From contig CAWFSF010000006.1 of the NCBI GenBank assembly GCA_963818475.1, forward strand, positions 192,001 through 256,000: a stretch of 64,000 bases of DNA. The letters are read 5' to 3'. A model generated the notes under the pieces. That model was not told where the DNA came from. It saw only the letters and a list, made by a program, of their open reading frames with translations, and did no database searches. This stretch comes from Nitrospirota bacterium (GTDB lineage Bacteria; Nitrospirota; UBA9217). Made by a program: the position numbers and the translations under genes. This document shows, piece by piece, positions 1-64,000 of this stretch; position 1 is the stretch's first letter, and every line of letters begins with the position of its first letter.

Positions 1-368
1 ACGGCTGCCTTGACCGTTTCTTCGATGAATTTGGAGCCTTCCACGGGAGACAGGTGCCGGAAGAGATGGCGCTGCCCCACCTGGGCGAGCGTGCGCCTGA
101 TCTCGGGCTGGAACAGGATGATGACGGCGAGGACGATCTGGGACCAGAAGCTGCGGATGAGCCAGTCGAGCGTGTAGAACTTGAGCCACTGCGATGCGCC
201 GAGCGCGAGCATGATCAGCCCCATGCCGACCAGCATCTGAAAGGCCCGCGTGCCTTTGATCAGCAGCAGCAGACGGTAGAAGAGATAGTAGACGAGCGCG
301 ATATCCACCGTATCGTTCAACCACCGGTAGTGCGCCAGCGCTTCTTTTATTTCAGTGAAGTTGGTCAT
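1..368 (-). CDS. cdaA: Diadenylate cyclase CdaA/DacA, N-terminal part (runs off window start)
   Basis: Manual minus-strand translation MTNFTEIK...DIALVYYLFYRLLLLIKGTRAFQML...IILFQPEIRRTL; three TM helices and FQPEIRR motif; typical position after folP. Confidence 0.85.
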   Translation of the reverse strand, partial: MTNFTEIKEALAHYRWLNDTVDIALVYYLFYRLLLLIKGTRAFQMLVGMGLIMLALGASQWLKFYTLDWLIRSFWSQIVLAVIILFQPEIRRTLAQVGQRHLFRHLSPVEGSKFIEETVKAA

Positions 369-377
369 CCGTTTGTT

Positions 378-502
378 CCAAATTCTAAATTACAATATCG
401 AAATCCCAAATAAATTCCAAACAGCAATCTCCAAAATTCAAACTGTTTGGTTTTTGACGCTTGGTGCATTATTTGCGTTTTGGAGCTTTCTATTTGGTGC
501 TT
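378..502. repeat. Degenerate short-period inverted repeat between cdaA and folP
   Basis: CAAATTC/AAATCCC-type units followed by complementary TTGGTGC/TTGGAGC units. Confidence 0.5.
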
Positions 503-1614
503 GCTCTGACTATCGCATCGGTCATGCGCGCGACCTTGACCATCTGCGCCACATCATGGACCCGCACGACCCGCGCACCCCGCTCGATCCCGAGGGCGAT
601 CGTCGCTGCCGTGCCTTCCTGTCTCCGGTCGGCCTCGGCGATCCCGAGGACGGTGCCGATGAACTTCTTGCGCGAGGTGCCGAGCAGGATCGGCCGGCCG
701 AGGCTGCGCAATTCGCCGAGGCGGTTCAGGAGCGCAAGGTTGTGCTCCAGGGTCTTGCCGAAGCCGATGCCCGGATCTACGAGGATGCTCTCCGGCTTCA
801 CGCCTGCCTGCACGGCGATGGTGATGCTGTCCGCCAGGTAGGACCTGACCTCGGCGACCACATCGGTGTAGACCGGGTTCTGCTGCATGTCGCGCGGTGT
901 GCCCTTGATGTGCATGATGACCACGGCGGCGCCATGCTCGGCGGCTACGCCGGCCATATCCAGCGAGAACCGGAGTCCGCTGATGTCGTTCACGATCGAG
1001 GCGCCGGCCTCAAGCGCCTTCCGGGCGACCCTGGATTTGTAGGTGTCGACCGAGATCGGGATCGTGAGCTCCGAGGCGAGGCGTTCGATCACCGGAACGA
1101 TCCTCCGGAGCTCTTCGTCCTCAGAGACCGGCTCTGCGCCGGGCCGCGTCGATTCCCCGCCGACGTCGATGATATCCGCGCCCTGGGCTGCCATCAGCCG
1201 GGCCTGGGTAATGGCCCGGGCCGTATCGGCATGGCGGCCGCCGTCGGAAAAGGAATCGGGCGTCACGTTCAGAATGCCCATGATGTGCGTACGGCTGCCG
1301 AGGTCGAGGACCCGCCCTTTGCAGCTGACCCTCTGGTCCGTGCGCAGGTAGTTGTCAAGGAGTGACTGCAATGCTGCAGGGAGGTCCGGCGGGACATGAG
1401 CGTTCGTGCGGAACGCATCGGGGAGTTGCCGCAAACGCTCAGGCGAGGCGGTCAGGAGCGCCTCTTTTCCGTCCCGCGCCGGTTGAAAGCTGATGGAGAT
1501 CCCGCCGTCGAGCGCCCGGACAAAGTCACGCACCACGGCCTGCTGCCCCGTGGTCAGGCCCTGAATGGATACGGCGAGCGATCCGGCTTCAACGATCCTG
1601 ACAGCAAGCCCCAT
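490..1614 (-). CDS. folP: Dihydropteroate synthase with ~100-aa N-terminal extension
   Basis: IMGILNVTPDSFSDGG, IDVGGESTRPG, DPGIGFGK, GTSRK, RVHDV. Confidence 0.96.
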   Translation of the reverse strand: MGLAVRIVEAGSLAVSIQGLTTGQQAVVRDFVRALDGGISISFQPARDGKEALLTASPERLRQLPDAFRTNAHVPPDLPAALQSLLDNYLRTDQRVSCKGRVLDLGSRTHIMGILNVTPDSFSDGGRHADTARAITQARLMAAQGADIIDVGGESTRPGAEPVSEDEELRRIVPVIERLASELTIPISVDTYKSRVARKALEAGASIVNDISGLRFSLDMAGVAAEHGAAVVIMHIKGTPRDMQQNPVYTDVVAEVRSYLADSITIAVQAGVKPESILVDPGIGFGKTLEHNLALLNRLGELRSLGRPILLGTSRKKFIGTVLGIAEADRRQEGTAATIALGIERGARVVRVHDVAQMVKVARMTDAIVRASTK

Positions 1615-1622
1615 AGCGCGCC

Positions 1623-3429
<1,807 letters not shown>

Positions 3430-3534
3430 CGATGCAAACCTCCGATCCTGCGCGCCCTGCAAAGAAGCACGACAGGTAACCTTTTAATAATTTACCATAT
3501 TTTACTGCTGCTGACAACAGCTTCGATGCTCCGG

Positions 3535-4078
3535 CTATCCCTCTCGTTCCTCGAGGGGCAGGACGGCGATATAGGGCAGGTTGCGGTACCGGTCCTTGTA
3601 GTCGAGGCCGTATCCGACCACATACTTGTTGGGGATGCGGAAACCGGCGTAGTCCGCCTCGATCTGCCACTTTCCGCCGCTCCGACTTGTCCAGGAGCAC
3701 GCAGACCTTGAGCGACGCCGGGCCGCGGTCAATGAGCATTTGTTTGAGATACTGGAGCGTGACGCCGGAGTCAACGATATCCTCCACCAGCAGAACATGC
3801 TTGCCTTTGATGTCCTCTTTCATGTCGCACAGCATCTGCACCGGGGTCACTCCTTTGCCCTTGGAGGACGAGCTGGTGCAGTGCATGAAGTCCATCCGAA
3901 CGGAGATCCTGAGCGAACGGAGCAGGTCGGACATGAAAAAGATGGCGCCTTTGAGCACTCCGACGACCAGCAGGTCCTTGTCCGCATAGTCCTTGGAGAT
4001 CCGGGAGCCGAGTTCCTGGATCTTACGCTGGATCTCCTCGCTCGTGAAAAGCGGTTTACCGAAATCGATTCCTACCAT
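3535..4078 (-). CDS. hpt: Hypoxanthine phosphoribosyltransferase (one frameshift)
   Basis: [32 protein letters not shown]...YRNLPYI; tilS-hpt-ftsH order. Confidence 0.95.
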
Positions 4079-4107
4079 TGCATGTCCTCCGTGAGATATA
4101 GTTCGCA

Positions 4108-4213
4108 TCAGGTGTTTAGATCAGGTGTTTAGGCTGAAGGCTGAAGTTCAAAGCTGAAGGCTAAAGTTAAGGTTGAAGGGTGTAGTAGTGCGTTTCCCTT
4201 CAGTCTTCAGCCT
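4108..4213. repeat. GCTGAA-type short tandem repeat with inverted CTTCAG copies
   Basis: aggctgaagg ctgaagttca aagctgaagg ... cttcagtcttcagcct. Confidence 0.65.
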
Positions 4214-4214
4214 A

Positions 4215-5613
4215 TTAACCTTCCGCCTGCTTCTTCACCCGCACCAGCAGCCGCTGCTTCGTGTCCGCCTGCGCCAGGAACCGCTGGTCGGTGCGCATCC
4301 CCATGACCCAGAGGATCTCGGTCCCGGAGCAGAGCAGCGGGACAATATCGCGCTGCCGTCGCGGGACCTTGGCATCCACCAGCAGGTCCTGCAGTTTCTT
4401 GCTTTTTCCGCCCAGGCCGGCAGGGTGGAACCGGTCGCCGGGGCGCCTGTTCCGGACCTGCAACGGGAGGCCTATCTTATCATAATCGAAAAGGGCCTGC
4501 CAGCAATAATTTGTATCAGGAGGCATTTCCGGGCCGTTGCACAGAACGGCCTCCACTTCAATTCCGCACTCCGGCACGGCTGTCCTGCCCGGGACCAGGA
4601 GGTTGCGGGTAAAGGGTGCTGCAGCTGTTGACGGACCAACAAGGAATTGTTCATAGGTCCGTTCGATCATAAGTTCTGCCGGGAGTCGCATGGTCCTGCC
4701 CGTCGGCGCTGCGGACATGAACTGGAGCGCTTCGTCGACCTGTAGAGACGAAAGGCTGGAAGGGCCGTCAGCAAGAGCATCTGCCAGTCTGCGCAGCAGC
4801 CTGCGTTTGATGGCCGGATGGAGCGCAAGGAATGCCTCGCGCTGCACAACGAAGCCGTCTTCCCGCTTCCCGGTGATCGCCTGAGCGGCCGATTCGACGG
4901 ACAGGTCCAGGGCTTCGCTTTCGTCTTTGAGCAGCGCTGCCTCGGCAGCGAGCGTCTCGACGATGCGCGGATTGAACTGCTTGAGAACAGGCATGAGTTC
5001 CAGCCGTATCCTGTTCCTGGTATAGAGCGGTTTCGTGTTCGAGGGATCGGTCACGAACGTGAGCCCGGACCGCGCGAGGTGCTCCAGGACCTGTTCGCGC
5101 GTGATCTCGATGAGCGGCCTGATGAACGGGCCGCGTATCGGCGGGATGCCGGCAAGGCCTGCGCTGCCTGCACCGCGCAACAGCCGCAGGAGCACGGTCT
5201 CGGCCTGGTCCGTCGCGGTGTGGCCGGTGGCGATGCGCGAGGCGCCGATCTTTTCAGCTGTCCGGGAAAGAAAGGCATACCGCGCCTCCCGTGCTCCGGC
5301 CTGAACCGACAGTCCGCGCTCACGGCAGAGCGCTGCTGCATCGACGGACTCGATCGTGGACGGAAGGCCGAACTGTTTTGCAAGACCGGCAACGAACAGC
5401 GCTTCGTCCGCGGATTCTTTTCCCCGGAACATATGGTCGAGGTGCGCTACATGGAGTGAGATGGCCCAGTTCGTCGGAAAGCGCATGGAGCGCCGCGAGG
5501 AGGCAGACGGAATCAGGGCCGCCCGAGACCGCGACGAGCACGGTCTCGCCGGGACTCAGCATCCGGTATTTCAGTACGGTTTTTTTTAGCTTGGCAAGCA
5601 GCATCGTATTCAT
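4215..5613 (-). CDS. tilS: tRNA(Ile)-lysidine synthetase (one frameshift)
   Basis: VAVSGGPDS, HLDHMFR, ATGHTATDQAET, RNRIR, C-terminal TilS_C. Confidence 0.95.
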
Positions 5614-5752
5614 TGAACCAGAGGCCGGCAGCAGCAGACGACAAGGCACGTGGAACGATCCGACTCCAGCATTCTCCCTGGTTGTTTTTTGTAGTATACC
5701 GGAGAGGGTAGCAAGAACGAATACAGACTCATCGTGAGCGAGGGGAGAAGAA

Positions 5753-5828
5753 TGGTGGCGGTGCAGGGACTCGAACCCCGGACACAGGGATTATGATTCC
5801 CCTGCTCTACCAGCTGAGCTACACCGCC
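5753..5828 (-). tRNA. tRNA-Met(CAT), probably elongator
   Basis: GGCGGTGTAGCTCAG...GGGGAATCATAATCCCT...GTTCGAGTCC...CACCA; 76 nt cloverleaf, paired G1:C72. Confidence 0.92.
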
Positions 5829-6044
5829 CCATGAAAAAACACGGGTAAAGATACTGCATTGCGGAATTTTTGTCAAGAAAAACCGTACTGGATTGTCGTT
5901 CTTCAGGGCAGGTGGAACAAAAGATGTGCAACAGCGCTGGATGAAGTACTGTTCGCCTCTGCAATCTTGGCAAGGACCGGGTGTCAAGACCCCGGCGGGC
6001 AGCGTCCTGTTATTCGCCGCAGGAGACCGCCCGCAAGGGCAATT

Positions 6045-6251
6045 TTAACGGGTGGACCTGTTTGTTTTGCTCATCTTGAGGCTTTTCAGCCTTCGTTTCT
6101 TGGCCTCTATCCGTTTTCGTTTCTTTTTGATCGATGGTTTCTCGTAATGGCGCCTGTTCTTCAGTTCCCGGAACAAGCCATCGGTCTGCATTTTGCGCTT
6201 GAGCAGCCGGATAGCTTTTTCTATGTTTTTATCGTCAACCCTTATCTCCAA
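6045..6251 (-). CDS. rpsU: 30S ribosomal protein S21
   Basis: NIEKAIRLLKRK...RRHYEKPS. Confidence 0.93.
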   Translation of the reverse strand: MEIRVDDKNIEKAIRLLKRKMQTDGLFRELKNRRHYEKPSIKKKRKRIEAKKRRLKSLKMSKTNRSTR

Positions 6252-6592
6252 TTATTCGACTTCCTTCCTCCGCCGCCACCGCCGCGATCAAATCCGGAAC
6301 GCTGTCCACCCCTTCCTCCGCCGCCACCGGTCCGGGGACGATCCGTTTGGGGCCGAGCCTCACTGACATTGATCGTCCGGTCCAGAACAGCCGTGCCGTT
6401 CAGCGTTGCGATCGCTTTATCAGCGTCCTCGTCAACTGCCATTTCAACGAAACCGAAACCCTTTGACCTGCCTGTTGCAGCATCCGTGATGATCCTTACC
6501 GACTGAACTTCCCCGATGGCCGCGAATACTTCCTTGAGACTGTCTTCGGTCACGTTGTACGACAAATTGCCCACATACAGTTTCTTTGCCAT
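6242..6592 (-). CDS. RRM-domain RNA-binding protein with Gly/Arg-rich tail
   Basis: RNP2 LYVGNL, RNP1 KGFGFVEM, GGGGGRGG tail. Confidence 0.93.
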   Translation of the reverse strand: MAKKLYVGNLSYNVTEDSLKEVFAAIGEVQSVRIITDAATGRSKGFGFVEMAVDEDADKAIATLNGTAVLDRTINVSEARPQTDRPRTGGGGGRGGQRSGFDRGGGGGGRKSNNWR

Positions 6593-6855
6593 TTGCTCCT
6601 CCTGTCTGGTTGTTCACTGCACTACGGTCGCACATGTCTGCTACTTTGTTCGTATGAGGGAACCGGAAATCCCGAAGAAACCGTAACTGTTTTCAGATGG
6701 TTTTCAGTGCTTGCGTCCAGAGACTTTAAAACTGAGCAATAAAAATAAAAAAGACCGCAAAAATATAAGTTTTTGCAGTCCGAATCCGATTAACAAAAAC
6801 TCCGAAAATTACTTATGATAATCTGTGTACAGTATAGGTGGCATGCAAAGAAAAG

Positions 6856-8223
6856 TCAACCCGTTTTATTTTTTTTCCGGCTGCTGACCGGCTTTTTGCG
6901 GGGAGATTCTTCTTCTCTGCGCCGTTTGGGGAATATCCGGACGGGCGTGCCCAGGAAGCCGAAGGCCCGGCGCAGGTTGTTCTCGATGAACCGGAGGTAT
7001 GAAAAATGGACGCCGTCCGGGTAGTTGACGAAGACGACGAAGGTCGGCGGTTTAATGTCCACCTGGGTGATGTAAAAGTACTTCACCCGCTTGCCGCGGT
7101 AGAGCGGCGGTTCGTGGTGCGCGGCAAGTTTTTCGAACACCCGGTTCAGGTCCGCCGTGGAGACCCGTTTCGAGGCCTCGACCATGACCTTGTCGATCTC
7201 GTCGAAGACCTTGGTGATGCGCTGCCGCGTCAATGCCGACATGGTGAGCACGGGCGCGTAATCGACGAACTTGAGCTTCTGCTCGGCCTGCGCCATCATC
7301 CGCTTGTATTCCTCTTCCTTGTCGGTGACCAGGTCCCATTTGTTCAGGATAATGATGATCGCCTTGCCGGCCTCGTGCGCCAGGCCGACGATCCGTTCGT
7401 CCTGCTCGGTGATTCCTTCGATGGAATCGATCAGGACGAGAGCCACGTCGGCGCGGTCCAGGCTTTTGATGGCCCGCATGACGCTGTATTTCTCTACGCC
7501 CTGAGTGACTCTGCCGCGGCTCCTGATGCCTGCAGTGTCCACGAGCACATACTTCCGGCCGTAGTACTGGTACAGGCTGTCCACGGCGTCCCTCGTTGTT
7601 CCCGAGACAGGGCTTACGATCATCCGGTCCTCGCCGATGAGCGCGTTGATGAACGATGATTTGCCCACGTTGGGCCTGCCGATGATCGCTATCCGCGGAT
7701 GGGTTTCCTCCGGCTCGGACCCGGTTACCGGAAGGAGCCGCGTCAGTTCCTCCATGAGCTCCGAAAAACCGCCGCCATGCTGTGCTGAAAGGGGATAGAG
7801 CGTGTCGATGCCGAGGCGGTAAAAGTCCAGGATGAGGCCCTCATGCCGGGCCCCGTCGACCTTATTCACGGCATAGAGCACGGGTTTGCCCGAGGCCCGG
7901 AGCCGCTGACACACTTCGATGTCGGCCGGCAGCAGGCCCTGCTGTCCGTCCATAAGGAAAACGATGATGTCCGCTTCTTCAATGGCGAGCGTGGTCTGCT
8001 CGCGCATCTTGGTGAACATGGGATCGTCGGTCTCCGGCTCGAACCCGCCGGTGTCGATGATCAGGAAATGCTTGCCTTCCCATTCCGCGTTGGCGTAGTT
8101 GCGGTCCCGCGTTACGCCGGGTTTGTCCTCGACGATGGCGAGGTTCCTGCCGATGATCCGGTTGAAGAGGGTCGACTTGCCGACATTCGGCCGGCCGACT
8201 ATGGCGATGACTGGTTTAGACAT
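6856..8223 (-). CDS. der: Ribosome biogenesis GTPase Der (EngA)
   Basis: Two GTPase domains (GRPNVGKS twice, DTGG/DTAG, NKVD/NKWD). Confidence 0.97.
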   Translation of the reverse strand: MSKPVIAIVGRPNVGKSTLFNRIIGRNLAIVEDKPGVTRDRNYANAEWEGKHFLIIDTGGFEPETDDPMFTKMREQTTLAIEEADIIVFLMDGQQGLLPADIEVCQRLRASGKPVLYAVNKVDGARHEGLILDFYRLGIDTLYPLSAQHGGGFSELMEELTRLLPVTGSEPEETHPRIAIIGRPNVGKSSFINALIGEDRMIVSPVSGTTRDAVDSLYQYYGRKYVLVDTAGIRSRGRVTQGVEKYSVMRAIKSLDRADVALVLIDSIEGITEQDERIVGLAHEAGKAIIIILNKWDLVTDKEEEYKRMMAQAEQKLKFVDYAPVLTMSALTRQRITKVFDEIDKVMVEASKRVSTADLNRVFEKLAAHHEPPLYRGKRVKYFYITQVDIKPPTFVVFVNYPDGVHFSYLRFIENNLRRAFGFLGTPVRIFPKRRREEESPRKKPVSSRKKNKTG

Positions 8224-8415
8224 GATCAGTACACGATAATAACCACGGAGGCAGCGGGGCGTTGGAGCGCTCCGCGTGCAGGGTTATACCTTTCTCTGTG
8301 GTTGACAGCGGGCACTATATCATTATTGCGCTCTTCATTACAAGAAAAAACCTTGCGAAGCCCTGCTGTTTATGTTATTTATTGACATTCAAATGGTCCC
8401 GCACAGGAGGTTCAG

Positions 8416-8947
8416 ATGAGTGCAAAGAACAGTGTCGCCGTCATAGCTTTTTTCATACTGCTCTCCGCATCGCCGGCTTCTGCGGAACTGTACCGATGGG
8501 TGGACAGGGACGGGCAGGAGTTCTTCACGAACGAGCCCACGAAGGTCCCGCAGGAGTACCGGAGCACGGCCACCGCTATAAAGACCGACGATAATCGGGT
8601 CAGCGTCGCAGGGAAACCGGCACTGCCGCATTCGCCGACCGTGGAGGTCAGGGAGCACCGTGACAAGAACGGCCGCGGCGAAGAGTGGTGGCAGCCGGCG
8701 TGCCGAGAACCAGCGCCTGGAGCTTCGCAAGCTTGAGGACGACCTTGATCTGCTGCAGAAGAAAGAACAGGACCAGGAAGCGAAGTCAACGCGGATATCC
8801 GGAAAAAAGAAAAAGTCTTCAGCGGCTGATGACCGAAAAAAGATGCAGCTTGAAAAGAAGATCGCCCAGGCAAAACGCCGGCTTGAGGTGGATCTTCCCG
8901 AGGAAGCGCGCAAGGCTGACGCGTACCCCGGATGGCTGCGGGAATAA
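8416..8947 (+). CDS. DUF4124-like exported protein (one frameshift)
   Basis: Signal peptide then ELYRWVDRDGQEFFTNEP; coiled coil ending ARKADAYPGWLRE in a second frame. Confidence 0.7.
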
Positions 8948-9067
8948 CGGCCGCTTCCCGACAATCCCGCGAATGTGCCAACCGTGAGGGGGCCGGCTCG
9001 CCCGGAAAAGGGGAGCAAGGAGTATTTGGTAAGGAGAAAACCGGGTGTTTCCCGGGACCAGTGCGTT

Positions 9068-9743
9068 ATGAAAATAATCATCGTTGCCAAGAACCTCCTG
9101 CCGGTCTTCGACAGCAATGCAACTATCTTTAGGAGGGGTGGCATCACGCTGCTTGCCGCTCAATCTTCGGAAGAGATTCTTACGCTGCATGGTCTCAAGA
9201 ATGCAGACCTCATTATAACCGATCAGGCCGTACCGCCTCATGGGTGCGGTAACGCTGTGCACCGCCATCCGCAATGATGGCCGGCTGAAAAAAGTGTCCA
9301 TCATTGTGACCGGCGACAACAGCGGGGAGGGCGGGGCGAAATGTCTGGAGGCAGGGGCCAACGCCTTTATCCCGGCGCCGATCGACCCCGTGGCGCTTTT
9401 TTCCACAATGTCCGAACTGCTCCTGGTGCCGCAGCGGAAGGACATGCGGGTGTTGCTGCGCGCCTCCGTAAAAGGACTGGAAGGCGATGAGTCATTTTTT
9501 GCGGCGTCACAGAACATCAGCATTTCGGGTATGATGCTGGAGACCGACCGGAGCCTTGCGCCGGGGGACCGGCTGACCTGCTCATTTAACATCGCACACA
9601 GCGAGATCAGGGTTTCCTGCATGATCGTACGGGCCGACCTGACCGCTTCCGGGAGACACCGATACGGCGTGAATTTTTTAAACCTTGATACGAAGTCGCT
9701 GATCATCATAGAAAACTATGTCAAGGTCCAGGCGCGGCGCTAG
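9068..9743 (+). CDS. Degenerate receiver domain fused to PilZ domain (one frameshift)
   Basis: REC-like fold (DLIITD, AGANAFI); PilZ motifs QRKDMR and NISISG. Confidence 0.75.
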
Positions 9744-9763
9744 CGGTCCCGGTTTTTCAATGT

Positions 9764-12250
<2,487 letters not shown>

Positions 12251-12282
12251 ATCGCTGCGGGGTGCCCCCTGAGAAGCCGAGG

Positions 12283-12867
12283 ATGAACAGCGTGCAAAGC
12301 AGCCGTATCAGATACAGTATCCTTCTGGCAGTGTTCCTGCTCGCGTCTTCCTGCGGGTACCGCCTCTCCGGGACCGGCGGCGTGGTGCCCGAAGGGACCA
12401 GGCTTGTCGCTATTCCCGTGTTCCTCAACGGTACGAATGAGCCCTATGTGGATGTGGAGGTGACGCAGGCTGTGGTGCAGGAGTTCCTGACCGACGGCAG
12501 GCTGAAGGTCGTCAGTCCCGAAGAGGCGGAGCTGGTCCTCCATGGCAAGGTGACCAAATACGAGGTCCTGCCGCTGTCGTTCACGGCCGCTTCCCACATT
12601 CAGCAGTACAAGGTGCATATCACGGTGGATGCACGTCTCGAGGATCTGAGAGCAAAAAAGATCCTGTGGCAGGAAAAAGGGATCACGTCGCTTTTTATCT
12701 CGGACTATTCAGTGGCCTATGCTCCTGTCACTGCTCCGACAACGACCGTGCCGATCGGTGAGGCGGCGAACATATCGCAGACAAAGATCTCAAAGGAGAC
12801 GGCCATTCAGAAGGCGAGCCGCGACATTGCCTGGACGATCCGAAGCCTCGTGCTGGAAGGTTTTTAA
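12283..12867 (+). CDS. lptE: LPS assembly lipoprotein LptE family
   Basis: Lipobox LASSCGY; leuS-lptE-holA gene order. Confidence 0.8.
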   Translation: MNSVQSSRIRYSILLAVFLLASSCGYRLSGTGGVVPEGTRLVAIPVFLNGTNEPYVDVEVTQAVVQEFLTDGRLKVVSPEEAELVLHGKVTKYEVLPLSFTAASHIQQYKVHITVDARLEDLRAKKILWQEKGITSLFISDYSVAYAPVTAPTTTVPIGEAANISQTKISKETAIQKASRDIAWTIRSLVLEGF

Positions 12868-12939
12868 ATGCAGGTTTTGCAACAGCGGCCCTCGGCCGGG
12901 AACCGCAGAGAGGCATTGAAGGAGCCTTACTCGTTGTTA

Positions 12940-12970
12940 ATTCCGCGATCCGCAATCCGCATTCCGCAAT
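12940..12970. repeat. Heptamer tandem repeat (ATCCGCA-type)
   Basis: attccgcgatccgcaatccgcattccgcaat. Confidence 0.75.
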
Positions 12971-13001
12971 TTGAGCGCCGCCAAGGCAACCCCCCTGTAT
13001 C

Positions 13002-14024
13002 ATGCTGAAGCATCAAGAACTCATGTCCGGCCTCAAGCAGGGAAAGATCCTCCCTGCCTATCTGCTCTTCGGCGACGAGGAGTTCCTGCTCCAGGAGGCC
13101 GTTGACCTGATCACGGCCAAGGTCGTGGACCCTGCGGCCAGGGACTTCAATTGCAATGTTGTTTACTGCCGCGACACCCCGGTCTCGGACATCGTGAACT
13201 TTGCGCAGACCCTTCCGTTCATGTCCGCAAAGCGGCTGGTGATCGCCAAGGACATCGATGCGCTCAAGGCCGCCGATCTGGAAGAGCTCATTGCCTACCT
13301 GAAGGACCCTTCGCCCAGCACCTGCCTGGTGCTGATCTCGAACCAGGGGAAATACGACAAGAAGTCCGTGATCGCGGCGGTGGAGTCGCACGGCGCCGTG
13401 ACCCGGTTCTATGCGCTTCTGGACCGGGAGATCGTGGCCTGGATCGAGGCCTGGGCACGGGCACGGGGACTGTCGATGCAGCGCGACGCGGCGCCCTACC
13501 TGTGGCAGACCATCGGGAATGATCTGCAAAAGATCGGGAATGAGCTGCAGAAGGTCGAGATCTTCATCAAGGAGCGGAAAACGATCACCTTTGATGATGT
13601 GAAGACCGTGATCGGAGACTTCCGGGAATACACGTCCTTTGACCTGGCTGATGCGATCGGCCGCAAGGACCGGGAAAAGGCATTCCTCATCCTGTCCCGC
13701 TTGATCCAGGAAGGGGAGCAGCCGGTGGGTCTGCTCGGTTCGGTTTCCTGGAATTTCCGCCGGCTCATGCATGCCAAGTCCATGGAGCTTGCGGGGCTGG
13801 GGCCTGACGAGATCATGCGCAAGCTGAGGCCCCCGGTGATCTTTCACCAGGCGCCTCAGTTCAAGGAACAGATGAAGCGCTTCTCGCTCGACGAATTGCG
13901 CGGGGTCTTCGAGGTCCTGCTCCGGGCGGACCAAACGCTCAAATCAAGCGGGCTGGCTGGACGGCTGGTGCTGGAGCGGATGATCATGAGGATGTGCTGG
14001 GAAAGAGGACCGGTGAAGAGGTGA
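13002..14024 (+). CDS. holA: DNA polymerase III delta subunit
   Basis: YLLFGDEEFL, TLPFMSAKRLV, ADQTLKSS; synteny. Confidence 0.92.
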   Translation: MLKHQELMSGLKQGKILPAYLLFGDEEFLLQEAVDLITAKVVDPAARDFNCNVVYCRDTPVSDIVNFAQTLPFMSAKRLVIAKDIDALKAADLEELIAYLKDPSPSTCLVLISNQGKYDKKSVIAAVESHGAVTRFYALLDREIVAWIEAWARARGLSMQRDAAPYLWQTIGNDLQKIGNELQKVEIFIKERKTITFDDVKTVIGDFREYTSFDLADAIGRKDREKAFLILSRLIQEGEQPVGLLGSVSWNFRRLMHAKSMELAGLGPDEIMRKLRPPVIFHQAPQFKEQMKRFSLDELRGVFEVLLRADQTLKSSGLAGRLVLERMIMRMCWERGPVKR

Positions 14025-14132
14025 ATGGGTGGATCGGTAAAGAGGGAGATGATGGAGCAACCGACAGATCGGTGAATCAGTGAAGAAACTGAACTTTCCA
14101 GCCGCTTCACCGCTTCACCGATTGACCTGTTT

Positions 14133-14408
14133 TTATTTCGCTGCGGTGATCTTGCCTACCTTGATAGAAAGGCGGGAGATCTTGCGGGAAGCGGTGTTCT
14201 TATGGACGAGGCCCTTTGATGCTGCCTTGTCGTAGGCTTTCATGGCCTGGAGCATGGCTTCTTTGGCCACATCGGCGTTCTTGGTTTCAACGGCCTGCTC
14301 GACCTTCTTCGTCAGGGTCTTGAGCATGGATTTTGCTGATGCATTGAGCAAGCGCTTTTTGTCGGCCTGCTTCTGCCTCTTGATCACGGATTTATGTATT
14401 GCCGGCAT
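14133..14408 (-). CDS. rpsT: 30S ribosomal protein S20
   Basis: HKSVIKR...DKAASKGLVHKNTASRKISRL. Confidence 0.96.
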   Translation of the reverse strand: MPAIHKSVIKRQKQADKKRLLNASAKSMLKTLTKKVEQAVETKNADVAKEAMLQAMKAYDKAASKGLVHKNTASRKISRLSIKVGKITAAK

Positions 14409-14592
14409 ACTGTGTTCCTCCTTGGAATTTGTAAAACAGGTTGAATTTCTAACATAAATAACAGGCTACTGTCAAGCAAAAAAGGGTGAAGCGCCGGGTT
14501 ATTGCTTTTCCTAAAGGGGCTTTTCTGTTACAGTGCCCCATCCGCCCGCAGGTCCTGCGGCGTCCAATTATGCTGTATCGAGGTGGTTGTGC

Positions 14593-16158
14593 ATGTCTTC
14601 TGAGAAAACACAGGTTGCCCGGGCCGCCGGTATCGTCGGATCAGCCACGCTTCTTTCCCGCCTCATGGGGTATGCGCGGGACATGGTCATGTCCTGGGCC
14701 TTTGGCACGGGACTGGCCGCAGACGCTTTCTATGTAGCTTATCGCATCCCGAACCTTTTGCGCGAGCTTCTTGCAGAAGGGTCCATGTCGGCGGCGTTCA
14801 TCCCGGTCTTTACCGAAACGCTTACCAAAGAGTCAAAGGAGAGCGCACGCCACCTGGCGAATGCGGTCTTCGCGCGGCTGCTCGTGATCCTTGCGGTCCT
14901 GACCCTGCTGGGCATCATCTTTGCCCCTTTTGTGGTCAAGGCGATCGCCTGGGGGTTCAAGGCTGATCCCGACAAGTATGCCACGACGGTCATGCTCACC
15001 CGGATCATGTTCCCCTATCTGCTGTTCATCGGCCTTGCTGCCCTGGCCATGGGCATGCTGAACTCTCTCCGCTCGTTCCTGGCTCCGGCGCTTTCGCCGG
15101 TGATGCTGAATATCATGACTATCTCCTCCGTTCTGCTGAGCCTCTGGCTCCTGCCGAATCCCATCTATGGCGTCGCCGTGGGTGTGGTCCTGGGCGGACT
15201 GTTCCAGTTTCTGATCCAGGTGCCGGGGCTCAGGAAACAGGGGATGATGATGCGGCCCGAGTTTCAGCCGAGCCATCCCGGGGTCGCGAAGGTCGGTCGG
15301 CTCGCCCTGCCGATCATGCTGAGCTCGTCGGTCACCCAGGTCAATATCTTTGTCAGCACCATCCTTGCCTCGTTCCTCGCCACCGGGAGCATTACCTATC
15401 TCTTTTACGGCATGCGGTTCATTCATTTCCCGCTCGGCATCTTCGGCATCGCCATTGCCACGGCAGTGCTGCCGACCATGTCGGCCCAGGCAGCGCGCAG
15501 CGAGACCGAGGCGTTCCGCGAGACCCTGTCCCTGGGGCTCCGGCTCGTGTTCTTCATCATGTTCCCGGCCATGGCCGGCCTTATTGTCCTTCGCGTTCCG
15601 ATCGTGAACCTGCTGCTCGAGCACGGCCAGTTCGACCGCATATCGACCGCAGGAACTGCAGCTGCCATCCTCTATTATTCCATCGGCCTCTGGGCCTTTG
15701 CCGGCGTGCGCATCGTTGCCCAGGCCTTCTATTCGCTGCAGGACACCAAAACGCCCGTCAAGATCGCCGCCCTTGCCATGACCGCGAACATCCTGCTCAG
15801 CATCGTCCTCATGGGGCCGCTCGCCCATGGAGGCCTGGCGCTCGCCACGTCGCTTGCTGCCATGCTGAACATCGGCCTGCTCACGCTGCAGCTCCGGAAA
15901 AAGATCGGCCGCATGGACGGCGGAAGGATCATGACCTCGCTTTTCAGGATCATACCGGCATCTGCCGTCATGGGCGCCATCGGCTGGTGGGTCAGCAGGG
16001 ACCCGGTATGGGAATCGCGGGGGAATACGCTGTACAAGTCCGAACTGCTCGCGGGCACTATGGCCGTGAGCGCGCTGTTCTATGTGATGCTGATGTGGGC
16101 CTTACGGAGCGAGGAGCTGAAGTTCATCTGGGGGATGGTGAAGAGGAAGCGAAGGTAA
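14593..16158 (+). CDS. murJ: Lipid II flippase MurJ
   Basis: SRLMGYARD, ADAF..AYRIPN..R..LAEG, FYSLQDTKTP. Confidence 0.96.
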   Translation: MSSEKTQVARAAGIVGSATLLSRLMGYARDMVMSWAFGTGLAADAFYVAYRIPNLLRELLAEGSMSAAFIPVFTETLTKESKESARHLANAVFARLLVILAVLTLLGIIFAPFVVKAIAWGFKADPDKYATTVMLTRIMFPYLLFIGLAALAMGMLNSLRSFLAPALSPVMLNIMTISSVLLSLWLLPNPIYGVAVGVVLGGLFQFLIQVPGLRKQGMMMRPEFQPSHPGVAKVGRLALPIMLSSSVTQVNIFVSTILASFLATGSITYLFYGMRFIHFPLGIFGIAIATAVLPTMSAQAARSETEAFRETLSLGLRLVFFIMFPAMAGLIVLRVPIVNLLLEHGQFDRISTAGTAAAILYYSIGLWAFAGVRIVAQAFYSLQDTKTPVKIAALAMTANILLSIVLMGPLAHGGLALATSLAAMLNIGLLTLQLRKKIGRMDGGRIMTSLFRIIPASAVMGAIGWWVSRDPVWESRGNTLYKSELLAGTMAVSALFYVMLMWALRSEELKFIWGMVKRKRR

Positions 16159-16164
16159 TTCGGA

Positions 16165-16711
16165 ATGCGGAATGCGGAATGCGGAATAAAAAATGTTGCT
16201 TTTCGGACGTCTCTCGGCTGGGTCGGTGTGGCGGTGACAGAACAGGGAATATCCCGGATCGTCCTGCCGAAGAAGGATAAAACGGCTGTGGAGCAGGAAC
16301 TGCGTAGCTCGGAGTTCGGGGTTCGGAGTTCGGAAGTATGCAATGCGTCAAATCCTCATCATCCTGAAAAAAGCAGTGAAGCTTCTCCAGCATTACTTCT
16401 CGGGCGAAAGCGTTTTATTTGACCTTCCGCTCGATTTACGGTATTATACGCCCTTCCAGCAGGCGGTATGGAAGGCGGCTGCAGCGATCCCTTCCGGCGA
16501 AACGCAGTCCTACGCCTGGATCGCGAAACGGATCAGGAACCCGAAAGCCAGCCGTGCCGTGGGCCAGGCGCTCGGCGCGAATCCGGTCCCGATCATCATT
16601 CCCTGCCACCGTGTCATCAGTTCAACGGGAACCATGGGCGGCTACTCCGGCGGGCTTGGGATGAAGAAGCAGCTGCTGGAGCTCGAGACGCATGCCAAAG
16701 GCAACCATTGA
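16165..16711 (+). CDS. ogt: Methylated-DNA--protein-cysteine methyltransferase (frameshift near an internal repeat)
   Basis: RAVGQALGANP, active-site IPCHRV, GGYSGG; N-terminal part in another frame. Confidence 0.88.
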
Positions 16712-16852
16712 GGCACCGAGGCAGGGGATCGTTCAATTCGCCGTGATCCTCTCGGCGTTCCTGGCGGTGATGTGGCTGGCCTGGTTCTCCTATTTGTATA
16801 ATGCAGGAAAAAAAGATCCAAGCCGATCTGCCGGCATAACGGCGAATGATAG

Positions 16853-16901
16853 CCCCTCACCCCACCCTCTCCCCTCGGTGGAGAGGATAAAGGTGAGGGG
16901 G
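16853..16901. repeat. REP-like palindrome
   Basis: CCCCTCACCCCACCCTCTCC...GGAGAGG...GGTGAGGGG. Confidence 0.7.
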
Positions 16902-16916
16902 GATTTTCAGGTGAAT

Positions 16917-17555
16917 ATGCTATTAATGAGACTGGTGGTCGGGCCGCTCCAGGTGAATTGTTTCATCATCGCGGACGAAAAGACCAAAGAAGCCGTGGTC
17001 ATCGATCCCGGTGACGATGCCGCTGACATCCTGAAGCTTATCAAGGAAAAGGACCTCAAGGTCAAGTACATCGTGAACACCCACGGACACTTCGACCATG
17101 TCGGCGCGAATAAGGCCGTCAAAGAGGCCACGGGTGCGGAGATCCTCATGCATGAGGCCGATGCGCAGCTTATGGCTTCGGCTGCAAGCCAGTCCTCGGC
17201 TTTCGGCATGAGAGCTGTCTCGTCCCCGCCGGCAGACCGGTTCGTGAAGGACGGGGATGTGATCACTGCCGGGGAAATAGCGCTCAAGGTCGTGCATACG
17301 CCGGGTCATTCCCAGGGCGGCATCTGCCTGCTCGGGCAGGGTATGGCCTTTACCGGAGATTCGCTCTTTGCCGGTTCCATCGGCAGGACCGATTTCCCGG
17401 GCGGCGACCTCAAGACCCTGCTCCGCTCCATCAAGAAGAATCTCCTGACCCTGCCGGACGACACCAAGGTCTTTTCCGGACACGGCCCGGCGTCCACCAT
17501 CGGCGATGAGCGGAAGGAGAACCCCTTCCTGAACAAAGAATCGGGGTTCGAATAA
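16917..17555 (+). CDS. MBL-fold metallo-hydrolase (glyoxalase II-like)
   Basis: THGHFDH, HTPGHS, FTGD, SGHG. Confidence 0.92.
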   Translation: MLLMRLVVGPLQVNCFIIADEKTKEAVVIDPGDDAADILKLIKEKDLKVKYIVNTHGHFDHVGANKAVKEATGAEILMHEADAQLMASAASQSSAFGMRAVSSPPADRFVKDGDVITAGEIALKVVHTPGHSQGGICLLGQGMAFTGDSLFAGSIGRTDFPGGDLKTLLRSIKKNLLTLPDDTKVFSGHGPASTIGDERKENPFLNKESGFE

Positions 17556-17627
17556 TCCGGTTTTCCTTGAGGTTTTCCGCGTAGTGTGGTAAAGTACCCA
17601 ACCCTGAAGCACCGAAGCGAGGCTTTT

Positions 17628-17735
17628 ATCCGCAGATTTCGCAGATGAGCGCAGATTTTAAAAAAATAGGTCAAGTTCGTTATAATCGGTGGAATCTGCG
17701 TCGCTTAGAAGCGCCTACTTTTGGAATCTGTGGAT
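17628..17735. repeat. Nonamer-type inverted repeat
   Basis: atccgcagatttcgcagatgagcgcagatt ... aatctgcg ... aatctgtggat. Confidence 0.65.
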
Positions 17736-17745
17736 GCGCTGCTGA

Positions 17746-19245
<1,500 letters not shown>

Positions 19246-19319
19246 CAATTGCGGATTGCGGATTTCGGATTGCGGATTGAACGGCTAAACCGGAAATTCG
19301 TTAAAAGTACTATAACAGC

Positions 19320-19499
19320 ATGGCAAAAGTCACGAATATTGATAAAGCGCGAAGCGCGAAGACCAAAAAAGAAGCGAACGCTCATCAAGCTGACGGTTTC
19401 ACTCCCTGCAGTCCTGATATGACGATCTGCGGCGACTGCACTGACAACCGCGCGAAGAAAAAATGTCCGCGGCTGAAGGAATGGCTGGCAAAGAGATAG
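19320..19499 (+). CDS. Small 59-aa four-cysteine protein (not in ORF track)
   Basis: Manual translation MAKVTNIDKARSAKTKKEANAHQADGFTPCSPDMTICGDCTDNRAKKKCPRLKEWLAKR. Confidence 0.55.
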   Translation: MAKVTNIDKARSAKTKKEANAHQADGFTPCSPDMTICGDCTDNRAKKKCPRLKEWLAKR

Positions 19500-19657
19500 T
19501 ACTCGTAATGCGTTCGATAAGCGAAACTGAAAACCCTGAGTTTTATACAGACTCAGGGTTTTTTGTCGGATTAGGACGAAGGCTATGTGCTGGAATGAAC
19601 AGGGTTGGTAAACATCGCAAGGCTGCATCCCCAAACCAGGAATTGCAGGCAGTCATC

Positions 19658-22291
19658 ATGCCCGTCGGCACGGTGCGTATCGAGTGGATTGAGACGCGCG
19701 AGCCCTTTGACAAGAGCAAAAGTCTGCTTGAACGGGAGCTATTCAGGCGATTCTCGGAAAATCCGGACGGCGCTTTTCTTTTTCTGGGGTTCCGCGACAG
19801 CTCCGTTCGCCTTTCCCCGTCACTCCATTTTTTGCGCAGCTTCTGCGGTCTGTTTGCCAGCAAGCTCAGGCACACGCCGGACCTTGAATCCATCCGGCAT
19901 AAGGTCACTGTGGCGCTCAGCGATGAGGAGCGGGAGCATGCGCTTGCGGCCGTCCCTCTGATGACCGGCGCCGAGTACCTGAGCAGGGCGGTGCTGGACT
20001 ATCTCTGGCAGCGGCTCCACGACGAGTTCCGCAGCGAGATCAGGGAATACCCGGGGACGGTCGAGGAGTTCATCGGGCAATACAGCCCCGACGTGCACCT
20101 GGCAGGACGCGTGTTCTTCCATCTCATTGAGAGCAAAAAAGAGGCTCATCCCTTCGGATTTCTCGCCACCTACACGACCCCGCTGAACAAAAAAGGAAGG
20201 TCGCACCGGCATCGTCTGCAGCATGCGCTGACCGAATACGGCAGGGACAGTCAGCAGTTGTCCGATCTGCTCACGACGGTTCAGCGCGCAGCCAGGGAGA
20301 GCGCCTTTGTCGCAGGTCTTCTGGAAAGCGGAGATCTGTTCAAGCACCTGGCCTGGTCCGCGAAAGAGGCCTACACCTTTCTGCAGGAGATCCCTTTGTA
20401 TGAGCAGTCGGGCATTCTGTGCCGCATCCCCGACTGGTGGAAGGGCGGATCAGCAAAGCTGCAGGTCAGCATCTCCATTGGCGACAGCCGGCCTTCCACC
20501 GTGGGGATGGAGGCCTTGCTCAGCTTCGACATGGGGCTGCTTTTTGAGGACACGCCGGTCTCCCTGGAGGAGGCCCGGCGATTGCTCGAAGCCTCGGAAG
20601 GGCTCGCGCTGATCAAGAACCGCTGGGTGGCGGTGGACCCGGAAAAGCTGCGCCAGACCCTCGATGCCTACGAAAAAGCGCGCACGCTGGCCAGACGCGA
20701 GGGGCTTACGTTCCGCGATGCGCTCCGCTTTCAGCTGAACCCCGGGGCGCTTCTGGATATCACCGGCACGGAAGCGGTGGTGACGGTCAACACCGGTGAG
20801 TGGCTGGAAACGGTCATGGTAAAGATGCGCCGCCCCGAGCTCGTCGCCCCGGTCGTCATGGCGCCGACCTTCAAGGCGGAACTAAGGCCCTATCAGGTAA
20901 AAGGCGTGAGCTGGCTTTCCTTTCTGCACTCCCTCAATTTCGGCATGTGCCTTGCCGATGACATGGGGCTTGGCAAGACCGTGCAGGTCCTGGCGCTGCT
21001 CCATCTGCTGAAGCACCGGGGAGAGAAAGGCGCGAGCCTTGTGGTGATCCCTGCATCGCTGATCGCCAACTGGGCGAACGAGATCATGCGGTTCGCGCCG
21101 GACCTTGCGTTCTATACTGCTCATCCTGCCGGGAACGATTCCAACAGCGTGGAGCCGAAGGAAGCGCATGAACTTGACGAACTCGACCTGGTGATCACGA
21201 CCTACTCGATGGTGCAGAAGTACGAATGGCTCCATGCCTACGACTGGAAGTACGTTGTCCTCGACGAGGCGCAGGCGATCAAAAATCCGAACACCAAGCA
21301 GACCAAAGCGGTCAAGAAGCTGAAATCCGTCAATCGCATTGTCATGACCGGCACGCCGGTGGAGAACCGGCTTTCCGATCTCTGGTCTCTCTTCGATTTC
21401 ATCAACCCGGGCCTTCTCGGCAGCAGCAAGGAGTTCAGCAAGTTCGCCCGGAACCTGTCCCAGGACCCCGAAGGATACGGCCGGCTCAGGAAGGTCATCA
21501 GCCCCTACATTCTTCGGCGGCTCAAGACGGACAAGACGGTCATCTCCGATCTGCCGGAAAAGGTCGAGATGAAGACGTGGTCGTTGTTGAGCAGAAAACA
21601 GGCGGTGCTTTATCAGAAGCTGGTGGACGATCTCCGGGGGGCCATCGAAGGCGCGGAAGGCATCCAGAGAAAAGGGCTCATCCTGAGCTCGCTCATGAAG
21701 TTCAAACAGCTCTGCAATCACCCGGCCCAGTATCTCGGTACGGGAATATACGACGAGAGCGACAGCGGTAAATTCAGCCGGCTGCGCGAGATCTGCGAAA
21801 CGATCCATGAAAAGCGGGAACGGGTCCTGGTGTTCACCCAGTTCCGGGAGATCACGGACCCGCTTTCAAAATTTTTAAGAGACATATTCGGCAAGCAGGG
21901 TCTCGTGCTGCATGGCGGCACGCCCGTGGGGAAGAGGAAGGACCTCGTGGCACGCTTTCAGGATGAGGACTATGTGCCCTACATGGTGCTGTCGCTCAAA
22001 GCCGGCGGCGTGGGGCTCAATCTTACCGCGGCGAACCACGTTATCCATTTCGACCGGTGGTGGAACCCGGCAGTCGAGAACCAGGCAACCGACCGGGCAT
22101 TCAGGATCGGCCAGAAGAAGAACGTGATCGTCCACAAGTTCATCACCAAAGGGACGGTCGAGGAAAAGATCGACGAGATGATCGAGGGGAAACTGAAACT
22201 CTCGACCGAGGTCATCCAGTCCGGGTCCGAGGCCTGGATCACGGAGATGAGCAATGATCAGTTGATGGACATGTTCACGCTGACGATCTGA
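19658..22291 (+). CDS. SNF2-family helicase-like ATPase (start uncertain)
   Basis: LADDMGLGKT, DEAQAIKN, TGTPVEN, WWNPAVENQATDRAFRIGQ. Confidence 0.93.
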   Translation: MPVGTVRIEWIETREPFDKSKSLLERELFRRFSENPDGAFLFLGFRDSSVRLSPSLHFLRSFCGLFASKLRHTPDLESIRHKVTVALSDEEREHALAAVPLMTGAEYLSRAVLDYLWQRLHDEFRSEIREYPGTVEEFIGQYSPDVHLAGRVFFHLIESKKEAHPFGFLATYTTPLNKKGRSHRHRLQHALTEYGRDSQQLSDLLTTVQRAARESAFVAGLLESGDLFKHLAWSAKEAYTFLQEIPLYEQSGILCRIPDWWKGGSAKLQVSISIGDSRPSTVGMEALLSFDMGLLFEDTPVSLEEARRLLEASEGLALIKNRWVAVDPEKLRQTLDAYEKARTLARREGLTFRDALRFQLNPGALLDITGTEAVVTVNTGEWLETVMVKMRRPELVAPVVMAPTFKAELRPYQVKGVSWLSFLHSLNFGMCLADDMGLGKTVQVLALLHLLKHRGEKGASLVVIPASLIANWANEIMRFAPDLAFYTAHPAGNDSNSVEPKEAHELDELDLVITTYSMVQKYEWLHAYDWKYVVLDEAQAIKNPNTKQTKAVKKLKSVNRIVMTGTPVENRLSDLWSLFDFINPGLLGSSKEFSKFARNLSQDPEGYGRLRKVISPYILRRLKTDKTVISDLPEKVEMKTWSLLSRKQAVLYQKLVDDLRGAIEGAEGIQRKGLILSSLMKFKQLCNHPAQYLGTGIYDESDSGKFSRLREICETIHEKRERVLVFTQFREITDPLSKFLRDIFGKQGLVLHGGTPVGKRKDLVARFQDEDYVPYMVLSLKAGGVGLNLTAANHVIHFDRWWNPAVENQATDRAFRIGQKKNVIVHKFITKGTVEEKIDEMIEGKLKLSTEVIQSGSEAWITEMSNDQLMDMFTLTI

Positions 22292-22376
22292 TGCGCAGCA
22301 TGCCCTTGACAAACGCCCTTCGTTGCCCTACTCTAGTTTCACTTCAAAGCGGGACGAACATGAGGTGTAACCTTAT

Positions 22377-23706
22377 ATGAACCCTATCTGTGTAATAGAC
22401 GACGTAGCTTCCATCACCTCCACCGTGGAGGGCATTCTGAAGGACGAGGGATATCAGGTCCTTTCATTTCCTGATGCCGAGAGCTTCTGGCAGAAGCTCG
22501 ACACTATTGAGCCCTCGCTCGTGCTGCTGGATATCTGGCTCCCCGGCATCGACGGCATGCAGCTCCTGAAACAGCTGCATGCCCGGTTCCCCGAACTCCC
22601 CGTCATCATGATGAGCGGACATGCCGGCATCGACGCGGCCGTTGCCGCCATAAAGGCCGGTGCCTACGATTTCATGGAAAAGCCGCTGCATCTGGAGGTC
22701 CTGCTCGACAAGGTTGCGTCCGCCCTGAAACACCGGCCTTCCAAGAGCAGCGAGACCCTGCCCGTCGGATACGCGGCTTGAGATCGCCAGTGCCGACCTT
22801 TCGGTCCCTTCCGGAGTGGTGGAGGTGGAGGATTCCTCCGAGCCGCAGCGCACCCTCAGGGGGAATGTGGTCCTGAACGGCACGGGGCTTTTGAGCGGCC
22901 GGAACACCGGCGTCATCCTGAGTCCCCTCGGGACCAACGAGGGGATCGTTTTTCAAACGCTTGACGGCCAGACCATCCGCGGGCATATTACCGCGCTCGA
23001 GGATTTCGCCCAGACCGGCCAGTCGAAGACCTTCTCTGCCAACTCCACGACCCTGGACAACGGCAGGCGGCGGGTGCGCACCATTGAACATTTGATGGCA
23101 GTCCTTTCCATGTACGGCATCACCAACGTGCTTATAAAGGTTGACGATGAGATACCGAACATTGACGGCTCCGCCAGGGATTTCTGCAAACTCATAGAAG
23201 AGGCTGGGATCGTTGATCAGTCCGCGTCCACGAAGGTTGCCGTTATCCGCAGGAAGATCGGGGTAGGCAACGAGGCGAAGCATGAAAAGCATCTCTATGC
23301 CGAGCCCTTCGAAGGGTTCGAGATATCGATGAGGGTCGATTACCCTGAACCCATAGGGGAACAGGTCCTCACGTTCAATCCTGCAAGCGCGTCCTTTGCA
23401 AAGGATATCGCCCCGGCCCGCTCCTTCAACACCTTCGAGAACATCGAAATGGCGCAGAAGCTCGGAAAGGTCGGCGGCGGATATCTCAATTCCCACATCA
23501 TCATGTACGACGGGAAGGTCATCAACACGGAGCTCCGCTACCCCGACGAATTCGTGCGCCACAAGATACTGGACCTGATCGGAGACCTCTACCTCCTCGG
23601 CTTTCCCATCAAAGGACGCATCATTGCCAACATGACCTCCCACGGCTACAATCAGGCGCTGGTGCAGCGCTTGTACCAGGCGATCCAGAGCAGCGGCGGA
23701 AAGTAG
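22377..23706 (+). CDS. lpxC: Receiver domain fused to LpxC deacetylase (one frameshift at ~22760)
   Basis: REC: VIDD, LLDIW, MSGH, EKP; LpxC: QRTL, TIEHLMA, EIPNIDGSA, HKILDLIGDL; linker PSDTRLEIAS is in the LpxC frame. Confidence 0.85.
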
Positions 23707-23716
23707 GCGTTCCGAA

Positions 23717-23827
23717 AAGCATATGCCTGTAGATGCTTTTCGATGGACATGAAAACGGGAAAAGCATCTACCCGTATATGCATGGTCGGCATCTACAGGT
23801 AGATGCAAGCATATGCCTGTAGATGCT
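23717..23827. repeat. 21-bp direct repeat plus inverted GTAGATGC motifs
   Basis: AAGCATATGCCTGTAGATGCT at 23717-23737 and 23807-23827; GCATCTAC at ~23764 and ~23789. Confidence 0.85.
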
Positions 23828-23838
23828 AGTATATATCT

Positions 23839-25710
23839 GATGGTCTCGTGAGAACAACTGCCGTGCTCGCTCCAAATTAAACGCATGAATCATCATAATT
23901 CCATTGCAGCACAAGGGTTTTCGTGATACATACAGGCATCACTCGTCGTTTTGAGGAGCCAGCATGATCTATACCAAGGATCACAAAACCCACGACATGT
24001 TCGAACCGTTTCCCTTCCTGGGACCCAAACGAAAGCAGCGCATCGAAGCGTCCTGGGCGAAGATTTTCCGGGAACACATCCTCCCAACGCTTCCCGTCGA
24101 GAAGGTTTTTTCCAAGTACGATCCGGCCCTGGGAGCACCGACCAAGGAGCTTTACGCCATGCTCGGCCTCATGGTGATCCAGCAGATGCACGATCTGACC
24201 GACGAGGAAGCCGTAGACCAGTTTGCGTACAACCTCCAGTGGCATTACGCTCTGAACATCACCAGTACAGCCGATGCCGACGCCTATGTCAGTCCCAAAA
24301 CCCTCTGGACCATGCGGGATGTCCTGACCGAGCGGAACCTGTACCAGAACATCTTCGACGAAGTAACGAAGAAGCTTGCCGATGTGTTCAAAGTCGATGT
24401 TTCGAAGCAGCGGTTCGACTCAGTCCATATCTTTTCCAACATGCGCCATCTGGGCCGGATCGGCCTGTTCGTCAAGACCATCAAAAAGTTCCTCGTAAAC
24501 CTCAAGCGCCATCATAAAGACCTCTACGAAGCCCTGGATAAAGCTCTCTCCGACCGATACATGACCAAACAGGGAGACGCCGTCTTCTCGATGGTTAAAC
24601 CCTCGGAATCGATAAAGACCTTAACGACTCTGGCTGACGACGTGTTCACCCTTGTGGAACGTTTCAGGGGGAACGAGCCGGTTGTCACCATGACCAGTTA
24701 TCAGTTCCTTGTCCGGCTGCTCAAGGAGCAGTGCCTCGTACAACGTGTTGATACGCATACCAACCAGGTTTTGGTCAAAGAGAACAAAGACGTGGCTTCT
24801 GACTCATTGCAGAACCCTTCCGACCCTGAGGCTGGATATAGCGGCTATAAGGGCCAAGGTTATCAGATGCAGGTTGCCGAAAGCTACGGCACGTCCGAGG
24901 ATACCGACACCCTGAATTTGATCACCGGTGTGATCATCGAGCCTGCACACAAGCGCGACGCTCACGCCCTGATCCCGCTCATCGAAACCACTGCGGAGCT
25001 TGGTCTGAAGCCCAAGGAAGCCCTGGCGGACACTCTCTACGGCGGTGACGAGAACCGCGGGAAGGCGGAGGCTCTGGGCGTTGAAATCGTTTCGCCGGTC
25101 AAGGGCAAAGGAAGCAAAATTACGGAGACCCTCGCCGAGTTCACCATGAACGGCGAGAACGAGATTACCTCATGCCCAGCGGGATGTACGCCGGAACGGA
25201 CCCGAAGCCACGATGACCGGCATTTCGCGTTTTTCTCAAAAAGAACCTGTCGCGGCTGCTCCCGAAAGGAGACATGTCCGACAAAGCCCGGTCAAAGAGG
25301 ACGCTCTCTCCGGTACGATGATAAAGCGGTCCGGGTTGCCCGGCGCCGTGCGTATGAAGAGTCCCCGGAGTTTCGTGGCCGGTACCGGTTCCGTGCGGGA
25401 ATCGAAGGGACCATGTCCCAGCTTGATCGCTTGACCGGAATAAAGAACCTTCGCGTCCGGGGCATGTCTGCGGTGAGCTTCTCCTCTTACTTAAAAGCGG
25501 CGGGGATCAACATCATCCGGGCGGCGGCGCATCGAAACCGGGAAGCAGAAGGGAAACCCGGATCCGTTAGACACCTTTTCCTCGTTATCTTGTGCTGTCA
25601 AAGAGCAATTGCAACGCGTATCAGAGGCCATCAGATGTTGGAGCAGTCTTCAATCGCCGAATATGCACTGCGAAGCGTCTTTTTGCCGCGTGACTTCTTA
25701 CGAGACCATC
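23839..25710 (+). mobile_element. Insertion sequence, IS1182-like
   Basis: Terminal IRs GATGGTCTCGTGAGAA / TTCTTACGAGACCATC (15/16 match); target duplication ATCT at 23835-23838 and 25711-25714. Confidence 0.9.
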
Positions 25711-25718
25711 ATCTGTAG
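23964..25718 (+). CDS. DDE transposase (IS1182/IS5-superfamily architecture)
   Basis: QRFDSVHI, SLQNPSDPEA, ADTLYG, Cys cluster, YRFRAGIEGT. Confidence 0.9.
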   Translation: MIYTKDHKTHDMFEPFPFLGPKRKQRIEASWAKIFREHILPTLPVEKVFSKYDPALGAPTKELYAMLGLMVIQQMHDLTDEEAVDQFAYNLQWHYALNITSTADADAYVSPKTLWTMRDVLTERNLYQNIFDEVTKKLADVFKVDVSKQRFDSVHIFSNMRHLGRIGLFVKTIKKFLVNLKRHHKDLYEALDKALSDRYMTKQGDAVFSMVKPSESIKTLTTLADDVFTLVERFRGNEPVVTMTSYQFLVRLLKEQCLVQRVDTHTNQVLVKENKDVASDSLQNPSDPEAGYSGYKGQGYQMQVAESYGTSEDTDTLNLITGVIIEPAHKRDAHALIPLIETTAELGLKPKEALADTLYGGDENRGKAEALGVEIVSPVKGKGSKITETLAEFTMNGENEITSCPAGCTPERTRSHDDRHFAFFSKRTCRGCSRKETCPTKPGQRGRSLRYDDKAVRVARRRAYEESPEFRGRYRFRAGIEGTMSQLDRLTGIKNLRVRGMSAVSFSSYLKAAGINIIRAAAHRNREAEGKPGSVRHLFLVILCCQRAIATRIRGHQMLEQSSIAEYALRSVFLPRDFLRDHHL

Positions 25719-25746
25719 ATGACAGGTTACTTATAGTCAATAACTG

Positions 25747-25753
25747 GTTATAA
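25747..25753 (+). other. Candidate attI core (crossover) site
   Basis: GTTATAA is the exact reverse complement of TTATAAC at the first attC; no attC hairpin precedes it. Confidence 0.6.
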
Positions 25754-25951
25754 TTCCCCGAACGAAATCCTCATTCCGAATCCGAGAAGAATGAATCTCA
25801 CAGAATATCGATTCGGAGAGTTCCAATCGAGGCTGATCGCAATAAAATTGAAATCATTGTTCCATCCGGTCCAGAACTGATACTGATGATAGAACTGGAT
25901 GCCGTCGAATTTTCGCGTCAGGCTGATGATCTTTTTTATTTTCAGTGTCAT
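25748..25951 (-). CDS. Cassette 1 hypothetical protein, inverted relative to array
   Basis: 67 aa with GGAGG RBS on minus strand; fills cassette. Confidence 0.6.
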   Translation of the reverse strand: MTLKIKKIISLTRKFDGIQFYHQYQFWTGWNNDFNFIAISLDWNSPNRYSVRFILLGFGMRISFGEL

Positions 25952-25973
25952 TATTGCCTCCGATGAACGGGAA

Positions 25974-26032
25974 TTATAACCACCGATTCGAGAGCGGCGC
26001 GAAAAGAACGCGCCTCAATCGTATCGTTAGTT
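25974..26032 (+). other. attC site 1
   Basis: TTATAAC..GATT(C)GAG..GCGCG-loop-CGCGC CTCAATC..GTTAGTT, 59 bp, extrahelical base. Confidence 0.88.
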
Positions 26033-26056
26033 TGGATAAATTGATGGAGGCTTCGC

Positions 26057-26719
26057 ATGAAAAAAAGGATGAAAATTCTGAGCATCATAATTATTGTGCT
26101 ACTTGGCGTTGCCATTGTCAGCTGGATCAATTTATTGCATCCGGGCTATTTTCAGCTCGAGAAAACTACGAAGAAAGAATTTAACTACAATGTTTTCCCT
26201 TTTACTTCCACCAACTTTTTTAAGAAATACATATTTCCGCAGAAAGTAAGTTCGTTTGTAAATGCCTTTTCAAAGCCAGATGACACCTATATTGATGACA
26301 ATGAAGGCTGCCCTATCGGCCAATTGCACAAATGGCTTCTGAAAGATCAAAACATTGAGCTGCTCGTACTCGGTGACTGTTATAGGCCTGAAGTTGATTA
26401 TTCCGCAAGCACAGGGCTCTATGCTGTCAGGCAACTTGATGATAACGCGCCTACTTCATTCGATGATGTTTGGGGGATTAGACTCGGCGCTTCAGATATC
26501 GAGGTAAAAGAGAAACTGGATCAACTTATTAAGGGGCATCCTGACTTGAATTTGACGCAAGACGCGGAAGGCTCACCAGTGCACTGTCATGTGGCCGGCA
26601 AAATGAAACATCAATATGTTCTCAGCAAGGATGGCAACTATCTCTTTTTCATTATCGATATGAATGATCACCTTGAAACTATCATGTACACAACAATAGA
26701 TGTGCGAGCCGCTTGTTAA
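26057..26719 (+). CDS. Cassette 2 membrane-anchored hypothetical protein
   Basis: GGAGG RBS, N-terminal hydrophobic anchor, AT-rich. Confidence 0.8.
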   Translation: MKKRMKILSIIIIVLLGVAIVSWINLLHPGYFQLEKTTKKEFNYNVFPFTSTNFFKKYIFPQKVSSFVNAFSKPDDTYIDDNEGCPIGQLHKWLLKDQNIELLVLGDCYRPEVDYSASTGLYAVRQLDDNAPTSFDDVWGIRLGASDIEVKEKLDQLIKGHPDLNLTQDAEGSPVHCHVAGKMKHQYVLSKDGNYLFFIIDMNDHLETIMYTTIDVRAAC

Positions 26720-26741
26720 TTAAAAGCAGCTCGATAAATGA

Positions 26742-26800
26742 TATCAACAAGCGCCTCGACTGCGACGCGCCAAAGGCGGCGCGTCAGGCGCGCGTTATCC
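26742..26800 (+). other. attC site 2
   Basis: TATCAAC..GCGCCT(C)GAC..GACGCGCC-loop-GGCGCGTCAGGCGC..GTTATCC. Confidence 0.85.
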
Positions 26801-26868
26801 TGTGTCGGTATCGACCTGCTGGTTAGTTATGTAACAGCGGGTCGCAAAGTAAAAAGCAAAGGAAACGA

Positions 26869-27262
26869 TATGACTCCTGATGAAATTAAGAAGCTTTCCG
26901 ATACGGAATTAATCGTAATAACTAAATTATGGAATCCTCTTAATCCAGATTGCGAACTAGCTTTACGTGAGATCTGTCGAAGACAAGAAATAAAAGAAAC
27001 AGAAAATAAATTTCAAATGTCTATCTCCGTCCGGTGGGCTCGGATTGCTGGCATTGCTGCAATTGTTGGAATAGTTGTTCCGTTTTTGCCAATTCAGAAA
27101 TGTAGTACGAATGATAATGGTACGCCTTCCAAGATTGAGCAAAATATCCAACAGCCCACCAGAAATATAATATCTTCATCTTCTTCAAATACGGTTCTTG
27201 ATAATTCCATAAATTTAAAAAAGACTTCAACATATGCCGCTCCTTCACGAAAAAGAAAATGA
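26869..27262 (+). CDS. Cassette 3 single-TM hypothetical protein
   Basis: MTPDEIKK start after AAAGGA; TM IAGIAAIVGIVVPFL; stop abuts attC3. Confidence 0.65.
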
Positions 27263-27317
27263 TCCAACCACCGCGTCCACGCCGACCGCTTCGCGGCGTG
27301 TGAACTCGTCGTTATGC
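27262..27317 (+). other. attC site 3
   Basis: ATCCAAC..CACGCCG..CGGCGTG..GTTATGC. Confidence 0.75.
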
Positions 27318-27338
27318 GCTTACGATAGGTGATATTGA

Positions 27339-28013
27339 ATGATAAATAAAATCGTCTTGATCATGTTGAGCACGACCTTCTTATTTCCAACAGTTGCGGA
27401 CTGCGGGTGGCAGGAAAAAGGAGCGTTGTGGACGTACTTCGACGCTCTATCGAAGAGTGACACAAAACAAATTGATAAATTGCTCAGTCCTGGCTTTGAA
27501 TACCACTATTATAAAAATAATAAACTTGTCAAATTAGACCGAGATAGTGAACTAAAAAGCCTGATGCAGCTATTCAAGGACCTATCCACCGGCAGTTTCG
27601 AACTTCCTGCCCTGTTTGCTCAGGATGAAAATGATGACAACAAATTCTATATAAAGTTGCCAGTTTTTTTCAACGATTCTCCGAAAGTGTATACTGATTC
27701 TCCTTTCCGAGGTGCATTTTTAATAATTGACGAGACACTTATCATCAAGGTAGAAAACGAAAAAATTGTCAGAATTGTTGAGACAAAGGATAAAAAAAGG
27801 AAAAATAAACTTACTTTCGGTTTTTTAAAGACGCTACATCTGGGAAACACGGATGGAGCCAATAGGGAAGAAAAAAATGTGCTGTTCTACGAGATGCGTG
27901 ATGTCAAGACTCGCGAATTGTTGCTGATTAAGAAAATAACCGATGTCCGTCATAAGTATATCGTTGAGACTTACCATTGGCCCAACGGCCAGAAAATAGA
28001 AAACTTCCAATGA
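27339..28013 (+). CDS. Cassette 4 exported hypothetical protein, possibly NTF2/SnoaL-like N-terminus
   Basis: Signal peptide; YFDALSKSDTKQIDKLLSPGFEY pattern. Confidence 0.7.
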   Translation: MINKIVLIMLSTTFLFPTVADCGWQEKGALWTYFDALSKSDTKQIDKLLSPGFEYHYYKNNKLVKLDRDSELKSLMQLFKDLSTGSFELPALFAQDENDDNKFYIKLPVFFNDSPKVYTDSPFRGAFLIIDETLIIKVENEKIVRIVETKDKKRKNKLTFGFLKTLHLGNTDGANREEKNVLFYEMRDVKTRELLLIKKITDVRHKYIVETYHWPNGQKIENFQ

Positions 28014-28017
28014 GAGT

Positions 28018-28062
28018 CGATAACAACTCCGTACCTTTAGGCGAAAATAGTCGGCGTTAGGT
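28018..28062 (+). other. Degenerate short attC site 4
   Basis: CGATAAC...GTTAGGT, only 45 bp, poor internal palindrome. Confidence 0.45.
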
Positions 28063-28071
28063 AGGCAACAA

Positions 28072-28437
28072 ATGAACTTAAATAAAATTCAAATAGCAAA
28101 GTATCTTTTTATAGCTAATGCAGTTCTTGTGAGTGTAGGATATGGAGCACTAGCGGGCTTGATGGCCTTTGTATACGACTCAGGACCAGGACCGCATCTA
28201 AAAGCAGCAATGACCGCCTTCTCTATTGTCTTCTTTACACTTGCAATATTTTGGTCGTTGTTTTGCTATGGGGCCTATAAAGGCATAAAAAGCAATAAAC
28301 TATATTTCAAAATCATTTTCTGGTTATTTGTAATGTGTAGCATAGTTTTAGTGGTTTTCCCGGTCGGTACAATGTTTGCTGTTGCTATAATTTACCTTTG
28401 GCGATCTATCAAAAAAGAAGAAACTACTAATGCATAA
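28072..28437 (+). CDS. Cassette 5 multi-pass membrane protein
   Basis: 121 aa, three to four hydrophobic segments. Confidence 0.75.
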   Translation: MNLNKIQIAKYLFIANAVLVSVGYGALAGLMAFVYDSGPGPHLKAAMTAFSIVFFTLAIFWSLFCYGAYKGIKSNKLYFKIIFWLFVMCSIVLVVFPVGTMFAVAIIYLWRSIKKEETTNA

Positions 28438-28444
28438 CAAGCCT

Positions 28445-28550
28445 GCCTAACAACACGTCAGAGCTGACGGGGAACACGGTCTGCTTCTCATAGAGCATTC
28501 TACCTGGGCAACCGGCGGTGGCCCGCAGCTCAACTCCCCTGGCGTTAATC
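28445..28550 (+). other. attC site 5 (long)
   Basis: GCCTAAC..GAGCTGACGGG...CCCGCAGCTC..GTTAATC, 106 bp. Confidence 0.8.
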
Positions 28551-28560
28551 CTCAACTGAA

Positions 28561-29130
28561 ATGAGGTGCATGAACATGAAGCAACCTGTATTTCTATCCA
28601 TCTTATTACTGGTGATGCTTCTCAGTAACGCATCAAAATTAAAAGCTGAGGTTCCACCCGAGAAGATACCCTGCTCTTCTATCGCCAATCTCGACCTACA
28701 AAATATCACCATTAACAATATCAAATTTGTCGATGGAGAAGCATGTACATCAGATTCCGATATAATGTCGGATTGTGATTGGGAACATGAAATATCAGGG
28801 AATGAACTTCTCAAGCCGGTCCCAGATAAAGAAGTTCGCATCATCATTATTAACTCCAACCATAAAACGGGAAGTGGAGCTTGGGACACCGTCTTAGTAT
28901 TTGATTGTATTAATGGCGCTGTGAGAAAGGTATTTGAGAATAAATACCTTTATGGTGTCAAAATCGAGAAAATTACAGATGGAGAATTCTTACTGACTTC
29001 CGGCGCGTGGCAGCCAAAAGACCCAATGTGTTGCCCCACAAAAGATAAGCATGAAAGATATCAATGGGATTCGGCTAAGGGTACATATATTCTTGAAAGT
29101 ACGACAACCTCTAAAAAGAAATTGCAATGA
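28561..29130 (+). CDS. Cassette 6 exported Cys-rich hypothetical protein
   Basis: Signal peptide; DPMCCPT...YQWD motif. Confidence 0.75.
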   Translation: MRCMNMKQPVFLSILLLVMLLSNASKLKAEVPPEKIPCSSIANLDLQNITINNIKFVDGEACTSDSDIMSDCDWEHEISGNELLKPVPDKEVRIIIINSNHKTGSGAWDTVLVFDCINGAVRKVFENKYLYGVKIEKITDGEFLLTSGAWQPKDPMCCPTKDKHERYQWDSAKGTYILESTTTSKKKLQ

Positions 29131-29187
29131 TTAACCTGGCGCTCGACAGCGACGCGCCAAAGTCGGCGCGTCAGCCGCGCGTTGCTT
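29129..29187 (+). other. attC site 6
   Basis: GATTAAC (exact complement of upstream GTTAATC)..GACGCGCC-loop-GGCGCGTC..GTTGCTT; close relative of attC2. Confidence 0.85.
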
Positions 29188-29227
29188 TTTATTCTTCCGG
29201 CATGTTCAGACAAAGTAGGCGCGCTTA

Positions 29228-30186
29228 ATGAATCCAAAACAACCTATTAAACTCGGCATCAGCTCCTGCCTCCTGGGCAACAATGTCCGCTACGACGGCG
29301 GGCACAAGCTCGACCCTTATCTGCGCCAGACGCTGGGACAGTTCATCGAGTGGGTGCCGATCTGCCCTGAGGCGGAATGCGGACTGCCTGTTCCGCGGGA
29401 GGCAATGGACCTGGTCGGCGATCCGGAGTTCACCGCGGCCTGATCACCAGGGTCACGGGCGTAGACCATACGGGCCGCATGTTGCAATGGGTGAAGAAAA
29501 AACTGGCTGCACTCGAACGAGAAGACTTATGCGGCTTTGTGCTGAAGGCGCGGTCGCCGAGCTGCGGCGTGCATGATTCGAAGGTCTATTCCAAACCCGG
29601 CAGGGTCGCAAACGGAAGGGCGGGCTTGTTCGCCGAGGCGGTCATGGTCCGCTTTCCTTTCATGCCGGTCGAGGATGAAGAAGGGCTGCAAGACCCTGGC
29701 ATCAGGGAAAATTTCATCGAACGTCTGTTCGTGTATCAGCGATGGCAGGATTCTCTCGGTAAAGGAGGAACGGTCGGACAGCTGGTCGCGTTCCATAGCC
29801 GGCATAAATATATGCTCATGTCGCATAGCGCAAAGCACTTGAAGGAGCTGGGCAGCCTTGTTGCGGATCTCAAGAAGTACAAACGGTCGGAGCTGTACGA
29901 ACGGTATTTCAAAATCCTGATGGAAGGCCTGAACCTGCAGGCAACGGTCAGGAAGCATACCAATGTGCTGCAGCATATGGCAGGGTATTTCAAGAAACAG
30001 CTTACTCCCGCGGAAAAGCTGGAATTGCACGATGTCATCACCCAATACCGCCAGGGCCTTGTCCCGCTCATCGTACCGATCACGCTCATTAACCACTACG
30101 TAAGGAAGTACGACGACCCCTACCTGAAGGAACAGCATTACCTGAATCCTCACCCGCTGGAACTCATGCTCAGGAATCACGCCTGA
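29228..30186 (+). CDS. DUF523+DUF1722 (YbgA-like) protein (one frameshift)
   Basis: GISSCLLG..VRYDGGH, ICPE, SPSCG, FHSRHKY, YLNPHP. Confidence 0.88.
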
Positions 30187-30214
30187 TAACCTAACCCGGA
30201 CAAGCCGGAACCAA

Positions 30215-30490
30215 AATTTGCCACGAAGACTCGAAGTCACGAAGAAAAACGAAAATTGCTTAAGCTACTGTTTTAATAATTGGATTAAGGCCGTAACTTT
30301 GTGTCTTCGTGCCTTCGTGGCAAAATATTCTTGCCGTTTTGAGTAGAATTTGATTCGTAACTAACTAACCTGGACGAACTCATATTTGCCACGAAGGCAC
30401 GAAGGCGCGAAGAAATGTCTGAGTCCTTGAGATTTATGAAATTAACAGGTTTACGGACGTTCTTCGAGTCTTAGTGTCTTCGTGGCGAAA
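30215..30490. repeat. Two octamer-type (CACGAAGR) inverted-repeat units
   Basis: gccacgaagactcgaagtcacgaag...cttcgtgccttcgtggc, repeated; related unit at 38095-38182. Confidence 0.8.
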
Positions 30491-30661
30491 GCCTTAGCCC
30501 GACGTTTATGCCCTCCTGCATGCATAAACACAACAGTTTCCGCAGTTATAACGTTAAAATCCGCTACAAAAGCCCTTCTTTTGCGAGACTTAATTGCTTT
30601 TCGCCTGGATAGTCTGTATAATGTCATTCTTAAAATAGGGACTGAACCACGAAAGGAACAC

Positions 30662-32398
30662 ATGGAAGAGCGTATACAGAAGATCATATCAGCCGCGGGG
30701 GTCACATCGCGCCGCGCTGCGGAAGAGCTTATAGCCGAGGGCAGGGTGCGGGTGAACGGCCAGGTGGTGACCGAACTCGGGACCAAGGCAGACCCGTCCA
30801 AGGACCATATCAAGGTTGACGGCAAACTTATCAATCCCCACCAGCCGCTTACCTATATCATGCTGAACAAACCGGCAGGGTATGTGACGACCATGTCCGA
30901 TCCGGAGGGGCGGCCCACGGTGCAGGACCTGCTCAAAGGGGTCAAGATCAGGGTCTATCCCGTCGGCAGGCTGGACTACAATACCGAAGGGCTTCTGCTG
31001 CTTACGAATGACGGTGATTTCGCCCACCTGGTAACGCACCCCAAACACGAATTCCCCAAGACCTACCTGGCGAAGATCAAGGGTGTGCTCGAGGATGGAG
31101 CGATCGCGGCGCTCGAAGCTGGCGTTTTCCTGAAGGACGGGAAGACCGCGCCTGCGAAGATAAAAAAGATCAGGAAGGAAGAATCCAATTCCTGGCTCGA
31201 GATCACGATCCACGAAGGACGGAAGCGGCAGGTGCGCCGCATGTTCGACCACATGGGGCATACGGTGATCCGTCTCAAAAGGGTCAAGACCGGCGGGCTC
31301 ACGCTGGGCGACCTTCCTGAAGGCAGAATGCGCTATCTGACGCCTGAAGAGGTGGCCATCCTCAGGGCAACGGCCGAGAAGACCGATGTCGGCGGCCAGC
31401 AGGTCAGGGTATACAAGCCGGAGATGAAGAAGCAGAAGGCAGAAGCAAGAGAACTGCAGGGTTCAGGGTCCGGGGTCCAGGGTTCGGGTGGAAGAGAAGA
31501 GAGAATAAACGCAGGTCCAAAGACCATGGTTATGCACGAGACCGGTACCGGCCTCAGGAAGAACCAGCAGGGCAGGCCCGAGAGGAGCGGCAGCTTCGCA
31601 AGGACCAGCGAACCTGGTTTCACCCCACGCACCGCATCCAGCCGGCCGCCGAGGACAGACCGTCCCTCTGCTGCTGGCAGGCCGGCCTCCAGCCGTTCTG
31701 CATCAGGAACGTATGCGCGTAAGCCTGATACCGGGAATCCCGATTGGAAGACATCCCGGCCCCGGCCAGCAGCCGGCGCCCGGCCCGGCACACGACCCGG
31801 TTATTCGAGAAGCAGCGCGCCTGCTCGCGGGGCAAGAGATGAGGTAAGCAGTACCCGTCCCGGAAGTTTCAAACCCCGAAGTGATCGTCCCTATAGCCCG
31901 GGCGCGCGATCTACCTATGATCATGCGGCAACAGGAACGTATGCGCGCAGTGCAGCGCCAGGGACTCCACGCAGCAGGCCGTCAGCGTCCGCATCCGCAC
32001 GGCCGAGGCCATCAGCCGGCGGCCGGCCCGACTCAAGACCCGGTTATGCAAGAAGCAGCGCGCCCGCTCGCGGAGGAAGGGATGATGGCCGCAGCACCCG
32101 CCCCTCGAGCTTCAATTCCCGTCCCGGCCGGCCTTACAGCCCGGGAGCACGATCTGCGTCAGACCGCCCGGCAGCAGGAACATATACGCGCAGTGCAGCG
32201 CCGAGGACTTCGAGCAGCAGGCCGTCAACGGGAGCACCCGCATGGAAGGCAGGCGCCCGTCCGAGGCCTAACCCCGGTGCATGGCCCAGCAAGGGGGGAG
32301 CCGGTGGCAGAGTCTCGGGACCCCGTCCGAACAAAAGTACCCATAAAGGGCCGGCACGCGGGCCCAAGGGCGGCGGTCGCAGCGCAGGGAGAAGATAA
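30662..32398 (+). CDS. rluB: RsuA/RluB-family pseudouridine synthase with long repetitive C-terminal tail
   Basis: S4 domain ERIQK..SRRAAE, NKPAGY, VGRLD, EGRKRQVRRM. Confidence 0.85.
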   Translation: MEERIQKIISAAGVTSRRAAEELIAEGRVRVNGQVVTELGTKADPSKDHIKVDGKLINPHQPLTYIMLNKPAGYVTTMSDPEGRPTVQDLLKGVKIRVYPVGRLDYNTEGLLLLTNDGDFAHLVTHPKHEFPKTYLAKIKGVLEDGAIAALEAGVFLKDGKTAPAKIKKIRKEESNSWLEITIHEGRKRQVRRMFDHMGHTVIRLKRVKTGGLTLGDLPEGRMRYLTPEEVAILRATAEKTDVGGQQVRVYKPEMKKQKAEARELQGSGSGVQGSGGREERINAGPKTMVMHETGTGLRKNQQGRPERSGSFARTSEPGFTPRTASSRPPRTDRPSAAGRPASSRSASGTYARKPDTGNPDWKTSRPRPAAGARPGTRPGYSRSSAPARGARDEVSSTRPGSFKPRSDRPYSPGARSTYDHAATGTYARSAAPGTPRSRPSASASARPRPSAGGRPDSRPGYARSSAPARGGRDDGRSTRPSSFNSRPGRPYSPGARSASDRPAAGTYTRSAAPRTSSSRPSTGAPAWKAGARPRPNPGAWPSKGGAGGRVSGPRPNKSTHKGPARGPKGGGRSAGRR

Positions 32399-32612
32399 TA
32401 CAGCATAAGGGTTTGACGTGAGGTCGAGCGATATTTAAGCAGACTGCGAGACTCCTCAAACAGGAAGTAAATAATTTACACAGATCAAGTCGGATAAAAT
32501 ATGATGTTCACTGATACTTCAAGGTGTTAGTAAATGGGTTTTAATCATAAAAAATCAGCCCGTATCAGTGTCAAATGCTTTGCTTGTTTTGGCATCAGCC
32601 CCTGGTCAGGAT

Positions 32613-32924
32613 ATGCCACCAGCAGCAAAACAAAAGAATAAAGACTTTCTTCGCGCTCATGCGGTCATTCACGGCCGCGTGCAGGGCGTTTTTTTTCGCG
32701 CCAGCGCCCGCGACGAGGCGCTGCGCATCGGCGTTGGCGGATGGGTCCGCAACCTTCCTGACGGATCGGTTGAGGCATTGTTCGAAGGAGAGACCCTGAA
32801 GGTCGAGGAAATCCTCGGCTGGTGCCACAAAGGCCCGTCAGGCGCGCGGGTGAGCAGCGTGGACATCACGTTCGAACCGTACAAGGGGGAGTTCAGGCAC
32901 TTTGAGATCCGGTATGGTTACTAA
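32613..32924 (+). CDS. acyP: Acylphosphatase
   Basis: [21 protein letters not shown]. Confidence 0.93.
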
Positions 32925-33636
32925 ACACGGAATTGTTTTTGCGCTGCTGTCCCTGCTCGCTTTCGGCTGCAAGGAAGAGAAGCCGCCGGAGCCGAAAAAG
33001 GTACAGTCTCCTCCCGTGGTGTTCACTCAAAAGCATCCGGTGCTTACGAGCGAACAGCGCGCAGAGCTCAATTTTCCAGCCGATATCCTGTCCCAGGTCG
33101 AGCTTGCGGCAGGGGCCGAGGCGGAGCCGTTCTTCGAGACCGTGATGGTGCCTGCAGAGAACCTGAAAGGCGAAACAAGCCTTGAGCGGGAGCGGCTGGC
33201 GGGATTCAGCGTACGAACGAAAAGTGCTGTCGAGACCGTTGACGCTCTGTCCGGAAAACTCCGCGCCAGGGGCTTTCTTATTTTTCGCAGCCGCAGGAAC
33301 TACGGGAATGTGCCGGACCATGTAACTGTGGTGAAGGGCAACAGCTCCTACGATATTCTGAAATGCCAGAGGACCGAAGGTATAAGCTTCAACCTCGACA
33401 CCAAGGCGATCATCGCCTGGCTCAAGGAGCAGCAGAAGCAGGGCTCCTTTGTGATCGTCGGAGCAGGGCCGGACTGGGTCGAGGCGCGGTTCGTCAAACA
33501 GCCGCAGAACATGCATGCTTTCGCGAAACAGATCTATGCTTTTGCTCCGGACACGGTGTCTGCGGAAGCGGGAACGCTCGAAAAGCTGGCAAAGAAAATG
33601 ACGCGCACGAACCGCTTTTATCTGGTGTGGGACTGA
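32914..33636 (+). CDS. DUF4253-like lipoprotein
   Basis: Lipobox LAFGC; YAFAPDTV...FYLVWD C-terminus. Confidence 0.75.
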
Positions 33637-33715
33637 GAATTGCGGATTTCGGATTTCGGATTGCGGAATGAGAAAAGGCTGGGGCTCTCCAGTTTCACAC
33701 CTTTTCGGATAATGC

Positions 33716-33901
33716 ATGAAAACTGCAATGAATATACTGCTTGGGATCGTTCTTCTCATCATTGCCCTTTCGTTTGTTCTTGTCTACGTTAACACCCATC
33801 CGCCAAAGTATCCGCTCCACATTCCGCCTTCGGATTATCATGTGCCCTATGAGACCGTTTCGTTCACAACGCGGGACGGCATCACGCTCTTTTATTTTTG
33901 A
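33716..33901 (+). pseudogene. Truncated N-terminus of an alpha/beta hydrolase-like protein
   Basis: TM anchor then [21 protein letters not shown], ends abruptly. Confidence 0.55.
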
Positions 33902-33933
33902 CAGTGCAGGTCTTTTGCGGTAAGGTAGGCACC

Positions 33934-34632
33934 ATGTTCATCCTCGGCATCGAAACATCTACGAAGACAGGCAGTGTCGCGGTGGTCTCCGAGACGGGTG
34001 TCATCGCGCAATACAGCCTGAACATCGAAGTGACGCACTCCGAGCGTCTCATGTCCACGGTGGACCGGGTGTTGAAGGACATCGGTATCGCTATCGCTGA
34101 TATGGACGGCTTTGCCGTTGCCATCGGGCCGGGTTCGTTCACCGGCCTTCGCATCGGGCTTGCGGCGATCAAGGGCCTTGCCTTTGCCACAGGAAAGCCG
34201 GTGGCAGCAGTACCCACGCTCAAAGCGCTCGCCTGGAACCTGCCGCAGGCCTCTCATCCTGTTTGCCCCCTGCTTGATGCGCGCAAGAAAGAGGTGTATG
34301 CGGCACTCTACCGGTACGAAGGGCCTCGGCTCGTGCAGCTCATGCCGGAAGCAACGATAGCGCTTGCCGAGATCGCTGACAGGATCCCGGGGACCGTGCT
34401 GTTCACCGGCGAGGCGTCCCGTCTCTTTCAGCAGGCGCTTGAACAGGCTTTCGGGGACCGGGCGCTCTTTGCGCCGAGAACGGCATGCCTGCCCTCTGCT
34501 GCAGCGGTCGCCGAGATCGGGCTCGGAATGCTGCGGAACGGAGAGCAGACCGATCCGGATAATCTGACCCCCCTGTATATCCGCAGGCCGGAGGCGGAAG
34601 TGGCATGGGAAAAGCGACAGGCATCACTATAG
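33934..34632 (+). CDS. tsaB: t6A biosynthesis protein TsaB
   Basis: [37 protein letters not shown]. Confidence 0.95.
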
Positions 34633-35111
34633 ATTTCATGAAGAAAGAGGACCTGGACCAGGTCATGGCCATTGAACAGGCCTCGTTTTCCATGCCTTGG
34701 TCGCGTAACCTCTTTCTTTCCGAGTTCCGCAGCCCTTCGGTCTCGCGGCTCCTGGTCGCCCTGGTTGCGGATGCACCAATGCGCACCATTGCCGGTTATC
34801 TCATATTTTGGCTCGTGGCCGGGGAAATGCACATCCTGAACCTTGCCACGGTTCCCGGGTTGAGACGGCAGGGGATCGCCCGGCGTCTTGTTCTGGCAGG
34901 GCTCAGGTACGGATATTCGAAAGACGCGCGCCGTGCCTTTCTTGAGGTCCGCGTCTCGAACGAATCAGCGCGCAAGCTCTATTCCAGCCTCGGTTTCACC
35001 GGCACCGCTGTCAGGCGTGATTATTATGACGATCCCCTCGAGGACGCCATCGTGATGACACTCGAAGAGGGGGCTTATAAAAGCCTGGTATTCTCCCTTC
35101 AGGAACACTGA
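34605..35111 (+). CDS. rimI: Ribosomal protein S18 N-acetyltransferase
   Basis: IEQASFSMPWS, RRQGIA, LEVRVSN, RRDYY..EDAIVM. Confidence 0.92.
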   Translation: MGKATGITIDFMKKEDLDQVMAIEQASFSMPWSRNLFLSEFRSPSVSRLLVALVADAPMRTIAGYLIFWLVAGEMHILNLATVPGLRRQGIARRLVLAGLRYGYSKDARRAFLEVRVSNESARKLYSSLGFTGTAVRRDYYDDPLEDAIVMTLEEGAYKSLVFSLQEH

Positions 35112-35164
35112 AGAAAATCCCGTTCAGTATCTGAAAAATCCCGGGAACCTGTTGGTATAAAAGA

Positions 35165-35194
35165 TTGACATCCCATGCATCCATGGCTTATAAT
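35165..35194 (+). promoter_or_regulatory. Sigma70-type promoter
   Basis: TTGACA-18bp-TATAAT. Confidence 0.7.
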
Positions 35195-35245
35195 TGCGCA
35201 ATATATTTTTGTTTGTCACCTGAAATATTGTGAAATGGAGGGCCT

Positions 35246-35929
35246 ATGGCTGAAAAGAAAAAGCTTGGTGACTTTCTGAAGGAAGCCGGCCTGATCGATG
35301 ACTTTCAGCTCCAGACGGCACTTTCGCACCAACGGAACTGGGGCGGCAAGCTGGGATCCATCCTCGTTGAGATGGAGTTCATCCGCGAGGAGGAACTTGC
35401 CAGGGTGATCGCGGAAAAAATGGGCATCCCCTATGTGAACCTGTTCGAACCTGAACTTCCCGCGGCATCGATCATGCTCATCAAGGCCGATGTGGCAAAG
35501 AAATACGGCGTCATGCCGGTCAGAAAAGAAGGGAACTCGATCGTGATCGCCATGTCCGATCCGCTGGATATGGAGGCCATCGACGACCTCAGGTTCAGCA
35601 CCGGTTTAGTGGTCAAGCCTGCGCTGGCGCTGGAATCCGAGATCAAAGACGCCATCAGGAAATATTACGACGGCGAAGAAGTGGTCCGTAAAACGAAAGT
35701 GGTCTCTTTCGGCAAGCCTGGCAAGATGGAGATCATCTTCGGGAGCGATCTGATGTCGAACAGCAGTGAGGCTCAGGTTGCGGTCACCGCCCAGGGAGAG
35801 GCTTCCAGCAAGGGATCGCAGGAGGACCGTCTCCGCCTTGATGCGCTTATCACCCTGTTGATCGAAAAAAACATCATTAACCGCGAGGACCTCGTCAAAA
35901 TGATTTATCAAAAGAAAATCGGGTTGTAG
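35246..35929 (+). CDS. Stand-alone MshEN/GspE N-terminal domain protein
   Basis: KLGDFLKEAGLI..QLQTALSHQ..KLGSILVEM; IAMSDPLD; no ATPase domain. Confidence 0.85.
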   Translation: MAEKKKLGDFLKEAGLIDDFQLQTALSHQRNWGGKLGSILVEMEFIREEELARVIAEKMGIPYVNLFEPELPAASIMLIKADVAKKYGVMPVRKEGNSIVIAMSDPLDMEAIDDLRFSTGLVVKPALALESEIKDAIRKYYDGEEVVRKTKVVSFGKPGKMEIIFGSDLMSNSSEAQVAVTAQGEASSKGSQEDRLRLDALITLLIEKNIINREDLVKMIYQKKIGL

Positions 35930-36109
35930 GTGTTCAGGAAAGGTGTATATGAAAACCTGCCGGGATTTCATCAGGATAACGGTGAAAGGCAAACATATCC
36001 GCAGATTTCGCTGATGACGCATATTTTATAACCACTTGAGTGTTACGATTTTCTCTGTGTTCTCTGTGGTTGCTTTTGACAATACGGTCCAGGGGAAAGG
36101 AGTAGTGCA

Positions 36110-36520
36110 ATGAAACAGAAGGTATTTGCGATCATGCTCGTGGCAGTTGCAGCCGGCTTTTTCTGCCAGCCGCTGCCGGCCCAGGAGTCGAAGGGGCCTC
36201 AGATAGAGATCAAAGAGGCGACCTACGATTTCGGCAAGGTTGTCGAGGGGGCCAGACTGCAGCATGTGTTCGAGGTGGGGAACACCGGAGATGCCGCGCT
36301 CGATATCCAGCGGATCCAGCCTACTTGAGGCTGCACCGCCGCGGTGATTAGTTCTAATCACCTTGAACCGGGAGACATTGGCCGCATCCAGGCATCGGTG
36401 GACACCGCCGGCAGGAGCGGTCTCCTGGTTAAAAAAATATCGATCTACTCGAATGACCAAAGAAATCCGGTACGGACGATCATCATGACCATGGACATCA
36501 TCCAAAAGCCCAAGCCATAA
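36110..36520 (+). CDS. DUF1573-like exported protein with in-frame UGA (putative selenocysteine)
   Basis: Signal peptide, YDFGKV, F.V.N.GDA.L.I, then PT-TGA-GCT and continued frame ..LEPGD.G.I..SND to TAA at 36518. Confidence 0.8.
36343..36362 (+). promoter_or_regulatory. Candidate bacterial SECIS hairpin
   Basis: GGTGATTA-GTTC-TAATCACC; loop starts 22 nt after the UGA with GU. Confidence 0.72.
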
Positions 36521-36691
36521 GGCGCGTGCGGCAGGGACGGGAGCTCGATTTTTTGCCCTTTCCGCCTGCAGGTGGTCGGAGTTTCCGCTTTTCCGTTGCC
36601 CGAAAAGAGGAACAGGTCGGAAAACCCTGTTTTTATCATGATATTTCCTCACCAGGTTCTCAGGGTGCCGGGTTCTATCCGTATTATTTCC

Positions 36692-36719
36692 TTGACAATT
36701 TTCAGCCCCCTGTGCTAAT
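36692..36719 (+). promoter_or_regulatory. Sigma70-type promoter upstream of aminotransferase-serA-purA
   Basis: TTGACA-16bp-GCTAAT. Confidence 0.5.
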
Positions 36720-36947
36720 TTCATAGGGCTTTTTGACCCAAGTGACCAAAGGAAAGGTAGTTCAACTTGAAACAGCACAGACATCCGCACTATCCCAGCG
36801 ACACGCCAACCCCGGGCATAGGTCCCGTCCCGGCGGGCCTGTGACTTCTTCGTTGTGACGGAAACCTTTTGTGTTTCAGCGCTTGTGTACGATAATACAA
36901 AACTCAACTTATAATTGCCATTTACCGTAAGAATTGGAGGAACTCCC

Positions 36948-38084
36948 ATGCAGAAAAAATATCTCCTTGCCCCTGGACCGACACCGGTGCCGCCTGAGGC
37001 GCTGCTCGCCATGGCCATGCCGATCATCCATCACCGCGCGCCTGACTTCCTGCCCGTGCTCGATTCAGCGAAAAAGGGCCTTCAGTGGCTCTATCAGACC
37101 AAGAACGATGTGCTGATCCTGTGTTCCACCGGCACCGGCGGTATGGACGGCGCAGTGTCAAATTTCCTGAGCCCCGGCGACGACGTGCTGGTCATCAATG
37201 GCGGTAAGTTCGGCGAACGCTGGACCAAGATCTGCCAGGCATACGGCATGAAGGTGGAAGAGATCCTGGTGGAGTGGGGTTATTCCGTGAAGGCCGAGCA
37301 GGTAGAGGCCAGCCTCAAGAAGAACCCCAAGATCAAGGCCGTGTTCGTCCAGGCGAACGAGACCTCCACCGGCGTGTACCACGATATCAAGTCGCTCGCC
37401 GCCGTCGTCAAGAAGACCGACGCGCTCTTTGTGGTTGACGCTATCTCGGCGCTCGTGGCCCATGACATCAGGACGGACGAGTGGGGCATCGACGTGGTGA
37501 TCGGCGGCTCCCAGAAGGGCGTGATGCTGCCTCCGGGGCTTGCCTTCGTGTCCGTCAGCGACAAGGCCTGGAAGATGGCCGATACGGCAAAGACGCCGAA
37601 ATTCTATTTTAATTTCAAAAAAGAGCGCGAGAACCTGTCCAAGAACCAGACGACCTGGACGTCTCCCGTGACGCTCATCATCGGCCTGAACGCCGCCATC
37701 AAGATGCTCCAGGACGAGGGGCTCGAGAACGTGCTCAAGCGCCACGATAAGCTTGCCCGGGCGACCCGCGCGGGAGCTCTGGCGCTCGGCCTCAAGCTCT
37801 TCCCCAAGGAAAGCCCGAGCAATGCGCTCACGGCCATCGAAGCGCCGGCAGGCGTGGACGGCCAGGCGATCTACAAGGACCTGCGCGTGAAGTACGGCAT
37901 CACCGGCGCAGGCGGCCAGGACAAGCTCAAGGGCAAGATCTTCCGCATCGCGCACCTGGGCTATGCCGACACCTTCGATGTGATCACCGCAATCGCCGGC
38001 ATCGAGATGGTGCTGAAGGGCCTGGGCCATCCGGTGAAGCTCGGCACGGGCGTGGGCGCAGCGCAGGAAATATTGATGAAGTAG
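36948..38084 (+). CDS. Class V PLP aminotransferase (alanine-glyoxylate family, probable SerC-role enzyme)
   Basis: LAPGPTPVP, NETSTGV, VDAIS, GSQKG; directly upstream of serA. Confidence 0.9.
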   Translation: MQKKYLLAPGPTPVPPEALLAMAMPIIHHRAPDFLPVLDSAKKGLQWLYQTKNDVLILCSTGTGGMDGAVSNFLSPGDDVLVINGGKFGERWTKICQAYGMKVEEILVEWGYSVKAEQVEASLKKNPKIKAVFVQANETSTGVYHDIKSLAAVVKKTDALFVVDAISALVAHDIRTDEWGIDVVIGGSQKGVMLPPGLAFVSVSDKAWKMADTAKTPKFYFNFKKERENLSKNQTTWTSPVTLIIGLNAAIKMLQDEGLENVLKRHDKLARATRAGALALGLKLFPKESPSNALTAIEAPAGVDGQAIYKDLRVKYGITGAGGQDKLKGKIFRIAHLGYADTFDVITAIAGIEMVLKGLGHPVKLGTGVGAAQEILMK

Positions 38085-38200
38085 TAACAAATAATTTCGC
38101 CACGAAGGCACGAAGACGCGAAGAACTGCAAGGAGATGCTTTCTGGTCTTCGTGACTTCGAGCCTTAGTGCCTTCGTGGTTAAGTATTTCTGGAGGTTCC

Positions 38201-39833
38201 ATGAAGGTTCTGATCAGCGACAACCTCTCGCCCATCGGGGTGGAGATATTAAAGAAGGCCGGGCTCGACGTCGACGCCCGGAGCAAGACCTCGCGTCGAG
38301 GAGATCGAGAAGATCATCGGCGATTACGACGCGCTGGTCATCCGTTCCGCCACCAAGGTGAACGCTGCGCTGCTCGAGAAGGCAGCGAAGCTCAAGGTCG
38401 TGGGCCGCGCAGGAAGCGGCCTCGACAACGTGGACATCCCGGCTGCCACCAAGAAGGGCGTGGTCGTCATGAACACGCCCGGCGGCAACACGGTCACCAC
38501 GGCGGAGCACACCATCGGCATGATCTTCGCCTGCGCCCGCATGATCCCCCAGGCCTACTCTTCGCTCAAGGCAGGCAAGTGGGAGAAGAAGAAGTTCGAG
38601 GGCATCGAGCTCTATGACAAGACCCTGGGCATCATCGGCATGGGCGCCATCGGCGGCGTGGTCGCGAACCGCTGCCATCGGCGCTCGGCATGAAGGTGCT
38701 GGCCTACGACCCGTTCATTTCGACGGAGAAGGCCAAGTCACTGGGCATCGAGCTGGCCGACCTGCCGACGATCTAGAAACGGTCGGATTTCATCACGGTC
38801 CATACGCCCAAGACCAAGGAGACGGCGAACCTGATCAACAAGGACACGATCGCCCAGATGAAGGACGGCGTGCGCATCATCAACTGCGCCCGCGGCGGCA
38901 TCGTGAACGAGCCGGACCTCTATGAGGCGCTGAAGAGCGGCAAGGTCGGCGGAGCCGCCTTTGACGTGTTCGAGAAGGAGCCGCCGGAGAACCATCCGCT
39001 GCTGACCCTCGACAACTTCATCGCCACGCCGCACCTGGGCGCGTCCACCCTGGAGGCGCAGGAGAACGTGGCCGTGGCCGTGGCCGAGCAGATCGTGGAT
39101 TATCTCATCGCCGGGACCGTCCGGAACGCCGTCAACGTGCCGTCCGTGCCGGCGGACCAGCTCCCGACGCTCAGCCCCTACATCAATCTGGCGGAGCGCA
39201 TGGGCCTGTTCCAGGCGCAGCTCTGCGAAGGCGGCCTCACCCAGGTAGTCGTGGAGTACAGCGGCGAGGTGTCGAACCTCAAGCAGGAGCCGATCACGCT
39301 TGCGGCGCTCAAGGGACTGCTGACGCCGATCGTCGAACGAGAACGTGAACTATGTGAACGCGCCGCTCATTGCCAAGGACCGCGGCATCGAGATCAAGGT
39401 TTCCAAATCAGCGGACACCACCGAATACACGAGCCTGATCACGATCAAGGTCAAGGCCGGCGGCAAGGACCTGTCCGTTGCCGGCACGCTGAACAGCAAG
39501 AAAGAGCCGCGCATCATCCAGGTGGACAACTTCCCCATGGAGACCGTGCCCGAGGGCGACATGCTCGTGCTTATGAACAACGACAAGCCCGGCGTCATCG
39601 GCGGCATCGGCACGATCCTGGGGCAGAACGGGATCAACATCGCCCGCATGCAGTTCGGCCGCGAGAAGCAGGGCGGTCTGGCCATGTCGGTCGTGAGCAT
39701 CGACAGCACCGTGTCCGATGATCTTATGGCAAAGATCAGGCAGATGCCGAACGTGCTGTCGGTGAAGCAGGTCAAGATTAGTAATGCGGATGTGATGCGG
39801 AATTTGTTGAAGGAGTTATCATGCCAGTTTTAG
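38201..39833 (+). CDS. serA: D-3-phosphoglycerate dehydrogenase with ACT domain (frameshifts and one internal TAG)
   Basis: GRAGSGLDNVD, GMGAIG, INCARGG, TPHLGAST, NNDKPGVIG. Confidence 0.93.
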
Positions 39834-41125
39834 TCGTAGTCGGCGCCCAGTGGGGCGATGAAGGCAAAGGGAAGATCATTGACCTGCTCACGGAGCGGGC
39901 GGACGTGGTCGCGCGGTACCAGGGCGGCCACAATGCCGGCCATACCGTGGTGGTGGGTAAGGACGAGTTCATCCTGCATCTGGTCCCCTCCGGTATCCTG
40001 CATAAAGGCAAGAAGTGCATCATCGGGAACGGCGTGGTCGTGGACCCTGCGGCGCTCCTCGAAGAGATGGATGCCATGGCCAAGCGGGGCATCAAGTTCG
40101 ACCAGAGCCTGCTCATCAGCAGGAACGCCCACCTCATCATGCCGTACCACAAGGCCCTCGATGTGGCAAGCGAAGCGCTGAAGGGAAATAAGAAGATCGG
40201 CACGACCGGCCGGGGCATCGGTCCCGCCTATGCGGACAAGATCAACCGCAAGGGCATCCGGATGGCCGATCTCCTCGACGAAAAGACCTTCCGCGAAAAG
40301 CTGACCTCCAATACCGGCGAGGCGAACTTCATGCTCGAGCGTTTCTATAACGCGCCGCTGGTGAATCAGGACCAGGTCTATGACGAGTACCGGGGCTACG
40401 CCAGGAGGCTCAAAAAATACATCGCCGATACCACGCTGTATCTCAGCGAAGCCATCGCCGGAAAGAAGAAGGTGCTGGCCGAAGGCGCTCAGGGAACGCA
40501 TCTTGACGTGGACCACGGGACCTACCCCTTTGTGACCTCGTCGAGCCCCACGGCCGGCGGCGCCTGCACCGGGCTCGGCATCGGGCCGAACACGATCACC
40601 GAGGTCCTGGGCATCGTCAAGGCCTACACCACGCGCGTCGGCAGCGGTCCCTTTCCCACGGAGCTGAATGACAAGACCGGCGAACTGCTGCGGCTGCGCG
40701 GCAAGGAGTACGGGGCGACAACGGGCAGGGCGCGGCGGTGCGGATGGGCCGATACGCTTATTGTCCGGCATGCAGTGCGGGTGAACGGCATGACGAGCGC
40801 AGCCATCACCAAGCTGGACGTGCTCGATACGCTTGATGAACTCAAGATCTGCGTTGGCTATAAACACAAGGGGAAACTGTACGAGGAAATGCCGTCGGAG
40901 CTCGCGGTGCTCGAGCAGGGCGTTCCGCAATACATCACCATGCCCGGCTGGAAGCAGTCGACGATCGGCATCAAAAAATACGAAGACCTGCCGAAAAAGG
41001 CCCGGGCCTACGTGGAAAAGCTCTGCAAACTCTGTGGCGTCAAGCCGTCCATCATATCGACGGGCCCGCGCCGCGACGAGACCATCATTCTCGAGCGGCC
41101 TTTTCAGACGGCAAAAAAGCGGTAA
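39821..41125 (+). CDS. purA: Adenylosuccinate synthetase
   Basis: QWGDEGKGK, GGHNAGH, EYGATTGRARRCGW. Confidence 0.98.
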   Translation: MPVLVVVGAQWGDEGKGKIIDLLTERADVVARYQGGHNAGHTVVVGKDEFILHLVPSGILHKGKKCIIGNGVVVDPAALLEEMDAMAKRGIKFDQSLLISRNAHLIMPYHKALDVASEALKGNKKIGTTGRGIGPAYADKINRKGIRMADLLDEKTFREKLTSNTGEANFMLERFYNAPLVNQDQVYDEYRGYARRLKKYIADTTLYLSEAIAGKKKVLAEGAQGTHLDVDHGTYPFVTSSSPTAGGACTGLGIGPNTITEVLGIVKAYTTRVGSGPFPTELNDKTGELLRLRGKEYGATTGRARRCGWADTLIVRHAVRVNGMTSAAITKLDVLDTLDELKICVGYKHKGKLYEEMPSELAVLEQGVPQYITMPGWKQSTIGIKKYEDLPKKARAYVEKLCKLCGVKPSIISTGPRRDETIILERPFQTAKKR

Positions 41126-41199
41126 CAGGGGCTTTTCGCGCCAAGTGATTCCTTGCTCGGCGTTTCATGCTCTGTCTTTCTGTTGAATCGTGTTTTTTG

Positions 41200-41227
41200 T
41201 TGACAACTACCCGCATTCTTTGCTAAT
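41200..41227 (+). promoter_or_regulatory. Promoter of tRNA-Lys/tRNA-Glu pair
   Basis: TTGACA-16bp-GCTAAT followed by GC-rich discriminator. Confidence 0.6.
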
Positions 41228-41252
41228 ATACGCCTCTTCCATCGAGGTCGAT

Positions 41253-41328
41253 GGGCCGGTAGCTCAGTTGGTAGAGCACCGCCCTTTTAAGGCGGGTGTC
41301 CTGGGTTCGAGTCCCAGCCGGCTCACCA
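41253..41328 (+). tRNA. tRNA-Lys(TTT)
   Basis: CCGCC-CTTTTAA-GGCGG anticodon arm, GTTCGAGTC, CCA end. Confidence 0.95.
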
Positions 41329-41418
41329 GTTTTAATTGCAGATATAAGTTGTGAGTTTTGAGTTGGGAGCTAAAGGCGTTACACTCCGCAATCCGAAATA
41401 CACAATCCGAAATACAAT

Positions 41419-41496
41419 GTCCCCATCGTCTAGTCCGGCCCAGGACACCGCCCTTTCACGGCGATAACGCGGGTTCGAATCCCGCTGGGGACGCCA
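41419..41496 (+). tRNA. tRNA-Glu(TTC)
   Basis: GTCCCCATCGTCTAG...CTTTCAC...GTTCGAATCC...GACGCCA. Confidence 0.95.
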
Positions 41497-41519
41497 TTCA
41501 AATTCAAAGAGTTAGCTAA

Positions 41520-41705
41520 TCAGCTAGCTCTTTTTATTTGCCCCAACGTAGCCAAAACGTAGCCACTCTCCTTAGCATCCAAGACCTTCACCGCTTCACT
41601 CAGATTTTCCGGAGTAAGATGGCAGTACCGGACAGTCATTCTCAGATCCTTGTGGCCCAGGAGATCCTTGACTGTGTTGATATCGACGCCCTCCTGGACC
41701 ACCGT
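41520..41705 (-). pseudogene. C-terminal remnant of tyrosine integrase
   Basis: GVDINTVKDLLGHKDLRMTVRYCH (box II) only. Confidence 0.85.
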
Positions 41706-41873
41706 CACAACAACGTTTTCGCATTTCCCTTGCCCGTTCCTTAAAAATGCGTTATTCTCGCATTGATTGTTTGAGAAAATAGCTTCTATAATCGAGAAGG
41801 CACTTTTGAAAAGTTCCCTACTCACTAATAAACCTCCCCCTCTTTTTTTCAAGAAATTAGAAAAGGTAGATTT

Positions 41874-43253
41874 ATGAATACTCATATTGAAAAATTAAAA
41901 ATATTTATGGCCTCTCCTGATGATTTGCAGGAAGAGAGAAAAGTCTTTGGTGAGGTTGTTGAGGCAATAAACCGTAGCAGGGGTAGCGCAGAAGGATTTC
42001 ACCTGGATGCAATAATATGGGAGAAATATGCTTATCCCGAAGCAGATACTCCACAAGCTATTGTGAATAGGGTTTTGGAAGATGCATCGTTGGTTATTGT
42101 TGCCTTTTGGAACAAATTTGGAGCACCAACAACCAATTTCCCATCTGGTACGATGGAAGAGTTTTCTTTAGCATACGAGAAACGTAATAAGACAGGAAAG
42201 CCATCAATAAAAATCTATTTTAGATTGCCTGAGTCACCCACGACTTTGGCGCAAAATGAAGAGATTCGAAAAATACTTGAATTTAAAGAGTCAATCAAGG
42301 ACAAAGCTCTTTATAAAGAATACACTTCAGCTCAAGCATTCAAAGACTTATTGCATGAGCACATAAATGCATGGCTTTCAAATGAAAAGCAAATAACAGG
42401 AGCTGTAACGGATCCAACCGCAGTAGGCGTTGCAGATCCGGATCCTGTCTGCGTCAGTAAATTAATTGGAGACTATGTAAGGGATCTAGAAAAAAAATAT
42501 GACAGGGAGAAAACCGAAAGAAGATTTTTTGGCCTAAAAAAGCTCGATTATGTGCTTGGAGAATTTAACGAGCAAAATTTAACAGTAGTAGCGGGCGAAG
42601 CTTCCAGCGGGAAAACGACATTACTTGTAACTGCTGCAAACATAGTTGCTACAGACAAAACGGTTTTATTTATATCACCGAGGTTAAATAAAAAAGAGAT
42701 TGTAGGACGACTTATCTCAAATTCATCAGTGGTGGCGTTAAATCGATTAAAAAGTGGAAATTTACAAGATCAAGATTGGACTTCATTCTCGAATGCAGCC
42801 GGAAGATTACACGAAAAGGAGATTTACATTGATGATCATTATGAACTGTCAATTCCTTATATACGCAAACTTATTTCAAAAATAATGGCAGCTCATGGTG
42901 TGCAGTTGGTAATTATTGATGGTCTTAACTACATTCTAAATGAAGATGGCAGGGTAGGCCAATCATTGAGAGTCCTGTCGCGTGAATTTAATCTTCCGAT
43001 AATCGGTGCACTTGATATTGACCTTATCTCATTGCGTGCTAAAGCGATGTCTCGCGATAAACGGCCTTGCTTACGAGATTTAGATACATTCGGTGATCTA
43101 AGATCCGAATCGGACGTGGTGATTTTTTCATTCAGGGATGTAGACGTTATTGATAATGACGAATTAATTGTGGCTAAGAACAACAATGGACCTATTGGAG
43201 CTATAAAAGTTAAGTTTTTGTCAGAATGCAATAAATTTGAAGAATTAAACTAG
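41874..43253 (+). CDS. DUF4062 domain fused to degenerate DnaB-like helicase C-terminal domain
   Basis: KIFMASPDDLQEER, SGTMEEF; GEASSGKTT, LVIID, DKRP.LRDL, ELIVAKNNNGP. Confidence 0.82.
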   Translation: MNTHIEKLKIFMASPDDLQEERKVFGEVVEAINRSRGSAEGFHLDAIIWEKYAYPEADTPQAIVNRVLEDASLVIVAFWNKFGAPTTNFPSGTMEEFSLAYEKRNKTGKPSIKIYFRLPESPTTLAQNEEIRKILEFKESIKDKALYKEYTSAQAFKDLLHEHINAWLSNEKQITGAVTDPTAVGVADPDPVCVSKLIGDYVRDLEKKYDREKTERRFFGLKKLDYVLGEFNEQNLTVVAGEASSGKTTLLVTAANIVATDKTVLFISPRLNKKEIVGRLISNSSVVALNRLKSGNLQDQDWTSFSNAAGRLHEKEIYIDDHYELSIPYIRKLISKIMAAHGVQLVIIDGLNYILNEDGRVGQSLRVLSREFNLPIIGALDIDLISLRAKAMSRDKRPCLRDLDTFGDLRSESDVVIFSFRDVDVIDNDELIVAKNNNGPIGAIKVKFLSECNKFEELN

Positions 43254-43578
43254 ACCTGGAGTTTCTATTACACAATCAGCCTTTGAATGTAATGCGATAC
43301 CATGCTGTGGTGAGAATTAGCGATGCCTACGTAAACTATTTTAGAACTTTCTGGAAAGAAATTTCATCTACGAAATTGCCGGTCCCAGACAAAGCGTAGT
43401 GTATCCTAATGATAATATGGGGAAAAGTGGCTTTAATGCTAGGCTGAAAGGTTCCACTTGACACAATCTTGACGATGGTGTATTAATTAAGTAGAAAACA
43501 CATGGGGAAGCCTGATAAATTCCTGAGTAAATTTAAAGTTTATAAAGGAATTTGGATCGCTTCCCCTTTTTTTCGTCT

Positions 43579-45372
43579 ATGTATCTTATACCTGATAAAA
43601 AATGGAATCTAACCGGTAATGAACCAGAACAATCTAAGCTATTCTTCGAATTGTGGCTGGAAAAAGTTGGTTTTGATTCTCATTTTACCTACGAGTTACC
43701 TCTTCATTCCTGCTATCAGCTGTTGAGAAATTTACAAAATATAATTCCGCTTGTAAAACAAAAGACAATTTCGCCTGAAAACATTACAGACATTATCGAA
43801 GAGATTCTCAATAGACTAGAGGGAAATATATGGCTCAATAAGTTTTACCCTAATGAAATTCAACATATCAAGACGGTACTTACTGAGGCAAAGACATCAT
43901 CCTTATATAAGGATATAACAATACAAAATAAACTTGAATTAATTCTCGAAGCCTTCCTCAATACCCTCCAAAAAGACAACATCCAGCTAAAGCAGTTGAG
44001 AGCAGTTTGTGATTTGGCTCAATCGAAACAAACTTATACAACGATTGAAAAAAATATCGATGAATTTCTGACCGACTTAATCCACGCTGGTCATTCGAAA
44101 TTATATTTGCATAAATGGGTAGTACGTGAAATTATCGAGCATCAAAAAGACCTTCTTGGTCAAAATTCTGTTGAAAAGCTCGCCGGCGCTCGTTTTTTGG
44201 GATCAATATCTACAAAATCATATAGCGTTTTGCTCAAGACCTCTGCAAATGCCAGAATTCAATCTACAGGTAATATTAAATTTGTTGAAAATAAAGAAGA
44301 CATCCCAGAAAAATTCCTTACTTTAAATTTGCCAAGTGTTAATAGTTCAACATCTAGATATGTTATTGTTGAGGTGGGAAACTCTTTAGATGTTTATGCG
44401 GCTTTTGAAGAGGCTGTAAATATTCTTACTCGGTATCTTTCTTCTGTCAGATTTCAGAAATTATCTTTTACTTCACCGGAGATATCCAGTAGCGGGATTG
44501 TGTTAGATTTATCTTCAGATACGGCGATTCAAATCGAGAATGTACCAAAATTAATTTCCCGATCAATTTTTAGCGCAGATAAATTTTACTCTATTGAAGC
44601 TAAGTCTGGGAAAAATCAAAAAACTTTTGACGCAATAGACAAGGTGCTTTACTGGTTTGAAATAGCACAAAAATCACCGGCGGAGTTAAAATTTATTAGT
44701 TTATGGACAGCACTAGAGTTTTTGTTTTCGGTCCCAGGATATAAAACTATTGACGGAATAGTTTCTTATTTACCCCCTTATTTTGGACTTGCCTATGCAA
44801 GGTCAGTTTTGAAAGATTTTGATAGGCATGTAGAGTTTGCTAATATTATATCGCCAGGAAAAATCTCAAGTGACTTAATGAAATATTGCAGCAATAAAGA
44901 CAAGAGAATGCATCCGGACTACACTAAAATGCTGTCTACATGTTGTGACGATGAAACGATAGCAGATTCTTTAAGTATACATCCAATTTTAAAAAGAAAA
45001 TTTTATAAGGTAAGGCGCCTCAATCCATCTTTCAAAACGGGCAACAGATTTACTTTGCTGAGCGATCTTGATTCTATTGAGTGCGACCTGATATTAGATG
45101 TTAAGAGATTCTATAGAACCAGAAATATGCTCGTTCATGGAGCCGAAATACAGGATCGTAATTTAGACAGAATTCTTAAAAGGATGGAGTATATGATGTC
45201 ATTTATCATAGATAAGCTTGCTGATGCTTATTATTACAACCCTAACCATTCACTTACGGCCCTACATGAAGTGTTTTATTCTAGCTATCAGTTCTATAAG
45301 AAGCGAATTGATGAAGGTAAGACTGATTTTGGAGGTACCGTTTTTCCGCGCTTATTATATAGTAAACACTAG
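43579..45372 (+). CDS. Large AT-rich protein with C-terminal HEPN-like (ApeA-like) motif
   Basis: FISLWTALEFLF and YRTRNMLVHG (RxxxxH). Confidence 0.7.
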   Translation: MYLIPDKKWNLTGNEPEQSKLFFELWLEKVGFDSHFTYELPLHSCYQLLRNLQNIIPLVKQKTISPENITDIIEEILNRLEGNIWLNKFYPNEIQHIKTVLTEAKTSSLYKDITIQNKLELILEAFLNTLQKDNIQLKQLRAVCDLAQSKQTYTTIEKNIDEFLTDLIHAGHSKLYLHKWVVREIIEHQKDLLGQNSVEKLAGARFLGSISTKSYSVLLKTSANARIQSTGNIKFVENKEDIPEKFLTLNLPSVNSSTSRYVIVEVGNSLDVYAAFEEAVNILTRYLSSVRFQKLSFTSPEISSSGIVLDLSSDTAIQIENVPKLISRSIFSADKFYSIEAKSGKNQKTFDAIDKVLYWFEIAQKSPAELKFISLWTALEFLFSVPGYKTIDGIVSYLPPYFGLAYARSVLKDFDRHVEFANIISPGKISSDLMKYCSNKDKRMHPDYTKMLSTCCDDETIADSLSIHPILKRKFYKVRRLNPSFKTGNRFTLLSDLDSIECDLILDVKRFYRTRNMLVHGAEIQDRNLDRILKRMEYMMSFIIDKLADAYYYNPNHSLTALHEVFYSSYQFYKKRIDEGKTDFGGTVFPRLLYSKH

Positions 45373-45761
45373 AATTGTAGCCACAACCTCTGATAATGAA
45401 TAGGCATAAGTCACACGCTTCAGCTTTAGCTGAGAGCGTAGCCAAAACGTAGCCGAAATTGACTTATAGGGCATAAGAGGGTAGAAAATAATGAAAGACC
45501 TGAAGGGGATATCCGTTTGAAAGTAGATAAATTCGATAAAACACAGGTAAGAGGCCCACTTACGAAAATTGATCGTTTGTGACTTTCACGCGATAACGCG
45601 GGTTCGAATCCCGCTGGGGACGCCATTAAAAAGTAAAAGAATCAGAACCTTTACGGGCCTGGTTCTTTTTATTTTTGGTACACAAGGTGGGCTCCGGGTG
45701 AAACCTGGGGCTTTTTCTTTTGGCTTGCAATATATCGGTATATGATATATATTGATATCCG

Positions 45762-46052
45762 ATGATACGGAACATAACGAGCAAGACGGCGCAGGATATC
45801 TATGACGGGGTAAACAGTCGTCATGCACGGAAGATCCCCACGGAGTTACACCGGAAAGCGCAGCGGCTCTTTGATCAGATCAACGCTGCCGTGGTGGTGG
45901 AAACCTTGAAAGCACCGCCCGGAAACAGGCTGGAGAGGTTGAAAGGCAATTGGGAAGGGTTCTGGAGTGTTCGGATAAATGACCAGTGGCGGATCATTTT
46001 CCGATGGGAAGATGCCGACGCCCTGGACGTGGATATTGTGGATTACCATTAA
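45762..46052 (+). CDS. higB: HigB-family toxin
   Basis: PPGNRLERLKG...SVRINDQWRIIFRW...VDIVDYH. Confidence 0.93.
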   Translation: MIRNITSKTAQDIYDGVNSRHARKIPTELHRKAQRLFDQINAAVVVETLKAPPGNRLERLKGNWEGFWSVRINDQWRIIFRWEDADALDVDIVDYH

Positions 46053-46065
46053 GGAGGTAGAGTAT

Positions 46066-46356
46066 ATGTTACCGAAAAAGAGACCGCCGACGCATCCGGG
46101 CGAGATGCTGCTGAAAGAGTTTCTGGAGCCGATGGGCATGACTCAGGTTGAGCTTGCAAAGCATATAGGCTGGACGTGGGCCAGGCTGAACGAGATCGTC
46201 AACGGCAGGCGCGGAGTAAGTGCGTCGTCAGCCCTTGCGCTCGGTGAGGCGTTTGGGACCGGGCCGGAATTCTGGCTGAACCTGCAGAGGGATTGGGACC
46301 TGTGGCACGCCTTGCGCAAGCATGAGCCTGTGCGGGCGCTCAAGAAGGCGAGTTGA
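46066..46356 (+). CDS. higA: HigA-family antitoxin
   Basis: PTHPGEMLLKEFL, LNEIVNGRRGV, PEFWLNLQ. Confidence 0.93.
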   Translation: MLPKKRPPTHPGEMLLKEFLEPMGMTQVELAKHIGWTWARLNEIVNGRRGVSASSALALGEAFGTGPEFWLNLQRDWDLWHALRKHEPVRALKKAS

Positions 46357-46373
46357 GTCAAAGGAAAGTTTCG

Positions 46374-46532
46374 ATGAAAAAAGAACTTTTTGATGAACTT
46401 TTAAAAAGCGTGAAGCAGGGCGGGGCGATAATGAAGCGCACCATGAAACCGGCGCGCGTATTGCTTCAAGTTGCGGCAAAACATCCGGATGCACTGCTTG
46501 ATCTTGCCGGTAACAGGAAAAAAAGGAAATAA
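46374..46532 (+). pseudogene. Internally deleted XRE-type (NadS-like) regulator/antitoxin
   Basis: MKKELFDELLKSVKQGGAIM joined directly to PARVLLQVAAKHPDALL; HTH absent. Confidence 0.6.
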
Positions 46533-46641
46533 ATATAAACGGCAAGTTGAAAAAAGCTCGTGTGTAGATCTGAGTATCATGCATTACAAGGGAAGCAGAA
46601 TCAAGCTCTACTCGTAGTATTCACGCTGAGTCGGAGAGTTT

Positions 46642-49042
46642 ATGTCCGATAAGAAATCACTTCAGCAAGCTATTGCAAAAGAAGAAGAGCGTCTTTCCAA
46701 ATTGGACAGAGAAAGGGAGCAGACGCTATTAAGAATCACTGATTTCAGACAAAAGCTTGCGTCGCTGGAAGCAGTATGCGCCGGGTCGAAAAAATTTTCC
46801 TCTACGAGAACACCTCTTGAAAAAGTGACGCTGTTTCGCTCGCTGTTTCGCGGTAGGGAGGATGTTTTTCCGAAGCTCTGGGCAAGCCGTGCCGGCAAAA
46901 AAGGCTACTCTCCTGCCTGCACGAACGACTGGATGACCGGAATCTGCGGAAAGACGCGCAAACCGCCGCTCAAATGTAGTGATTGCTCCAATCGCAAGTT
47001 CCTTCCGGTGACTGATCAGGTCATCACTGACCATCTTCAAGGGCGTCATGTCATCGGCGTCTACCCCATGCTCCCGGACGACACCTGCTGGTTTCTCGCC
47101 GCCGACTTCGATAAGGAATCATGGATTGACGATATCAGCGCATTACGTGAAACCTGTTCTAATTTAAAAATACCCGTGGCTGTCGAACGATCGCGGTCAG
47201 GAAATGGAGCTCATGCCTGGCTCTTCTTTACCGAACCTGTTCCGGCCACGACTGCACGGACTTTGGGATGTTTTTTGATCACGGAAACGATGAGCCGGAG
47301 ACATCAACTCAGCATGGAGTCCTATGACCGTTTGTTCCCCAGTCAGGATACTCTGGTCCAAGGCCGGTTTCGGGAATCTGATCGCTGCCGCTTCAGCAGG
47401 AGCCACGTCAAAAAGGCAATTCGGTTTTTCTCGATGAACACTTGACTCCTTACGAAGATCAATGGACATATCTTGCAGCGATCGGGCGGATGATCGCCGG
47501 AGGTGGTTCAACGTATTGCATCTGAGGCTATACGTCTTGATACCGTGATAGGGGTGCAACGAGATATCAGCCAGGATGGAGACGACCTTACTCCCTGGAG
47601 CCGGTTGCCGTCGCGAAAAACACCGAAAGGGAAGATCACCGGAAAGTTTCCTTCAGAAACATATTGTGTCTTCGCACAACGTCTTTTCATCGAAAAAAAG
47701 GATTTACCTTCGCCTTTTCTGACGCGCATCAAACAATTGGCTGCATTTCAGAATCCAATGTTCTACGAAAAGCAGAACTTGCGCCTTTCAACTGCCCGAA
47801 TCCCGCGAGTGATCTCCTGCTATGAAGAACATCCTGAGCATATCGCCGTCCCGAGAGGCTGTCTTGAAGGTCTTCGGCAACTCTTTGCAGAACATGACGT
47901 CAAGCTTCTGCTCGATGACAAGCGCATTTCCCCCGCTGGACCATCGTATACGTTCCATGGAACATTGAGAGAAAAGCAGCATGAGGCCATCGACCGGATT
48001 CTCGAACACGACCTCGGGGTCCTCTCGGCGCCGCCGGGATTTGGCAAGACCGTTATCGGCGCGTATCTTATTGCAAAACGAGGCACCAGCACGCTTGTGC
48101 TCGTTCATCGGAAGGAGCTTCTGGATCAATGGGTCGCGCGACTTTCCTTGTTTCTTGGGATTGATCCGAAAGAAATCGGCAGGATCGGGGCAGGCAAAGA
48201 ACAAACCGAACGGGATATTGGATGTCGCCATGATCCAGAGTCTGGTCCGGAAGGATGAAGTCAACGATATCGTTGACGGCTATGGTCAGGTTATTGTTGA
48301 TGAGTGCCATCATCTGCCGGCTGTTTCTTTTGAGCGAGTTCTGAACGAGATCAAAGCACGATATGTTGTCGGCTTGACCGCAACACCCTATCGGCGAGAC
48401 GGGCACCAGCCGATCATTCACATGCAGTGCGGACCTGTCCGTTTTTCCGTGCATCCGAGAAGCCAGGAGGCAAGAACTCAGTTCAAACACAAATTAATCT
48501 GTAAAACTACGAATTTCAGTGTGCACGATCCCGATGCATCGATTCAGGAAATATTTGCCGCCCTTGTTGCAAATAAGAAGCGGAATGCTCTTATTCTTGC
48601 TGATGTCCGGCAGGCCATCCAGGAGGGACGGTCGCCGGTGCTTCTGACCGATCGGAAAGAACATCTGGATATACTTGCGGATGAGTTGCGAAGCGATGTA
48701 CAGCATCTCATCGTACTCAGCGGCAGGCTGTCTGCCAAAGAACGGCGTGAAACAATGAAGAGGCTTGCAGCAATACCCGATAATGAAGTACGCCTTATCG
48801 CGGCAACGGGCCGTTACCTTGGTGAAGGTTTCGACGATCCGCGACTCGATACGCTCTTCCTTGCCATGCCTTTTTCCTGGAAGGGAACGATTGTACAGTA
48901 TGCGGGACGGATTCACCGGGAACATCCGGGAAAGCTGGAAGTCCGGGTGCACGACTATGTCGACGCCAATGTACCCAAGCTTCTGCGAATGCAAAAAAAA
49001 AGATTGCGAGGTTTTCGGGATATCGGATATATGGCAGATTGA
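46642..49042 (+). CDS. AEP primase fused to SF2 helicase, TOTE-conflict-system-like (frameshifted)
   Basis: LAADFD, ERSRSGNGAH, DRLFPSQD; PPGFGKT, DECHH, LTATP, QYAGRIHR. Confidence 0.85.
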
Positions 49043-49300
49043 ACAATCAAGGTCAACTGCGCGAATTGGACGAAATATAACAGCGGATCACTGTAGTAGA
49101 ACTGTAGTAGAATTTTGCACAATGACCGGAAACCGCAGAATCTACGGAATGTACAGAATCAGTATTTCCTATGTTTTTAAAAACTTAGCTCAAAACCGTT
49201 GTTTGTCGCCCACTTACAAAATGTGTTCCAATAGTCTTTCACGGCGATAACGCGGGTTCGAATCCCGCTGGGGACGCCATTAAAAAAAAAGAATCAGACC

Positions 49301-51213
49301 GTTCGCAGTAACAACTGATTATCTCGCGGGTTCAAGTCCCGCCCAAGGAGTTGTCCGTACACCTTGGTAGCACGAGGGAGCGGCGTCTGAGCAATCAGAG
49401 GTCGTGAGTTCCCAAACGGCAAAGCTACAGGCCGCAGCGAAAGCGAACCTACACGTAGCCTCGTAACTTATTCGGAGATGCCGACCTTGTGGTCAAATGG
49501 GGAAGGCCGATGCGCGCTGATTCAGACAACGGAATCGATCTGTGCGATCTCCCGGGGTAGCAGGGGCGGCATGCAGCGGAAGATAAGCAGTCCAGTGCTG
49601 GAGACCCCATACAGTGATGTTAGAGGAACATCAACCGGTGCGTATAAGGAAACGAAAACGCACTGGGCTGTATCGGGAGTCGGAGGGGTCCATAGTATCG
49701 TTTGAAGGTATGGGACAACATAACCCTGCCCAAGAAAAGGGACCCTGCTTTGTTCACGCAACCGAAGGAGAGAGGATGAGGGGATTGCAGAGATGCTAAC
49801 AACCCCAGATACAATCAGGACACTCCAGAGGAAGCTCTACCGTAAGGCCAAGCAAGAACCGGCCTACCGCTTTTACGCGCTCTACGACAAGATACACCGG
49901 GCCGACATCCTCAGTCACGCCTACCATCTTGTCAGGGCCAACAAAGGAAGCGCCGGCATCGACGGCGTCACCTTCGAGGCCATAGAGACCGGAGAAGGGG
50001 TAATCGCCTTTTTGGCGGAGCTGCAAGAAGCACTGAAGAGCAAGACCTATGCACCAAACCCTGTAAAGCGCGTCATGATCCCCAAAGGAGACGGCACAGA
50101 GCGTCCCTTGGGAATCCCGACCATTAGGGACAGGGTGGCCCAGATGGCCGTAAAACTGGTCATCGAACCGATATTTGAAGCGGATTTTATAGACACCTCA
50201 TACGGATTCAGACCCAAGAAGTCGGCCCATGATGCAATCGAAGACATATCGTATGCCCTTAACTGCGGTTATACGGAAGTCATCGACGCCGATGTGTCCA
50301 GGTACTTCGACACCATTCCCCATGCCAAACTCATGGCCGTGGTCGCCGAGCGCATCGTTGACAGTGCGATTCTGCACATTATCCAGATGTGGCTCAAGGC
50401 CCCGGTTATGGAAGTGGACAAGGACGGAACGAAGCGCAACATCGGCGGCGGCAAGGCAAACACCAAAGGAACACCGCAGGGCGGTGTCATCTCGCCGCTC
50501 CTGGCCAATCTCTATCTGCACCTGTTAGATAGGATATGGCATAAGAAGAAGCTTCAGTATAGGCTCGAAGCGCGTCTTGTCCGGTATGCCGACGATTTTG
50601 TCGTGCTGTGCAGAAAGGGAACTGAGCAGCCGATGGCGGTTGTGCGCCGGGTGCTCGAACGACTGGGACTTGTACTCAATGAGAACAAGACCCGCATGGT
50701 GAACGCCAAGCAAGAAGGCTTCAACTTCCTTGGATTTGAACTTCGTATGGGGAAAAGTCGGAGAACGGGCAACCTTTACCCCCTTATACAACCGTCACGA
50801 AAAGCCCTGAAGAAGATCAAAGACAGCGTTACCGCTCTTACACACAGGCGGATGACGCCGAAGCCGCTTACTATGATAATCGAAGATATCAATACCGCCC
50901 TCCGGGGCTGGGTCGGGTACTTTCATTACCGCAATAGCAGCAAGGCGTTCAATCGTCTCAAGTTTCATGTGGAAGCGCGAGTGCGCACGCATCTGCGAAA
51001 GCGGCATAAGATCAAAAGCAGGGCAGCGGGGTTTACCAGGTTCACCAACAGGTCTTTGTACGAGAAGTATGGGCTCTATAAAGTGCCGACGACAGCGGGC
51101 TGGCTGAAGGCGCATGCCTTGCGGTGAAGAACATCGGAAAGCCGTGTGCGGGAAAACTGCATGCACGGTTTGATGAGGGAGGGCTGGTCAATACGACCAG
51201 CTCTCTACTCTAC
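49301..51213 (+). mobile_element. Group II intron
   Basis: 5' GTTCG; domain V AAGCCGTGTGCGGGAAAACTGCATGCACGGTTT; domain VI ending CTCTAC; removal restores a sequence matching 45637-45684. Confidence 0.9.
49793..51127 (+). CDS. ltrA: Group II intron reverse transcriptase/maturase, no endonuclease domain
   Basis: RPLGIPTIRDR, SYGFRP, GTPQGGVISPLLAN, RYADD, FLGF, RGWVGYF. Confidence 0.95.
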   Translation: MLTTPDTIRTLQRKLYRKAKQEPAYRFYALYDKIHRADILSHAYHLVRANKGSAGIDGVTFEAIETGEGVIAFLAELQEALKSKTYAPNPVKRVMIPKGDGTERPLGIPTIRDRVAQMAVKLVIEPIFEADFIDTSYGFRPKKSAHDAIEDISYALNCGYTEVIDADVSRYFDTIPHAKLMAVVAERIVDSAILHIIQMWLKAPVMEVDKDGTKRNIGGGKANTKGTPQGGVISPLLANLYLHLLDRIWHKKKLQYRLEARLVRYADDFVVLCRKGTEQPMAVVRRVLERLGLVLNENKTRMVNAKQEGFNFLGFELRMGKSRRTGNLYPLIQPSRKALKKIKDSVTALTHRRMTPKPLTMIIEDINTALRGWVGYFHYRNSSKAFNRLKFHVEARVRTHLRKRHKIKSRAAGFTRFTNRSLYEKYGLYKVPTTAGWLKAHALR

Positions 51214-51334
51214 CTTTACGGGACTGGTTCTTTTTATTTTTGGTACACAAATGGTACACAGAATCAGGATGCAACGCATGTTCGATTTTAATCGTCACTC
51301 CGGGTCAAATTCCCCGCCGCTTGCGGTAGAGTTA

Positions 51335-51784
51335 TCAGGGACTCTCCGACTGTGGCTTGCTGCGGTGCGACATGAACATAAAATCGACATAGCCTTTTAT
51401 TTGAACCTGGCCTTCCGTTGAGACCTGACGGTATTTTCTGATCAACTGAATTTCTGGCTGGTGCAGGATTTTTTCGAGATACTGGCACTGTTCCTGGGAA
51501 AGCGGCCACTTCCGCTTTTTTTCGTAGCCGTTGACCATGGGAATAAGAAAATTATCACTACTGACCCCCGAGAGTTTTTCTCTGTGGGCAGCGAGTATGA
51601 CTAAATTCTGGTCCAGCCCCAGACCCTTCGCAATTTTGATGAGCGTGTTATCCTTCGGCATTCGACCGGCGTTTAAAAAAGTCCTCAGGCTTTCTGTTGA
51701 CACTCCTGCCTTTTTTGCCGCCGCCTTAAACGTTGTAATCCCCTGCGCTTCGATCGTTTGCTGAACCAGCTCTCTTAACTTCAT
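51335..51784 (-). CDS. XRE-like HTH transcriptional regulator
   Basis: FKAAAKKAGVSTESL...PKDNTLIKIAKGLGL. Confidence 0.7.
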   Translation of the reverse strand: MKLRELVQQTIEAQGITTFKAAAKKAGVSTESLRTFLNAGRMPKDNTLIKIAKGLGLDQNLVILAAHREKLSGVSSDNFLIPMVNGYEKKRKWPLSQEQCQYLEKILHQPEIQLIRKYRQVSTEGQVQIKGYVDFMFMSHRSKPQSESP

Positions 51785-52104
51785 GGTTCCCTCTCGCCGA
51801 TAGTTTTTTTTTGCATGCCGATAGGACCGAACTCGATCGCGGTGACATCTCCGTCGAGTGCCTTGATAATCTGGTAGCTTTTAAATCGTTCGCGGAAGGC
51901 AACTTGCTGGCGCTCATTCATCAGAGAAATCCCAAGTCTGATATGATCAATTTCCCGTTGACGCCACTTGTACTGGCGGTTACGGCTTTCCTTGTCATTG
52001 ACGAGCCATGTCACCGTTGAATAAATGCAGCTCGCTTCTTCCTTTTTATTCATGAATACCTCATAATTTGTCCCGCCTATACGCCTGATCTGAGAATATG
52101 TCAA
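51781..52104 (-). CDS. Hypothetical protein (start uncertain)
   Basis: ORF with ATGA overlap to the HTH gene. Confidence 0.45.
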   Translation of the reverse strand: MTYSQIRRIGGTNYEVFMNKKEEASCIYSTVTWLVNDKESRNRQYKWRQREIDHIRLGISLMNERQQVAFRERFKSYQIIKALDGDVTAIEFGPIGMQKKTIGEREP

Positions 52105-52209
52105 CGATAGCGATGGGGTTTCCCGTAGAAACAGTTAAGTGCAATAAGCTCGTGATCGTAACAATGAAGTATAAAACTTACGATACCATTCGCGAAATGA
52201 CCCCACAAC

Positions 52210-52225
52210 CTACCCGAACGGGTAG
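52210..52225. promoter_or_regulatory. Perfect 7-2-7 palindrome, candidate LuxR/NarL-family operator
   Basis: CTACCCG-AA-CGGGTAG, 23 bp upstream of TATAAT at 52249-52254. Confidence 0.6.
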
Positions 52226-52441
52226 TATCCATTTATGCCTTTATTCCGTATAATCACTGTGAACGTGATCCTATAAATACAGGTACGTCATGGTCGTTAG
52301 CATAATTTCTGCGGAATGGCCTTCACATCACTACCTTCCTTGTTCTTTGACATAGCTGTCTGGTCGGCGTGCAACCAGCTTGGGGCCTGTACGTCGAAGC
52401 CGGTCACAACATACGTAGTCAATCAATAGAAAATAAATTTC

Positions 52442-52469
52442 TTGACAATAAAATATACACTCGTATACT
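52442..52469 (+). promoter_or_regulatory. Sigma70-type promoter upstream of TonB receptor gene
   Basis: TTGACA-16bp-TATACT. Confidence 0.6.
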
Positions 52470-52601
52470 TTTGCCACTTTAAACCGTCGCTTGTGGTCGT
52501 TTAACAAAATTGCAAATAAAGCAGGTGATCATGATGACTTCACGTTTTTCACATCGTCGCCATATCGCTACGACAGACGCATCGACCCTGAGGGCAAAGA
52601 A

Positions 52602-54477
52602 ATGATGCTACTTATCCGCCTGTCCTACATCTTCTTTATCTTTGTCAACTTGATGGTCCTGTTCCGATCCTCCGCCTCCGCCCAGTCGACCGAAGAGAAA
52701 GACTTTCTCCTGATGTACTTCAAGGAAGAGGAACTGGTCGTGGAAGCGCCGACGCGGGCAAGAAAATCCCTGGCCCAGACCGCGGAGAACGTGTCCGTGG
52801 TCACGGCCGACGAGATCAGGTTCATGAACGCCCATACAGCAGCCGAGGTGCTGAACACGGTGACGGGCGTGCAGGTCTTCCTGACGGGAGGTCCCGGCAG
52901 CAGCGCGACGGCGTTCATCCAGGGCTCGGGGAGCCGGCATGTGGCAGTCTTCATCGACGGCGTCCCGCTGAACAACCTTTCCGATAACGCGGCCGAGCTC
53001 GGGTCGCTCCCGGTCCAGAATATCGAGAAGATCGAGATCATCAAGGGACCGGCGTCGTCCGCCTGGGGATCAGCTCTCGGCGGTGTGATCAACATCATTA
53101 CCAAGGCGGGGCAGGACGAGGGGTTCGGCGGCGTGCTGTCGGCTTCATCAGGAAAGCATGATACGGGTGACTTCCGGGCCGAGGCATCGGGTAAAAAGGT
53201 GGGCGTGGGCTATTACCTTACTGCCGGCCGACTGCAAACCGACGGCTTTCGGCCACACAACGACTTCTCGGGGAACAATGCCTACGCGAAGCTGAGCTAT
53301 GATATCACGGGCGCTACGTCAGTAATTGCCACGGTGAGCTATGACAAGGTCGCGCGAGGGACTTGCTGAACTGCCCGATTTCGGCATCTTCGTGAACGAC
53401 GACATCAAGGCCGTGCGGTCCACCGTAACGTTTCGATCGTCCCTCTCCGAGAACACTGACCTGCATTTTACTGCCTGGCACCTGCGCCAGCACAGCGACT
53501 TCAGCAACATGCTCATCTCTTCGGGAGCGGAACTTTCAAAGGACCGTTATCTCGATGATGGATACGGCGGGAGCCTCAAGCTGACATGGAAAAGGCAGCA
53601 TCACAACATCGTTCTCGGCGGCGACTATGACTCCAGGATGTTGGACTCGAACGCCATCGCCGATAACAGGCAGGGGATCGATAAACAGGCTGCTTTTGTA
53701 AATGATACGATGTCTTTCGGCAGCCTGACTATCACCCCGGGCCTGCGGTATGATAAAACAGACACGAACGGTGATTTCACGAGCCCGAGCCTCGGAATGA
53801 TCTACCGGATCACGGAGACCACCTTACTGCGTGCGTATGCTGCCCGGGGATTCAGTGTGCCGGCGCTTGCGGGCACCTATGGAGATAATCTCTTTCATGT
53901 TTCCAATCCCGATCTGAAGATGGAAAATGTCAAGTCCTACCAGATAGGCGCGGAAACCACTGTTGAGAAGTATCTCTGGGTCAAAGTGTCGGGATTCAGG
54001 CACGATCTTGACGATGTTCTCGAGAACGTGGCGCTTTCCCCTATATCGTTCATTACGTTGAACACCGGCAGGGAAAGACGGGAAGGGTTGGAGGTCGAGC
54101 TCCGAACAGCTCCTGTCTACCATACAACGCTTAATGCCGGCGCGTCGTTCATCAGCGCGACGGACAGGGACACGGGCCAGACGATCAAGAGCGTGGCACA
54201 AAGGACCTATGACATAGGCTTGCAGTACGATGGAGACTCGTTCAAGGCGCTGGTGAAGGGGCATTATATCTACTGGAACACGGACAAGTTCTTTGAAGGG
54301 AAGTACGACGATTTTATCGTGGATGCCCATATTATGAAGACCCTGTATACGCGGAATGAGCACTCGCTTGAAGCCTTTGCCGATGTTCACAATCTCTTCG
54401 ATGACGAGCAATATCCAGCGGGTATATATAAGAACCCCGGGAGATGGTTCGAGGCAGGGGTTAGATATGTTTTTTGA
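52602..54477 (+). CDS. TonB-dependent outer-membrane receptor (one frameshift)
   Basis: Plug NVSVVTADEI..VFIDGVP..IEKIEIIKGPAS..GGVINIITK; barrel ending HNLFD..GRWFEAGVRYVF. Confidence 0.93.
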
Positions 54478-54522
54478 TCCATAACACAAAGAAGTCAACT
54501 ACTCTAGGGGGGAGGAAAGAGC

Positions 54523-54624
54523 ATGAAAAACCGGATTGTTGTGCTGAATAAGGGTGTTGAGAAAAAGCAGGTGGTAGAAGGACTCTGCTGTATGGGAGCA
54601 TACATCCCTTATCTGTGGATGTAG
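54523..54624 (+). CDS. Putative RiPP precursor peptide, geopeptide-like, 33 aa (not in ORF track)
   Basis: GGAGG RBS; MKNRIVVLNKGVEKKQVVEGLCCMGAYIPYLWM; CC motif; directly upstream of radical SAM gene. Confidence 0.85.
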   Translation: MKNRIVVLNKGVEKKQVVEGLCCMGAYIPYLWM

Positions 54625-54635
54625 GCTGAGCTTTC

Positions 54636-54666
54636 GAGGGAGAGCGCTCCGCTCTCCCTCTTTTTT
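54636..54666 (+). terminator. Intrinsic terminator between precursor and maturase
   Basis: GAGGGAGAGC-GCTCC-GCTCTCCCTC followed by T6. Confidence 0.88.
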
Positions 54667-54702
54667 ATTTCTCATGAAGAAAGGCATCATTCACGGCTGC
54701 TG

Positions 54703-55992
54703 ATGAAATTATCTCGTTATTCCAAGACCTATCCTTCCCCGGAAGACCCTGATTCGGTCATTCTGTTCTCCACCAAGCGCGCCTCGACGGTTCTCGTCCC
54801 GAAGGGCCTCCTTGCGGACATCGAGGCGGGCAGGCTTTCCGGGGAGGAGCAGGCAGATCTTGCGGAGCTGGGCCTCGTGGCGCGCAGCGACGAGGAGGAA
54901 CGGCAGGAGCTGCTTTCCTATATCCAGGACATGAACGCCCTGGACCGGTCCATGAAGTTCATCGTCGTCCTGAACCTGGACTGCAACCTCGCCTGCCGCT
55001 ACTGCTTCGAAGGCGTCCGGAAAGGAAAACACTATCTTTCCGACGAGGCGGCGGCACGGTTCGTCGATTTCGTCATGACCCGCGACTACACGAACAAGGA
55101 TGATATCAAGATCGTCTTCTATGGCGGCGAGCCGCTCCTGTCCGTGGACCGGATCGCCGGCATCTCGGAACAGATCAAGACCTTTGCCGAAGGCAGGGGG
55201 ATGCGGTATGTCTTTTCCCTCGTGACCAACGGCGTGTTGTTGACCCCACAGGTAGTGAAGCGTCTCCAGCCCCTTGGCTTGAGAAGCGCCAAAGTGACGC
55301 TGGATGGACCGAAAGAGGTCCACGATGCGTTCCGGCCCTTCAGGAACGGCGCGGGGTCTTTCGACACGATCATGCGGAACGTGGGCGACGTGTCCAGTCT
55401 GATCCGTGTCCAGATCGGCGGCAACTTCACTCAGGATAACTATCGCCAATTCCCCCGCCTTCTGGACCTCCTGATGGAGAGGGGACTCGGCCCGGCCCGG
55501 ATCGCGGCGGTCAAGTTCGATCCCGTGGTCAACGAAAGCAGCGAGTTTGCCCTCCCGGACTTCCACGACGGGTGTGCTTCCATGGATGAGCCTTGGGTCG
55601 CCATGGCCTCGTTGCAGCTGCGCGAGGAAGTGCTGAAACGCGGGTACCAGACACCGAAGATCATGCCCTCGCCCTGCCTGATGGAACATGACGACAGCTT
55701 TGTCGTGAACTATGACGGCATCCTGTACAAGTGCCCCGGCCTGATCGGCAGGCAAGGCTGCCGCGCCGGCGATCTGGCGAGCGGACCGGGGGAATGCCGC
55801 GCGTCCCACGGGCTCGACGACTGGAAGAACGACGACTGCCTGGCTTGTGCCTATCTGCCGCTCTGCTTCGGGGGCTGCAAATACCTCAAGCTCGCCAGAG
55901 AGAACAGCATGAGGGGCGTTAATTGCCAAAAAAAGTATTTCGACCGGATCCTCGCGGCACTGGTGGCCCAGGACATCCGGTACGGGCTGTAG
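54703..55992 (+). CDS. Radical SAM/SPASM peptide maturase, geopeptide-maturase-like
   Basis: CNLACRYC, FYGGEP, SPASM C..G.LYKC..CLACAYLPLCFGGC..C; RRE-sized N-terminus. Confidence 0.9.
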   Translation: MKLSRYSKTYPSPEDPDSVILFSTKRASTVLVPKGLLADIEAGRLSGEEQADLAELGLVARSDEEERQELLSYIQDMNALDRSMKFIVVLNLDCNLACRYCFEGVRKGKHYLSDEAAARFVDFVMTRDYTNKDDIKIVFYGGEPLLSVDRIAGISEQIKTFAEGRGMRYVFSLVTNGVLLTPQVVKRLQPLGLRSAKVTLDGPKEVHDAFRPFRNGAGSFDTIMRNVGDVSSLIRVQIGGNFTQDNYRQFPRLLDLLMERGLGPARIAAVKFDPVVNESSEFALPDFHDGCASMDEPWVAMASLQLREEVLKRGYQTPKIMPSPCLMEHDDSFVVNYDGILYKCPGLIGRQGCRAGDLASGPGECRASHGLDDWKNDDCLACAYLPLCFGGCKYLKLARENSMRGVNCQKKYFDRILAALVAQDIRYGL

Positions 55993-56005
55993 TCCCGGTC
56001 ACTCC

Positions 56006-56938
56006 ATGATTACGCGCTTCTCTTTCATAGTAAAACCCGACAAGGCCTTCCTGGTCTTCCTCGTCCTGCTGGCCGCGCTTGCGGTCTTTGTCCTTGCGTG
56101 CCCTCTTCCTGCATCGTCCGCATGCGAGACAACTGTCGTCGTGAGCGCTGACCTAAAGCCCTATCGGGAGGTCCTCCAGGGTATCCGCGATGCTTCCGTC
56201 TGCACCGTGCGGGAGGTGACGTTGCGCGACGGCGACGCCCTGGAACGGGTGCGGCGGACATCGCCCAATGCCGTGGTCGCCATCGGGACCGACGCTTTCC
56301 GGACGGTCCGGCCGTTCCGGGACGCGCCGGTCGTCCATGTCATGGTGATCCCCTCCGTGGTCGAGCGCTCCCCGTCGGCAAACCTGTCGGGAGTGAGCAT
56401 GAGCATCGCTCCCGAGGCATGGCTGTCGGCGATCAAGCGCATGTTCCCCGGCGCGAAGCGGATCGGGCTGCTCTTCGATCCCCGGAATACGGGCCCCTTC
56501 GTCTCCGAGGCGGTGCTAGCCGCTCAGGCTGCCGGGCTGACGCTGAAAACGGCGGAGGTCAGTGGGGCAGATGAGGTTCCGAAGGCGCTGAACTCTCTCC
56601 GCGACTCGGTTGACGTGCTCTGGATGCTGCCGGATCCCGCAGTGACGTCGGCGCCGGTATTCGAGTATCTTGTCCGCTTCTCCATCCAGCATCGCATTCC
56701 CATCATGACCTTTTCAGAAAAATACCTGGAACTGGGCGCCGTGGCGTCGCTGGACGTGGACCCCTATGACATGGGCGTCCAGGCCGCGGAAATGGCGGCC
56801 CGGCTCGCGAGGGGCGGGGACGGGCCCGTGCGCGTCTTCGCGCGGAAAACGAAGCTCTCGTTCAACCGGAGCGCGGCGGGGAAGATGGGGGTCGTGATCG
56901 GCGCGGCGGTTTCTGAGAGGGGCCTTGCCGATGAATAG
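56006..56938 (+). CDS. Periplasmic ABC-type substrate-binding protein without transporter genes
   Basis: Signal peptide; KRIGLLFDP, VDVLWMLPD, MGVQAAEMA. Confidence 0.85.
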   Translation: MITRFSFIVKPDKAFLVFLVLLAALAVFVLACPLPASSACETTVVVSADLKPYREVLQGIRDASVCTVREVTLRDGDALERVRRTSPNAVVAIGTDAFRTVRPFRDAPVVHVMVIPSVVERSPSANLSGVSMSIAPEAWLSAIKRMFPGAKRIGLLFDPRNTGPFVSEAVLAAQAAGLTLKTAEVSGADEVPKALNSLRDSVDVLWMLPDPAVTSAPVFEYLVRFSIQHRIPIMTFSEKYLELGAVASLDVDPYDMGVQAAEMAARLARGGDGPVRVFARKTKLSFNRSAAGKMGVVIGAAVSERGLADE

Positions 56939-58856
56939 CTTCAGAATGGTCCTCAAGGAGCGATTCGGACTCAAGGTCATTACGGCATTCATTATCGTCA
57001 TCGCTGCGTCCTTCACCCTCTATACGGTCGTCTGGGCGGTCTATGAGATCGGCAGGCTCAGGCACAAGCTCGAGGACCAGGGTATCATGCTGACATCGCT
57101 CCTCGCGCGGGGGGCCGTGGTGGGCATCTTCACGGAGAACGAGGCGGAGCTCAAGCGGTCGGCGGCGGATGTCCTGAAGCTGCCCGACGTGGTGTCCGTG
57201 TCGCTGTTCAATGCAGAAGGACGGATGCTCTACCGGGGCAGCAGAATGGTCGGACGGCCCGGTCCCGGGACGTTGCCGGAGCGAAATGCACCGGGTCCGC
57301 CGGCTGGCACGGAGTTGGAGATCGCGGACCAGGCGGACGCGGTCAGTATCTCCCGGCCAGTCTTCAGCGCGTCTCTAGCCGATACGGATGAAACGCTGTA
57401 TTTCGGCTCGTCGACCGGTCTCGCGCGGGAGCGGATGATCGGTCATGTCCTGATCGTGATGAGCAAGGACAGCTACCGCAGCGAGATCGTCGCGCTCGTG
57501 GGAAGGAATTTGGGATTGATGGCGCTGTTCATCGCGGTAAGCGGCATTGTCGTGTGGGGCGCGGTCCGCAAGGTCACGCGTCCGCTCGAGCGGCTGACCG
57601 AGAGCGTAAGGGACTTCGAACGGGGGGTGCCGGTGGAGCCGGCGCCAGTCGAGACCGGAGACGAAATCGGAAGGCTGGCATCGGCATTCAACGACATGGT
57701 CGCGGCACGGCGGAAAACGGAGCTGTCCCTGCGCGAGAGCGAGGAGCGCTACCGGCGGCTTGTCGAACTCTCCCCGGACGCGATCTACGTGCAGCTTGAG
57801 GGAAGGATCGTCTTCATCAATAATGCGGGCGCGAGACTGCTGGGGGTGTCCGCTCCCGCGGACATCCTGGACCGGAAGGTCCTGGACCGCATTCATGAGG
57901 AAGACCACGAGACCGTCGTGAAACGGGCACTACAGGTCGAGGAAGAGGGGCGCGTCGTCACCTTCCTCCCGGTCAGGTATCTCCAGCCCGGCGGGACGGT
58001 CGTGGATGCCGAAGTGGCCGCCGCGCCCTTCCCGTTCCAGGGCAAGAGCGCCGTGCTGGTCATGGCCCGCGATATCACGGAGCGCAAGAGCCTGGAGGAG
58101 CTGGTCAGAGCATACCAGCGGGAACTGCATTCCGTGGAAAACGCAATGTCCTCGCTGGAATCGCAGATCGAGGAACGGGAGCGGCATCTTATTGCAGCGG
58201 ACCTGCATGATCATGTCGGCCAGAACCTGGTGGCGTCGCTGTTCAAATTGGGGCTCATGCAAAAGGGGATTTCTGCGCCCGGCGCGCTCAGGCACCTGGA
58301 GGAGATCCGCGATCTTCTCGGCCAGACCATCCAGTATACGAGGTCGTTGACTGTCGAACTCAGCCCGCCGGTCCTGTCGGAGATCGGTTTCAAGGCCGCG
58401 GTGGAGTCCCTGGCGGAGGGAATCGAAGCGGCTTACGGAATAACGGTCGCCGTCGAGGATGACGGCAGGTCCGATCTGATCGGCGAAAACGTCCGGAACC
58501 CGCTCTTCCGGTGCGTGCGCGAGCTGCTCATGAACGCCGTCAAACATTCCCGGGCGAGCGGCGTCGTGGTCTCCCTGGGAAGGGACAACGACCGGATAAG
58601 AATTACCGTTGTTGATAACGGGACGGGGTTCGATGCATCGGCGGTAACCGGGAAAAAGTCGGGGTTCGGGCTGTTCTCTGTCAGGGAGCGGATAAAGAGG
58701 CTGGGCGGCTCGTGCAGGATCGAAAGCCGGCCGGGGTCCGGAACAAAGGTTGTCCTGGAGGCGCCCTTGAAAGAGGACGTACAAGATAAAAATCTCGGGA
58801 GGGGCGCACCGGAAACAGGACAGGTCTTCGACAGGATAACAGGATCGACAGGATAA
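56925..58856 (+). CDS. Membrane sensor histidine kinase (HAMP-PAS-HisKA_3)
   Basis: Two TMs, DEIGRLASAFN, ESEERYR..PDAI, ERHLIAADLHD, DNGTGF, GFGL. Confidence 0.93.
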   Translation: MPMNSFRMVLKERFGLKVITAFIIVIAASFTLYTVVWAVYEIGRLRHKLEDQGIMLTSLLARGAVVGIFTENEAELKRSAADVLKLPDVVSVSLFNAEGRMLYRGSRMVGRPGPGTLPERNAPGPPAGTELEIADQADAVSISRPVFSASLADTDETLYFGSSTGLARERMIGHVLIVMSKDSYRSEIVALVGRNLGLMALFIAVSGIVVWGAVRKVTRPLERLTESVRDFERGVPVEPAPVETGDEIGRLASAFNDMVAARRKTELSLRESEERYRRLVELSPDAIYVQLEGRIVFINNAGARLLGVSAPADILDRKVLDRIHEEDHETVVKRALQVEEEGRVVTFLPVRYLQPGGTVVDAEVAAAPFPFQGKSAVLVMARDITERKSLEELVRAYQRELHSVENAMSSLESQIEERERHLIAADLHDHVGQNLVASLFKLGLMQKGISAPGALRHLEEIRDLLGQTIQYTRSLTVELSPPVLSEIGFKAAVESLAEGIEAAYGITVAVEDDGRSDLIGENVRNPLFRCVRELLMNAVKHSRASGVVVSLGRDNDRIRITVVDNGTGFDASAVTGKKSGFGLFSVRERIKRLGGSCRIESRPGSGTKVVLEAPLKEDVQDKNLGRGAPETGQVFDRITGSTG

Positions 58857-58931
58857 ATCCGTATCCGCTTTTTTTCCGGTAGCCCTGTCAAAAAACTCGT
58901 TGGTTCCGATTTGTAACCGAAAAGGGGTGGC

Positions 58932-59765
58932 ATGAGCATCCGGATACTTCTTGCTGACGATCATAAACTGCTGCGCGAGGGGCTGCGCTCGTTGATATCC
59001 GAACAGTCGGACATGTCGGTGGTAGCGGAGGCCGAGGACGGCAGGTCCGCTGTTCAACTGGCAGCCAGACTATCGCCGGATATTGTGATCATGGACATTT
59101 CGATGCCGGGAATGAACGGTATCGAAGCTACACGACTGATCGTGGCGGAAAATCCCGCCGTGAAGATCATGGCCCTATCAATGCATCTGGACCGGCGCAT
59201 GGTGCTGGAAATGTTCAAAGCCGGCGCATCCGGCTATCTCCTGAAGGAATGCGCTTTTGATGAGGTGGTCCATGCCGTGCAGCTCGTTGCGTCGAAAGGC
59301 ATCTATCTCAGTCCGAGGGTCGCAGACGTTCTTCTCAAGGACTATATTCACGGCGTCCAGAAGGGAGAACTGGCACCGTTATCCGAAGTGCCGAAGCAGG
59401 AGCGGGCAGTTCTTCACCTGCTGGAGGATGGCAAAGATATGAAAGATATCGTTTCCGCTCTTCATATAAGCATCAAGAATGCCGAGTCCTGCCGCAGGCA
59501 GATGATCCTTGATCGCATCCTGCCGTATCTTCTCCGCGCACAGAGTGAAACTGCGGCTGGATTTGCCGTCTCACTGACGCCGCGGGAACGGGAAATCCTA
59601 ATCTGGGTCAAGGACGGCAAGAGCACCGGTGAGATCGCATCCATTCTCACAATAAGCCAGGACACTGTGAAATTTCATATGAAAAACGTATTCCAGAAAC
59701 TCAATGCCATCAGCAGGTCGCAGGCCATCGCCATCGCGATCGAGAACAAGCTCATAGAGTCTTGA
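58932..59765 (+). CDS. NarL-type response regulator with two tandem LuxR-type HTH domains
   Basis: LLADDH, IMDISMP, GYLLK; HTH1 QERAVLHLLEDGK; HTH2 LTPREREILIWVKDGKS..TVKFH. Confidence 0.9.
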   Translation: MSIRILLADDHKLLREGLRSLISEQSDMSVVAEAEDGRSAVQLAARLSPDIVIMDISMPGMNGIEATRLIVAENPAVKIMALSMHLDRRMVLEMFKAGASGYLLKECAFDEVVHAVQLVASKGIYLSPRVADVLLKDYIHGVQKGELAPLSEVPKQERAVLHLLEDGKDMKDIVSALHISIKNAESCRRQMILDRILPYLLRAQSETAAGFAVSLTPREREILIWVKDGKSTGEIASILTISQDTVKFHMKNVFQKLNAISRSQAIAIAIENKLIES

Positions 59766-59937
59766 TCGCGATGGATCCGTATCCGCCGAACAGATCAAGG
59801 CCCTGCCAGTAAGTGAAAAAGGGGATCTGCCTGTCCGCGAGAGGAGAGCATGTCCGGCATTAACACCTTGTTGAATAAGTCTTTACGAAATAGGCTGATT
59901 CGTCAACAGCTTGTTCATGCTCTCCGGGCCCCAAACA

Positions 59938-60435
59938 TCATTGAGCCTGTTCCGCCTGGACCGTTTGCGCCAGCGATATCTCTTCGGTGGAAAATACCTT
60001 GTCGATCTCAAGGACGATGATGAACCGGTCGTTCTGTTTTCCCATTCCCTGGATGAATTCCGTGTTCAGGCGCGCCCCGATCCGCGGCACCGGCTGGAGC
60101 GTGTCCGCATCCAGCTCGATCACTTCCTGCACGGAGTCTGCGAGGGCCCCGAGGATCGTGGTCTTCCCGTCCACCTCGATTTCCGCGATGATTACGCAGG
60201 TGTTCACCGATCTCTTCGTCACGGCCATGCCGAGCTTGAGCCCGAGGTCTACCACGGCTACCACACTTCCCCGCAGGTTGATCACTCCCCGCAGGAAGTC
60301 CGGCATCCGGGGCACCTTCGTCACGGTCGTGAAATCCAGCACTTCGCGGACCCTGGCGATGTCAAGGGCGAAAACCCCGTCGCCGAGCCCGAAGGTCAGA
60401 TACTGTTTCGTTGCTGTTATATCCGTTGTTGTCAT
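59938..60435 (-). CDS. cheW: Chemotaxis coupling protein CheW
   Basis: QYLTF, VREVL, GVINLRG, LADSVQEV. Confidence 0.95.
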   Translation of the reverse strand: MTTTDITATKQYLTFGLGDGVFALDIARVREVLDFTTVTKVPRMPDFLRGVINLRGSVVAVVDLGLKLGMAVTKRSVNTCVIIAEIEVDGKTTILGALADSVQEVIELDADTLQPVPRIGARLNTEFIQGMGKQNDRFIIVLEIDKVFSTEEISLAQTVQAEQAQ

Positions 60436-60487
60436 CGGTTCCTTTCTGCGGGTCAGAGCCGCCCCCAGGCTCCCGGTCCGTCCACTC

Positions 60488-62059
60488 CTAGAATTTCTCG
60501 AACTCCCTGTCCCGGGGGTCGCCGTTCCCGCCCGACCCATGCCGACCCATGTCGAGCGCCGCGCCGGAAGGCCGGGTCGCGCGATGCGCCGCCCCGGAAG
60601 CGGCGAGGCGCGCGATGGGGGTCAGGACGGCGGGAGCGGCCAGTGTTCGGGGTGCCGCGCTTTTCATCGCTGCGCGTGTGCTGTCGATCGTGAAGAATCC
60701 CACTGTTTCCAGGAGCTGATCCGACTGGGATGAAAGTTCCTGTGCCGTCGAGGCCATCTCCTCGGCCGATCCCGCATTCTGTTGGATCACCTTGTTCAAC
60801 TGCTGGATCGAACTGTTGATCTGGTCCGCTCCCGAGGCCTGCTCCTTGCTGGACGCGCTGATTTCCTGCACGAGTTCGGATGTTTTTTGGATATCTGGGA
60901 CGAGCCTGTTCAGCATTGCCCCGGCGTTCTCTGCCACATCGACGCTCGAGCTGGACAATTTGCCGATCTCTCCGGCAGCCACCTGGCTCCGTTCCGCGAG
61001 CTTCCGCACCTCGGCAGCCACCACGGCGAACCCCTTGCCGTGCTCGCCGGCGCGCGCTGCCTCGATCGCGGCATTCAATGCCAGCAGGTTGGTCTGCCGT
61101 GCGATCTCCTCGATTACGGAGATCTTCCCGGCAATGTCCTTCATGGCCTTAACCGCCTCGGACACGGCCTTGCCGCTCTCCAGTGCGTCGTTAGCGCTTT
61201 TTCGTGCGATCGTTTCAGTCGCTACGGCGTTGTCGGCATTCTGCCTGATCGTTGCATGCATCTCCTCGATCGATGCGGAAGCTTCTTCAGCCGAGGCCGC
61301 TTGTTCAGTCGTGCCCTGTGACATCTGCTCGGACCCGGACGATAGTTGTCTGCTGCCGAAGGCAACATTATCGGCCGCGTTCTTCACATCCGACACGACG
61401 CCTTGCAGTTTCTGCACCATGGTTCCGATGGAAATGAAGAGCTTCCCTATCTCGTCACCTGACTCGGCCGTGATGGAACGGGTCAGGTCGCCGTTGGCCA
61501 CCTGCGCGACCGCTGCGTTCAGGCGGTCGATGGGCTTCAGCGCAAGGTATCGGAAGAGCTGGTAAACGATGAGCGATACCAGGAGCATGGTCCCGATGGA
61601 CAGACCGGCGAGGATTGCCTGCGACTGCCGCAATGCGTTCCCGATGCTGGCCGTGGAATAGCCGATCCTGACCATACCGATCTTCTCGCTCTCTTGCTGG
61701 ATCGGACTGGAGAACTCTATGACGTTCGCCGTTGTCGACTCGGTCTGCCGATACTCCGTCAGCACCTTGTCTTCACGGTCCGTAACGGCAGCGAAGACGA
61801 TGTTTTTATCCCCGGCGCCGACGTACCGCACCTGGTTCTCCAGTGCGGCGAAGTTGAAGCTCAGAATCGGCTCAGCGGAAATCGCCGCCAGGATCCTCGC
61901 CACGTTCTCGCCCTTCCCGCTGAGCTCGTTCACGAGCACCCTCTTTTCATGGGCGTTGATGACGAGGCCCATGGCGGTGAAGATCAGCAGAAGGCCTAGC
62001 AGGATGCTCACCAGGAATTTTCTGGTGAGCGTCCAGTGGAACAGAAAACTGTTTGTCAT
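60488..62059 (-). CDS. Methyl-accepting chemotaxis protein
   Basis: Two TMs, [35 protein letters not shown]-terminal EFEKF pentapeptide. Confidence 0.96.
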
Positions 62060-62130
62060 GGTTTCATCTCCTTGTTCGCGCCGCCACCGTCCGCCGAAAC
62101 GGGGACCCGGGCCGCGACGCGGTTCGCGTC

Positions 62131-62994
62131 CTAGAGCGCCCCGGCTACCTTCGCGGCCTTCCGGAGCTCGTCGTACTCCTTGTCGATGATCGGGATAAAG
62201 CCGGTAAGCCGTGCCGGACCGAGGATATTCTCGTTCTGCGGGTCGTTCGGCTTCAGCTTGAGCAGGGCGGTCCGTATCTTTGCCGCCATCTCCGGCTTCA
62301 GCTTCGGCGTGGCGAAGAATGGCCAGTTGGGGAAATAGTCGGTATAGCCCACGATCCTGATCTGGGAAATATCCAGCTTGCCCTTCATCTTTTCCAGCTC
62401 GTCTTCCCGGATGCCGCCTGCATCGGCAGTCTTGTTGAATACGGCCGTGGTGATGTTCTCATGCTTCTTCGCAAAGGGAAGGAGAGAAATGTCCTTGTTG
62501 ACGTCGAACCCCGCCTTGCTCAAAAGCAGCATCTGAAAGATGTACCCCGCGGCGGAATCCTTGTCCATGAAGACGAACTTCTTTCCTTTCAGGTCCTGGA
62601 TCTTGTTGAAGCCGCTGTCCTTTCTCACGATAATGATCCCGCGGAACCGGGTGCCGCTCTTCACCTCCGATGACAGGGCGAGGGGTTCAATGTTGCTCAT
62701 CTCCTTCGCCTGGACATAGATGAGCGGATTTGCGAACCCCACATCCATCTGTCCCGTTTTTACGGCGTCCTTGAAAGCATTGAAGTCCTTGGGGATCACG
62801 ATGGTAACCTTTTCCCCGGTTTCCCTGCTCAAGTACTCGGCAAGGGGACTATACATGGCCTGCAGCTCAGGCGCGCTGAGGCGGGGCAGCGTCCCGAACT
62901 TGATCTCCGCCGAAGCAACGCCTGCCCCGAACGCGATGAACGCCGCGACAACAAGCACAACCGTCATTACCGTCTTCATGAAACTCCTCTTCAT
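62131..62994 (-). CDS. Phosphonate/phosphite-type substrate-binding protein (PhnD family)
   Basis: Signal peptide; [33 protein letters not shown]. Confidence 0.85.
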
Positions 62995-63177
62995 ACAACC
63001 TCCTTTTGTTATGGTTATTTATTTTGCTGCTCAAGTATCAAATTATGCTCAGCAAGAGAATGAACGATCAAGCCCTTCATTCAGGATCACCAGGAAACGC
63101 AAAGTCTTGACATCCGATGCCCGCTCTGTTCGTCCCCCCCGGTTTCCTGTTCTGAGCCTGTCCTGCTGCGGACTGGA

Positions 63178-64000
63178 TCATGCAACCCGGCCGCCCACCC
63201 TGCTCCAACTGGCCTCCAGAAGGCGCTCCCGCACCATGCGCAGGTAGTCCGCCCGGAATTTCCGCAGCTGATAATCGCGGTAATTGCTCTCCCTGAGATC
63301 GGCCCATGCCTGCAGCTTGTTCGCTTCGTTCCGTTTTCTGGCAGCGGCGATCATCTCGTGCGTTATGACCGCCGGGCGCGTAGTGAGCTTTTCGTATCCG
63401 TAGTAGTCCATAAATTCGCCTGTCAGGGTCTCGATGACGGCGATCTCATCGAGGGACAGTGTCTTCTTGAACTTGTCGATGTTTGCCGGAATGGGAGCTT
63501 TGGCATTGGATTCCCACAGGGAGGACATGACTGAGATCTTCCGGGCCTCTTGAGAGCGGGAGACGTCGAGCATGGCGGGAAAATATTCGATGCCGAAGAA
63601 CGAACAGATCTTCCTGAGCACGGCCTCCTGGCTGGACACGAAGTCCTCGTAGCGGATGGTCAGGACCCTTTTTGGGTACCTGTCCGCAAGCTTTTTGCCC
63701 GCTTCATAGGCATTCACCCAGATCATGGTGTTCAGGAGCGTGTCGAAATCGTGAATGATGGCCTTGTTCATACTGCTGACCTGGGCGCGCGGATCGCGCA
63801 CCACGTTCAGGAACAGGAGGTCGTCGAAAAGCGACATCAGCTCGTCCGCGTTCTGCACGCTGTCCAGCGATTTATCCATGACGACGCGGGCCCCCCGTTT
63901 CGCGCCTGCCTGGAACAGCAGCTCTGCGACCACCCGGTGCACGCTCCGCGGTTCGTCCTTGACGGCGTTTAATATTTCTTCCGGATCGAAGACCACGTCG
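63178..64000 (-). CDS. Sulfotransferase family protein (5' end outside window)
   Basis: MDKS, VVRDPR (PAPS 3'-phosphate motif), IRYEDFV. Confidence 0.82.
   Translation of the reverse strand, partial: DVVFDPEEILNAVKDEPRSVHRVVAELLFQAGAKRGARVVMDKSLDSVQNADELMSLFDDLLFLNVVRDPRAQVSSMNKAIIHDFDTLLNTMIWVNAYEAGKKLADRYPKRVLTIRYEDFVSSQEAVLRKICSFFGIEYFPAMLDVSRSQEARKISVMSSLWESNAKAPIPANIDKFKKTLSLDEIAVIETLTGEFMDYYGYEKLTTRPAVITHEMIAAARKRNEANKLQAWADLRESNYRDYQLRKFRADYLRMVRERLLEASWSRVGGRVA

Follow-up and report, generated by a model that had tools for sequence, protein, structure and literature searches.

In the portions accessible, two reviews list a "DUF1573 domain-containing protein, PF07610, motif UGC" among the prokaryotic selenoprotein families, and both take the entry from Zhang & Gladyshev (2007, NAR 35:4952). 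The part of that survey concerned with OS_HP2 reports two TGA sequences, from the Olavius delta-1 and delta-4 symbionts, and 0 Cys homologues. We infer that OS_HP2 and the DUF1573 entry are one family from how the review table is ordered and from the name of an NCBIfam model, NF041425, the "OS_HP2 family (seleno)protein." A full-text search of the literature on DUF1573 returned only four papers, none of them, to judge by its title, a functional study. The accessible portion of the main text of the BSepDB paper mentions neither Nitrospirota nor OS_HP, and the accessible portion of its supplementary genome list contains at least 123 occurrences of "Nitrospirota."

The gene described here lies in a 64-kb stretch of Nitrospirota DNA (64,000 nucleotides, hereafter the window). 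The explanation that we judge best overall, with a probability of about 0.88, is that of one gene for a 136-residue exported selenoprotein. An ATG at position 36110 opens a plus-strand ORF (36110-36328) of 72 aa, closed by a TGA at 36326-36328, past which 63 further codons (36329-36517) follow in frame before a TAA at 36518-36520 (Table 1). With the TGA written as U, the local protein sequence reads I-Q-P-T-U-G-C-T-A-A-V-I-S-S-N-H. Pfam evidence for continuity across the codon is a single PF07610 (DUF1573) match, which extends over residues 32-125 of the read-through product and positions 1-94 of the 98-position profile (E 1.9e-22; 79.6 bits against a cut-off of 26.1); since it runs through the TGA, that codon occupies a mid-domain position. 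PF22544, a HYDIN/VesB Ig-like model, also matches the protein (E 8.4e-13). The original prediction, of a frame that halts at the TGA and then continues through 63 open codons of domain sequence, was borne out by these observations.

Modeling with AlphaFold2 on a 30-sequence alignment gave a mean pLDDT of 92.4 and a pTM of 0.77, with an N-terminal helix at residues 3-17, eight strands, and the U-G-C motif placed in a turn (Table 1). The top Foldseek matches were 2qsv from Porphyromonas gingivalis, the PapD-like domains of human HYDIN, and Vibrio VesB/VesC, all pointing to a PapD-like/ASH Ig fold. At the N terminus, A-Q-E follows a hydrophobic stretch in most orthologues of the 30-homologue alignment, and the exported Ig-like protein that had been proposed is what this signal-peptide-like sequence and the predicted Ig/PapD-like sandwich, taken together, suggest.

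Table 1. Features of the candidate selenoprotein gene, in window positions
Feature	Position	Strand	Basis or remark
Putative Shine-Dalgarno-like GGAG	36099..36102	+	7 nt upstream of the ATG; read from the sequence
Full predicted selenoprotein CDS, 136 residues including U73	36110..36520	+	One DUF1573 domain across the TGA; downstream codon conservation
Probable Sec-type signal peptide, residues 1-24 (MKQK, hydrophobic core, LPA/QE)	36110..36181	+	Sequence features; predicted cleavage site
DUF1573 / HYDIN-VesB-like Ig domain, residues 32-125	36203..36484	+	PF07610, PF22544, AlphaFold2, Foldseek
In-frame TGA, predicted selenocysteine U73	36326..36328	+	TGA/Cys column in homologues
U-G-C motif, U73 G74 C75	36326..36334	+	Invariant alignment columns; turn between strands 64-71 and 76-80 (DSSP of the AlphaFold2 model)
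SECIS-like hairpin, 8-bp stem, loop GUUC 36351-36354	36343..36362	+	Covariation, slid controls, absence in Cys forms

The read-through protein was searched in 41 genomes, comprising its own and those of relatives; 33 matched, and the gene was extracted from the 30 loci returned. At the column of U73, 23 of these Nitrospirota loci carry TGA and the other seven, which are more distant, carry Cys in the motif C-G-C-T, so that the TGA does sit, as had been proposed, on the first Cys of the family motif, and the pairing of Cys with TGA among homologues that the original prediction called for was found. The TGA forms read U-G-C-T (16 loci), U-G-C-A (5), or U-G-C-S (2), and the G and C of the next two columns are invariant across all 30 homologues. 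Identity of the TGA forms to the window protein descends from 86% to about 37%, and these forms come from 22 genomes other than the source. The closest relative that bears a name is a "Nitrospirae bacterium" MAG, at 82% identity, which puts the source among the uncultivated Nitrospirota. Over the 44 codons that follow the TGA in the 23 orthologues, mean pairwise differences at the three codon positions are 0.255, 0.191, and 0.536, and none of the 23 has an in-frame stop; this third-position weighting, together with the lack of stops, indicates that the downstream half is translated in the frame of the TGA. Those 44 codons are better conserved than the 45 upstream.

A soil-metagenome contig of 3289 nt (run X1), which belongs to a relative and is not necessarily independent of the compared MAGs, spans 36256-36511 with 17 differences from the window, among them a silent T>C at 36325, and leaves the TGA unchanged. 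The codon is thus kept in relatives, in 22 other genomes as well as in this contig. Among public runs, none contained more than 0.12 of the sampled words, and of the four runs aligned to the window (X1, X2, X17, and X18), the two RNA runs covered only 36750-36900, outside the selenoprotein gene. When 301 Nitrospirota genomes were scanned with NF041425, matches were obtained in 126; of 143 matches counted by hand, 104 had one in-frame TGA and 39 had none, the column of the TGA having been checked in 23 loci.

Protein databases present a different picture of this gene. All eight close homologues are only 74-85 aa long and cover 53% of the read-through query; the search returned no full-length or named close homologue, and a cluster look-up of two of them gave no name. 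With every close database homologue cut at the UGA and left without a useful name, the Nitrospirota protein appears to be systematically mis-called. The description of the gene as hidden therefore holds for annotation and fails as a statement about the science, the DUF1573 U-G-C family being already in the literature and in NCBIfam.

In bacterial SECIS elements, the loop lies 16-37 nt after the UGA. Downstream of TGA 36326, the arms GGTGATTA (36343-36350) and TAATCACC (36355-36362) enclose the loop GTTC (36351-36354), with the stem beginning 14 nt and the loop 22 nt after the TGA. The perfect 8-bp hairpin with a GU-starting loop that had been noted is thus present, and the distance of 22 nt originally given for it is that of the loop. 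Perfect 8-bp hairpins are rare: with loops of 3-8 nt there are only 14 on the plus strand of the window, and only 7 of its 1120 TGA triplets are followed by one whose loop lies at a distance of 16-37 nt, so that the arrangement is more than would be expected by chance. In single-sequence folding the 71-nt hairpin stretch had an ordinary energy (z = -0.47); the weight of the hairpin as evidence comes from comparison and not from thermodynamics.

For that comparison, the 23 TGA forms were aligned without gaps over 63 nt starting at the TGA, and RNAalifold predicts from this alignment a 7-bp core helix joining columns 18-24 with columns 31-37. Compensatory changes are present at four core pairs: 19-36 (GC>CG in four sequences), 21-34 (GC>UA in one), 22-33 (AU>GC in eight), and 24-31 (UA>CG in seven). 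Core cells are paired in 83% of cases, a share that drops to 27-50% if partners are shifted by 1-3 columns, and none of 500 shuffles reached the observed covariation score or percentage paired. The loop G at column 26 is invariant among the 23 TGA forms. Outer pairs that were also tried (11-13/44-46 and 15-16/39-40) were poorly supported among these forms, and a scan of 35900-36950 against Rfam at E values up to 10 gave only two chance-level matches, both to eukaryotic families.

The compensations can be followed at the level of codons, an amino acid change on one arm of the hairpin being matched in the TGA forms by a synonymous change on the other. With Ile80 (ATY), codon 83 ends in T in 13 of 13 cases, and with Val80 it ends in C in 8 of 9; conversely, codon 80 ends in T wherever residue 83 is Asn (15/15) and in C wherever it is Asp (5/5). 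Codon 84 ends in C in all 18 sequences that have Val79 and in G in four of the five that have Leu79. Selection at the protein level alone would be unlikely to produce such arm-matched silent changes. In all seven Cys forms the core helix is missing, only 1-4 of its 7 pairs being formed at the same place. The alignment thus supports the view of the hairpin as a SECIS-like element that is conserved and covaries, present in the TGA forms and absent from the Cys forms.

Machinery for selenocysteine incorporation was sought in the genome assembly, which consists of 7 contigs and is 91% complete, and all four of selA, selB, selC, and selD were found, the first two in frameshifted form. The tRNA-Sec reaches 63.2 bits, above the gathering score of 47, and is called by ARAGORN as tRNA-SeC with anticodon tca. 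An in-frame TGA also occurs in selD itself, where it lies in the motif S-C-A-G-U-A-S-K ahead of a hairpin whose loop is GUC. An adjacent selA-selB pair lies at C6:1736324-1739560; selA is broken there into four collinear pieces and selB into five, in differing frames, and no selB piece is above the cut-off. In two genomes of the same genus (G005 and G001) and in a complete genome of the same family (G087), both genes are full-length, with 597-602 bits for selA and 376-393 bits for selB. The pair is thus intact in three of the five relatives checked; of the remaining two, G003, a few-contig assembly of the same genus, has a fragmented selA, and G004, which is 74% complete, gave no match. Since the breaks are alike in G003 and the genes are intact in G005, G001, and G087, we read them as assembly indels, with decay of selA and selB in the source strain as a less likely alternative. 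Other frame errors in the assembly affect the C terminus of selD and the DUF523/DUF1722 gene of the window. The TGA at 36326 is unlike these indels, because the frame is not shifted there and the TGA recurs in other genomes, in agreement with the contrast that had been drawn between this codon and the indel errors of the window.

The accessible portion of a 2026 review includes PF04463 among the selenoprotein families. A second selenocysteine was considered in the DUF523/DUF1722 gene (29377-30186) and ruled out, since this gene has Cys and is broken by a frameshift.

Other explanations of the in-frame TGA have to be weighed against selenocysteine insertion. Were it a true stop, the product would be a truncated protein of 72 residues, and the rest would be either an untranslated remnant or a separate gene beginning at GTG 36344, in keeping with the agreement of the gene callers, with the uniformly short database homologues, and with the rank of TGA as the commonest stop in the window. 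We regard this as very improbable: half an Ig domain that ends inside a conserved motif is implausible as a product, the codons beyond the TGA are the better conserved, vary at their third positions, and contain no stop in any of the 23 orthologues, PF07610 aligns across the TGA, and seven homologues have Cys in its place. In an assembly as rich in frame errors as this one (selA, selB, the selD C terminus, and DUF523/DUF1722 at about 29400), the TGA might also be suspected of being a sequencing or assembly artefact, or a nonsense mutation recently acquired by a pseudogene, but the known errors are frame-shifting indels, the frame here is intact, and the same TGA stands in 22 other genomes and in the metagenome contig, so that this explanation has next to no probability.

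Read-through of the UGA without Sec-tRNA, whether by near-cognate Trp or Cys insertion or under a reassigned code, would also keep the downstream frame under selection, and beyond this nothing specific speaks for it. TGA ends 32 of the 68 ORFs of at least 200 aa in the window, where it is the commonest stop, and the genetic code is therefore not reassigned. The column alternates with Cys only, which is the signature of Sec; a covarying hairpin at SECIS distance is needed by SelB and not by leaky read-through; and tRNA-Sec and selD are present in the genome. Such read-through is, in our estimation, a very remote prospect. We conclude that this is, with high probability, a genuine selenoprotein gene.

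The observations support a model in which a ribosome arriving at UGA 36326 would encounter, 14-34 nt downstream, the hairpin with loop GUUC, which would recruit SelB-GTP-Sec-tRNA(Sec). Selenocysteine would be inserted in place of termination, 63 more codons would be translated to complete the DUF1573 Ig-like domain, and the N-terminal signal peptide would direct the selenoprotein to the periplasm. Recoding of the UGA by this hairpin-SelB route, with export of the product, is very likely on the comparative sequence evidence.

The surroundings of the gene are less informative than its homologues. It stands by itself between a gene for a 227-aa MshEN-domain protein and one for a class-V aminotransferase, and its wider neighbors are housekeeping genes (TsaB-like, GNAT acetyltransferase, PGDH, PurA, and DnaB). 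No operon clue was found among the window neighbors, and a promoter and terminator scan gave nothing convincing. Of the 22 other TGA loci, compared over 1.5-kb flanks, 20 have the MshEN gene upstream and 19 have the aminotransferase downstream; the order MshEN-selenoprotein-aminotransferase is thus an old one that carries no functional clue.

The Cys forms (L040, L042-L044, L047, L048, and L059) resemble the window protein in their DUF1573 domain, in the invariant G-C after the first Cys, and in having a signal peptide, with 29-32% identity over the alignment. They differ from it in the substitution of Cys for Sec, in the loss of the SECIS helix, in their length of 225-411 aa, and in carrying a CxxCH cytochrome c domain at the C terminus; six of the seven show this fusion, to a domain of class I with CxxCH motifs. 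The DUF1573-cytochrome c gene of L059 (7194-7895) is directly adjoined by a DsbA-like gene (6565-7194), and in L040 a DsbA-like F-Y-C-G-H-C segment follows DUF1573-cytochrome c in the same frame. In five further Nitrospirota genomes, a DUF1573 domain that bears its TGA at the U73 column ends a larger exported protein within a nos cluster, four of these clusters having been annotated by Pfam and the fifth (L062) judged by its matching gene layout. The order in these clusters is NosZ, Fer4_5/NosD, ABC ATPase, ABC-2 permease, and the DUF1573 selenoprotein, followed by a transglutaminase-like protein, a TlpA-like thioredoxin, sometimes SCO1/SenC, and NosL. The motifs of the nos-cluster domains are U-R-R-C, U-R-L-C, or U-K-R-A, and not U-G-C.

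Across these distant homologues, the recurring company is one of periplasmic thiol-disulfide proteins, copper chaperones, and c-type cytochromes, and it is on account of this company that we chose a redox relay as the working model of function. Set two residues from each other in a turn at the surface, U73 (as selenol) and C75 (as thiol) would cycle between the selenol/thiol and selenylsulfide states, and the protein would act as a small periplasmic relay, exchanging with thiol-disulfide proteins or passing electrons to or from c-type cytochromes. The fused and clustered homologues behind this functional reading are about 30-37% identical in sequence, and we propose the U73-C75 relay tentatively, by analogy and with less than even confidence.

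A different function for the same selenoprotein deserves consideration. C-x-C pairs bind soft metals, and U-G-C, with Sec inserted in the same way, could be a site for a soft metal or metalloid (Cu(I), perhaps Hg or As) in a periplasmic metallochaperone or scavenger. The related Sec-bearing DUF1573 domains in nos clusters with NosD, NosL, and SCO1/SenC would be consistent with such a site, as would the metal-related company in the accessible part of the review table, where MerT, a cation-transporting ATPase, YHS, and a putative mercuric reductase are among the 2007 families. However, the nos-cluster forms carry U-R-x-C or U-K-R-A and are only about 30% identical. No match to the nosZ propeller was found in the source genome, in a search whose controls also matched nowhere, and a NosD model gave matches there at the level of beta-helices only. 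The cytochrome c fusion and the pairing with DsbA are explained no better by metal binding than by redox exchange, or the reverse. By the same kind of analogy, we consider a metal site somewhat less likely than the relay, to which it is the main functional rival.

A broader reading can be imagined, in which the DUF1573 selenoproteins of Nitrospirota would be more than further copies of OS_HP2 and would constitute a separate, phylum-wide periplasmic selenium module, composed of the three forms observed, stand-alone U-G-C proteins, C-G-C-cytochrome c proteins with DsbA, and U-x-x-C proteins of N2O-reductase (nos) clusters, with the shared job of reducing or loading the Cys ligands of periplasmic copper and haem enzymes. 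This idea is speculative and quite improbable as it stands; if true, the DUF1573 domain would be the first case of a selenoprotein that serves as an assembly factor of a respiratory metalloenzyme.

In E. coli fdhF, the SECIS hairpin lies within the coding sequence immediately 3' of the UGA, and its apical loop starts G-U; the window hairpin has a similar place and the same G-U loop start, whereas its stem sequence is unrelated. The selD hairpin of the source genome, with its loop GUC, is likewise comparable to bacterial SECIS elements. In E. coli SelD, the loop reads (C/U)-G-C-K; a link between this loop and the U-G-C motif was considered and dropped, selD of the source genome reading SCAGUASK.

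Among solved structures, the only relative of the domain found by sequence profile (E 2.2e-4) is 2qsv, an uncharacterised protein of P. gingivalis W83, whose second domain matches the model in Foldseek at E 2.1e-7 with a TM score of 0.67 on the query. The PapD-like/ASH Ig fold is common to both, but 2qsv has R-N-P-A-L where the DUF1573 family has S-C-G-C-T and is therefore without the candidate active site. The motif alone is shared with another U-G-C protein, the only such entry in the accessible portion of the selenoprotein table of the 2026 review, which differs in having a thioredoxin fold (cd02966), no Ig-like sandwich, and no sequence relation to the window protein.

The closest described system is the DUF1573 U-G-C, or OS_HP2, family itself. 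NF041425 is the best NCBIfam match of the window protein (E 2.3e-23), at 82.4 bits, below the curated cut-off of 100 bits; all 30 aligned homologues match below the cut-off as well (best E 6.9e-25), and none of the 301 Nitrospirota genomes has a match above it. Since every Nitrospirota match falls under the cut-off, these proteins appear to form a separate, phylum-wide branch, and for the same reason the model would not rescue their annotation. The window protein thus appears, from its sequence, to be a member of the wider DUF1573 U-G-C selenoprotein family that is not filed under the NF041425 subfamily model. The value of recognizing it is in part one of annotation, a Nitrospirota DUF1573 selenoprotein, an abundant periplasmic protein of anaerobic Nitrospirota, being currently mis-called; in addition, the pairing of Sec with Cys points to the C-G-C turn as the likely working site of a widespread domain.

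Because the family has been known since 2007, this find extends a list and does not open a new question; the gene is a database-truncated, mis-annotated member of a Nitrospirota branch that NF041425 does not capture. It shares with the family as described the PF07610 domain, Sec at the first Cys of C-G-C, and a hairpin downstream of the UGA, and it differs from the OS_HP2 report in that Cys homologues do exist in Nitrospirota, at 7 of the 30 loci.

The selenoprotein gene, encoding an exported DUF1573 protein with a U-G-C motif, lies in a gene order, between an MshEN-domain gene and a class-V aminotransferase gene, that is kept throughout the taxonomic family. Among the 22 other loci with TGA at this column, the MshEN-domain gene is retained at 20 and the aminotransferase at 19; the latter is 85-95% identical, while the selenoprotein is far less conserved.

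Coordinates of the genes and ORFs discussed
Feature	Location	Strand	Setting
MshEN-domain protein, DUF1573 selenoprotein, class-V aminotransferase	window 35246-38084; L020-L041
selA and selB	own genome C6:1736324-1739560 (L010-L013, L070, L074, L075)
selD	own genome C6:2120012-2120939 (L014)	-
Larger exported protein ending in DUF1573, in-frame TGA at same column	L057:6444-7571	+	N2O-reductase cluster
Larger exported protein ending in DUF1573, in-frame TGA at same column	L056:5619-7060	+	N2O-reductase cluster
DsbA-like gene and Cys-form DUF1573 gene	L059:6565-7895	+
Cys-form DUF1573 with DsbA-like segment	L040:1486-2355	+
DUF523 (2-thiouracil desulfurase-like)/DUF1722 gene	window 29180-30186	+
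638-aa ORF	window 30482-32398	+
Phosphoglycerate dehydrogenase gene, seemingly broken	window 38168-39721	+

Selenocysteine machinery genes are present in the same assembly, selA in four pieces and selB in five, collinear and in differing frames. Both genes are full-length in two congeners (G005 and G001) and in G087, from the same family, and are again fragmented in the few-contig assembly of a third congener, G003. The breaks have the look of indel errors from long-read sequencing, not of decaying genes. The selD gene, its C-terminal part frameshifted in this assembly, itself encodes a selenoprotein (S-C-A-G-U-A-S-K), with a hairpin bearing a GUC loop approximately 33 nt past the TGA.

Larger DUF1573 proteins with the TGA were also observed in nos clusters of other Nitrospirota families, the same type recurring at L058, L062 and L063. 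Their domains run from an unknown N-domain through CarboxypepD_reg to a terminal DUF1573, and the genes are flanked on one side by nosD/F/Y-like genes and on the other by genes for a transglutaminase-like protein, a TlpA-like thioredoxin, SCO1/SenC and NosL. The motif is U-R-R-C in L057; L056 has two domains and two TGAs, with U-R-L-C and U-K-R-A. A full-text search combining nosZ, selenocysteine and nosD returned no paper on such a selenoprotein, judged by title.

Homologues with Cys at the TGA column (L059, L040) are joined to a cytochrome c domain and have a DsbA-like thioredoxin as partner. In L059 the DsbA-like gene and the DUF1573 gene start share one base; in L040 the DsbA-like segment follows downstream, in unchanged frame.

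The phosphoglycerate dehydrogenase gene of the window seems interrupted, probably by another indel: ORF 38858-39721 enters the NAD-binding domain profile at position 117, and ORF 38168-38617 ahead of it lacks a Pfam match at 1e-5. The 638-aa ORF, with S4 and pseudouridine synthase domains confined to its first 257 residues and no Pfam match at 1e-5 in its long tail, may be two genes merged by a frame error. A frameshift near 29400 splits the DUF523/DUF1722 gene, its N-terminus (M-N-P-K-Q-P-I-K-L-G-I-S-S-C-L-L-G...) being read in a different frame. This gene was rejected as a second hidden selenoprotein because it has Cys at the position where the Sec forms of PF04463, according to a 2026 selenoprotein review, have U.

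Follow-up and report, generated by a model that had tools for sequence, protein, structure and literature searches.

The window, the whole 64,000-nt stretch of DNA analysed here, contains an open reading frame of 459 codons on the forward strand, with boundaries identical to those assigned in an earlier note made from the sequence alone (Table 1). The encoded 459-residue protein is confirmed to join a TIR-like DUF4062/NIR domain to a DnaB-type linker helix and a RecA-fold domain. The gene lies in a 4.1 kb islet with a GC content of 0.35-0.38, compared with about 0.61 in the flanks. The islet sits downstream of tRNA-Lys and tRNA-Glu genes and is bounded by 42-nt direct repeats that are 98% identical, which upholds the earlier description of an AT-rich tRNA island. 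The 25-mer at the 3' end of tRNA-Glu has three exact matches, where none is expected by chance, and an empty site is found in the same-genus genome G230. Beside the gene is the remnant of a tyrosine integrase, in which the Phage_integrase match (profile positions 141-170 of 172, E = 5.6e-6) reaches 26.7 bits against a cut-off of 27.1. The next islet in tandem carries HigBA and a TOTE primase-helicase.

Table 1. Features of the islet and of the fusion gene (positions in the window; aa, residues of the encoded protein).
Feature	Position	Strand	Basis or remark
tRNA-Lys	41253-41328		ARAGORN; just upstream of islet
tRNA-Glu (ttc), integration target	41419..41496	+	ARAGORN
Left 42-nt direct repeat, attL-like	41461..41502	+	3' end of tRNA-Glu; exact 25-mer at 41472
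Tyrosine integrase remnant, 121-aa ORF	41520..41885	-	Only the C-terminal box, residues 63-92, matches
DUF4062/NIR - linker helix - degenerate DnaB_C fusion gene	41874..43253	+	ORF, Pfam, PADLOC, alignments
DUF4062/NIR TIR-like domain, aa 4-176 (F11, W49, Q61, SGTMEE 91-96; E96 invariant)	41883..42401	+	Alignments, model
DnaB-type linker helix, aa 186-209 (predicted docking onto neighbouring subunit)	42429..42500	+	Family profile, complex prediction
DnaB_C RecA-fold domain, aa 220-457	42531..43244	+	Pfam, Foldseek, alignments
DnaB_C residues GKT 246-248, R270 (catalytic Glu position), DH-helix W302, Walker B D349	within 42531..43244
DnaB_C residues D404 (RESG Arg position), K435, N437 (Arg finger position)	within 42531..43244
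606-aa orphan ORF, same islet	43552..45372	+	Weak HEPN lead
Right 42-nt direct repeat, attR-like	45590..45631	+	End of islet 1
Third exact copy of tRNA-Glu 3' 25-mer	49255..49279	+	End of second tandem islet

The Pfam match of the N-terminal region to DUF4062 (residues 9-100, E = 4e-4) is sub-threshold, scoring 21 bits against a gathering score of 24.7. Membership of the family is nevertheless secured by a PADLOC match, by the relatives of the domain and by its structure model. Positions 5-207 of the PADLOC model PDC-S60 match residues 8-209 (E = 4.5e-33); PADLOC has no model for the full architecture. A phmmer search returned 8,288 relatives of the N-domain at E<=1e-3, and 79 of the nearest 87 match DUF4062 (PF13271), with NACHT/TPR, HEAT, FGE-sulfatase and TIR as partner domains. 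The first full-length model had low confidence in the N-domain (pLDDT about 50-60), so the full-length Foldseek search is informative on the DnaB part only; a second model of the N-domain, built from a 53-row alignment, reached a pLDDT of 90.9. This second model is predicted to adopt a TIR-like five-strand alpha/beta fold. Structural comparison was clearer by VIA-align than by Foldseek, in which weak matches (E about 3e-4) mixed TIR with flavodoxin-like folds. The model matched TIRAP (9fqm_B; Z 12.9, rmsd 3.1, 139 residues aligned), the RPS4 TIR (Z 11.9, rmsd 3.5, 139 aligned), the nucleoside 2-deoxyribosyltransferase 7o62_A (Z 11.2, rmsd 3.0, 123 aligned) and the SARM1 TIR (Z 10.9, rmsd 3.5, 131 aligned).

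The SGTxEE motif to which the earlier note drew attention is present as SGTMEE. E96 and Q61 show no variation in either the 87-row or the 53-row alignment, and W49 almost none; F11 is nearly invariant in one family alignment and is Phe in all 13 rows that cover the position in another. This Q/W/E motif and the N-terminal aromatic correspond to motifs described for Evangelion. Three bioRxiv preprints of 2026, in the portions available, describe DUF4062 domains as the NADase effectors in anti-phage systems whose auxiliary regions vary, and report NADase activity and defence that depends on a Glu (a KpSwz E97A construct, Vulcan E98, VstA E103 and Eva01 E87). By analogy, the present N-domain is likely an NADase effector with E96 as its catalytic Glu. 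The model and the preprints are thus in agreement with the earlier view of DUF4062 as a TIR-like effector domain.

The remainder of the protein derives from DnaB. Pfam reports DnaB_C over residues 220-457 (E = 1.1e-43), and the linker helix plus C-domain fold matches the DnaB structures 2r6a, 4esv, 6kza and 9oa1, with Foldseek E values of about 1e-19 to 1e-20 (7.1e-20 for 6kza_B with the full-length model). The match of canonical DnaBs to the profile of the family begins near residue 177. All NCBIfam DnaB models score far below their cut-offs, the best being TIGR00665 with 144.6 bits against 385.25. The primase-binding N-domain, PF00772, which canonical matches carry, was absent from the Pfam scan of the protein. 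Comparison with Geobacillus DnaB and with canonical DnaBs from the searches revealed that SLEM is replaced by SPRL, SQL by LDI, DLRESG by DLDTFG and AKQRNG by AKNNNG, while the Walker A GKT, the Walker B Asp and K435 (Geobacillus K418 by alignment count) are retained. The catalytic Glu is found in none of the 15 family rows (12 Arg, 2 Lys and 1 His), the RESG-loop Arg likewise in none (Asp in 12), and the Arg finger in one, with Lys at that position in six; all four canonical rows have each of these residues. Conversely, Walker A, Walker B, K435 and the Trp of the DH helix (W302) are kept in 15/15. The earlier note had listed the losses and the intact Walker motifs correctly, with a single reservation: the H3 Gln is indeed missing from the window protein, but 6 of the 15 rows keep it, so its loss is true of only part of the family. 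These six, and the six with Lys in place of the Arg finger, leave some residual or non-canonical ATPase activity possible. The RESG-loop arginine of Geobacillus DnaB is R381, which we take to be a DNA contact. Judged from these residues, the DnaB-like part is no longer a functional replicative helicase.

Prediction of a complex of three copies of residues 185-459 placed the linker helix of one subunit on residues 265-337 of its neighbour. The score was 0.55, against 0.00 for the best control, a level attained by 20 of the 30 solved pairs and by 1 of the 23 single chains. It may reflect memory of solved DnaB complexes within the model, and the prediction is not independent of the known structures. 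In three runs at least 85% of contacts were common, with a partner pLDDT of at least 79. With W302 universally present and the linker helix predicted on the neighbouring subunit, the LH-DH module appears to be kept.

The genome encodes a separate canonical DnaB (352.8 bits), to which the C-domain of the fusion is only 29% identical, a value within the 27-32% observed for the host-phylum DnaBs compared. In the tree the family forms a clade outside, and not nested in, that of the host-phylum enzymes; together with the 29% identity this rules out a recent copy of host dnaB. The family is small, comprising about 17 relatives, of which all named ones are from Nitrospirota. A full-length member was present in 4 of 401 sampled Nitrospirota genomes and in none of five other genomes of the same genus. 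Members are 37-60% identical and share many invariant positions, indicative of purifying selection.

The homologues occupy variable regions. Their neighbours include genes for dCTP-deaminase-like, TIR_2, Schlafen AlbA_2, AbiEi/AbiEii and ORF6N proteins, although some loci are not defence-like, L003 having MacB/HlyD and L004 an inositol monophosphatase with an AMP-binding enzyme. No replication module was found in these neighbourhoods, and no primase, loader or origin genes adjoin the homologues. Homologues set in replication modules with intact catalytic residues, an observation that the earlier note named among those that would refute its reading, were thus not encountered. No partner gene is conserved beside the homologues either. 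The 606-aa ORF of the same islet was considered as such a partner and rejected, as it had no tblastn match at five homologue loci; it was also an orphan in a search of 5.8 billion proteins. The tRNA-Glu site of genome G135, examined for other defence cargo, contains housekeeping-type genes. Overall, the family is found in a mobile islet and in variable regions that frequently also contain defence or toxin-antitoxin genes, and not in a replication module.

Comparison with characterized systems places the protein among DUF4062 immune factors while setting its auxiliary region apart. Like Swarozyc (KpSwz) and Evangelion (Eva01), as far as these are described in the preprint text available, it opens with a TIR-like DUF4062 core in which the catalytic Glu lies near residue 87-97, position 11 is aromatic and the Q/W/E motif is present; the C-terminal part is an auxiliary region. 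In those systems, single genes on mobile elements, the auxiliary region is needed for sensing, and for KpSwz dimers are reported that assemble into tetramers and hexamers. According to the same text these auxiliary regions contain no recognizable domains, whereas that of the present family is a degenerate DnaB linker helix and RecA domain. PDC-S60, which the N-terminal 200 residues match, and NIR-Avs2 and NLR-like DUF4062 proteins share the logic of an effector coupled to an NTPase. PDC-S60 proper, however, is DUF4062 followed by nSTAND_NTPase4 and a long C-terminal region. A true member (P0089, 909 aa, 1059 bits) covers positions 4-905 of the 906-position model while the present protein covers 5-207 only, having a RecA-fold DnaB domain in place of the STAND NTPase and no repeat sensor. 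Vulcan also fuses an N-terminal NIR to a C-terminal interaction module and, in the part of its description available, is triggered by a small phage protein and depletes NAD+ (bioRxiv 2026). The Vulcan module consists of HEAT repeats, in contrast to the P-loop domain found here; the Pfam scan of the present protein contained no HEAT match. Relative to DnaB itself, the linker-helix and C-domain fold, Walker A/B, K435 and the DH-helix Trp are common to both, but the present protein is without the primase-binding domain and has replacements at the catalytic Glu, RESG Arg and Arg finger.

An architectural parallel is P0274, a 442-aa metagenomic TIR_2-DnaB_C fusion. Its N-domain is of the NADase type and precedes a linker helix and a DnaB_C domain that is likewise degenerate, shows the Glu to Arg change and keeps the DW and AKN motifs. 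By contrast, its effector is a canonical TIR and not DUF4062, and its Walker A is lost (GKT to DRT). As P0274 sits on a very long branch (2.84) without a settled place in the tree, a common origin with the present family cannot be claimed. The earlier note knew of no described system with the DUF4062-DnaB architecture, and none was found in the literature searched here. DnaB is not mentioned in the main text of the three 2026 DUF4062 preprints, and literature searches returned nothing on PDC-S60 and nothing joining DnaB-like, defense system and NADase. In the text available, two papers on DnaB, anti-phage activity and decoys describe no defence decoy, and the DnaB passages of a jumbo-phage paper describe no TIR/DUF4062-DnaB fusion. 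PMC13069673 contains no occurrence of DnaB, DUF4062, PF03796 or PF13271. The family may thus be viewed as a rare variant, by sequence, within the newly described DUF4062 NADase immune family, and as a candidate single-gene defence.

Given the identity of the domains, the state of their key residues, the conservation across the family and the mobile-islet context, and the absence of a conserved partner, we consider it reasonably probable that the protein acts alone as an anti-phage factor of the abortive-infection type, belonging with the DUF4062/NIR NADases and having a pseudo-helicase as its auxiliary region. A nucleotide-binding ring of this pseudo-helicase would be the assembly platform and probably also the sensor. 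The TIR-like domain would act as effector, hydrolysing NAD+ through E96 upon activation. The DnaB-derived linker helix and RecA-fold domain would stand in place of the Swarozyc/Evangelion auxiliary region or of the STAND NTPase of PDC-S60/Avs2-type proteins. With both Walker motifs and K435 unchanged throughout the family, nucleotide binding is presumably kept, and subunit-to-subunit assembly may be retained via the linker helix. In contrast, canonical ATP hydrolysis is probably lost (Glu to Arg, Lys or His, with the Arg finger gone), as may be the holding of ssDNA by the pore loop (Arg to Asp). Within the cell, the ring would determine how the NADase domains are spaced and paired, and a phage-dependent shift in its assembly or conformation would be the trigger that switches them on, giving rise to a defence phenotype.

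In plants, integrated-decoy NLRs are immune proteins with a built-in, inactive version of some host protein that pathogens target. The earlier note proposed a similar role here, with the dead DnaB domain as bait for phage helicase loaders or inhibitors. In such a model the domain would mimic the host helicase, and binding at its LH-DH module, or the ring distortion that follows, would activate the NADase; we regard this as possible though unlikely. The domain is homologous to a phage-targeted host protein and, from the alignments, appears to have lost the native catalytic and DNA-loop residues while preserving the LH-DH surface. According to PMC9912922, the LH-DH module of DnaB, whose DH helix has a conserved Trp, is the binding site for each of the loaders DciA, DnaC and phage lambda P, and Ped1 is described as a further phage protein that binds DnaB (PMC13728149). 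The equivalent Trp and the linker helix are kept in the present family, the predicted inter-subunit contact would rebuild the LH-DH module, and the loader type of the host is DciA. P0274, moreover, retains the linker helix and DW despite the loss of Walker A. However, the LH-DH module is equally needed for self-assembly, and in this respect the DnaB part, unlike the plant decoys, may just as well be an oligomerization engine. The low identity to host DnaB and the non-nested clade also speak against mimicry, while the strict retention of Walker A and B points to a nucleotide-dependent role, perhaps an active switch, and not to passive bait. There is a similarly modest chance that the pseudo-helicase is a genuine integrated decoy, reduced to the features by which a helicase loader or a DnaB-hijacking phage protein recognizes its target, a nucleotide-bound ring with LH-DH modules, and that a phage loader or inhibitor prises this ring open or distorts it as it would host DnaB, whereupon the repositioned NADase domains fire. 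The interpretation in the earlier note is thus partly supported.

Alternatively, the DnaB-like ring could load on DNA of the phage, whether ssDNA, forks or recombination intermediates, and thereby activate the NADase. DnaB-fold rings bind ssDNA, and the Walker motifs are kept. In the preprint text available, Eva01 offers a precedent: it is proposed to sense replication-linked intermediates, the mutations of phages that escape it fall in recombination genes, and it is reported to prefer recombination-like DNA (bioRxiv 2026). Set against this are the charge reversal at the RESG position (Asp in most members, never Arg), the missing Glu and Arg finger for translocation and the missing primase-binding collar, which together render a nucleic-acid sensor improbable. 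Least credible of all is that the gene serves the islet as a helicase for its replication or maintenance, or is decaying and functionless, since, for all that it lies in an integrase-bearing tRNA islet and that NCBIfam includes island-type DnaB models (the SPI-7 type matching weakly, 99.5 bits against a cut-off of 655), the helicase-defining residues are lost family-wide while other positions are under purifying selection, primase, loader and origin genes adjoin no homologue, and the N-domain is of an effector-type TIR-like kind.

That DUF4062/NIR domains are NADase effectors, coupled to many sensor modules, was shown only recently, in the 2026 preprints. To such modules the present family would add one of a different nature, a ring derived from a replicative helicase in which nucleotide binding and self-assembly are apparently kept while catalysis and the DNA-loop arginine are lost. 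Were it a scaffold only, a DnaB-type RecA-fold ring would occupy the place that a STAND NTPase has in other DUF4062 proteins. Were it a decoy, the family would be a bacterial counterpart of the plant integrated-decoy receptors, takeover of the replicative helicase would be a phage activity guarded by bacteria, and P0274 would exemplify that guard principle a second time.

The gene was detected in three DNA sequencing runs at small shares (0.06-0.15); it was found in no run recorded as RNA, which is uninformative either way. A scan for promoters and terminators was not above chance, with 14 promoter-like sites against 12.7 expected; one such site, at 41763-41792, scored 10/12.

ORF calling recovered the 459-residue fusion gene with exactly the boundaries assigned in an earlier note, and a ribosome-binding site of the AAGG type lies a few bases 5' of its ATG. 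Pfam places DnaB_C at residues 220-457 (E 1.1e-43), and the NCBIfam DnaB models all score far under their cut-offs on the protein, the best being TIGR00665 (144.6 vs 385.25 bits). At residues 9-100 the Pfam DUF4062 match is only E 4e-4 (21 bits, below the gathering score of 24.7); residues 8-209 match positions 5-207 of PDC-S60, a 906-position PADLOC candidate model, at E 4.5e-33. When residues 1-210 were compared by phmmer with 1.84 billion representatives, 8,288 relatives were found at E<=1e-3, of which 4,290 reach E<=1e-10; among the matches listed these span 174-1,115 residues, with the domain mostly N-terminal. PF13271 is present in 79 of 87 proteins from the top of this list, whose partner domains include NACHT and TPR (6), FGE-sulfatase (4), TIR_2 (3) and HEAT (3), and E21, Q61, G83, G92 and E96 are invariant in their alignment. 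The domain also occurs on 159 plasmid records, many annotated DUF4062 (tblastn). An AlphaFold2 model from a 53-row alignment (pLDDT 90.9, pTM 0.79) displays a five-strand beta-alpha repeat. Its top matches among 48,161 chains compared with VIA-align are TIR domains: TIRAP (9fqm_B; Z 12.9, rmsd 3.1, 139 residues aligned), MAL (Z 12.7), RPS4 (Z 11.9), TIR-STING (Z 11.7) and SARM1 (Z 10.9), with MilB and nucleoside 2-deoxyribosyltransferases at Z 11.1-11.6. Foldseek gave weaker matches than VIA-align, in which TIR was mixed with flavodoxin-like folds. The PDC-S60 match, the PF13271 relatives, the TIR-like model and the invariant E96 support the earlier assignment of a DUF4062 effector domain.

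Defence systems built on this domain have been described in three preprints, considered here for their main texts. DUF4062 is a TIR-like NADase, which in Swarozyc is activated by the phage portal, and KpSwz dimers assemble into tetramers and hexamers (Osinski et al., bioRxiv 2026). Evangelion comprises a DUF4062 core with motifs F11, E87-Y88 and Q/W/E, and an auxiliary region required for defence; its escapers map to phage recombination genes (Ibarra-Chavez et al., bioRxiv 2026). The domain, renamed NIR, occurs in about 8.7% of genomes, is enriched close to defence genes, and is found in Avs2-NIR, Vulcan (NIR + HEAT, E98) and Vesta (E103) (Le Mouellic et al., bioRxiv 2026). The main texts of these preprints mention neither ‘DnaB' nor ‘helicase', and no DnaB-fused effector was found in the literature searched, in line with the earlier note, which knew of no such system. 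A true PDC-S60 protein (P0089, DUF4062 + nSTAND_NTPase4) has the same layout of NADase effector and NTPase, but in the fusion protein the NTPase is a DnaB-type RecA domain behind a DnaB linker helix. The apparently new element is thus not the effector but a putative pseudo-helicase auxiliary module.

A HMMER alignment with the Geobacillus DnaB structures 2vye and 2r6a (E about 1e-27) gave the motif states. The Walker A GKT is retained, while SLEM is replaced by SPRL, DYLQL by DGLNY, SQLSR by LDIDLISLR, DLRESG by DLDTFG and AKQRNG by AKNNNG. By chain-numbering count the Geobacillus equivalents are E241, R381, K418 and R420, which we take to be the catalytic Glu, the DNA-loop Arg, the trans-acting Lys and the arginine finger, respectively. 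In an alignment of 15 fusion-family and four canonical DnaB rows, the catalytic Glu, RESG Arg, arginine finger and H3 Gln are present in all four canonical proteins. The family has 12 Arg, two Lys and one His at the Glu position (no Glu), and 12 Asp and one each of Asn, Ala and Lys at the RESG Arg (no Arg). The finger is Arg only in one member, P0015, and otherwise Lys (6), Asn (2), Pro (3), Thr (1) or Tyr (1). Conservation is complete (15 of 15) for the GKT, Walker B Asp, K435 and W302 alike. All four losses noted previously (catalytic Glu, H3 Gln, RESG and arginine finger) are real in the window protein; as family traits three stand and the H3 Gln does not, as it persists in 6 of 15 rows. 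Loss of helicase function, as the earlier note held, is therefore borne out as far as sequence can tell. As family members only 37-60% identical have many invariant positions in common, the DnaB-like domain is not under neutral decay.

A search limited to residues 215-459 returned 112 proteins, comprising family members, canonical DnaBs, fragments and one other fusion, the metagenomic P0274 (442 aa; TIR_2 at 6-127, E 4.5e-19; DnaB_C at 186-420, E 1.8e-38). In an alignment its GKT reads DRT, the catalytic Glu is Arg, the H3 Gln and RESG Arg are both Gly, and the finger position has Ser; the linker helix and DW are retained. It sits on a very long branch (2.84) and may share its origin with the fusion family or have arisen separately. 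In either case, fusions of an NADase-type domain to a DnaB domain with degenerate catalytic residues exist in at least two forms.

Complex prediction with three copies of residues 185-459 gave an association score of 0.55, whereas the best-scoring of three controls had 0.00; 20 of 30 solved pairs reach this mark, as does 1 of 23 single chains. The three runs had at least 85% of contacts in common, with partner pLDDT of at least 79. The predicted contact has linker helix 186-209 resting on residues 265-337 of the neighbouring copy; this is the DnaB mode, and the score may for that reason reflect model memory of DnaB structures. The model is consistent with a C-terminal part that would form a nucleotide-binding, hydrolysis-impaired ring or spiral, which would organise the N-terminal NADase domains. 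The DnaB N-terminal collar is a trimer of dimers. Since KpSwz dimers are likewise reported to build hexamers, a DUF4062 collar atop a DnaB-type ring is geometrically plausible.

It is unlikely that the dead DnaB domain is instead a decoy mimicking the host helicase as bait for phage factors. Helicase loaders such as DciA, DnaC and phage lambda P bind the LH-DH module (linker helix plus determinant helix) of DnaB, the determinant helix having a conserved Trp, according to Cargemel et al. (PMC9912922). The corresponding DW is invariant in the fusion family and the predicted inter-copy contact re-forms the module, so the loader-binding site is probably kept in a domain that has lost catalysis and the DNA-loop arginine, the look expected of a decoy. 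A self-assembling scaffold, however, would need the same LH-DH features. Simple mimicry of the host's helicase is also disfavoured by the domain's identity of only 29% to the DnaB of the host itself and 27-32% to other DnaBs of the host phylum in the comparison, by a family clade (16/16 rows, support 100/100, stem length 1.17) that falls outside the host-phylum DnaB clade, and by the strict conservation of Walker A and B.

The fusion family is rare and, in the collections searched, so far confined to Nitrospirota. A word-indexed search gave 35 proteins, 18 of which (query included) are family members or fragments, the others being canonical DnaBs with PF00772. A pattern scan covering 185,579 species, at one genome per species, identified five loci (L001-L005), each of them in a MAG that bears the name Nitrospirae, Nitrospiraceae or Thermodesulfovibrionales. 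Of 401 genomes sampled from the phylum, four, window genome included, have a full-length family-profile match; the remaining matches span only profile positions of about 177-457, which corresponds to canonical DnaB starting at its linker helix, and the five other genomes of the genus (completeness 65-92%) show a DnaB-level match only. The window genome encodes a canonical DnaB (352.8 bits) and a DciA loader. That dnaB (G000:C6:497341-498096) lies in a 695-aa open frame, compared with the usual 450 or so, and its DnaB_C match runs to position 241 of the 255-position profile; the gene may contain an intein or some other insert.

Neighbours are an AAA_14-DUF4143 ATPase and a SIMPL protein (L001); a dCTP-deaminase-like gene upstream and a TIR_2-periplasmic-binding-protein fusion downstream (L002); MacB/HlyD, a DUF1156 fragment and an IS transposase (L003); ORF6N, DUF6557 and an AMP-binding enzyme (L004); and a Schlafen AlbA_2 gene on one side with AbiEi/AbiEii on the other (L005). 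The five loci contain neither a replication module nor a conserved operon partner, and about half are defence-island-like, which agrees with the conflict context proposed earlier. L005, in a Nitrospiraceae MAG, holds the DUF4062 domain alone (6181-6687; 168-aa ORF, 62% identical to the N-domain), which is a family member that has been truncated or else a free-standing NIR protein.

The AT-rich tRNA island reported previously was confirmed: GC is 0.35-0.38 across 42-45 kb of the window, compared with about 0.61 upstream, and 42 nt of the tRNA-Glu 3' end recur as a direct repeat at 41461-41502 and 45590-45631. A third exact tRNA-Glu 3'-end 25-mer follows at 49255 (none expected by chance), defining two tandem islets, the first of which contains the integrase remnant, the fusion gene and the 606-aa ORF. 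In G230, a genome of the same genus, the purA-tRNA-Glu region (92% identity) joins the counterpart of window 52420-59777 almost directly, and therefore about 10.9 kb, including the candidate reverse transcriptase shortly past the third repeat, is an insertion in the window genome. Genes of housekeeping type follow the tRNA in another genome, G135. The second islet also encodes a TOTE conflict-system primase (AEP-TOTE, E 9.7e-76), and its split helicase ORFs suggest a frameshift or sequencing error. Within islet 1 an 18-nt exact direct repeat occurs at 41547-41564, in the integrase remnant, and 45437-45454, 136 nt before the right att-like repeat. A further low-GC stretch, which may also have been acquired horizontally, lies at 26001-29000 (0.40-0.42 vs about 0.55-0.6 in its surroundings).

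Features of the fusion gene region (window coordinates)
Feature	Position	Strand	Remark
Integrase remnant	41520-41885	-	islet 1
Fusion ORF, 459 aa	41874-43253	+	ORF calling
Orphan ORF, 606 aa	43552-45372	+	islet 1
Islet 2	45632-49254		tandem; tRNA-Glu 3'-end copies at borders
HigB/HigA pair	45762-46356		islet 2
SF2 helicase	47503-48258 and 47981-49042		two overlapping ORFs after TOTE primase
Candidate group II intron reverse transcriptase/maturase ORF, 444 aa	49793-51127	+	translation judged by eye

The 606-aa ORF has no relative among 5.8 billion clustered proteins or at L001-L005, and no Pfam, PADLOC or NCBIfam match at normal thresholds. Its C terminus holds the string RNMLVH, which fits the HEPN Rx4H motif. 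Residues 519-552 give a sub-threshold HEPN_Swt1 match (E 0.028), and the nearest Pfam-bearing atlas clusters carry HEPN_Apea (scores 0.85-0.87), a lead only; possibly the ORF is a separate defence gene for an ApeA-like RNase.

What the first reader, a model, noticed from the sequence alone, without database searches (positions are those of the whole stretch)
52210..59765. Candidate RiPP-based signalling circuit in a diderm: TonB receptor, peptide, rSAM/SPASM, SBP, kinase, regulator
Seen: six co-oriented genes. The precursor MKNRIVVLNKGVEKKQVVEG-LCCMGAYIPYLWM is missed by the ORF track. The binding protein has no permease or ATPase and overlaps the kinase gene. No immunity or toxin-export gene is visible. 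Established: SPASM radical SAM enzymes cross-link Cys-containing peptides, and geopeptide precursor and maturase families were defined computationally in Geobacter; I know of no function for them. Inference: the modified peptide crosses the outer membrane via the receptor, binds the SBP, activates the kinase and induces its own locus, resembling Gram-positive peptide quorum sensing. The exporter and protease are not in the window.
Basis: partly seen in the sequence, partly recalled or inferred. Interest (0 to 1): 0.85.

Follow-up and report, generated by a model that had tools for sequence, protein, structure and literature searches.

The report
Modified-peptide uptake-and-sensing gene cluster
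A gene cluster that makes a small cross-linked peptide sits beside an outer-membrane importer and a periplasmic sensor, and since about eighty genomes keep this arrangement, the cell probably takes up and senses its own peptide, whose role is untested.

Summary
The six co-oriented genes are real. They are a TonB-dependent receptor (TBDR), a 33-aa peptide with an invariant Cys-Cys, a radical SAM/SPASM maturase, an orphan binding protein (SBP), a histidine kinase and a LuxR-type regulator. The maturase is a firm member of NCBIfam TIGR04280 (562.9 bits, cut-off 400). The peptide scores below the geopeptide precursor cut-off (13.8 vs 30). In this assembly a 1-base insertion splits the receptor gene.

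The same parts recur in shuffled order in 86 maturase loci from two phyla. Among 26 cross-phylum loci with full flanks, 26 have the receptor and 26 the SBP. No other gene family is conserved around them.

Maturase-linked SBPs form their own clade. More distant receptor-SBP-sensor modules exist without any maturase.

A NarL-like palindrome sits in an activator position upstream of the operon. In this genome it otherwise occurs only at a nearby sulfotransferase/PAPS gene pair.

The make, import and sense logic is well supported by synteny. That the peptide is the ligand, is exported, or acts as a quorum signal rather than a metallophore is not shown. Peptide-receptor co-variation was not detected, and no exporter is encoded in the window. 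No publication on this system was found.

The parts
52210..52225 (+). Palindrome CTACCCGAACGGGTAG, a candidate operator for the LuxR/NarL-type regulator. It is centred about 43 nt upstream of the transcription start implied by the -10-like hexamer.
   Evidence: Read. Conserved with the same spacing in L054 and L053. These three loci are the only ones among 43 oriented loci (772 kb) with TACC[CT]N4[AG]GGTA sites. G000 has three sites matching TACCCGNNYGGGTA, all within 12.2 kb.
52249..52254 (+). TATAAT, a -10-like hexamer without a good -35. Candidate activator-dependent distal promoter.
   Evidence: Sequence. CCGTATAAT / CCGTATATT is conserved 23 nt after the palindrome in L054 and L053. Inference only.
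52442..52469 (+). Sigma-70-like proximal promoter, TTGACA-16-TATACT.
   Evidence: 11 of 12 consensus matches, the best site in 51700-60200. Conserved in L054.
52602..53369 (+). TonB-dependent receptor, N-terminal piece (signal-like segment and Plug). The frame ends after a 1-nt insertion near 53362.
   Evidence: PF07715 82.9 bits. Hydrophobic N-terminus. Frameshift relative to L054 and L053.
53341..54477 (+). TonB-dependent receptor, C-terminal piece (beta-barrel) in the other frame.
   Evidence: PF00593 126.9 bits. The two pieces cover residues 7-254 and 252-624 of the intact paralogue.
54523..54624 (+). Precursor peptide MKNRIVVLNKGVEKKQVVEGLCCMGAYIPYLWM (33 aa).
   Evidence: TIGR04229 13.8 bits, cut-off 30. 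A homologous CC peptide lies upstream of the maturase in 34 of 37 and 49 of 52 loci.
54636..54670 (+). GC-rich hairpin (11 bp, 8 GC) followed by TTTTTTATTT. Candidate terminator or attenuator between precursor and maturase.
   Evidence: A comparable hairpin occurs in 71 of 83 loci, against 22 of 415 control windows.
54703..55992 (+). Radical SAM/SPASM peptide maturase (429 aa).
   Evidence: TIGR04280 562.9 bits, cut-off 400. The CxxxCxxC motif and seven SPASM cysteines are invariant in 34 sequences. Nearest solved structure is 5wgg.
56006..56938 (+). Orphan periplasmic binding protein (310 aa), PF04392 family.
   Evidence: PF04392 97.5 bits. One N-terminal hydrophobic segment. Falls in the maturase-linked SBP clade. 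No ABC partner genes.
56925..58856 (+). Sensor histidine kinase: TM, periplasmic sCache_4-like domain, TM, HAMP, PAS, HisKA_3, HATPase.
   Evidence: Two hydrophobic segments flank about 145 residues. The N-terminal 270 residues are the part conserved across loci.
58932..59765 (+). Response regulator: REC plus two tandem LuxR/GerE helix-turn-helix domains (277 aa).
   Evidence: Internal repeat with E 3e-5.

Best explanation
The locus is a self-contained 'make, take up and sense' module for a ribosomal peptide.

Proposed steps:
1. The 33-aa precursor is bound through its conserved hydrophobic leader strand (I-[IV]-V-L-x-K-G).
2. The radical SAM/SPASM maturase modifies it at the invariant Cys-Cys, most likely by thioether cross-linking.
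3. The product leaves the cell by a route not encoded here.
4. The dedicated TonB-dependent receptor pumps it back across the outer membrane.
5. The orphan binding protein captures it in the periplasm.
6. The loaded SBP docks on the periplasmic sCache-like domain of the kinase.
7. The kinase phosphorylates the LuxR/NarL-type regulator.
8. The regulator binds the TACCCG-N2-CGGGTA palindrome, activates its own operon (positive feedback), and probably also controls a nearby sulfotransferase/PAPS gene pair.

A hairpin after the precursor gene keeps precursor transcripts in excess over maturase transcripts.

Shown: gene content, family membership and conserved linkage. Inferred: chemistry, export, ligand identity, docking and operator use. 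Whether the product is a density signal or a scavenging molecule stays open. I lean towards a signal.
For: Family: maturase TIGR04280 at 562.9 bits against a cut-off of 400, with the full rSAM and SPASM cysteine set. The nearest solved relative is 5wgg at 126 bits. The next-best NCBIfam matches are Cys-peptide maturases (CefB, TIGR04463, PapB).

Linkage:
- In the window's phylum, 34 loci over the cut-off: receptor 32, SBP 28, kinase N-terminal domain 25.
- Of the 29 of these with at least 5 kb on both sides: 28, 25 and 23.
- In the cross-phylum scan, 52 loci with at least 39% identity: 46, 40 and 22.
- Of the 26 of these with full flanks: 26, 26 and 14.
- Gene order and strand differ between lineages while the parts stay.
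- Clustering 1086 ORFs from 88 loci gave only maturase (81 loci), receptor (79), kinase (65), SBP (65), LuxR-type regulator (23) and NtrC-type regulator (18). No other family occurs in more than 7 loci.

Peptide: found in 34 of 37 and 49 of 52 loci. A hairpin follows it in 71 of 83 loci, against 22 of 415 controls.

Sensor: all 26 sensors carry HAMP and HATPase, but the phosphotransfer module varies (17 HisKA, 8 HisKA_3, 10 hybrid). The shared part is the periplasmic module.

SBP tree: a 71-row clade (SH-aLRT 92) holds 63 of 64 maturase-linked SBPs. The label changes 6 times on the tree, against a shuffled mean of 18.1; 0 of 500 shuffles were as low.

Complex of SBP 40-310 with kinase 40-190: weak support.
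- Median score 0.41; best of 3 controls 0.16.
- The mark was reached by 58 of 80 solved complexes and 2 of 110 mismatched pairs.
- At 0.60 or under, only 7 of those 80 solved complexes passed, as did both passing mismatches.
- The runs agree in at least 84% of contacts, and the partner's pLDDT is at least 73.
- My own alignments were used, so these counts hold only roughly.

Operator: the palindrome is conserved in three orthologous loci at a fixed distance from a -10 hexamer. All three sites in G000 and all three in G230 lie at this locus or at the cysQ-sat/cysC promoter 10-13 kb away.

Three paralogous loci with different peptide tails occur in this one genome.
Against: - No exporter or leader protease is encoded in the window. 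A half-size efflux-type MFS follows the maturase in 9 of about 88 loci only, and the window's genome has no close homologue.
- No co-variation was found between the peptide tail and the receptor or SBP beyond shared ancestry. Partial Spearman was +0.11 (p 0.07) for the receptor and -0.11 (p 0.075) for the SBP, over 254 non-independent pairs.
- Receptor-SBP-sensor modules exist without a maturase, so the trio does not need a peptide as such.
- The receptor gene is frameshifted here, and the two paralogous loci also carry frameshifts, so this copy may be inactive.
- The palindrome was found only in the window's orthologous group, not in other regulator groups.
- The genome-wide count of the pattern is no higher than that of a reversed-pattern control in G000 and G230. 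Only its position stands out.
- The complex score is weak.
- Nothing shows expression or modification.
Confidence: 0.5

Rival explanations
1. The product is a metal-scavenging peptide, a RiPP metallophore in the manner of methanobactin. It is secreted, loaded with a soft metal through the Cys-Cys region, re-imported by the receptor and handed to the periplasmic binding protein. The kinase senses the loaded form only to tune uptake.
For: The same gene logic fits: a RiPP plus a dedicated TonB receptor plus a periplasmic binding protein without an inner-membrane permease. CC was the criterion used to find the peptides; next to it come conserved small residues. No co-variation of the tail with receptor or SBP was seen, as expected if the metal centre rather than the tail is recognised. 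Precedents, both recalled from memory: methanobactin with MbnT and MbnE, and PfeS/PfeR sensing imported enterobactin.
Against: No Fur-box-like site was found upstream of the receptor genes: the best match was 6 or more mismatches of 19 in all 45 regions, like other intergenic regions. Only Fur was tested, and with a recalled consensus. No metal-homeostasis family is conserved among 88 loci. Thioether formation by the nearest enzyme relatives would use up the thiols (inference). The regulatory outputs vary between LuxR-type, NtrC-type and hybrid kinases, which is more usual for signalling modules.
Confidence: 0.2
2. Receptor, SBP and kinase sense an unrelated outside ligand (a nutrient or cofactor). 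The peptide and maturase are merely part of the regulated output and act inside the cell.
For: Homologous SBPs, often with TonB receptors and large membrane sensors, are common in genomes without any maturase. One family had 63 of 76 genomes with SBP-profile hits but 0 of 76 with the maturase. No exporter was found in most loci. No co-variation was seen.
Against: Those maturase-less modules fall outside the maturase-linked SBP clade, apart from a few likely losses. The receptor is the gene most tightly tied to the peptide and maturase: it is present in 28 of 29 and 26 of 26 loci with full flanks, and stays close through rearrangements. There is no cobalamin or other riboswitch. The receptor scores far below the BtuB cut-off (154.5 vs 599.7 for the intact orthologue).
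Confidence: 0.12
3. The TonB-dependent protein exports the peptide across the outer membrane instead of importing it, and the SBP-kinase pair monitors the periplasmic pool.
For: No other outer-membrane export component is encoded. A TonB-dependent transporter needed for secreting a protein has been reported in Myxococcus (recalled, not checked here).
Against: Import is the rule for this family. The Plug and barrel are ordinary. Loci with only the receptor, SBP and kinase exist in genomes without the maturase (L085-L087), and that fits uptake of a foreign product better.
Confidence: 0.05
4. The peptide is a bacteriocin or microcin, and the locus is a toxin cluster.
For: It is a small Cys-containing modified peptide made by a SPASM enzyme, and some microcins use TonB receptors (recalled).
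Against: No immunity, export or lysis gene family is conserved in 88 loci. A producer would not normally carry the uptake receptor next to its own toxin. A sensor system is the constant companion.
Confidence: 0.03

Closest known systems
NCBIfam 'geopeptide' system (TIGR04280 maturase, TIGR04229 precursor), defined computationally and with no known function
   Same: The maturase passes the curated cut-off. A small CC peptide lies directly upstream. The Geotalea toluenoxydans precursor in a homologous locus passes TIGR04229 (40.5 bits).
   Different: The window's precursor has a basic leader and scores 13.8 bits (cut-off 30). By the record titles of its relatives the organism belongs to Nitrospirota, not Geobacter. 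The five-part module with receptor, SBP and kinase is worked out here. I found no paper on it.
Thioether-forming SPASM maturases (SCIFF maturase in PDB 5wgg, CteB by recall; PapB ranthipeptide maturase)
   Same: Best structural and profile relatives. Same cysteine architecture. The leader carries a short hydrophobic strand of the kind such enzymes bind (recalled).
   Different: Scores are far below those families' cut-offs (PapB 128 vs 340; SCIFF 89.5 vs 425). The substrate has one adjacent Cys pair rather than spaced cysteines. The chemistry is untested.
Methanobactin operons (RiPP chalkophore with TonB receptor MbnT and periplasmic binding protein MbnE); recalled
   Same: A ribosomal peptide product encoded beside its own TonB receptor and a periplasmic binding protein.
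   Different: The maturation enzymes differ (no radical SAM). Regulation is by sigma and anti-sigma factors rather than an SBP-kinase pair. Copper binding is shown there; nothing is shown here.
SBP-dependent sensor kinases (LuxP-LuxQ for AI-2, TorT-TorS) and the PfeS/PfeR-PfeA enterobactin sensing loop; recalled
   Same: A periplasmic binding protein, or an imported ligand, switches a membrane kinase, which induces the uptake receptor.
   Different: Those ligands are not ribosomal peptides. The SBP here is PF04392, whose three solved members bind aromatic amino acids (Table 1 of PMC10443332, passage seen).
Gram-positive peptide quorum sensing (Agr, ComX/ComP, RaS-RiPP loci under Shp/Rgg); recalled, with listings seen
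   Same: A small modified peptide is encoded with its maturase and a two-component sensor. There are signs of self-induction and several variants per genome.
   Different: Here there is an outer membrane to cross, a TonB receptor and an SBP in between, and no dedicated exporter or protease in the locus.
RaxX / RaxST / RaxPQ / RaxHR of Xanthomonas (a sulfated ribosomal peptide with PAPS synthesis genes and a two-component system); recalled
   Same: The candidate operator also lies between a sulfotransferase gene (PF13469) and cysQ plus ATP-sulfurylase/APS-kinase genes 4.6 kb downstream of the regulator. The peptide tail has two Tyr.
   Different: There is no evidence that the peptide is sulfated. 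The link holds only in the window's close relatives.

Membership tests
TIGR04280 geopeptide radical SAM maturase | Whole-protein HMM score at or above the curated cut-off (400 bits) | tested here: met
   562.9 bits over model positions 1-427 of 428.
TIGR04280 geopeptide radical SAM maturase | Radical SAM CxxxCxxC motif and the seven-Cys SPASM motif | tested here: met
   C94, C98 and C101, plus C325, C344, C379, C382, C388, C392 and C408, are invariant in 34 aligned sequences.
TIGR04280 geopeptide radical SAM maturase | Catalytic modification of the neighbouring peptide | not testable with these tools
   Needs co-expression and mass spectrometry.
TIGR04229 geopeptide precursor | HMM score at or above 30 bits | tested here: not met
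   13.8 bits, E 0.04. The genome-wide scan did not recover it. Geobacter-type peptides from homologous loci score 40.5, 27.1, 20.4, 11, 0, 0 and 0 bits, so the model is narrow.
TIGR04229 geopeptide precursor | Short ORF directly upstream of the maturase with a hydrophobic leader strand, a Gly and a CC motif near the C-terminus | tested here: met
TonB-dependent receptor (Pfam Plug + TonB_dep_Rec_b-barrel) | Plug and 22-strand barrel domains in one polypeptide | tested here: inconclusive
   Both domains are present, but in two frames because of a 1-nt insertion. Whether this is a mutation or an assembly error could not be settled.
BtuB vitamin B12 receptor (TIGR01779) | Score at or above 599.7 bits; a cobalamin riboswitch is usual | tested here: not met
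   127.2 and 46.4 bits for the two pieces. 154.5 bits for the intact orthologue. No Rfam match in 51500-60300.
PF04392 ABC-transporter substrate-binding protein | Pfam gathering score | tested here: met
   97.5 bits against 25.9.
PF04392 ABC-transporter substrate-binding protein | Adjacent ABC permease and ATPase genes (a working transporter); TrpX equivalog score of 390 | tested here: not met
   No such genes lie next to any of the four PF04392 genes of the genome, and none forms a conserved family in 88 loci. TrpX scores 76 bits.
NarX/NarL-type two-component system | HisKA_3 + HATPase kinase, and REC + GerE regulator | tested here: met
   No equivalog cut-off is reached (NarL 154.5 vs 250; MctR 190 vs 300).
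Peptide quorum-sensing circuit | Dedicated export (and processing) of the peptide | tested here: not met
   None is in the window. A half-MFS follows the maturase in only 9 of about 88 loci.
Peptide quorum-sensing circuit | The receptor senses the cell's own peptide, and the locus induces itself | tested here: inconclusive
   Support comes from synteny, the SBP clade, a weak complex score and an operator in an activator position. No binding or expression data exist.
RiPP metallophore (methanobactin-like) | Metal-responsive regulation or metal-handling genes in the locus | tested here: not met
   No Fur-like box (only Fur was tested, with a recalled consensus). No conserved metal gene family.

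The most novel reading that the evidence does not exclude
This is a peptide autoinducer system of diderm anaerobes. The proposal is that a thioether-linked ribosomal peptide is released, actively re-imported by its own TonB receptor, read by an orphan binding protein that switches a kinase, and amplified by self-induction. A single genome would carry several orthogonal channels. In this lineage the circuit would also control a sulfation module that may modify the peptide's tyrosines.
Probability: 0.3. Interest if true: 0.85.

Novelty: new variant of a known kind. Interest (0 to 1): 0.68.

Why it matters
Peptide signalling is textbook biology for Gram-positive bacteria but nearly unknown in bacteria with an outer membrane. 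This module couples a ribosomal peptide and its maturase to a TonB receptor, an orphan binding protein and a kinase. It occurs in roughly one in ten sampled genomes of the window's phylum and about one in fifteen of the Geobacter phylum (43 of 401 and 26 of 401). These groups matter in sediments, groundwater and metal cycling.

If the peptide is the ligand, the module would show how a peptide cue gets past the outer membrane. It would also give a function to a family that has stood as 'hypothetical equivalog' in NCBIfam. If the peptide turns out to be a metallophore, that would be a second class of ribosomal metal scavengers. Either way, culturable Geobacter relatives carry the locus (L139), so the hypothesis can be tested directly.

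Tried and rejected
- Cobalamin receptor reading: rejected. There is no riboswitch or other Rfam match in 51500-60300, and BtuB models score far below their cut-off.
- Bacteriocin reading: rejected for lack of immunity and export genes.
- Genome-wide scan with the TIGR04229 model: it did not recover the three peptides.
- Peptide-receptor co-variation: no signal.
- Fur boxes upstream of the receptor genes: none better than 6 mismatches of 19.
- Shared palindromes upstream of the receptor in other regulator groups: none.
- Frameshift in the receptor:
  - rpoB and rpoC are intact, so the assembly is not broken everywhere.
  - The junctions in the three loci are mostly not in homopolymers.
  - The same-genus genome has a chemoreceptor gene in five pieces.
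  - Mutation and assembly error could not be told apart.
- Public runs: no RNA holder is listed. The best DNA holder has 0.17 of the words. Contigs of four runs were laid, and no listed piece settled the base at about 53362.
- The C-terminal 296 residues fused to the maturase in L118: no Pfam family.
- Literature:
  - 'geopeptide' gave 0 papers.
  - TIGR04280 and TIGR04229 had 0 occurrences.
  - PF04392 gave 6 papers, none on signalling modules of this kind by their listings; passages of PMC10443332 were read.
  - The radical SAM + TonB receptor + precursor + kinase + RiPP search gave 21 papers, none on this system by title and abstract.
  - The SPASM + TonB + SBP search led to one paper whose passages I read (PMC12114271). 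It concerns an unrelated system.
  - Supplementary files were not consulted. Subscription journals are not in the library, so a description there cannot be excluded.

Full report
WHAT IS IN THE WINDOW

Six genes lie on the + strand between 52491 and 59765.

The first is a TonB-dependent receptor, and it is in two overlapping frames. Frame one runs from ATG 52602 to 53369 and carries a hydrophobic signal-like start and a Plug domain. Frame two is 53341-54477 and carries the beta-barrel. The intact 624-aa orthologues in a same-genus genome (L054) and a same-family genome (L053) show that the window has one extra base at about 53362.

It has a strong ribosome-binding site and is followed by an 11-bp GC-rich hairpin with a T run at 54636-54670.

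Then come:
- a radical SAM/SPASM enzyme (54703-55992);
- a PF04392 binding protein (56006-56938);
- a kinase that overlaps the binding-protein gene by 8 or 14 nt (to 58856);
- a response regulator (58932-59765).

The kinase has two hydrophobic segments around a domain of about 145 residues with a weak sCache_4 match. After these come HAMP, PAS, HisKA_3 and HATPase. The binding protein has a single N-terminal hydrophobic segment. The maturase and regulator have none.

FAMILIES

The maturase is a clear member of NCBIfam TIGR04280, 'geopeptide radical SAM maturase' (562.9 bits, cut-off 400). It has the CxxxCxxC motif and all seven SPASM cysteines, which are invariant in 34 aligned relatives. Its nearest solved relative is 5wgg (126 bits). 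From recall this is the thioether-forming SCIFF maturase CteB. The next NCBIfam matches are other Cys-peptide maturases.

The peptide matches the 22-position precursor model TIGR04229 only weakly (13.8 bits, cut-off 30). That model is narrow. Seven Geobacter-type peptides from homologous loci score 40.5, 27.1, 20.4, 11, 0, 0 and 0 bits.

The receptor reaches no curated cut-off; BtuB-type models score best, at 154.5 bits against 599.7. The binding protein is PF04392 (97.5 bits) but not a TrpX equivalog (76 vs 390).

THREE COPIES IN ONE GENOME, ALL WITH BREAKS

The genome holds three such loci.

| Locus | Position | Peptide | State |
|---|---|---|---|
| A | the window | MKNRIVVLNKGVEKKQVVEGLCCMGAYIPYLWM | receptor split |
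| B | C6:853049-859568 | MKNRIIVLKKGVDKKGVVSGGCCAMAFIPIR | receptor and maturase intact; binding protein and kinase split |
| C | C2:280592-286407 | MLKRITVVKRGVGKFGGATIGCCIAGSGQNKK | receptor and maturase split |

rpoB and rpoC are intact, and the junctions are mostly not in homopolymers. Related long assemblies also show broken genes. I cannot say whether these breaks are mutations or consensus errors.

DISTRIBUTION AND SYNTENY

Record titles of close relatives name Nitrospirota MAGs. The maturase passes its cut-off in 43 of 401 sampled genomes of the window's phylum and in 26 of 401 of the phylum of a Geobacter MAG.

I fetched 40 neighbourhoods. I obtained 80 more across all species representatives.

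| Set | Loci | Receptor | Binding protein | Kinase N-terminal domain |
|---|---|---|---|---|
| Window's phylum, over the cut-off | 34 | 32 | 28 | 25 |
| of these, at least 5 kb on both sides | 29 | 28 | 25 | 23 |
| Cross-phylum, at least 39% identity (two duplicates of the first set dropped; further overlap possible) | 52 | 46 | 40 | 22 |
| of these, full flanks | 26 | 26 | 26 | 14 |

Where the kinase N-terminal domain was not detected, there is usually a more distant sensor of about 650 aa next to the SBP.

The order differs between lineages:
- receptor-peptide-maturase-SBP-kinase-regulator;
- the kinase-SBP pair divergent from receptor-peptide-maturase;
- the SBP-receptor pair divergent from peptide-maturase.

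Parts that stay together through such shuffling are functionally tied.

Clustering 1086 ORFs from 88 loci found no further family in more than 7 loci. The conserved module is therefore these five parts plus a regulator.

THE PEPTIDE FAMILY

A small ORF with CC near its end lies just upstream of the maturase in 34 of 37 loci of the first set plus own genome. One of the three exceptions, L051, has a single-Cys variant. In the second set it is found in 49 of 52 loci. The three misses there have the contig ending at the maturase.

CC was my search criterion, so its invariance is by construction. The independent features are as follows.
- A hydrophobic strand sits at -17 to -14 before the CC.
- Gly is common at -12 or -11.
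- Small residues (G, A or S) follow at +3 and +4.
- Pro is frequent at +7 and Arg at +9.
- The median length from CC to the end is 11 residues.

Leaders are basic in Nitrospirota, acidic in Geobacter-type loci, and long Lys/Ala/Thr-rich in a subset. A hairpin of at least 7 bp with at least 5 GC pairs follows the stop codon in 71 of 83 loci, against 22 of 415 random windows from the same loci. In 48 of the 83 it also has a T-rich tail.

All 26 sensors examined have HAMP and HATPase. The phosphotransfer module varies: 17 have HisKA, 8 have HisKA_3 and 10 have a receiver domain. Seventeen show sCache_4. The shared part is therefore the periplasmic module that sits next to the SBP.

A profile of the SBPs hits 209 of 401 genomes of the phylum at E 1e-20 or better. 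Scores of about 330 bits and above lie at maturase loci. A second tier of 200-320 bits lies in genomes without the maturase. One family, for example, had SBP hits in 63 of 76 genomes and the maturase in 0 of 76.

I fetched twenty such places. They show several contexts:
- SBP plus a sensor of about 770 aa, often with distant TonB receptors;
- three receptor-SBP-kinase trios with no maturase in the genome (L085-L087);
- one SBP-kinase pair alone (L095).

No CC peptide was seen in any of the twenty. The window's own genome has a fourth PF04392 gene, at C2:392757-393701. It overlaps the start of a long ORF whose start is hydrophobic (seen by eye, not tested).

In a tree of 84 SBPs, a clade of 71 rows (SH-aLRT 92) holds 63 of the 64 maturase-linked rows. 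It also holds 6 maturase-less rows, one row at a contig end and one row from a low-scoring maturase locus (L072). Nine maturase-less SBPs form a separate clade. The label changes 6 times on the tree, against a shuffled mean of 18.1, and 0 of 500 shuffles were as low.

But those trios belong to other clades, plus a few apparent losses that look like receiver-only loci. The architecture is generic, and this clade of it is tied to the peptide.

DOCKING

A complex prediction of SBP residues 40-310 with kinase residues 40-190 gave 'weak support'.
- Median score 0.41; best of three controls 0.16.
- The mark was reached by 58 of 80 solved complexes and 2 of 110 mismatched pairs.
- At 0.60 or under, only 7 of those 80 solved complexes passed, as did both passing mismatches.
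- The runs agree in at least 84% of contacts, and the partner's pLDDT is at least 73.
- My own alignments were used, so the counts hold only roughly.

REGULATION

The best sigma-70-like site (11 of 12) is at 52442-52469.

Further upstream, CTACCCGAACGGGTAG (52210-52225) is followed after 23 nt by TATAAT (52249-52254). This places the palindrome about 43 nt before the implied start, an activator position. Both elements and their spacing are conserved in L054 and L053.

Among 43 oriented loci (772 kb), only these three carry TACC[CT]N4[AG]GGTA sites.

G000 has three sites matching TACCCGNNYGGGTA. One is this palindrome. The other two are a tandem pair at C6:256394 and 256410, about 400 nt beyond the window's end. 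That pair lies between a sulfotransferase gene (PF13469) and a cysQ-like gene followed by a fused ATP-sulfurylase/APS-kinase gene.

The same-genus genome G230 has the same three sites and no others. G091 has eight distinct sites, four of them on the locus contig, including a tandem pair upstream of cysQ.

The genome-wide count is not above that of a reversed-pattern control in G000 and G230. What stands out is the position.

The site resembles the inverted heptamer pairs bound by NarL-type regulators (recalled). The regulator here is NarL/LuxR-type, with an unusual second helix-turn-helix. Self-induction is thus plausible for this lineage. No shared palindrome was found in other regulator groups.

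SIGNAL OR SCAVENGER?

Three tests were tried.
1. Fur-like boxes upstream of the receptor genes: none better than 6 mismatches of 19 in 45 regions, much like other intergenic regions.
2. Co-variation of the peptide tail with the receptor or SBP after removing maturase divergence: rho +0.11 (p 0.07) and -0.11 (p 0.075) over 254 non-independent pairs, which is no signal.
3. Export: a half-size MFS protein of about 188 aa with efflux-type matches follows, and often overlaps, the maturase gene in 9 loci from both phyla. There is no close homologue in the window's genome.

None of these decides the question. The variable regulatory output, the several divergent copies per genome and the receiver-only loci lean towards signalling. 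The invariant CC and the lack of tail co-variation lean towards a recognised modified centre, as in a metallophore or cofactor.

MECHANISM AND STANDING

The best reading (0.5) has five steps. The cell makes a cross-linked CC peptide. The product is released by an unknown route. The dedicated receptor imports it into the periplasm. The SBP binds it. The SBP then switches the kinase, with self-induction in this lineage.

The rivals are a metallophore (0.2), the peptide as output of an unrelated sensing trio (0.12), outer-membrane export by the receptor (0.05) and a bacteriocin (0.03).

The gene families are known by name only. I found no paper on them. The combination of a ribosomal peptide with a TonB receptor, an orphan SBP and a kinase has no characterised counterpart that I know of. 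I therefore rate it a new variant of known kinds.

The copy in this window may be inactive if the frameshift is real.

Noticed in passing
window 63178-64000 and beyond (G000:C6:255178-260297; L178): A sulfotransferase gene (PF13469) lies divergent from a cysQ-like gene, a fused ATP-sulfurylase/APS-kinase gene and a chromate-transporter-family gene. Two tandem TACCCGTATGGGTA boxes sit in the shared promoter region. These are the only other sites of the locus's palindrome type in the genome. The same layout occurs in G230, and tandem boxes lie upstream of cysQ in G091.
   Followed up: partly
window 59938-62994 (- strand): CheW, a HAMP-containing chemoreceptor and a phosphonate-type periplasmic binding protein (PF12974) with no transporter genes. 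This is a second orphan binding protein next to a membrane sensor. The group is syntenic in L053 and L054.
   Followed up: partly
window 58932-59765: The response regulator carries two tandem LuxR/GerE helix-turn-helix domains (277 aa, against about 215 aa in related loci). The two repeats match each other with E 3e-5.
   Followed up: partly
G000:C6:853049-859568 and G000:C2:280592-286407: Two paralogous loci with different peptide tails. Frameshifts split the SBP and kinase in one, and the receptor and maturase in the other. Together with the window's split receptor, every copy in this genome has at least one broken gene.
   Followed up: partly
L038, L041, L057, L065, L100, L110, L112, L118 (and part of L108): A half-size MFS protein (about 188 aa, six-helix length, efflux-type matches) directly follows and often overlaps the maturase gene. 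It is a candidate exporter present in a minority of loci only.
   Followed up: partly
L118:1341-2228, and open frames of 711-735 aa in G699, G604 and G613: The maturase is fused to a C-terminal extension of about 290 residues with no Pfam match. It contains a DDFID stretch.
   Followed up: partly
L042, L048, L058, L060-L062, L069, L076, L101, L104, L140, L143: A subset of precursors has long Lys/Ala/Thr-rich, histone-H1-like leaders instead of the short basic leader. They keep a (S/K)KG motif and the CC core.
   Followed up: no
L085, L086, L087 (G244, G031, G217) and L095 (G197): Receptor-SBP-kinase trios, or an SBP-kinase pair, lie within or next to the maturase-linked SBP clade in genomes with no maturase match. 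They may be receiver-only loci.
   Followed up: partly
window 49793-51127: A group II intron reverse transcriptase/maturase (RVT_1 + GIIM) lies just upstream of the locus. Between them are an XRE-type HTH gene (51335-51784, -) and a 107-aa ORF with no family (51781-52104, -).
   Followed up: no
G000:C2:390754-393701: The genome's fourth PF04392 gene overlaps the start of a long ORF with a hydrophobic start. It has no receptor or maturase nearby, so SBP-sensor pairing is a wider habit of this SBP family.
   Followed up: no
L149, L151, L152, L155, L159, L162, L167, L168: Maturases only 24-33% identical, from MAGs titled Spirochaetaceae/Spirochaetales, Planctomycetota, Omnitrophota and Auribacterota (L159 is titled only 'uncultured bacterium'), also have small CC peptides upstream. 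Some have TonB receptors or kinases nearby, so the theme may reach well beyond the named family.
   Followed up: no
L177: A Methanosaeta contig carries seven tandem radical SAM/SPASM genes distantly related to the maturase.
   Followed up: no
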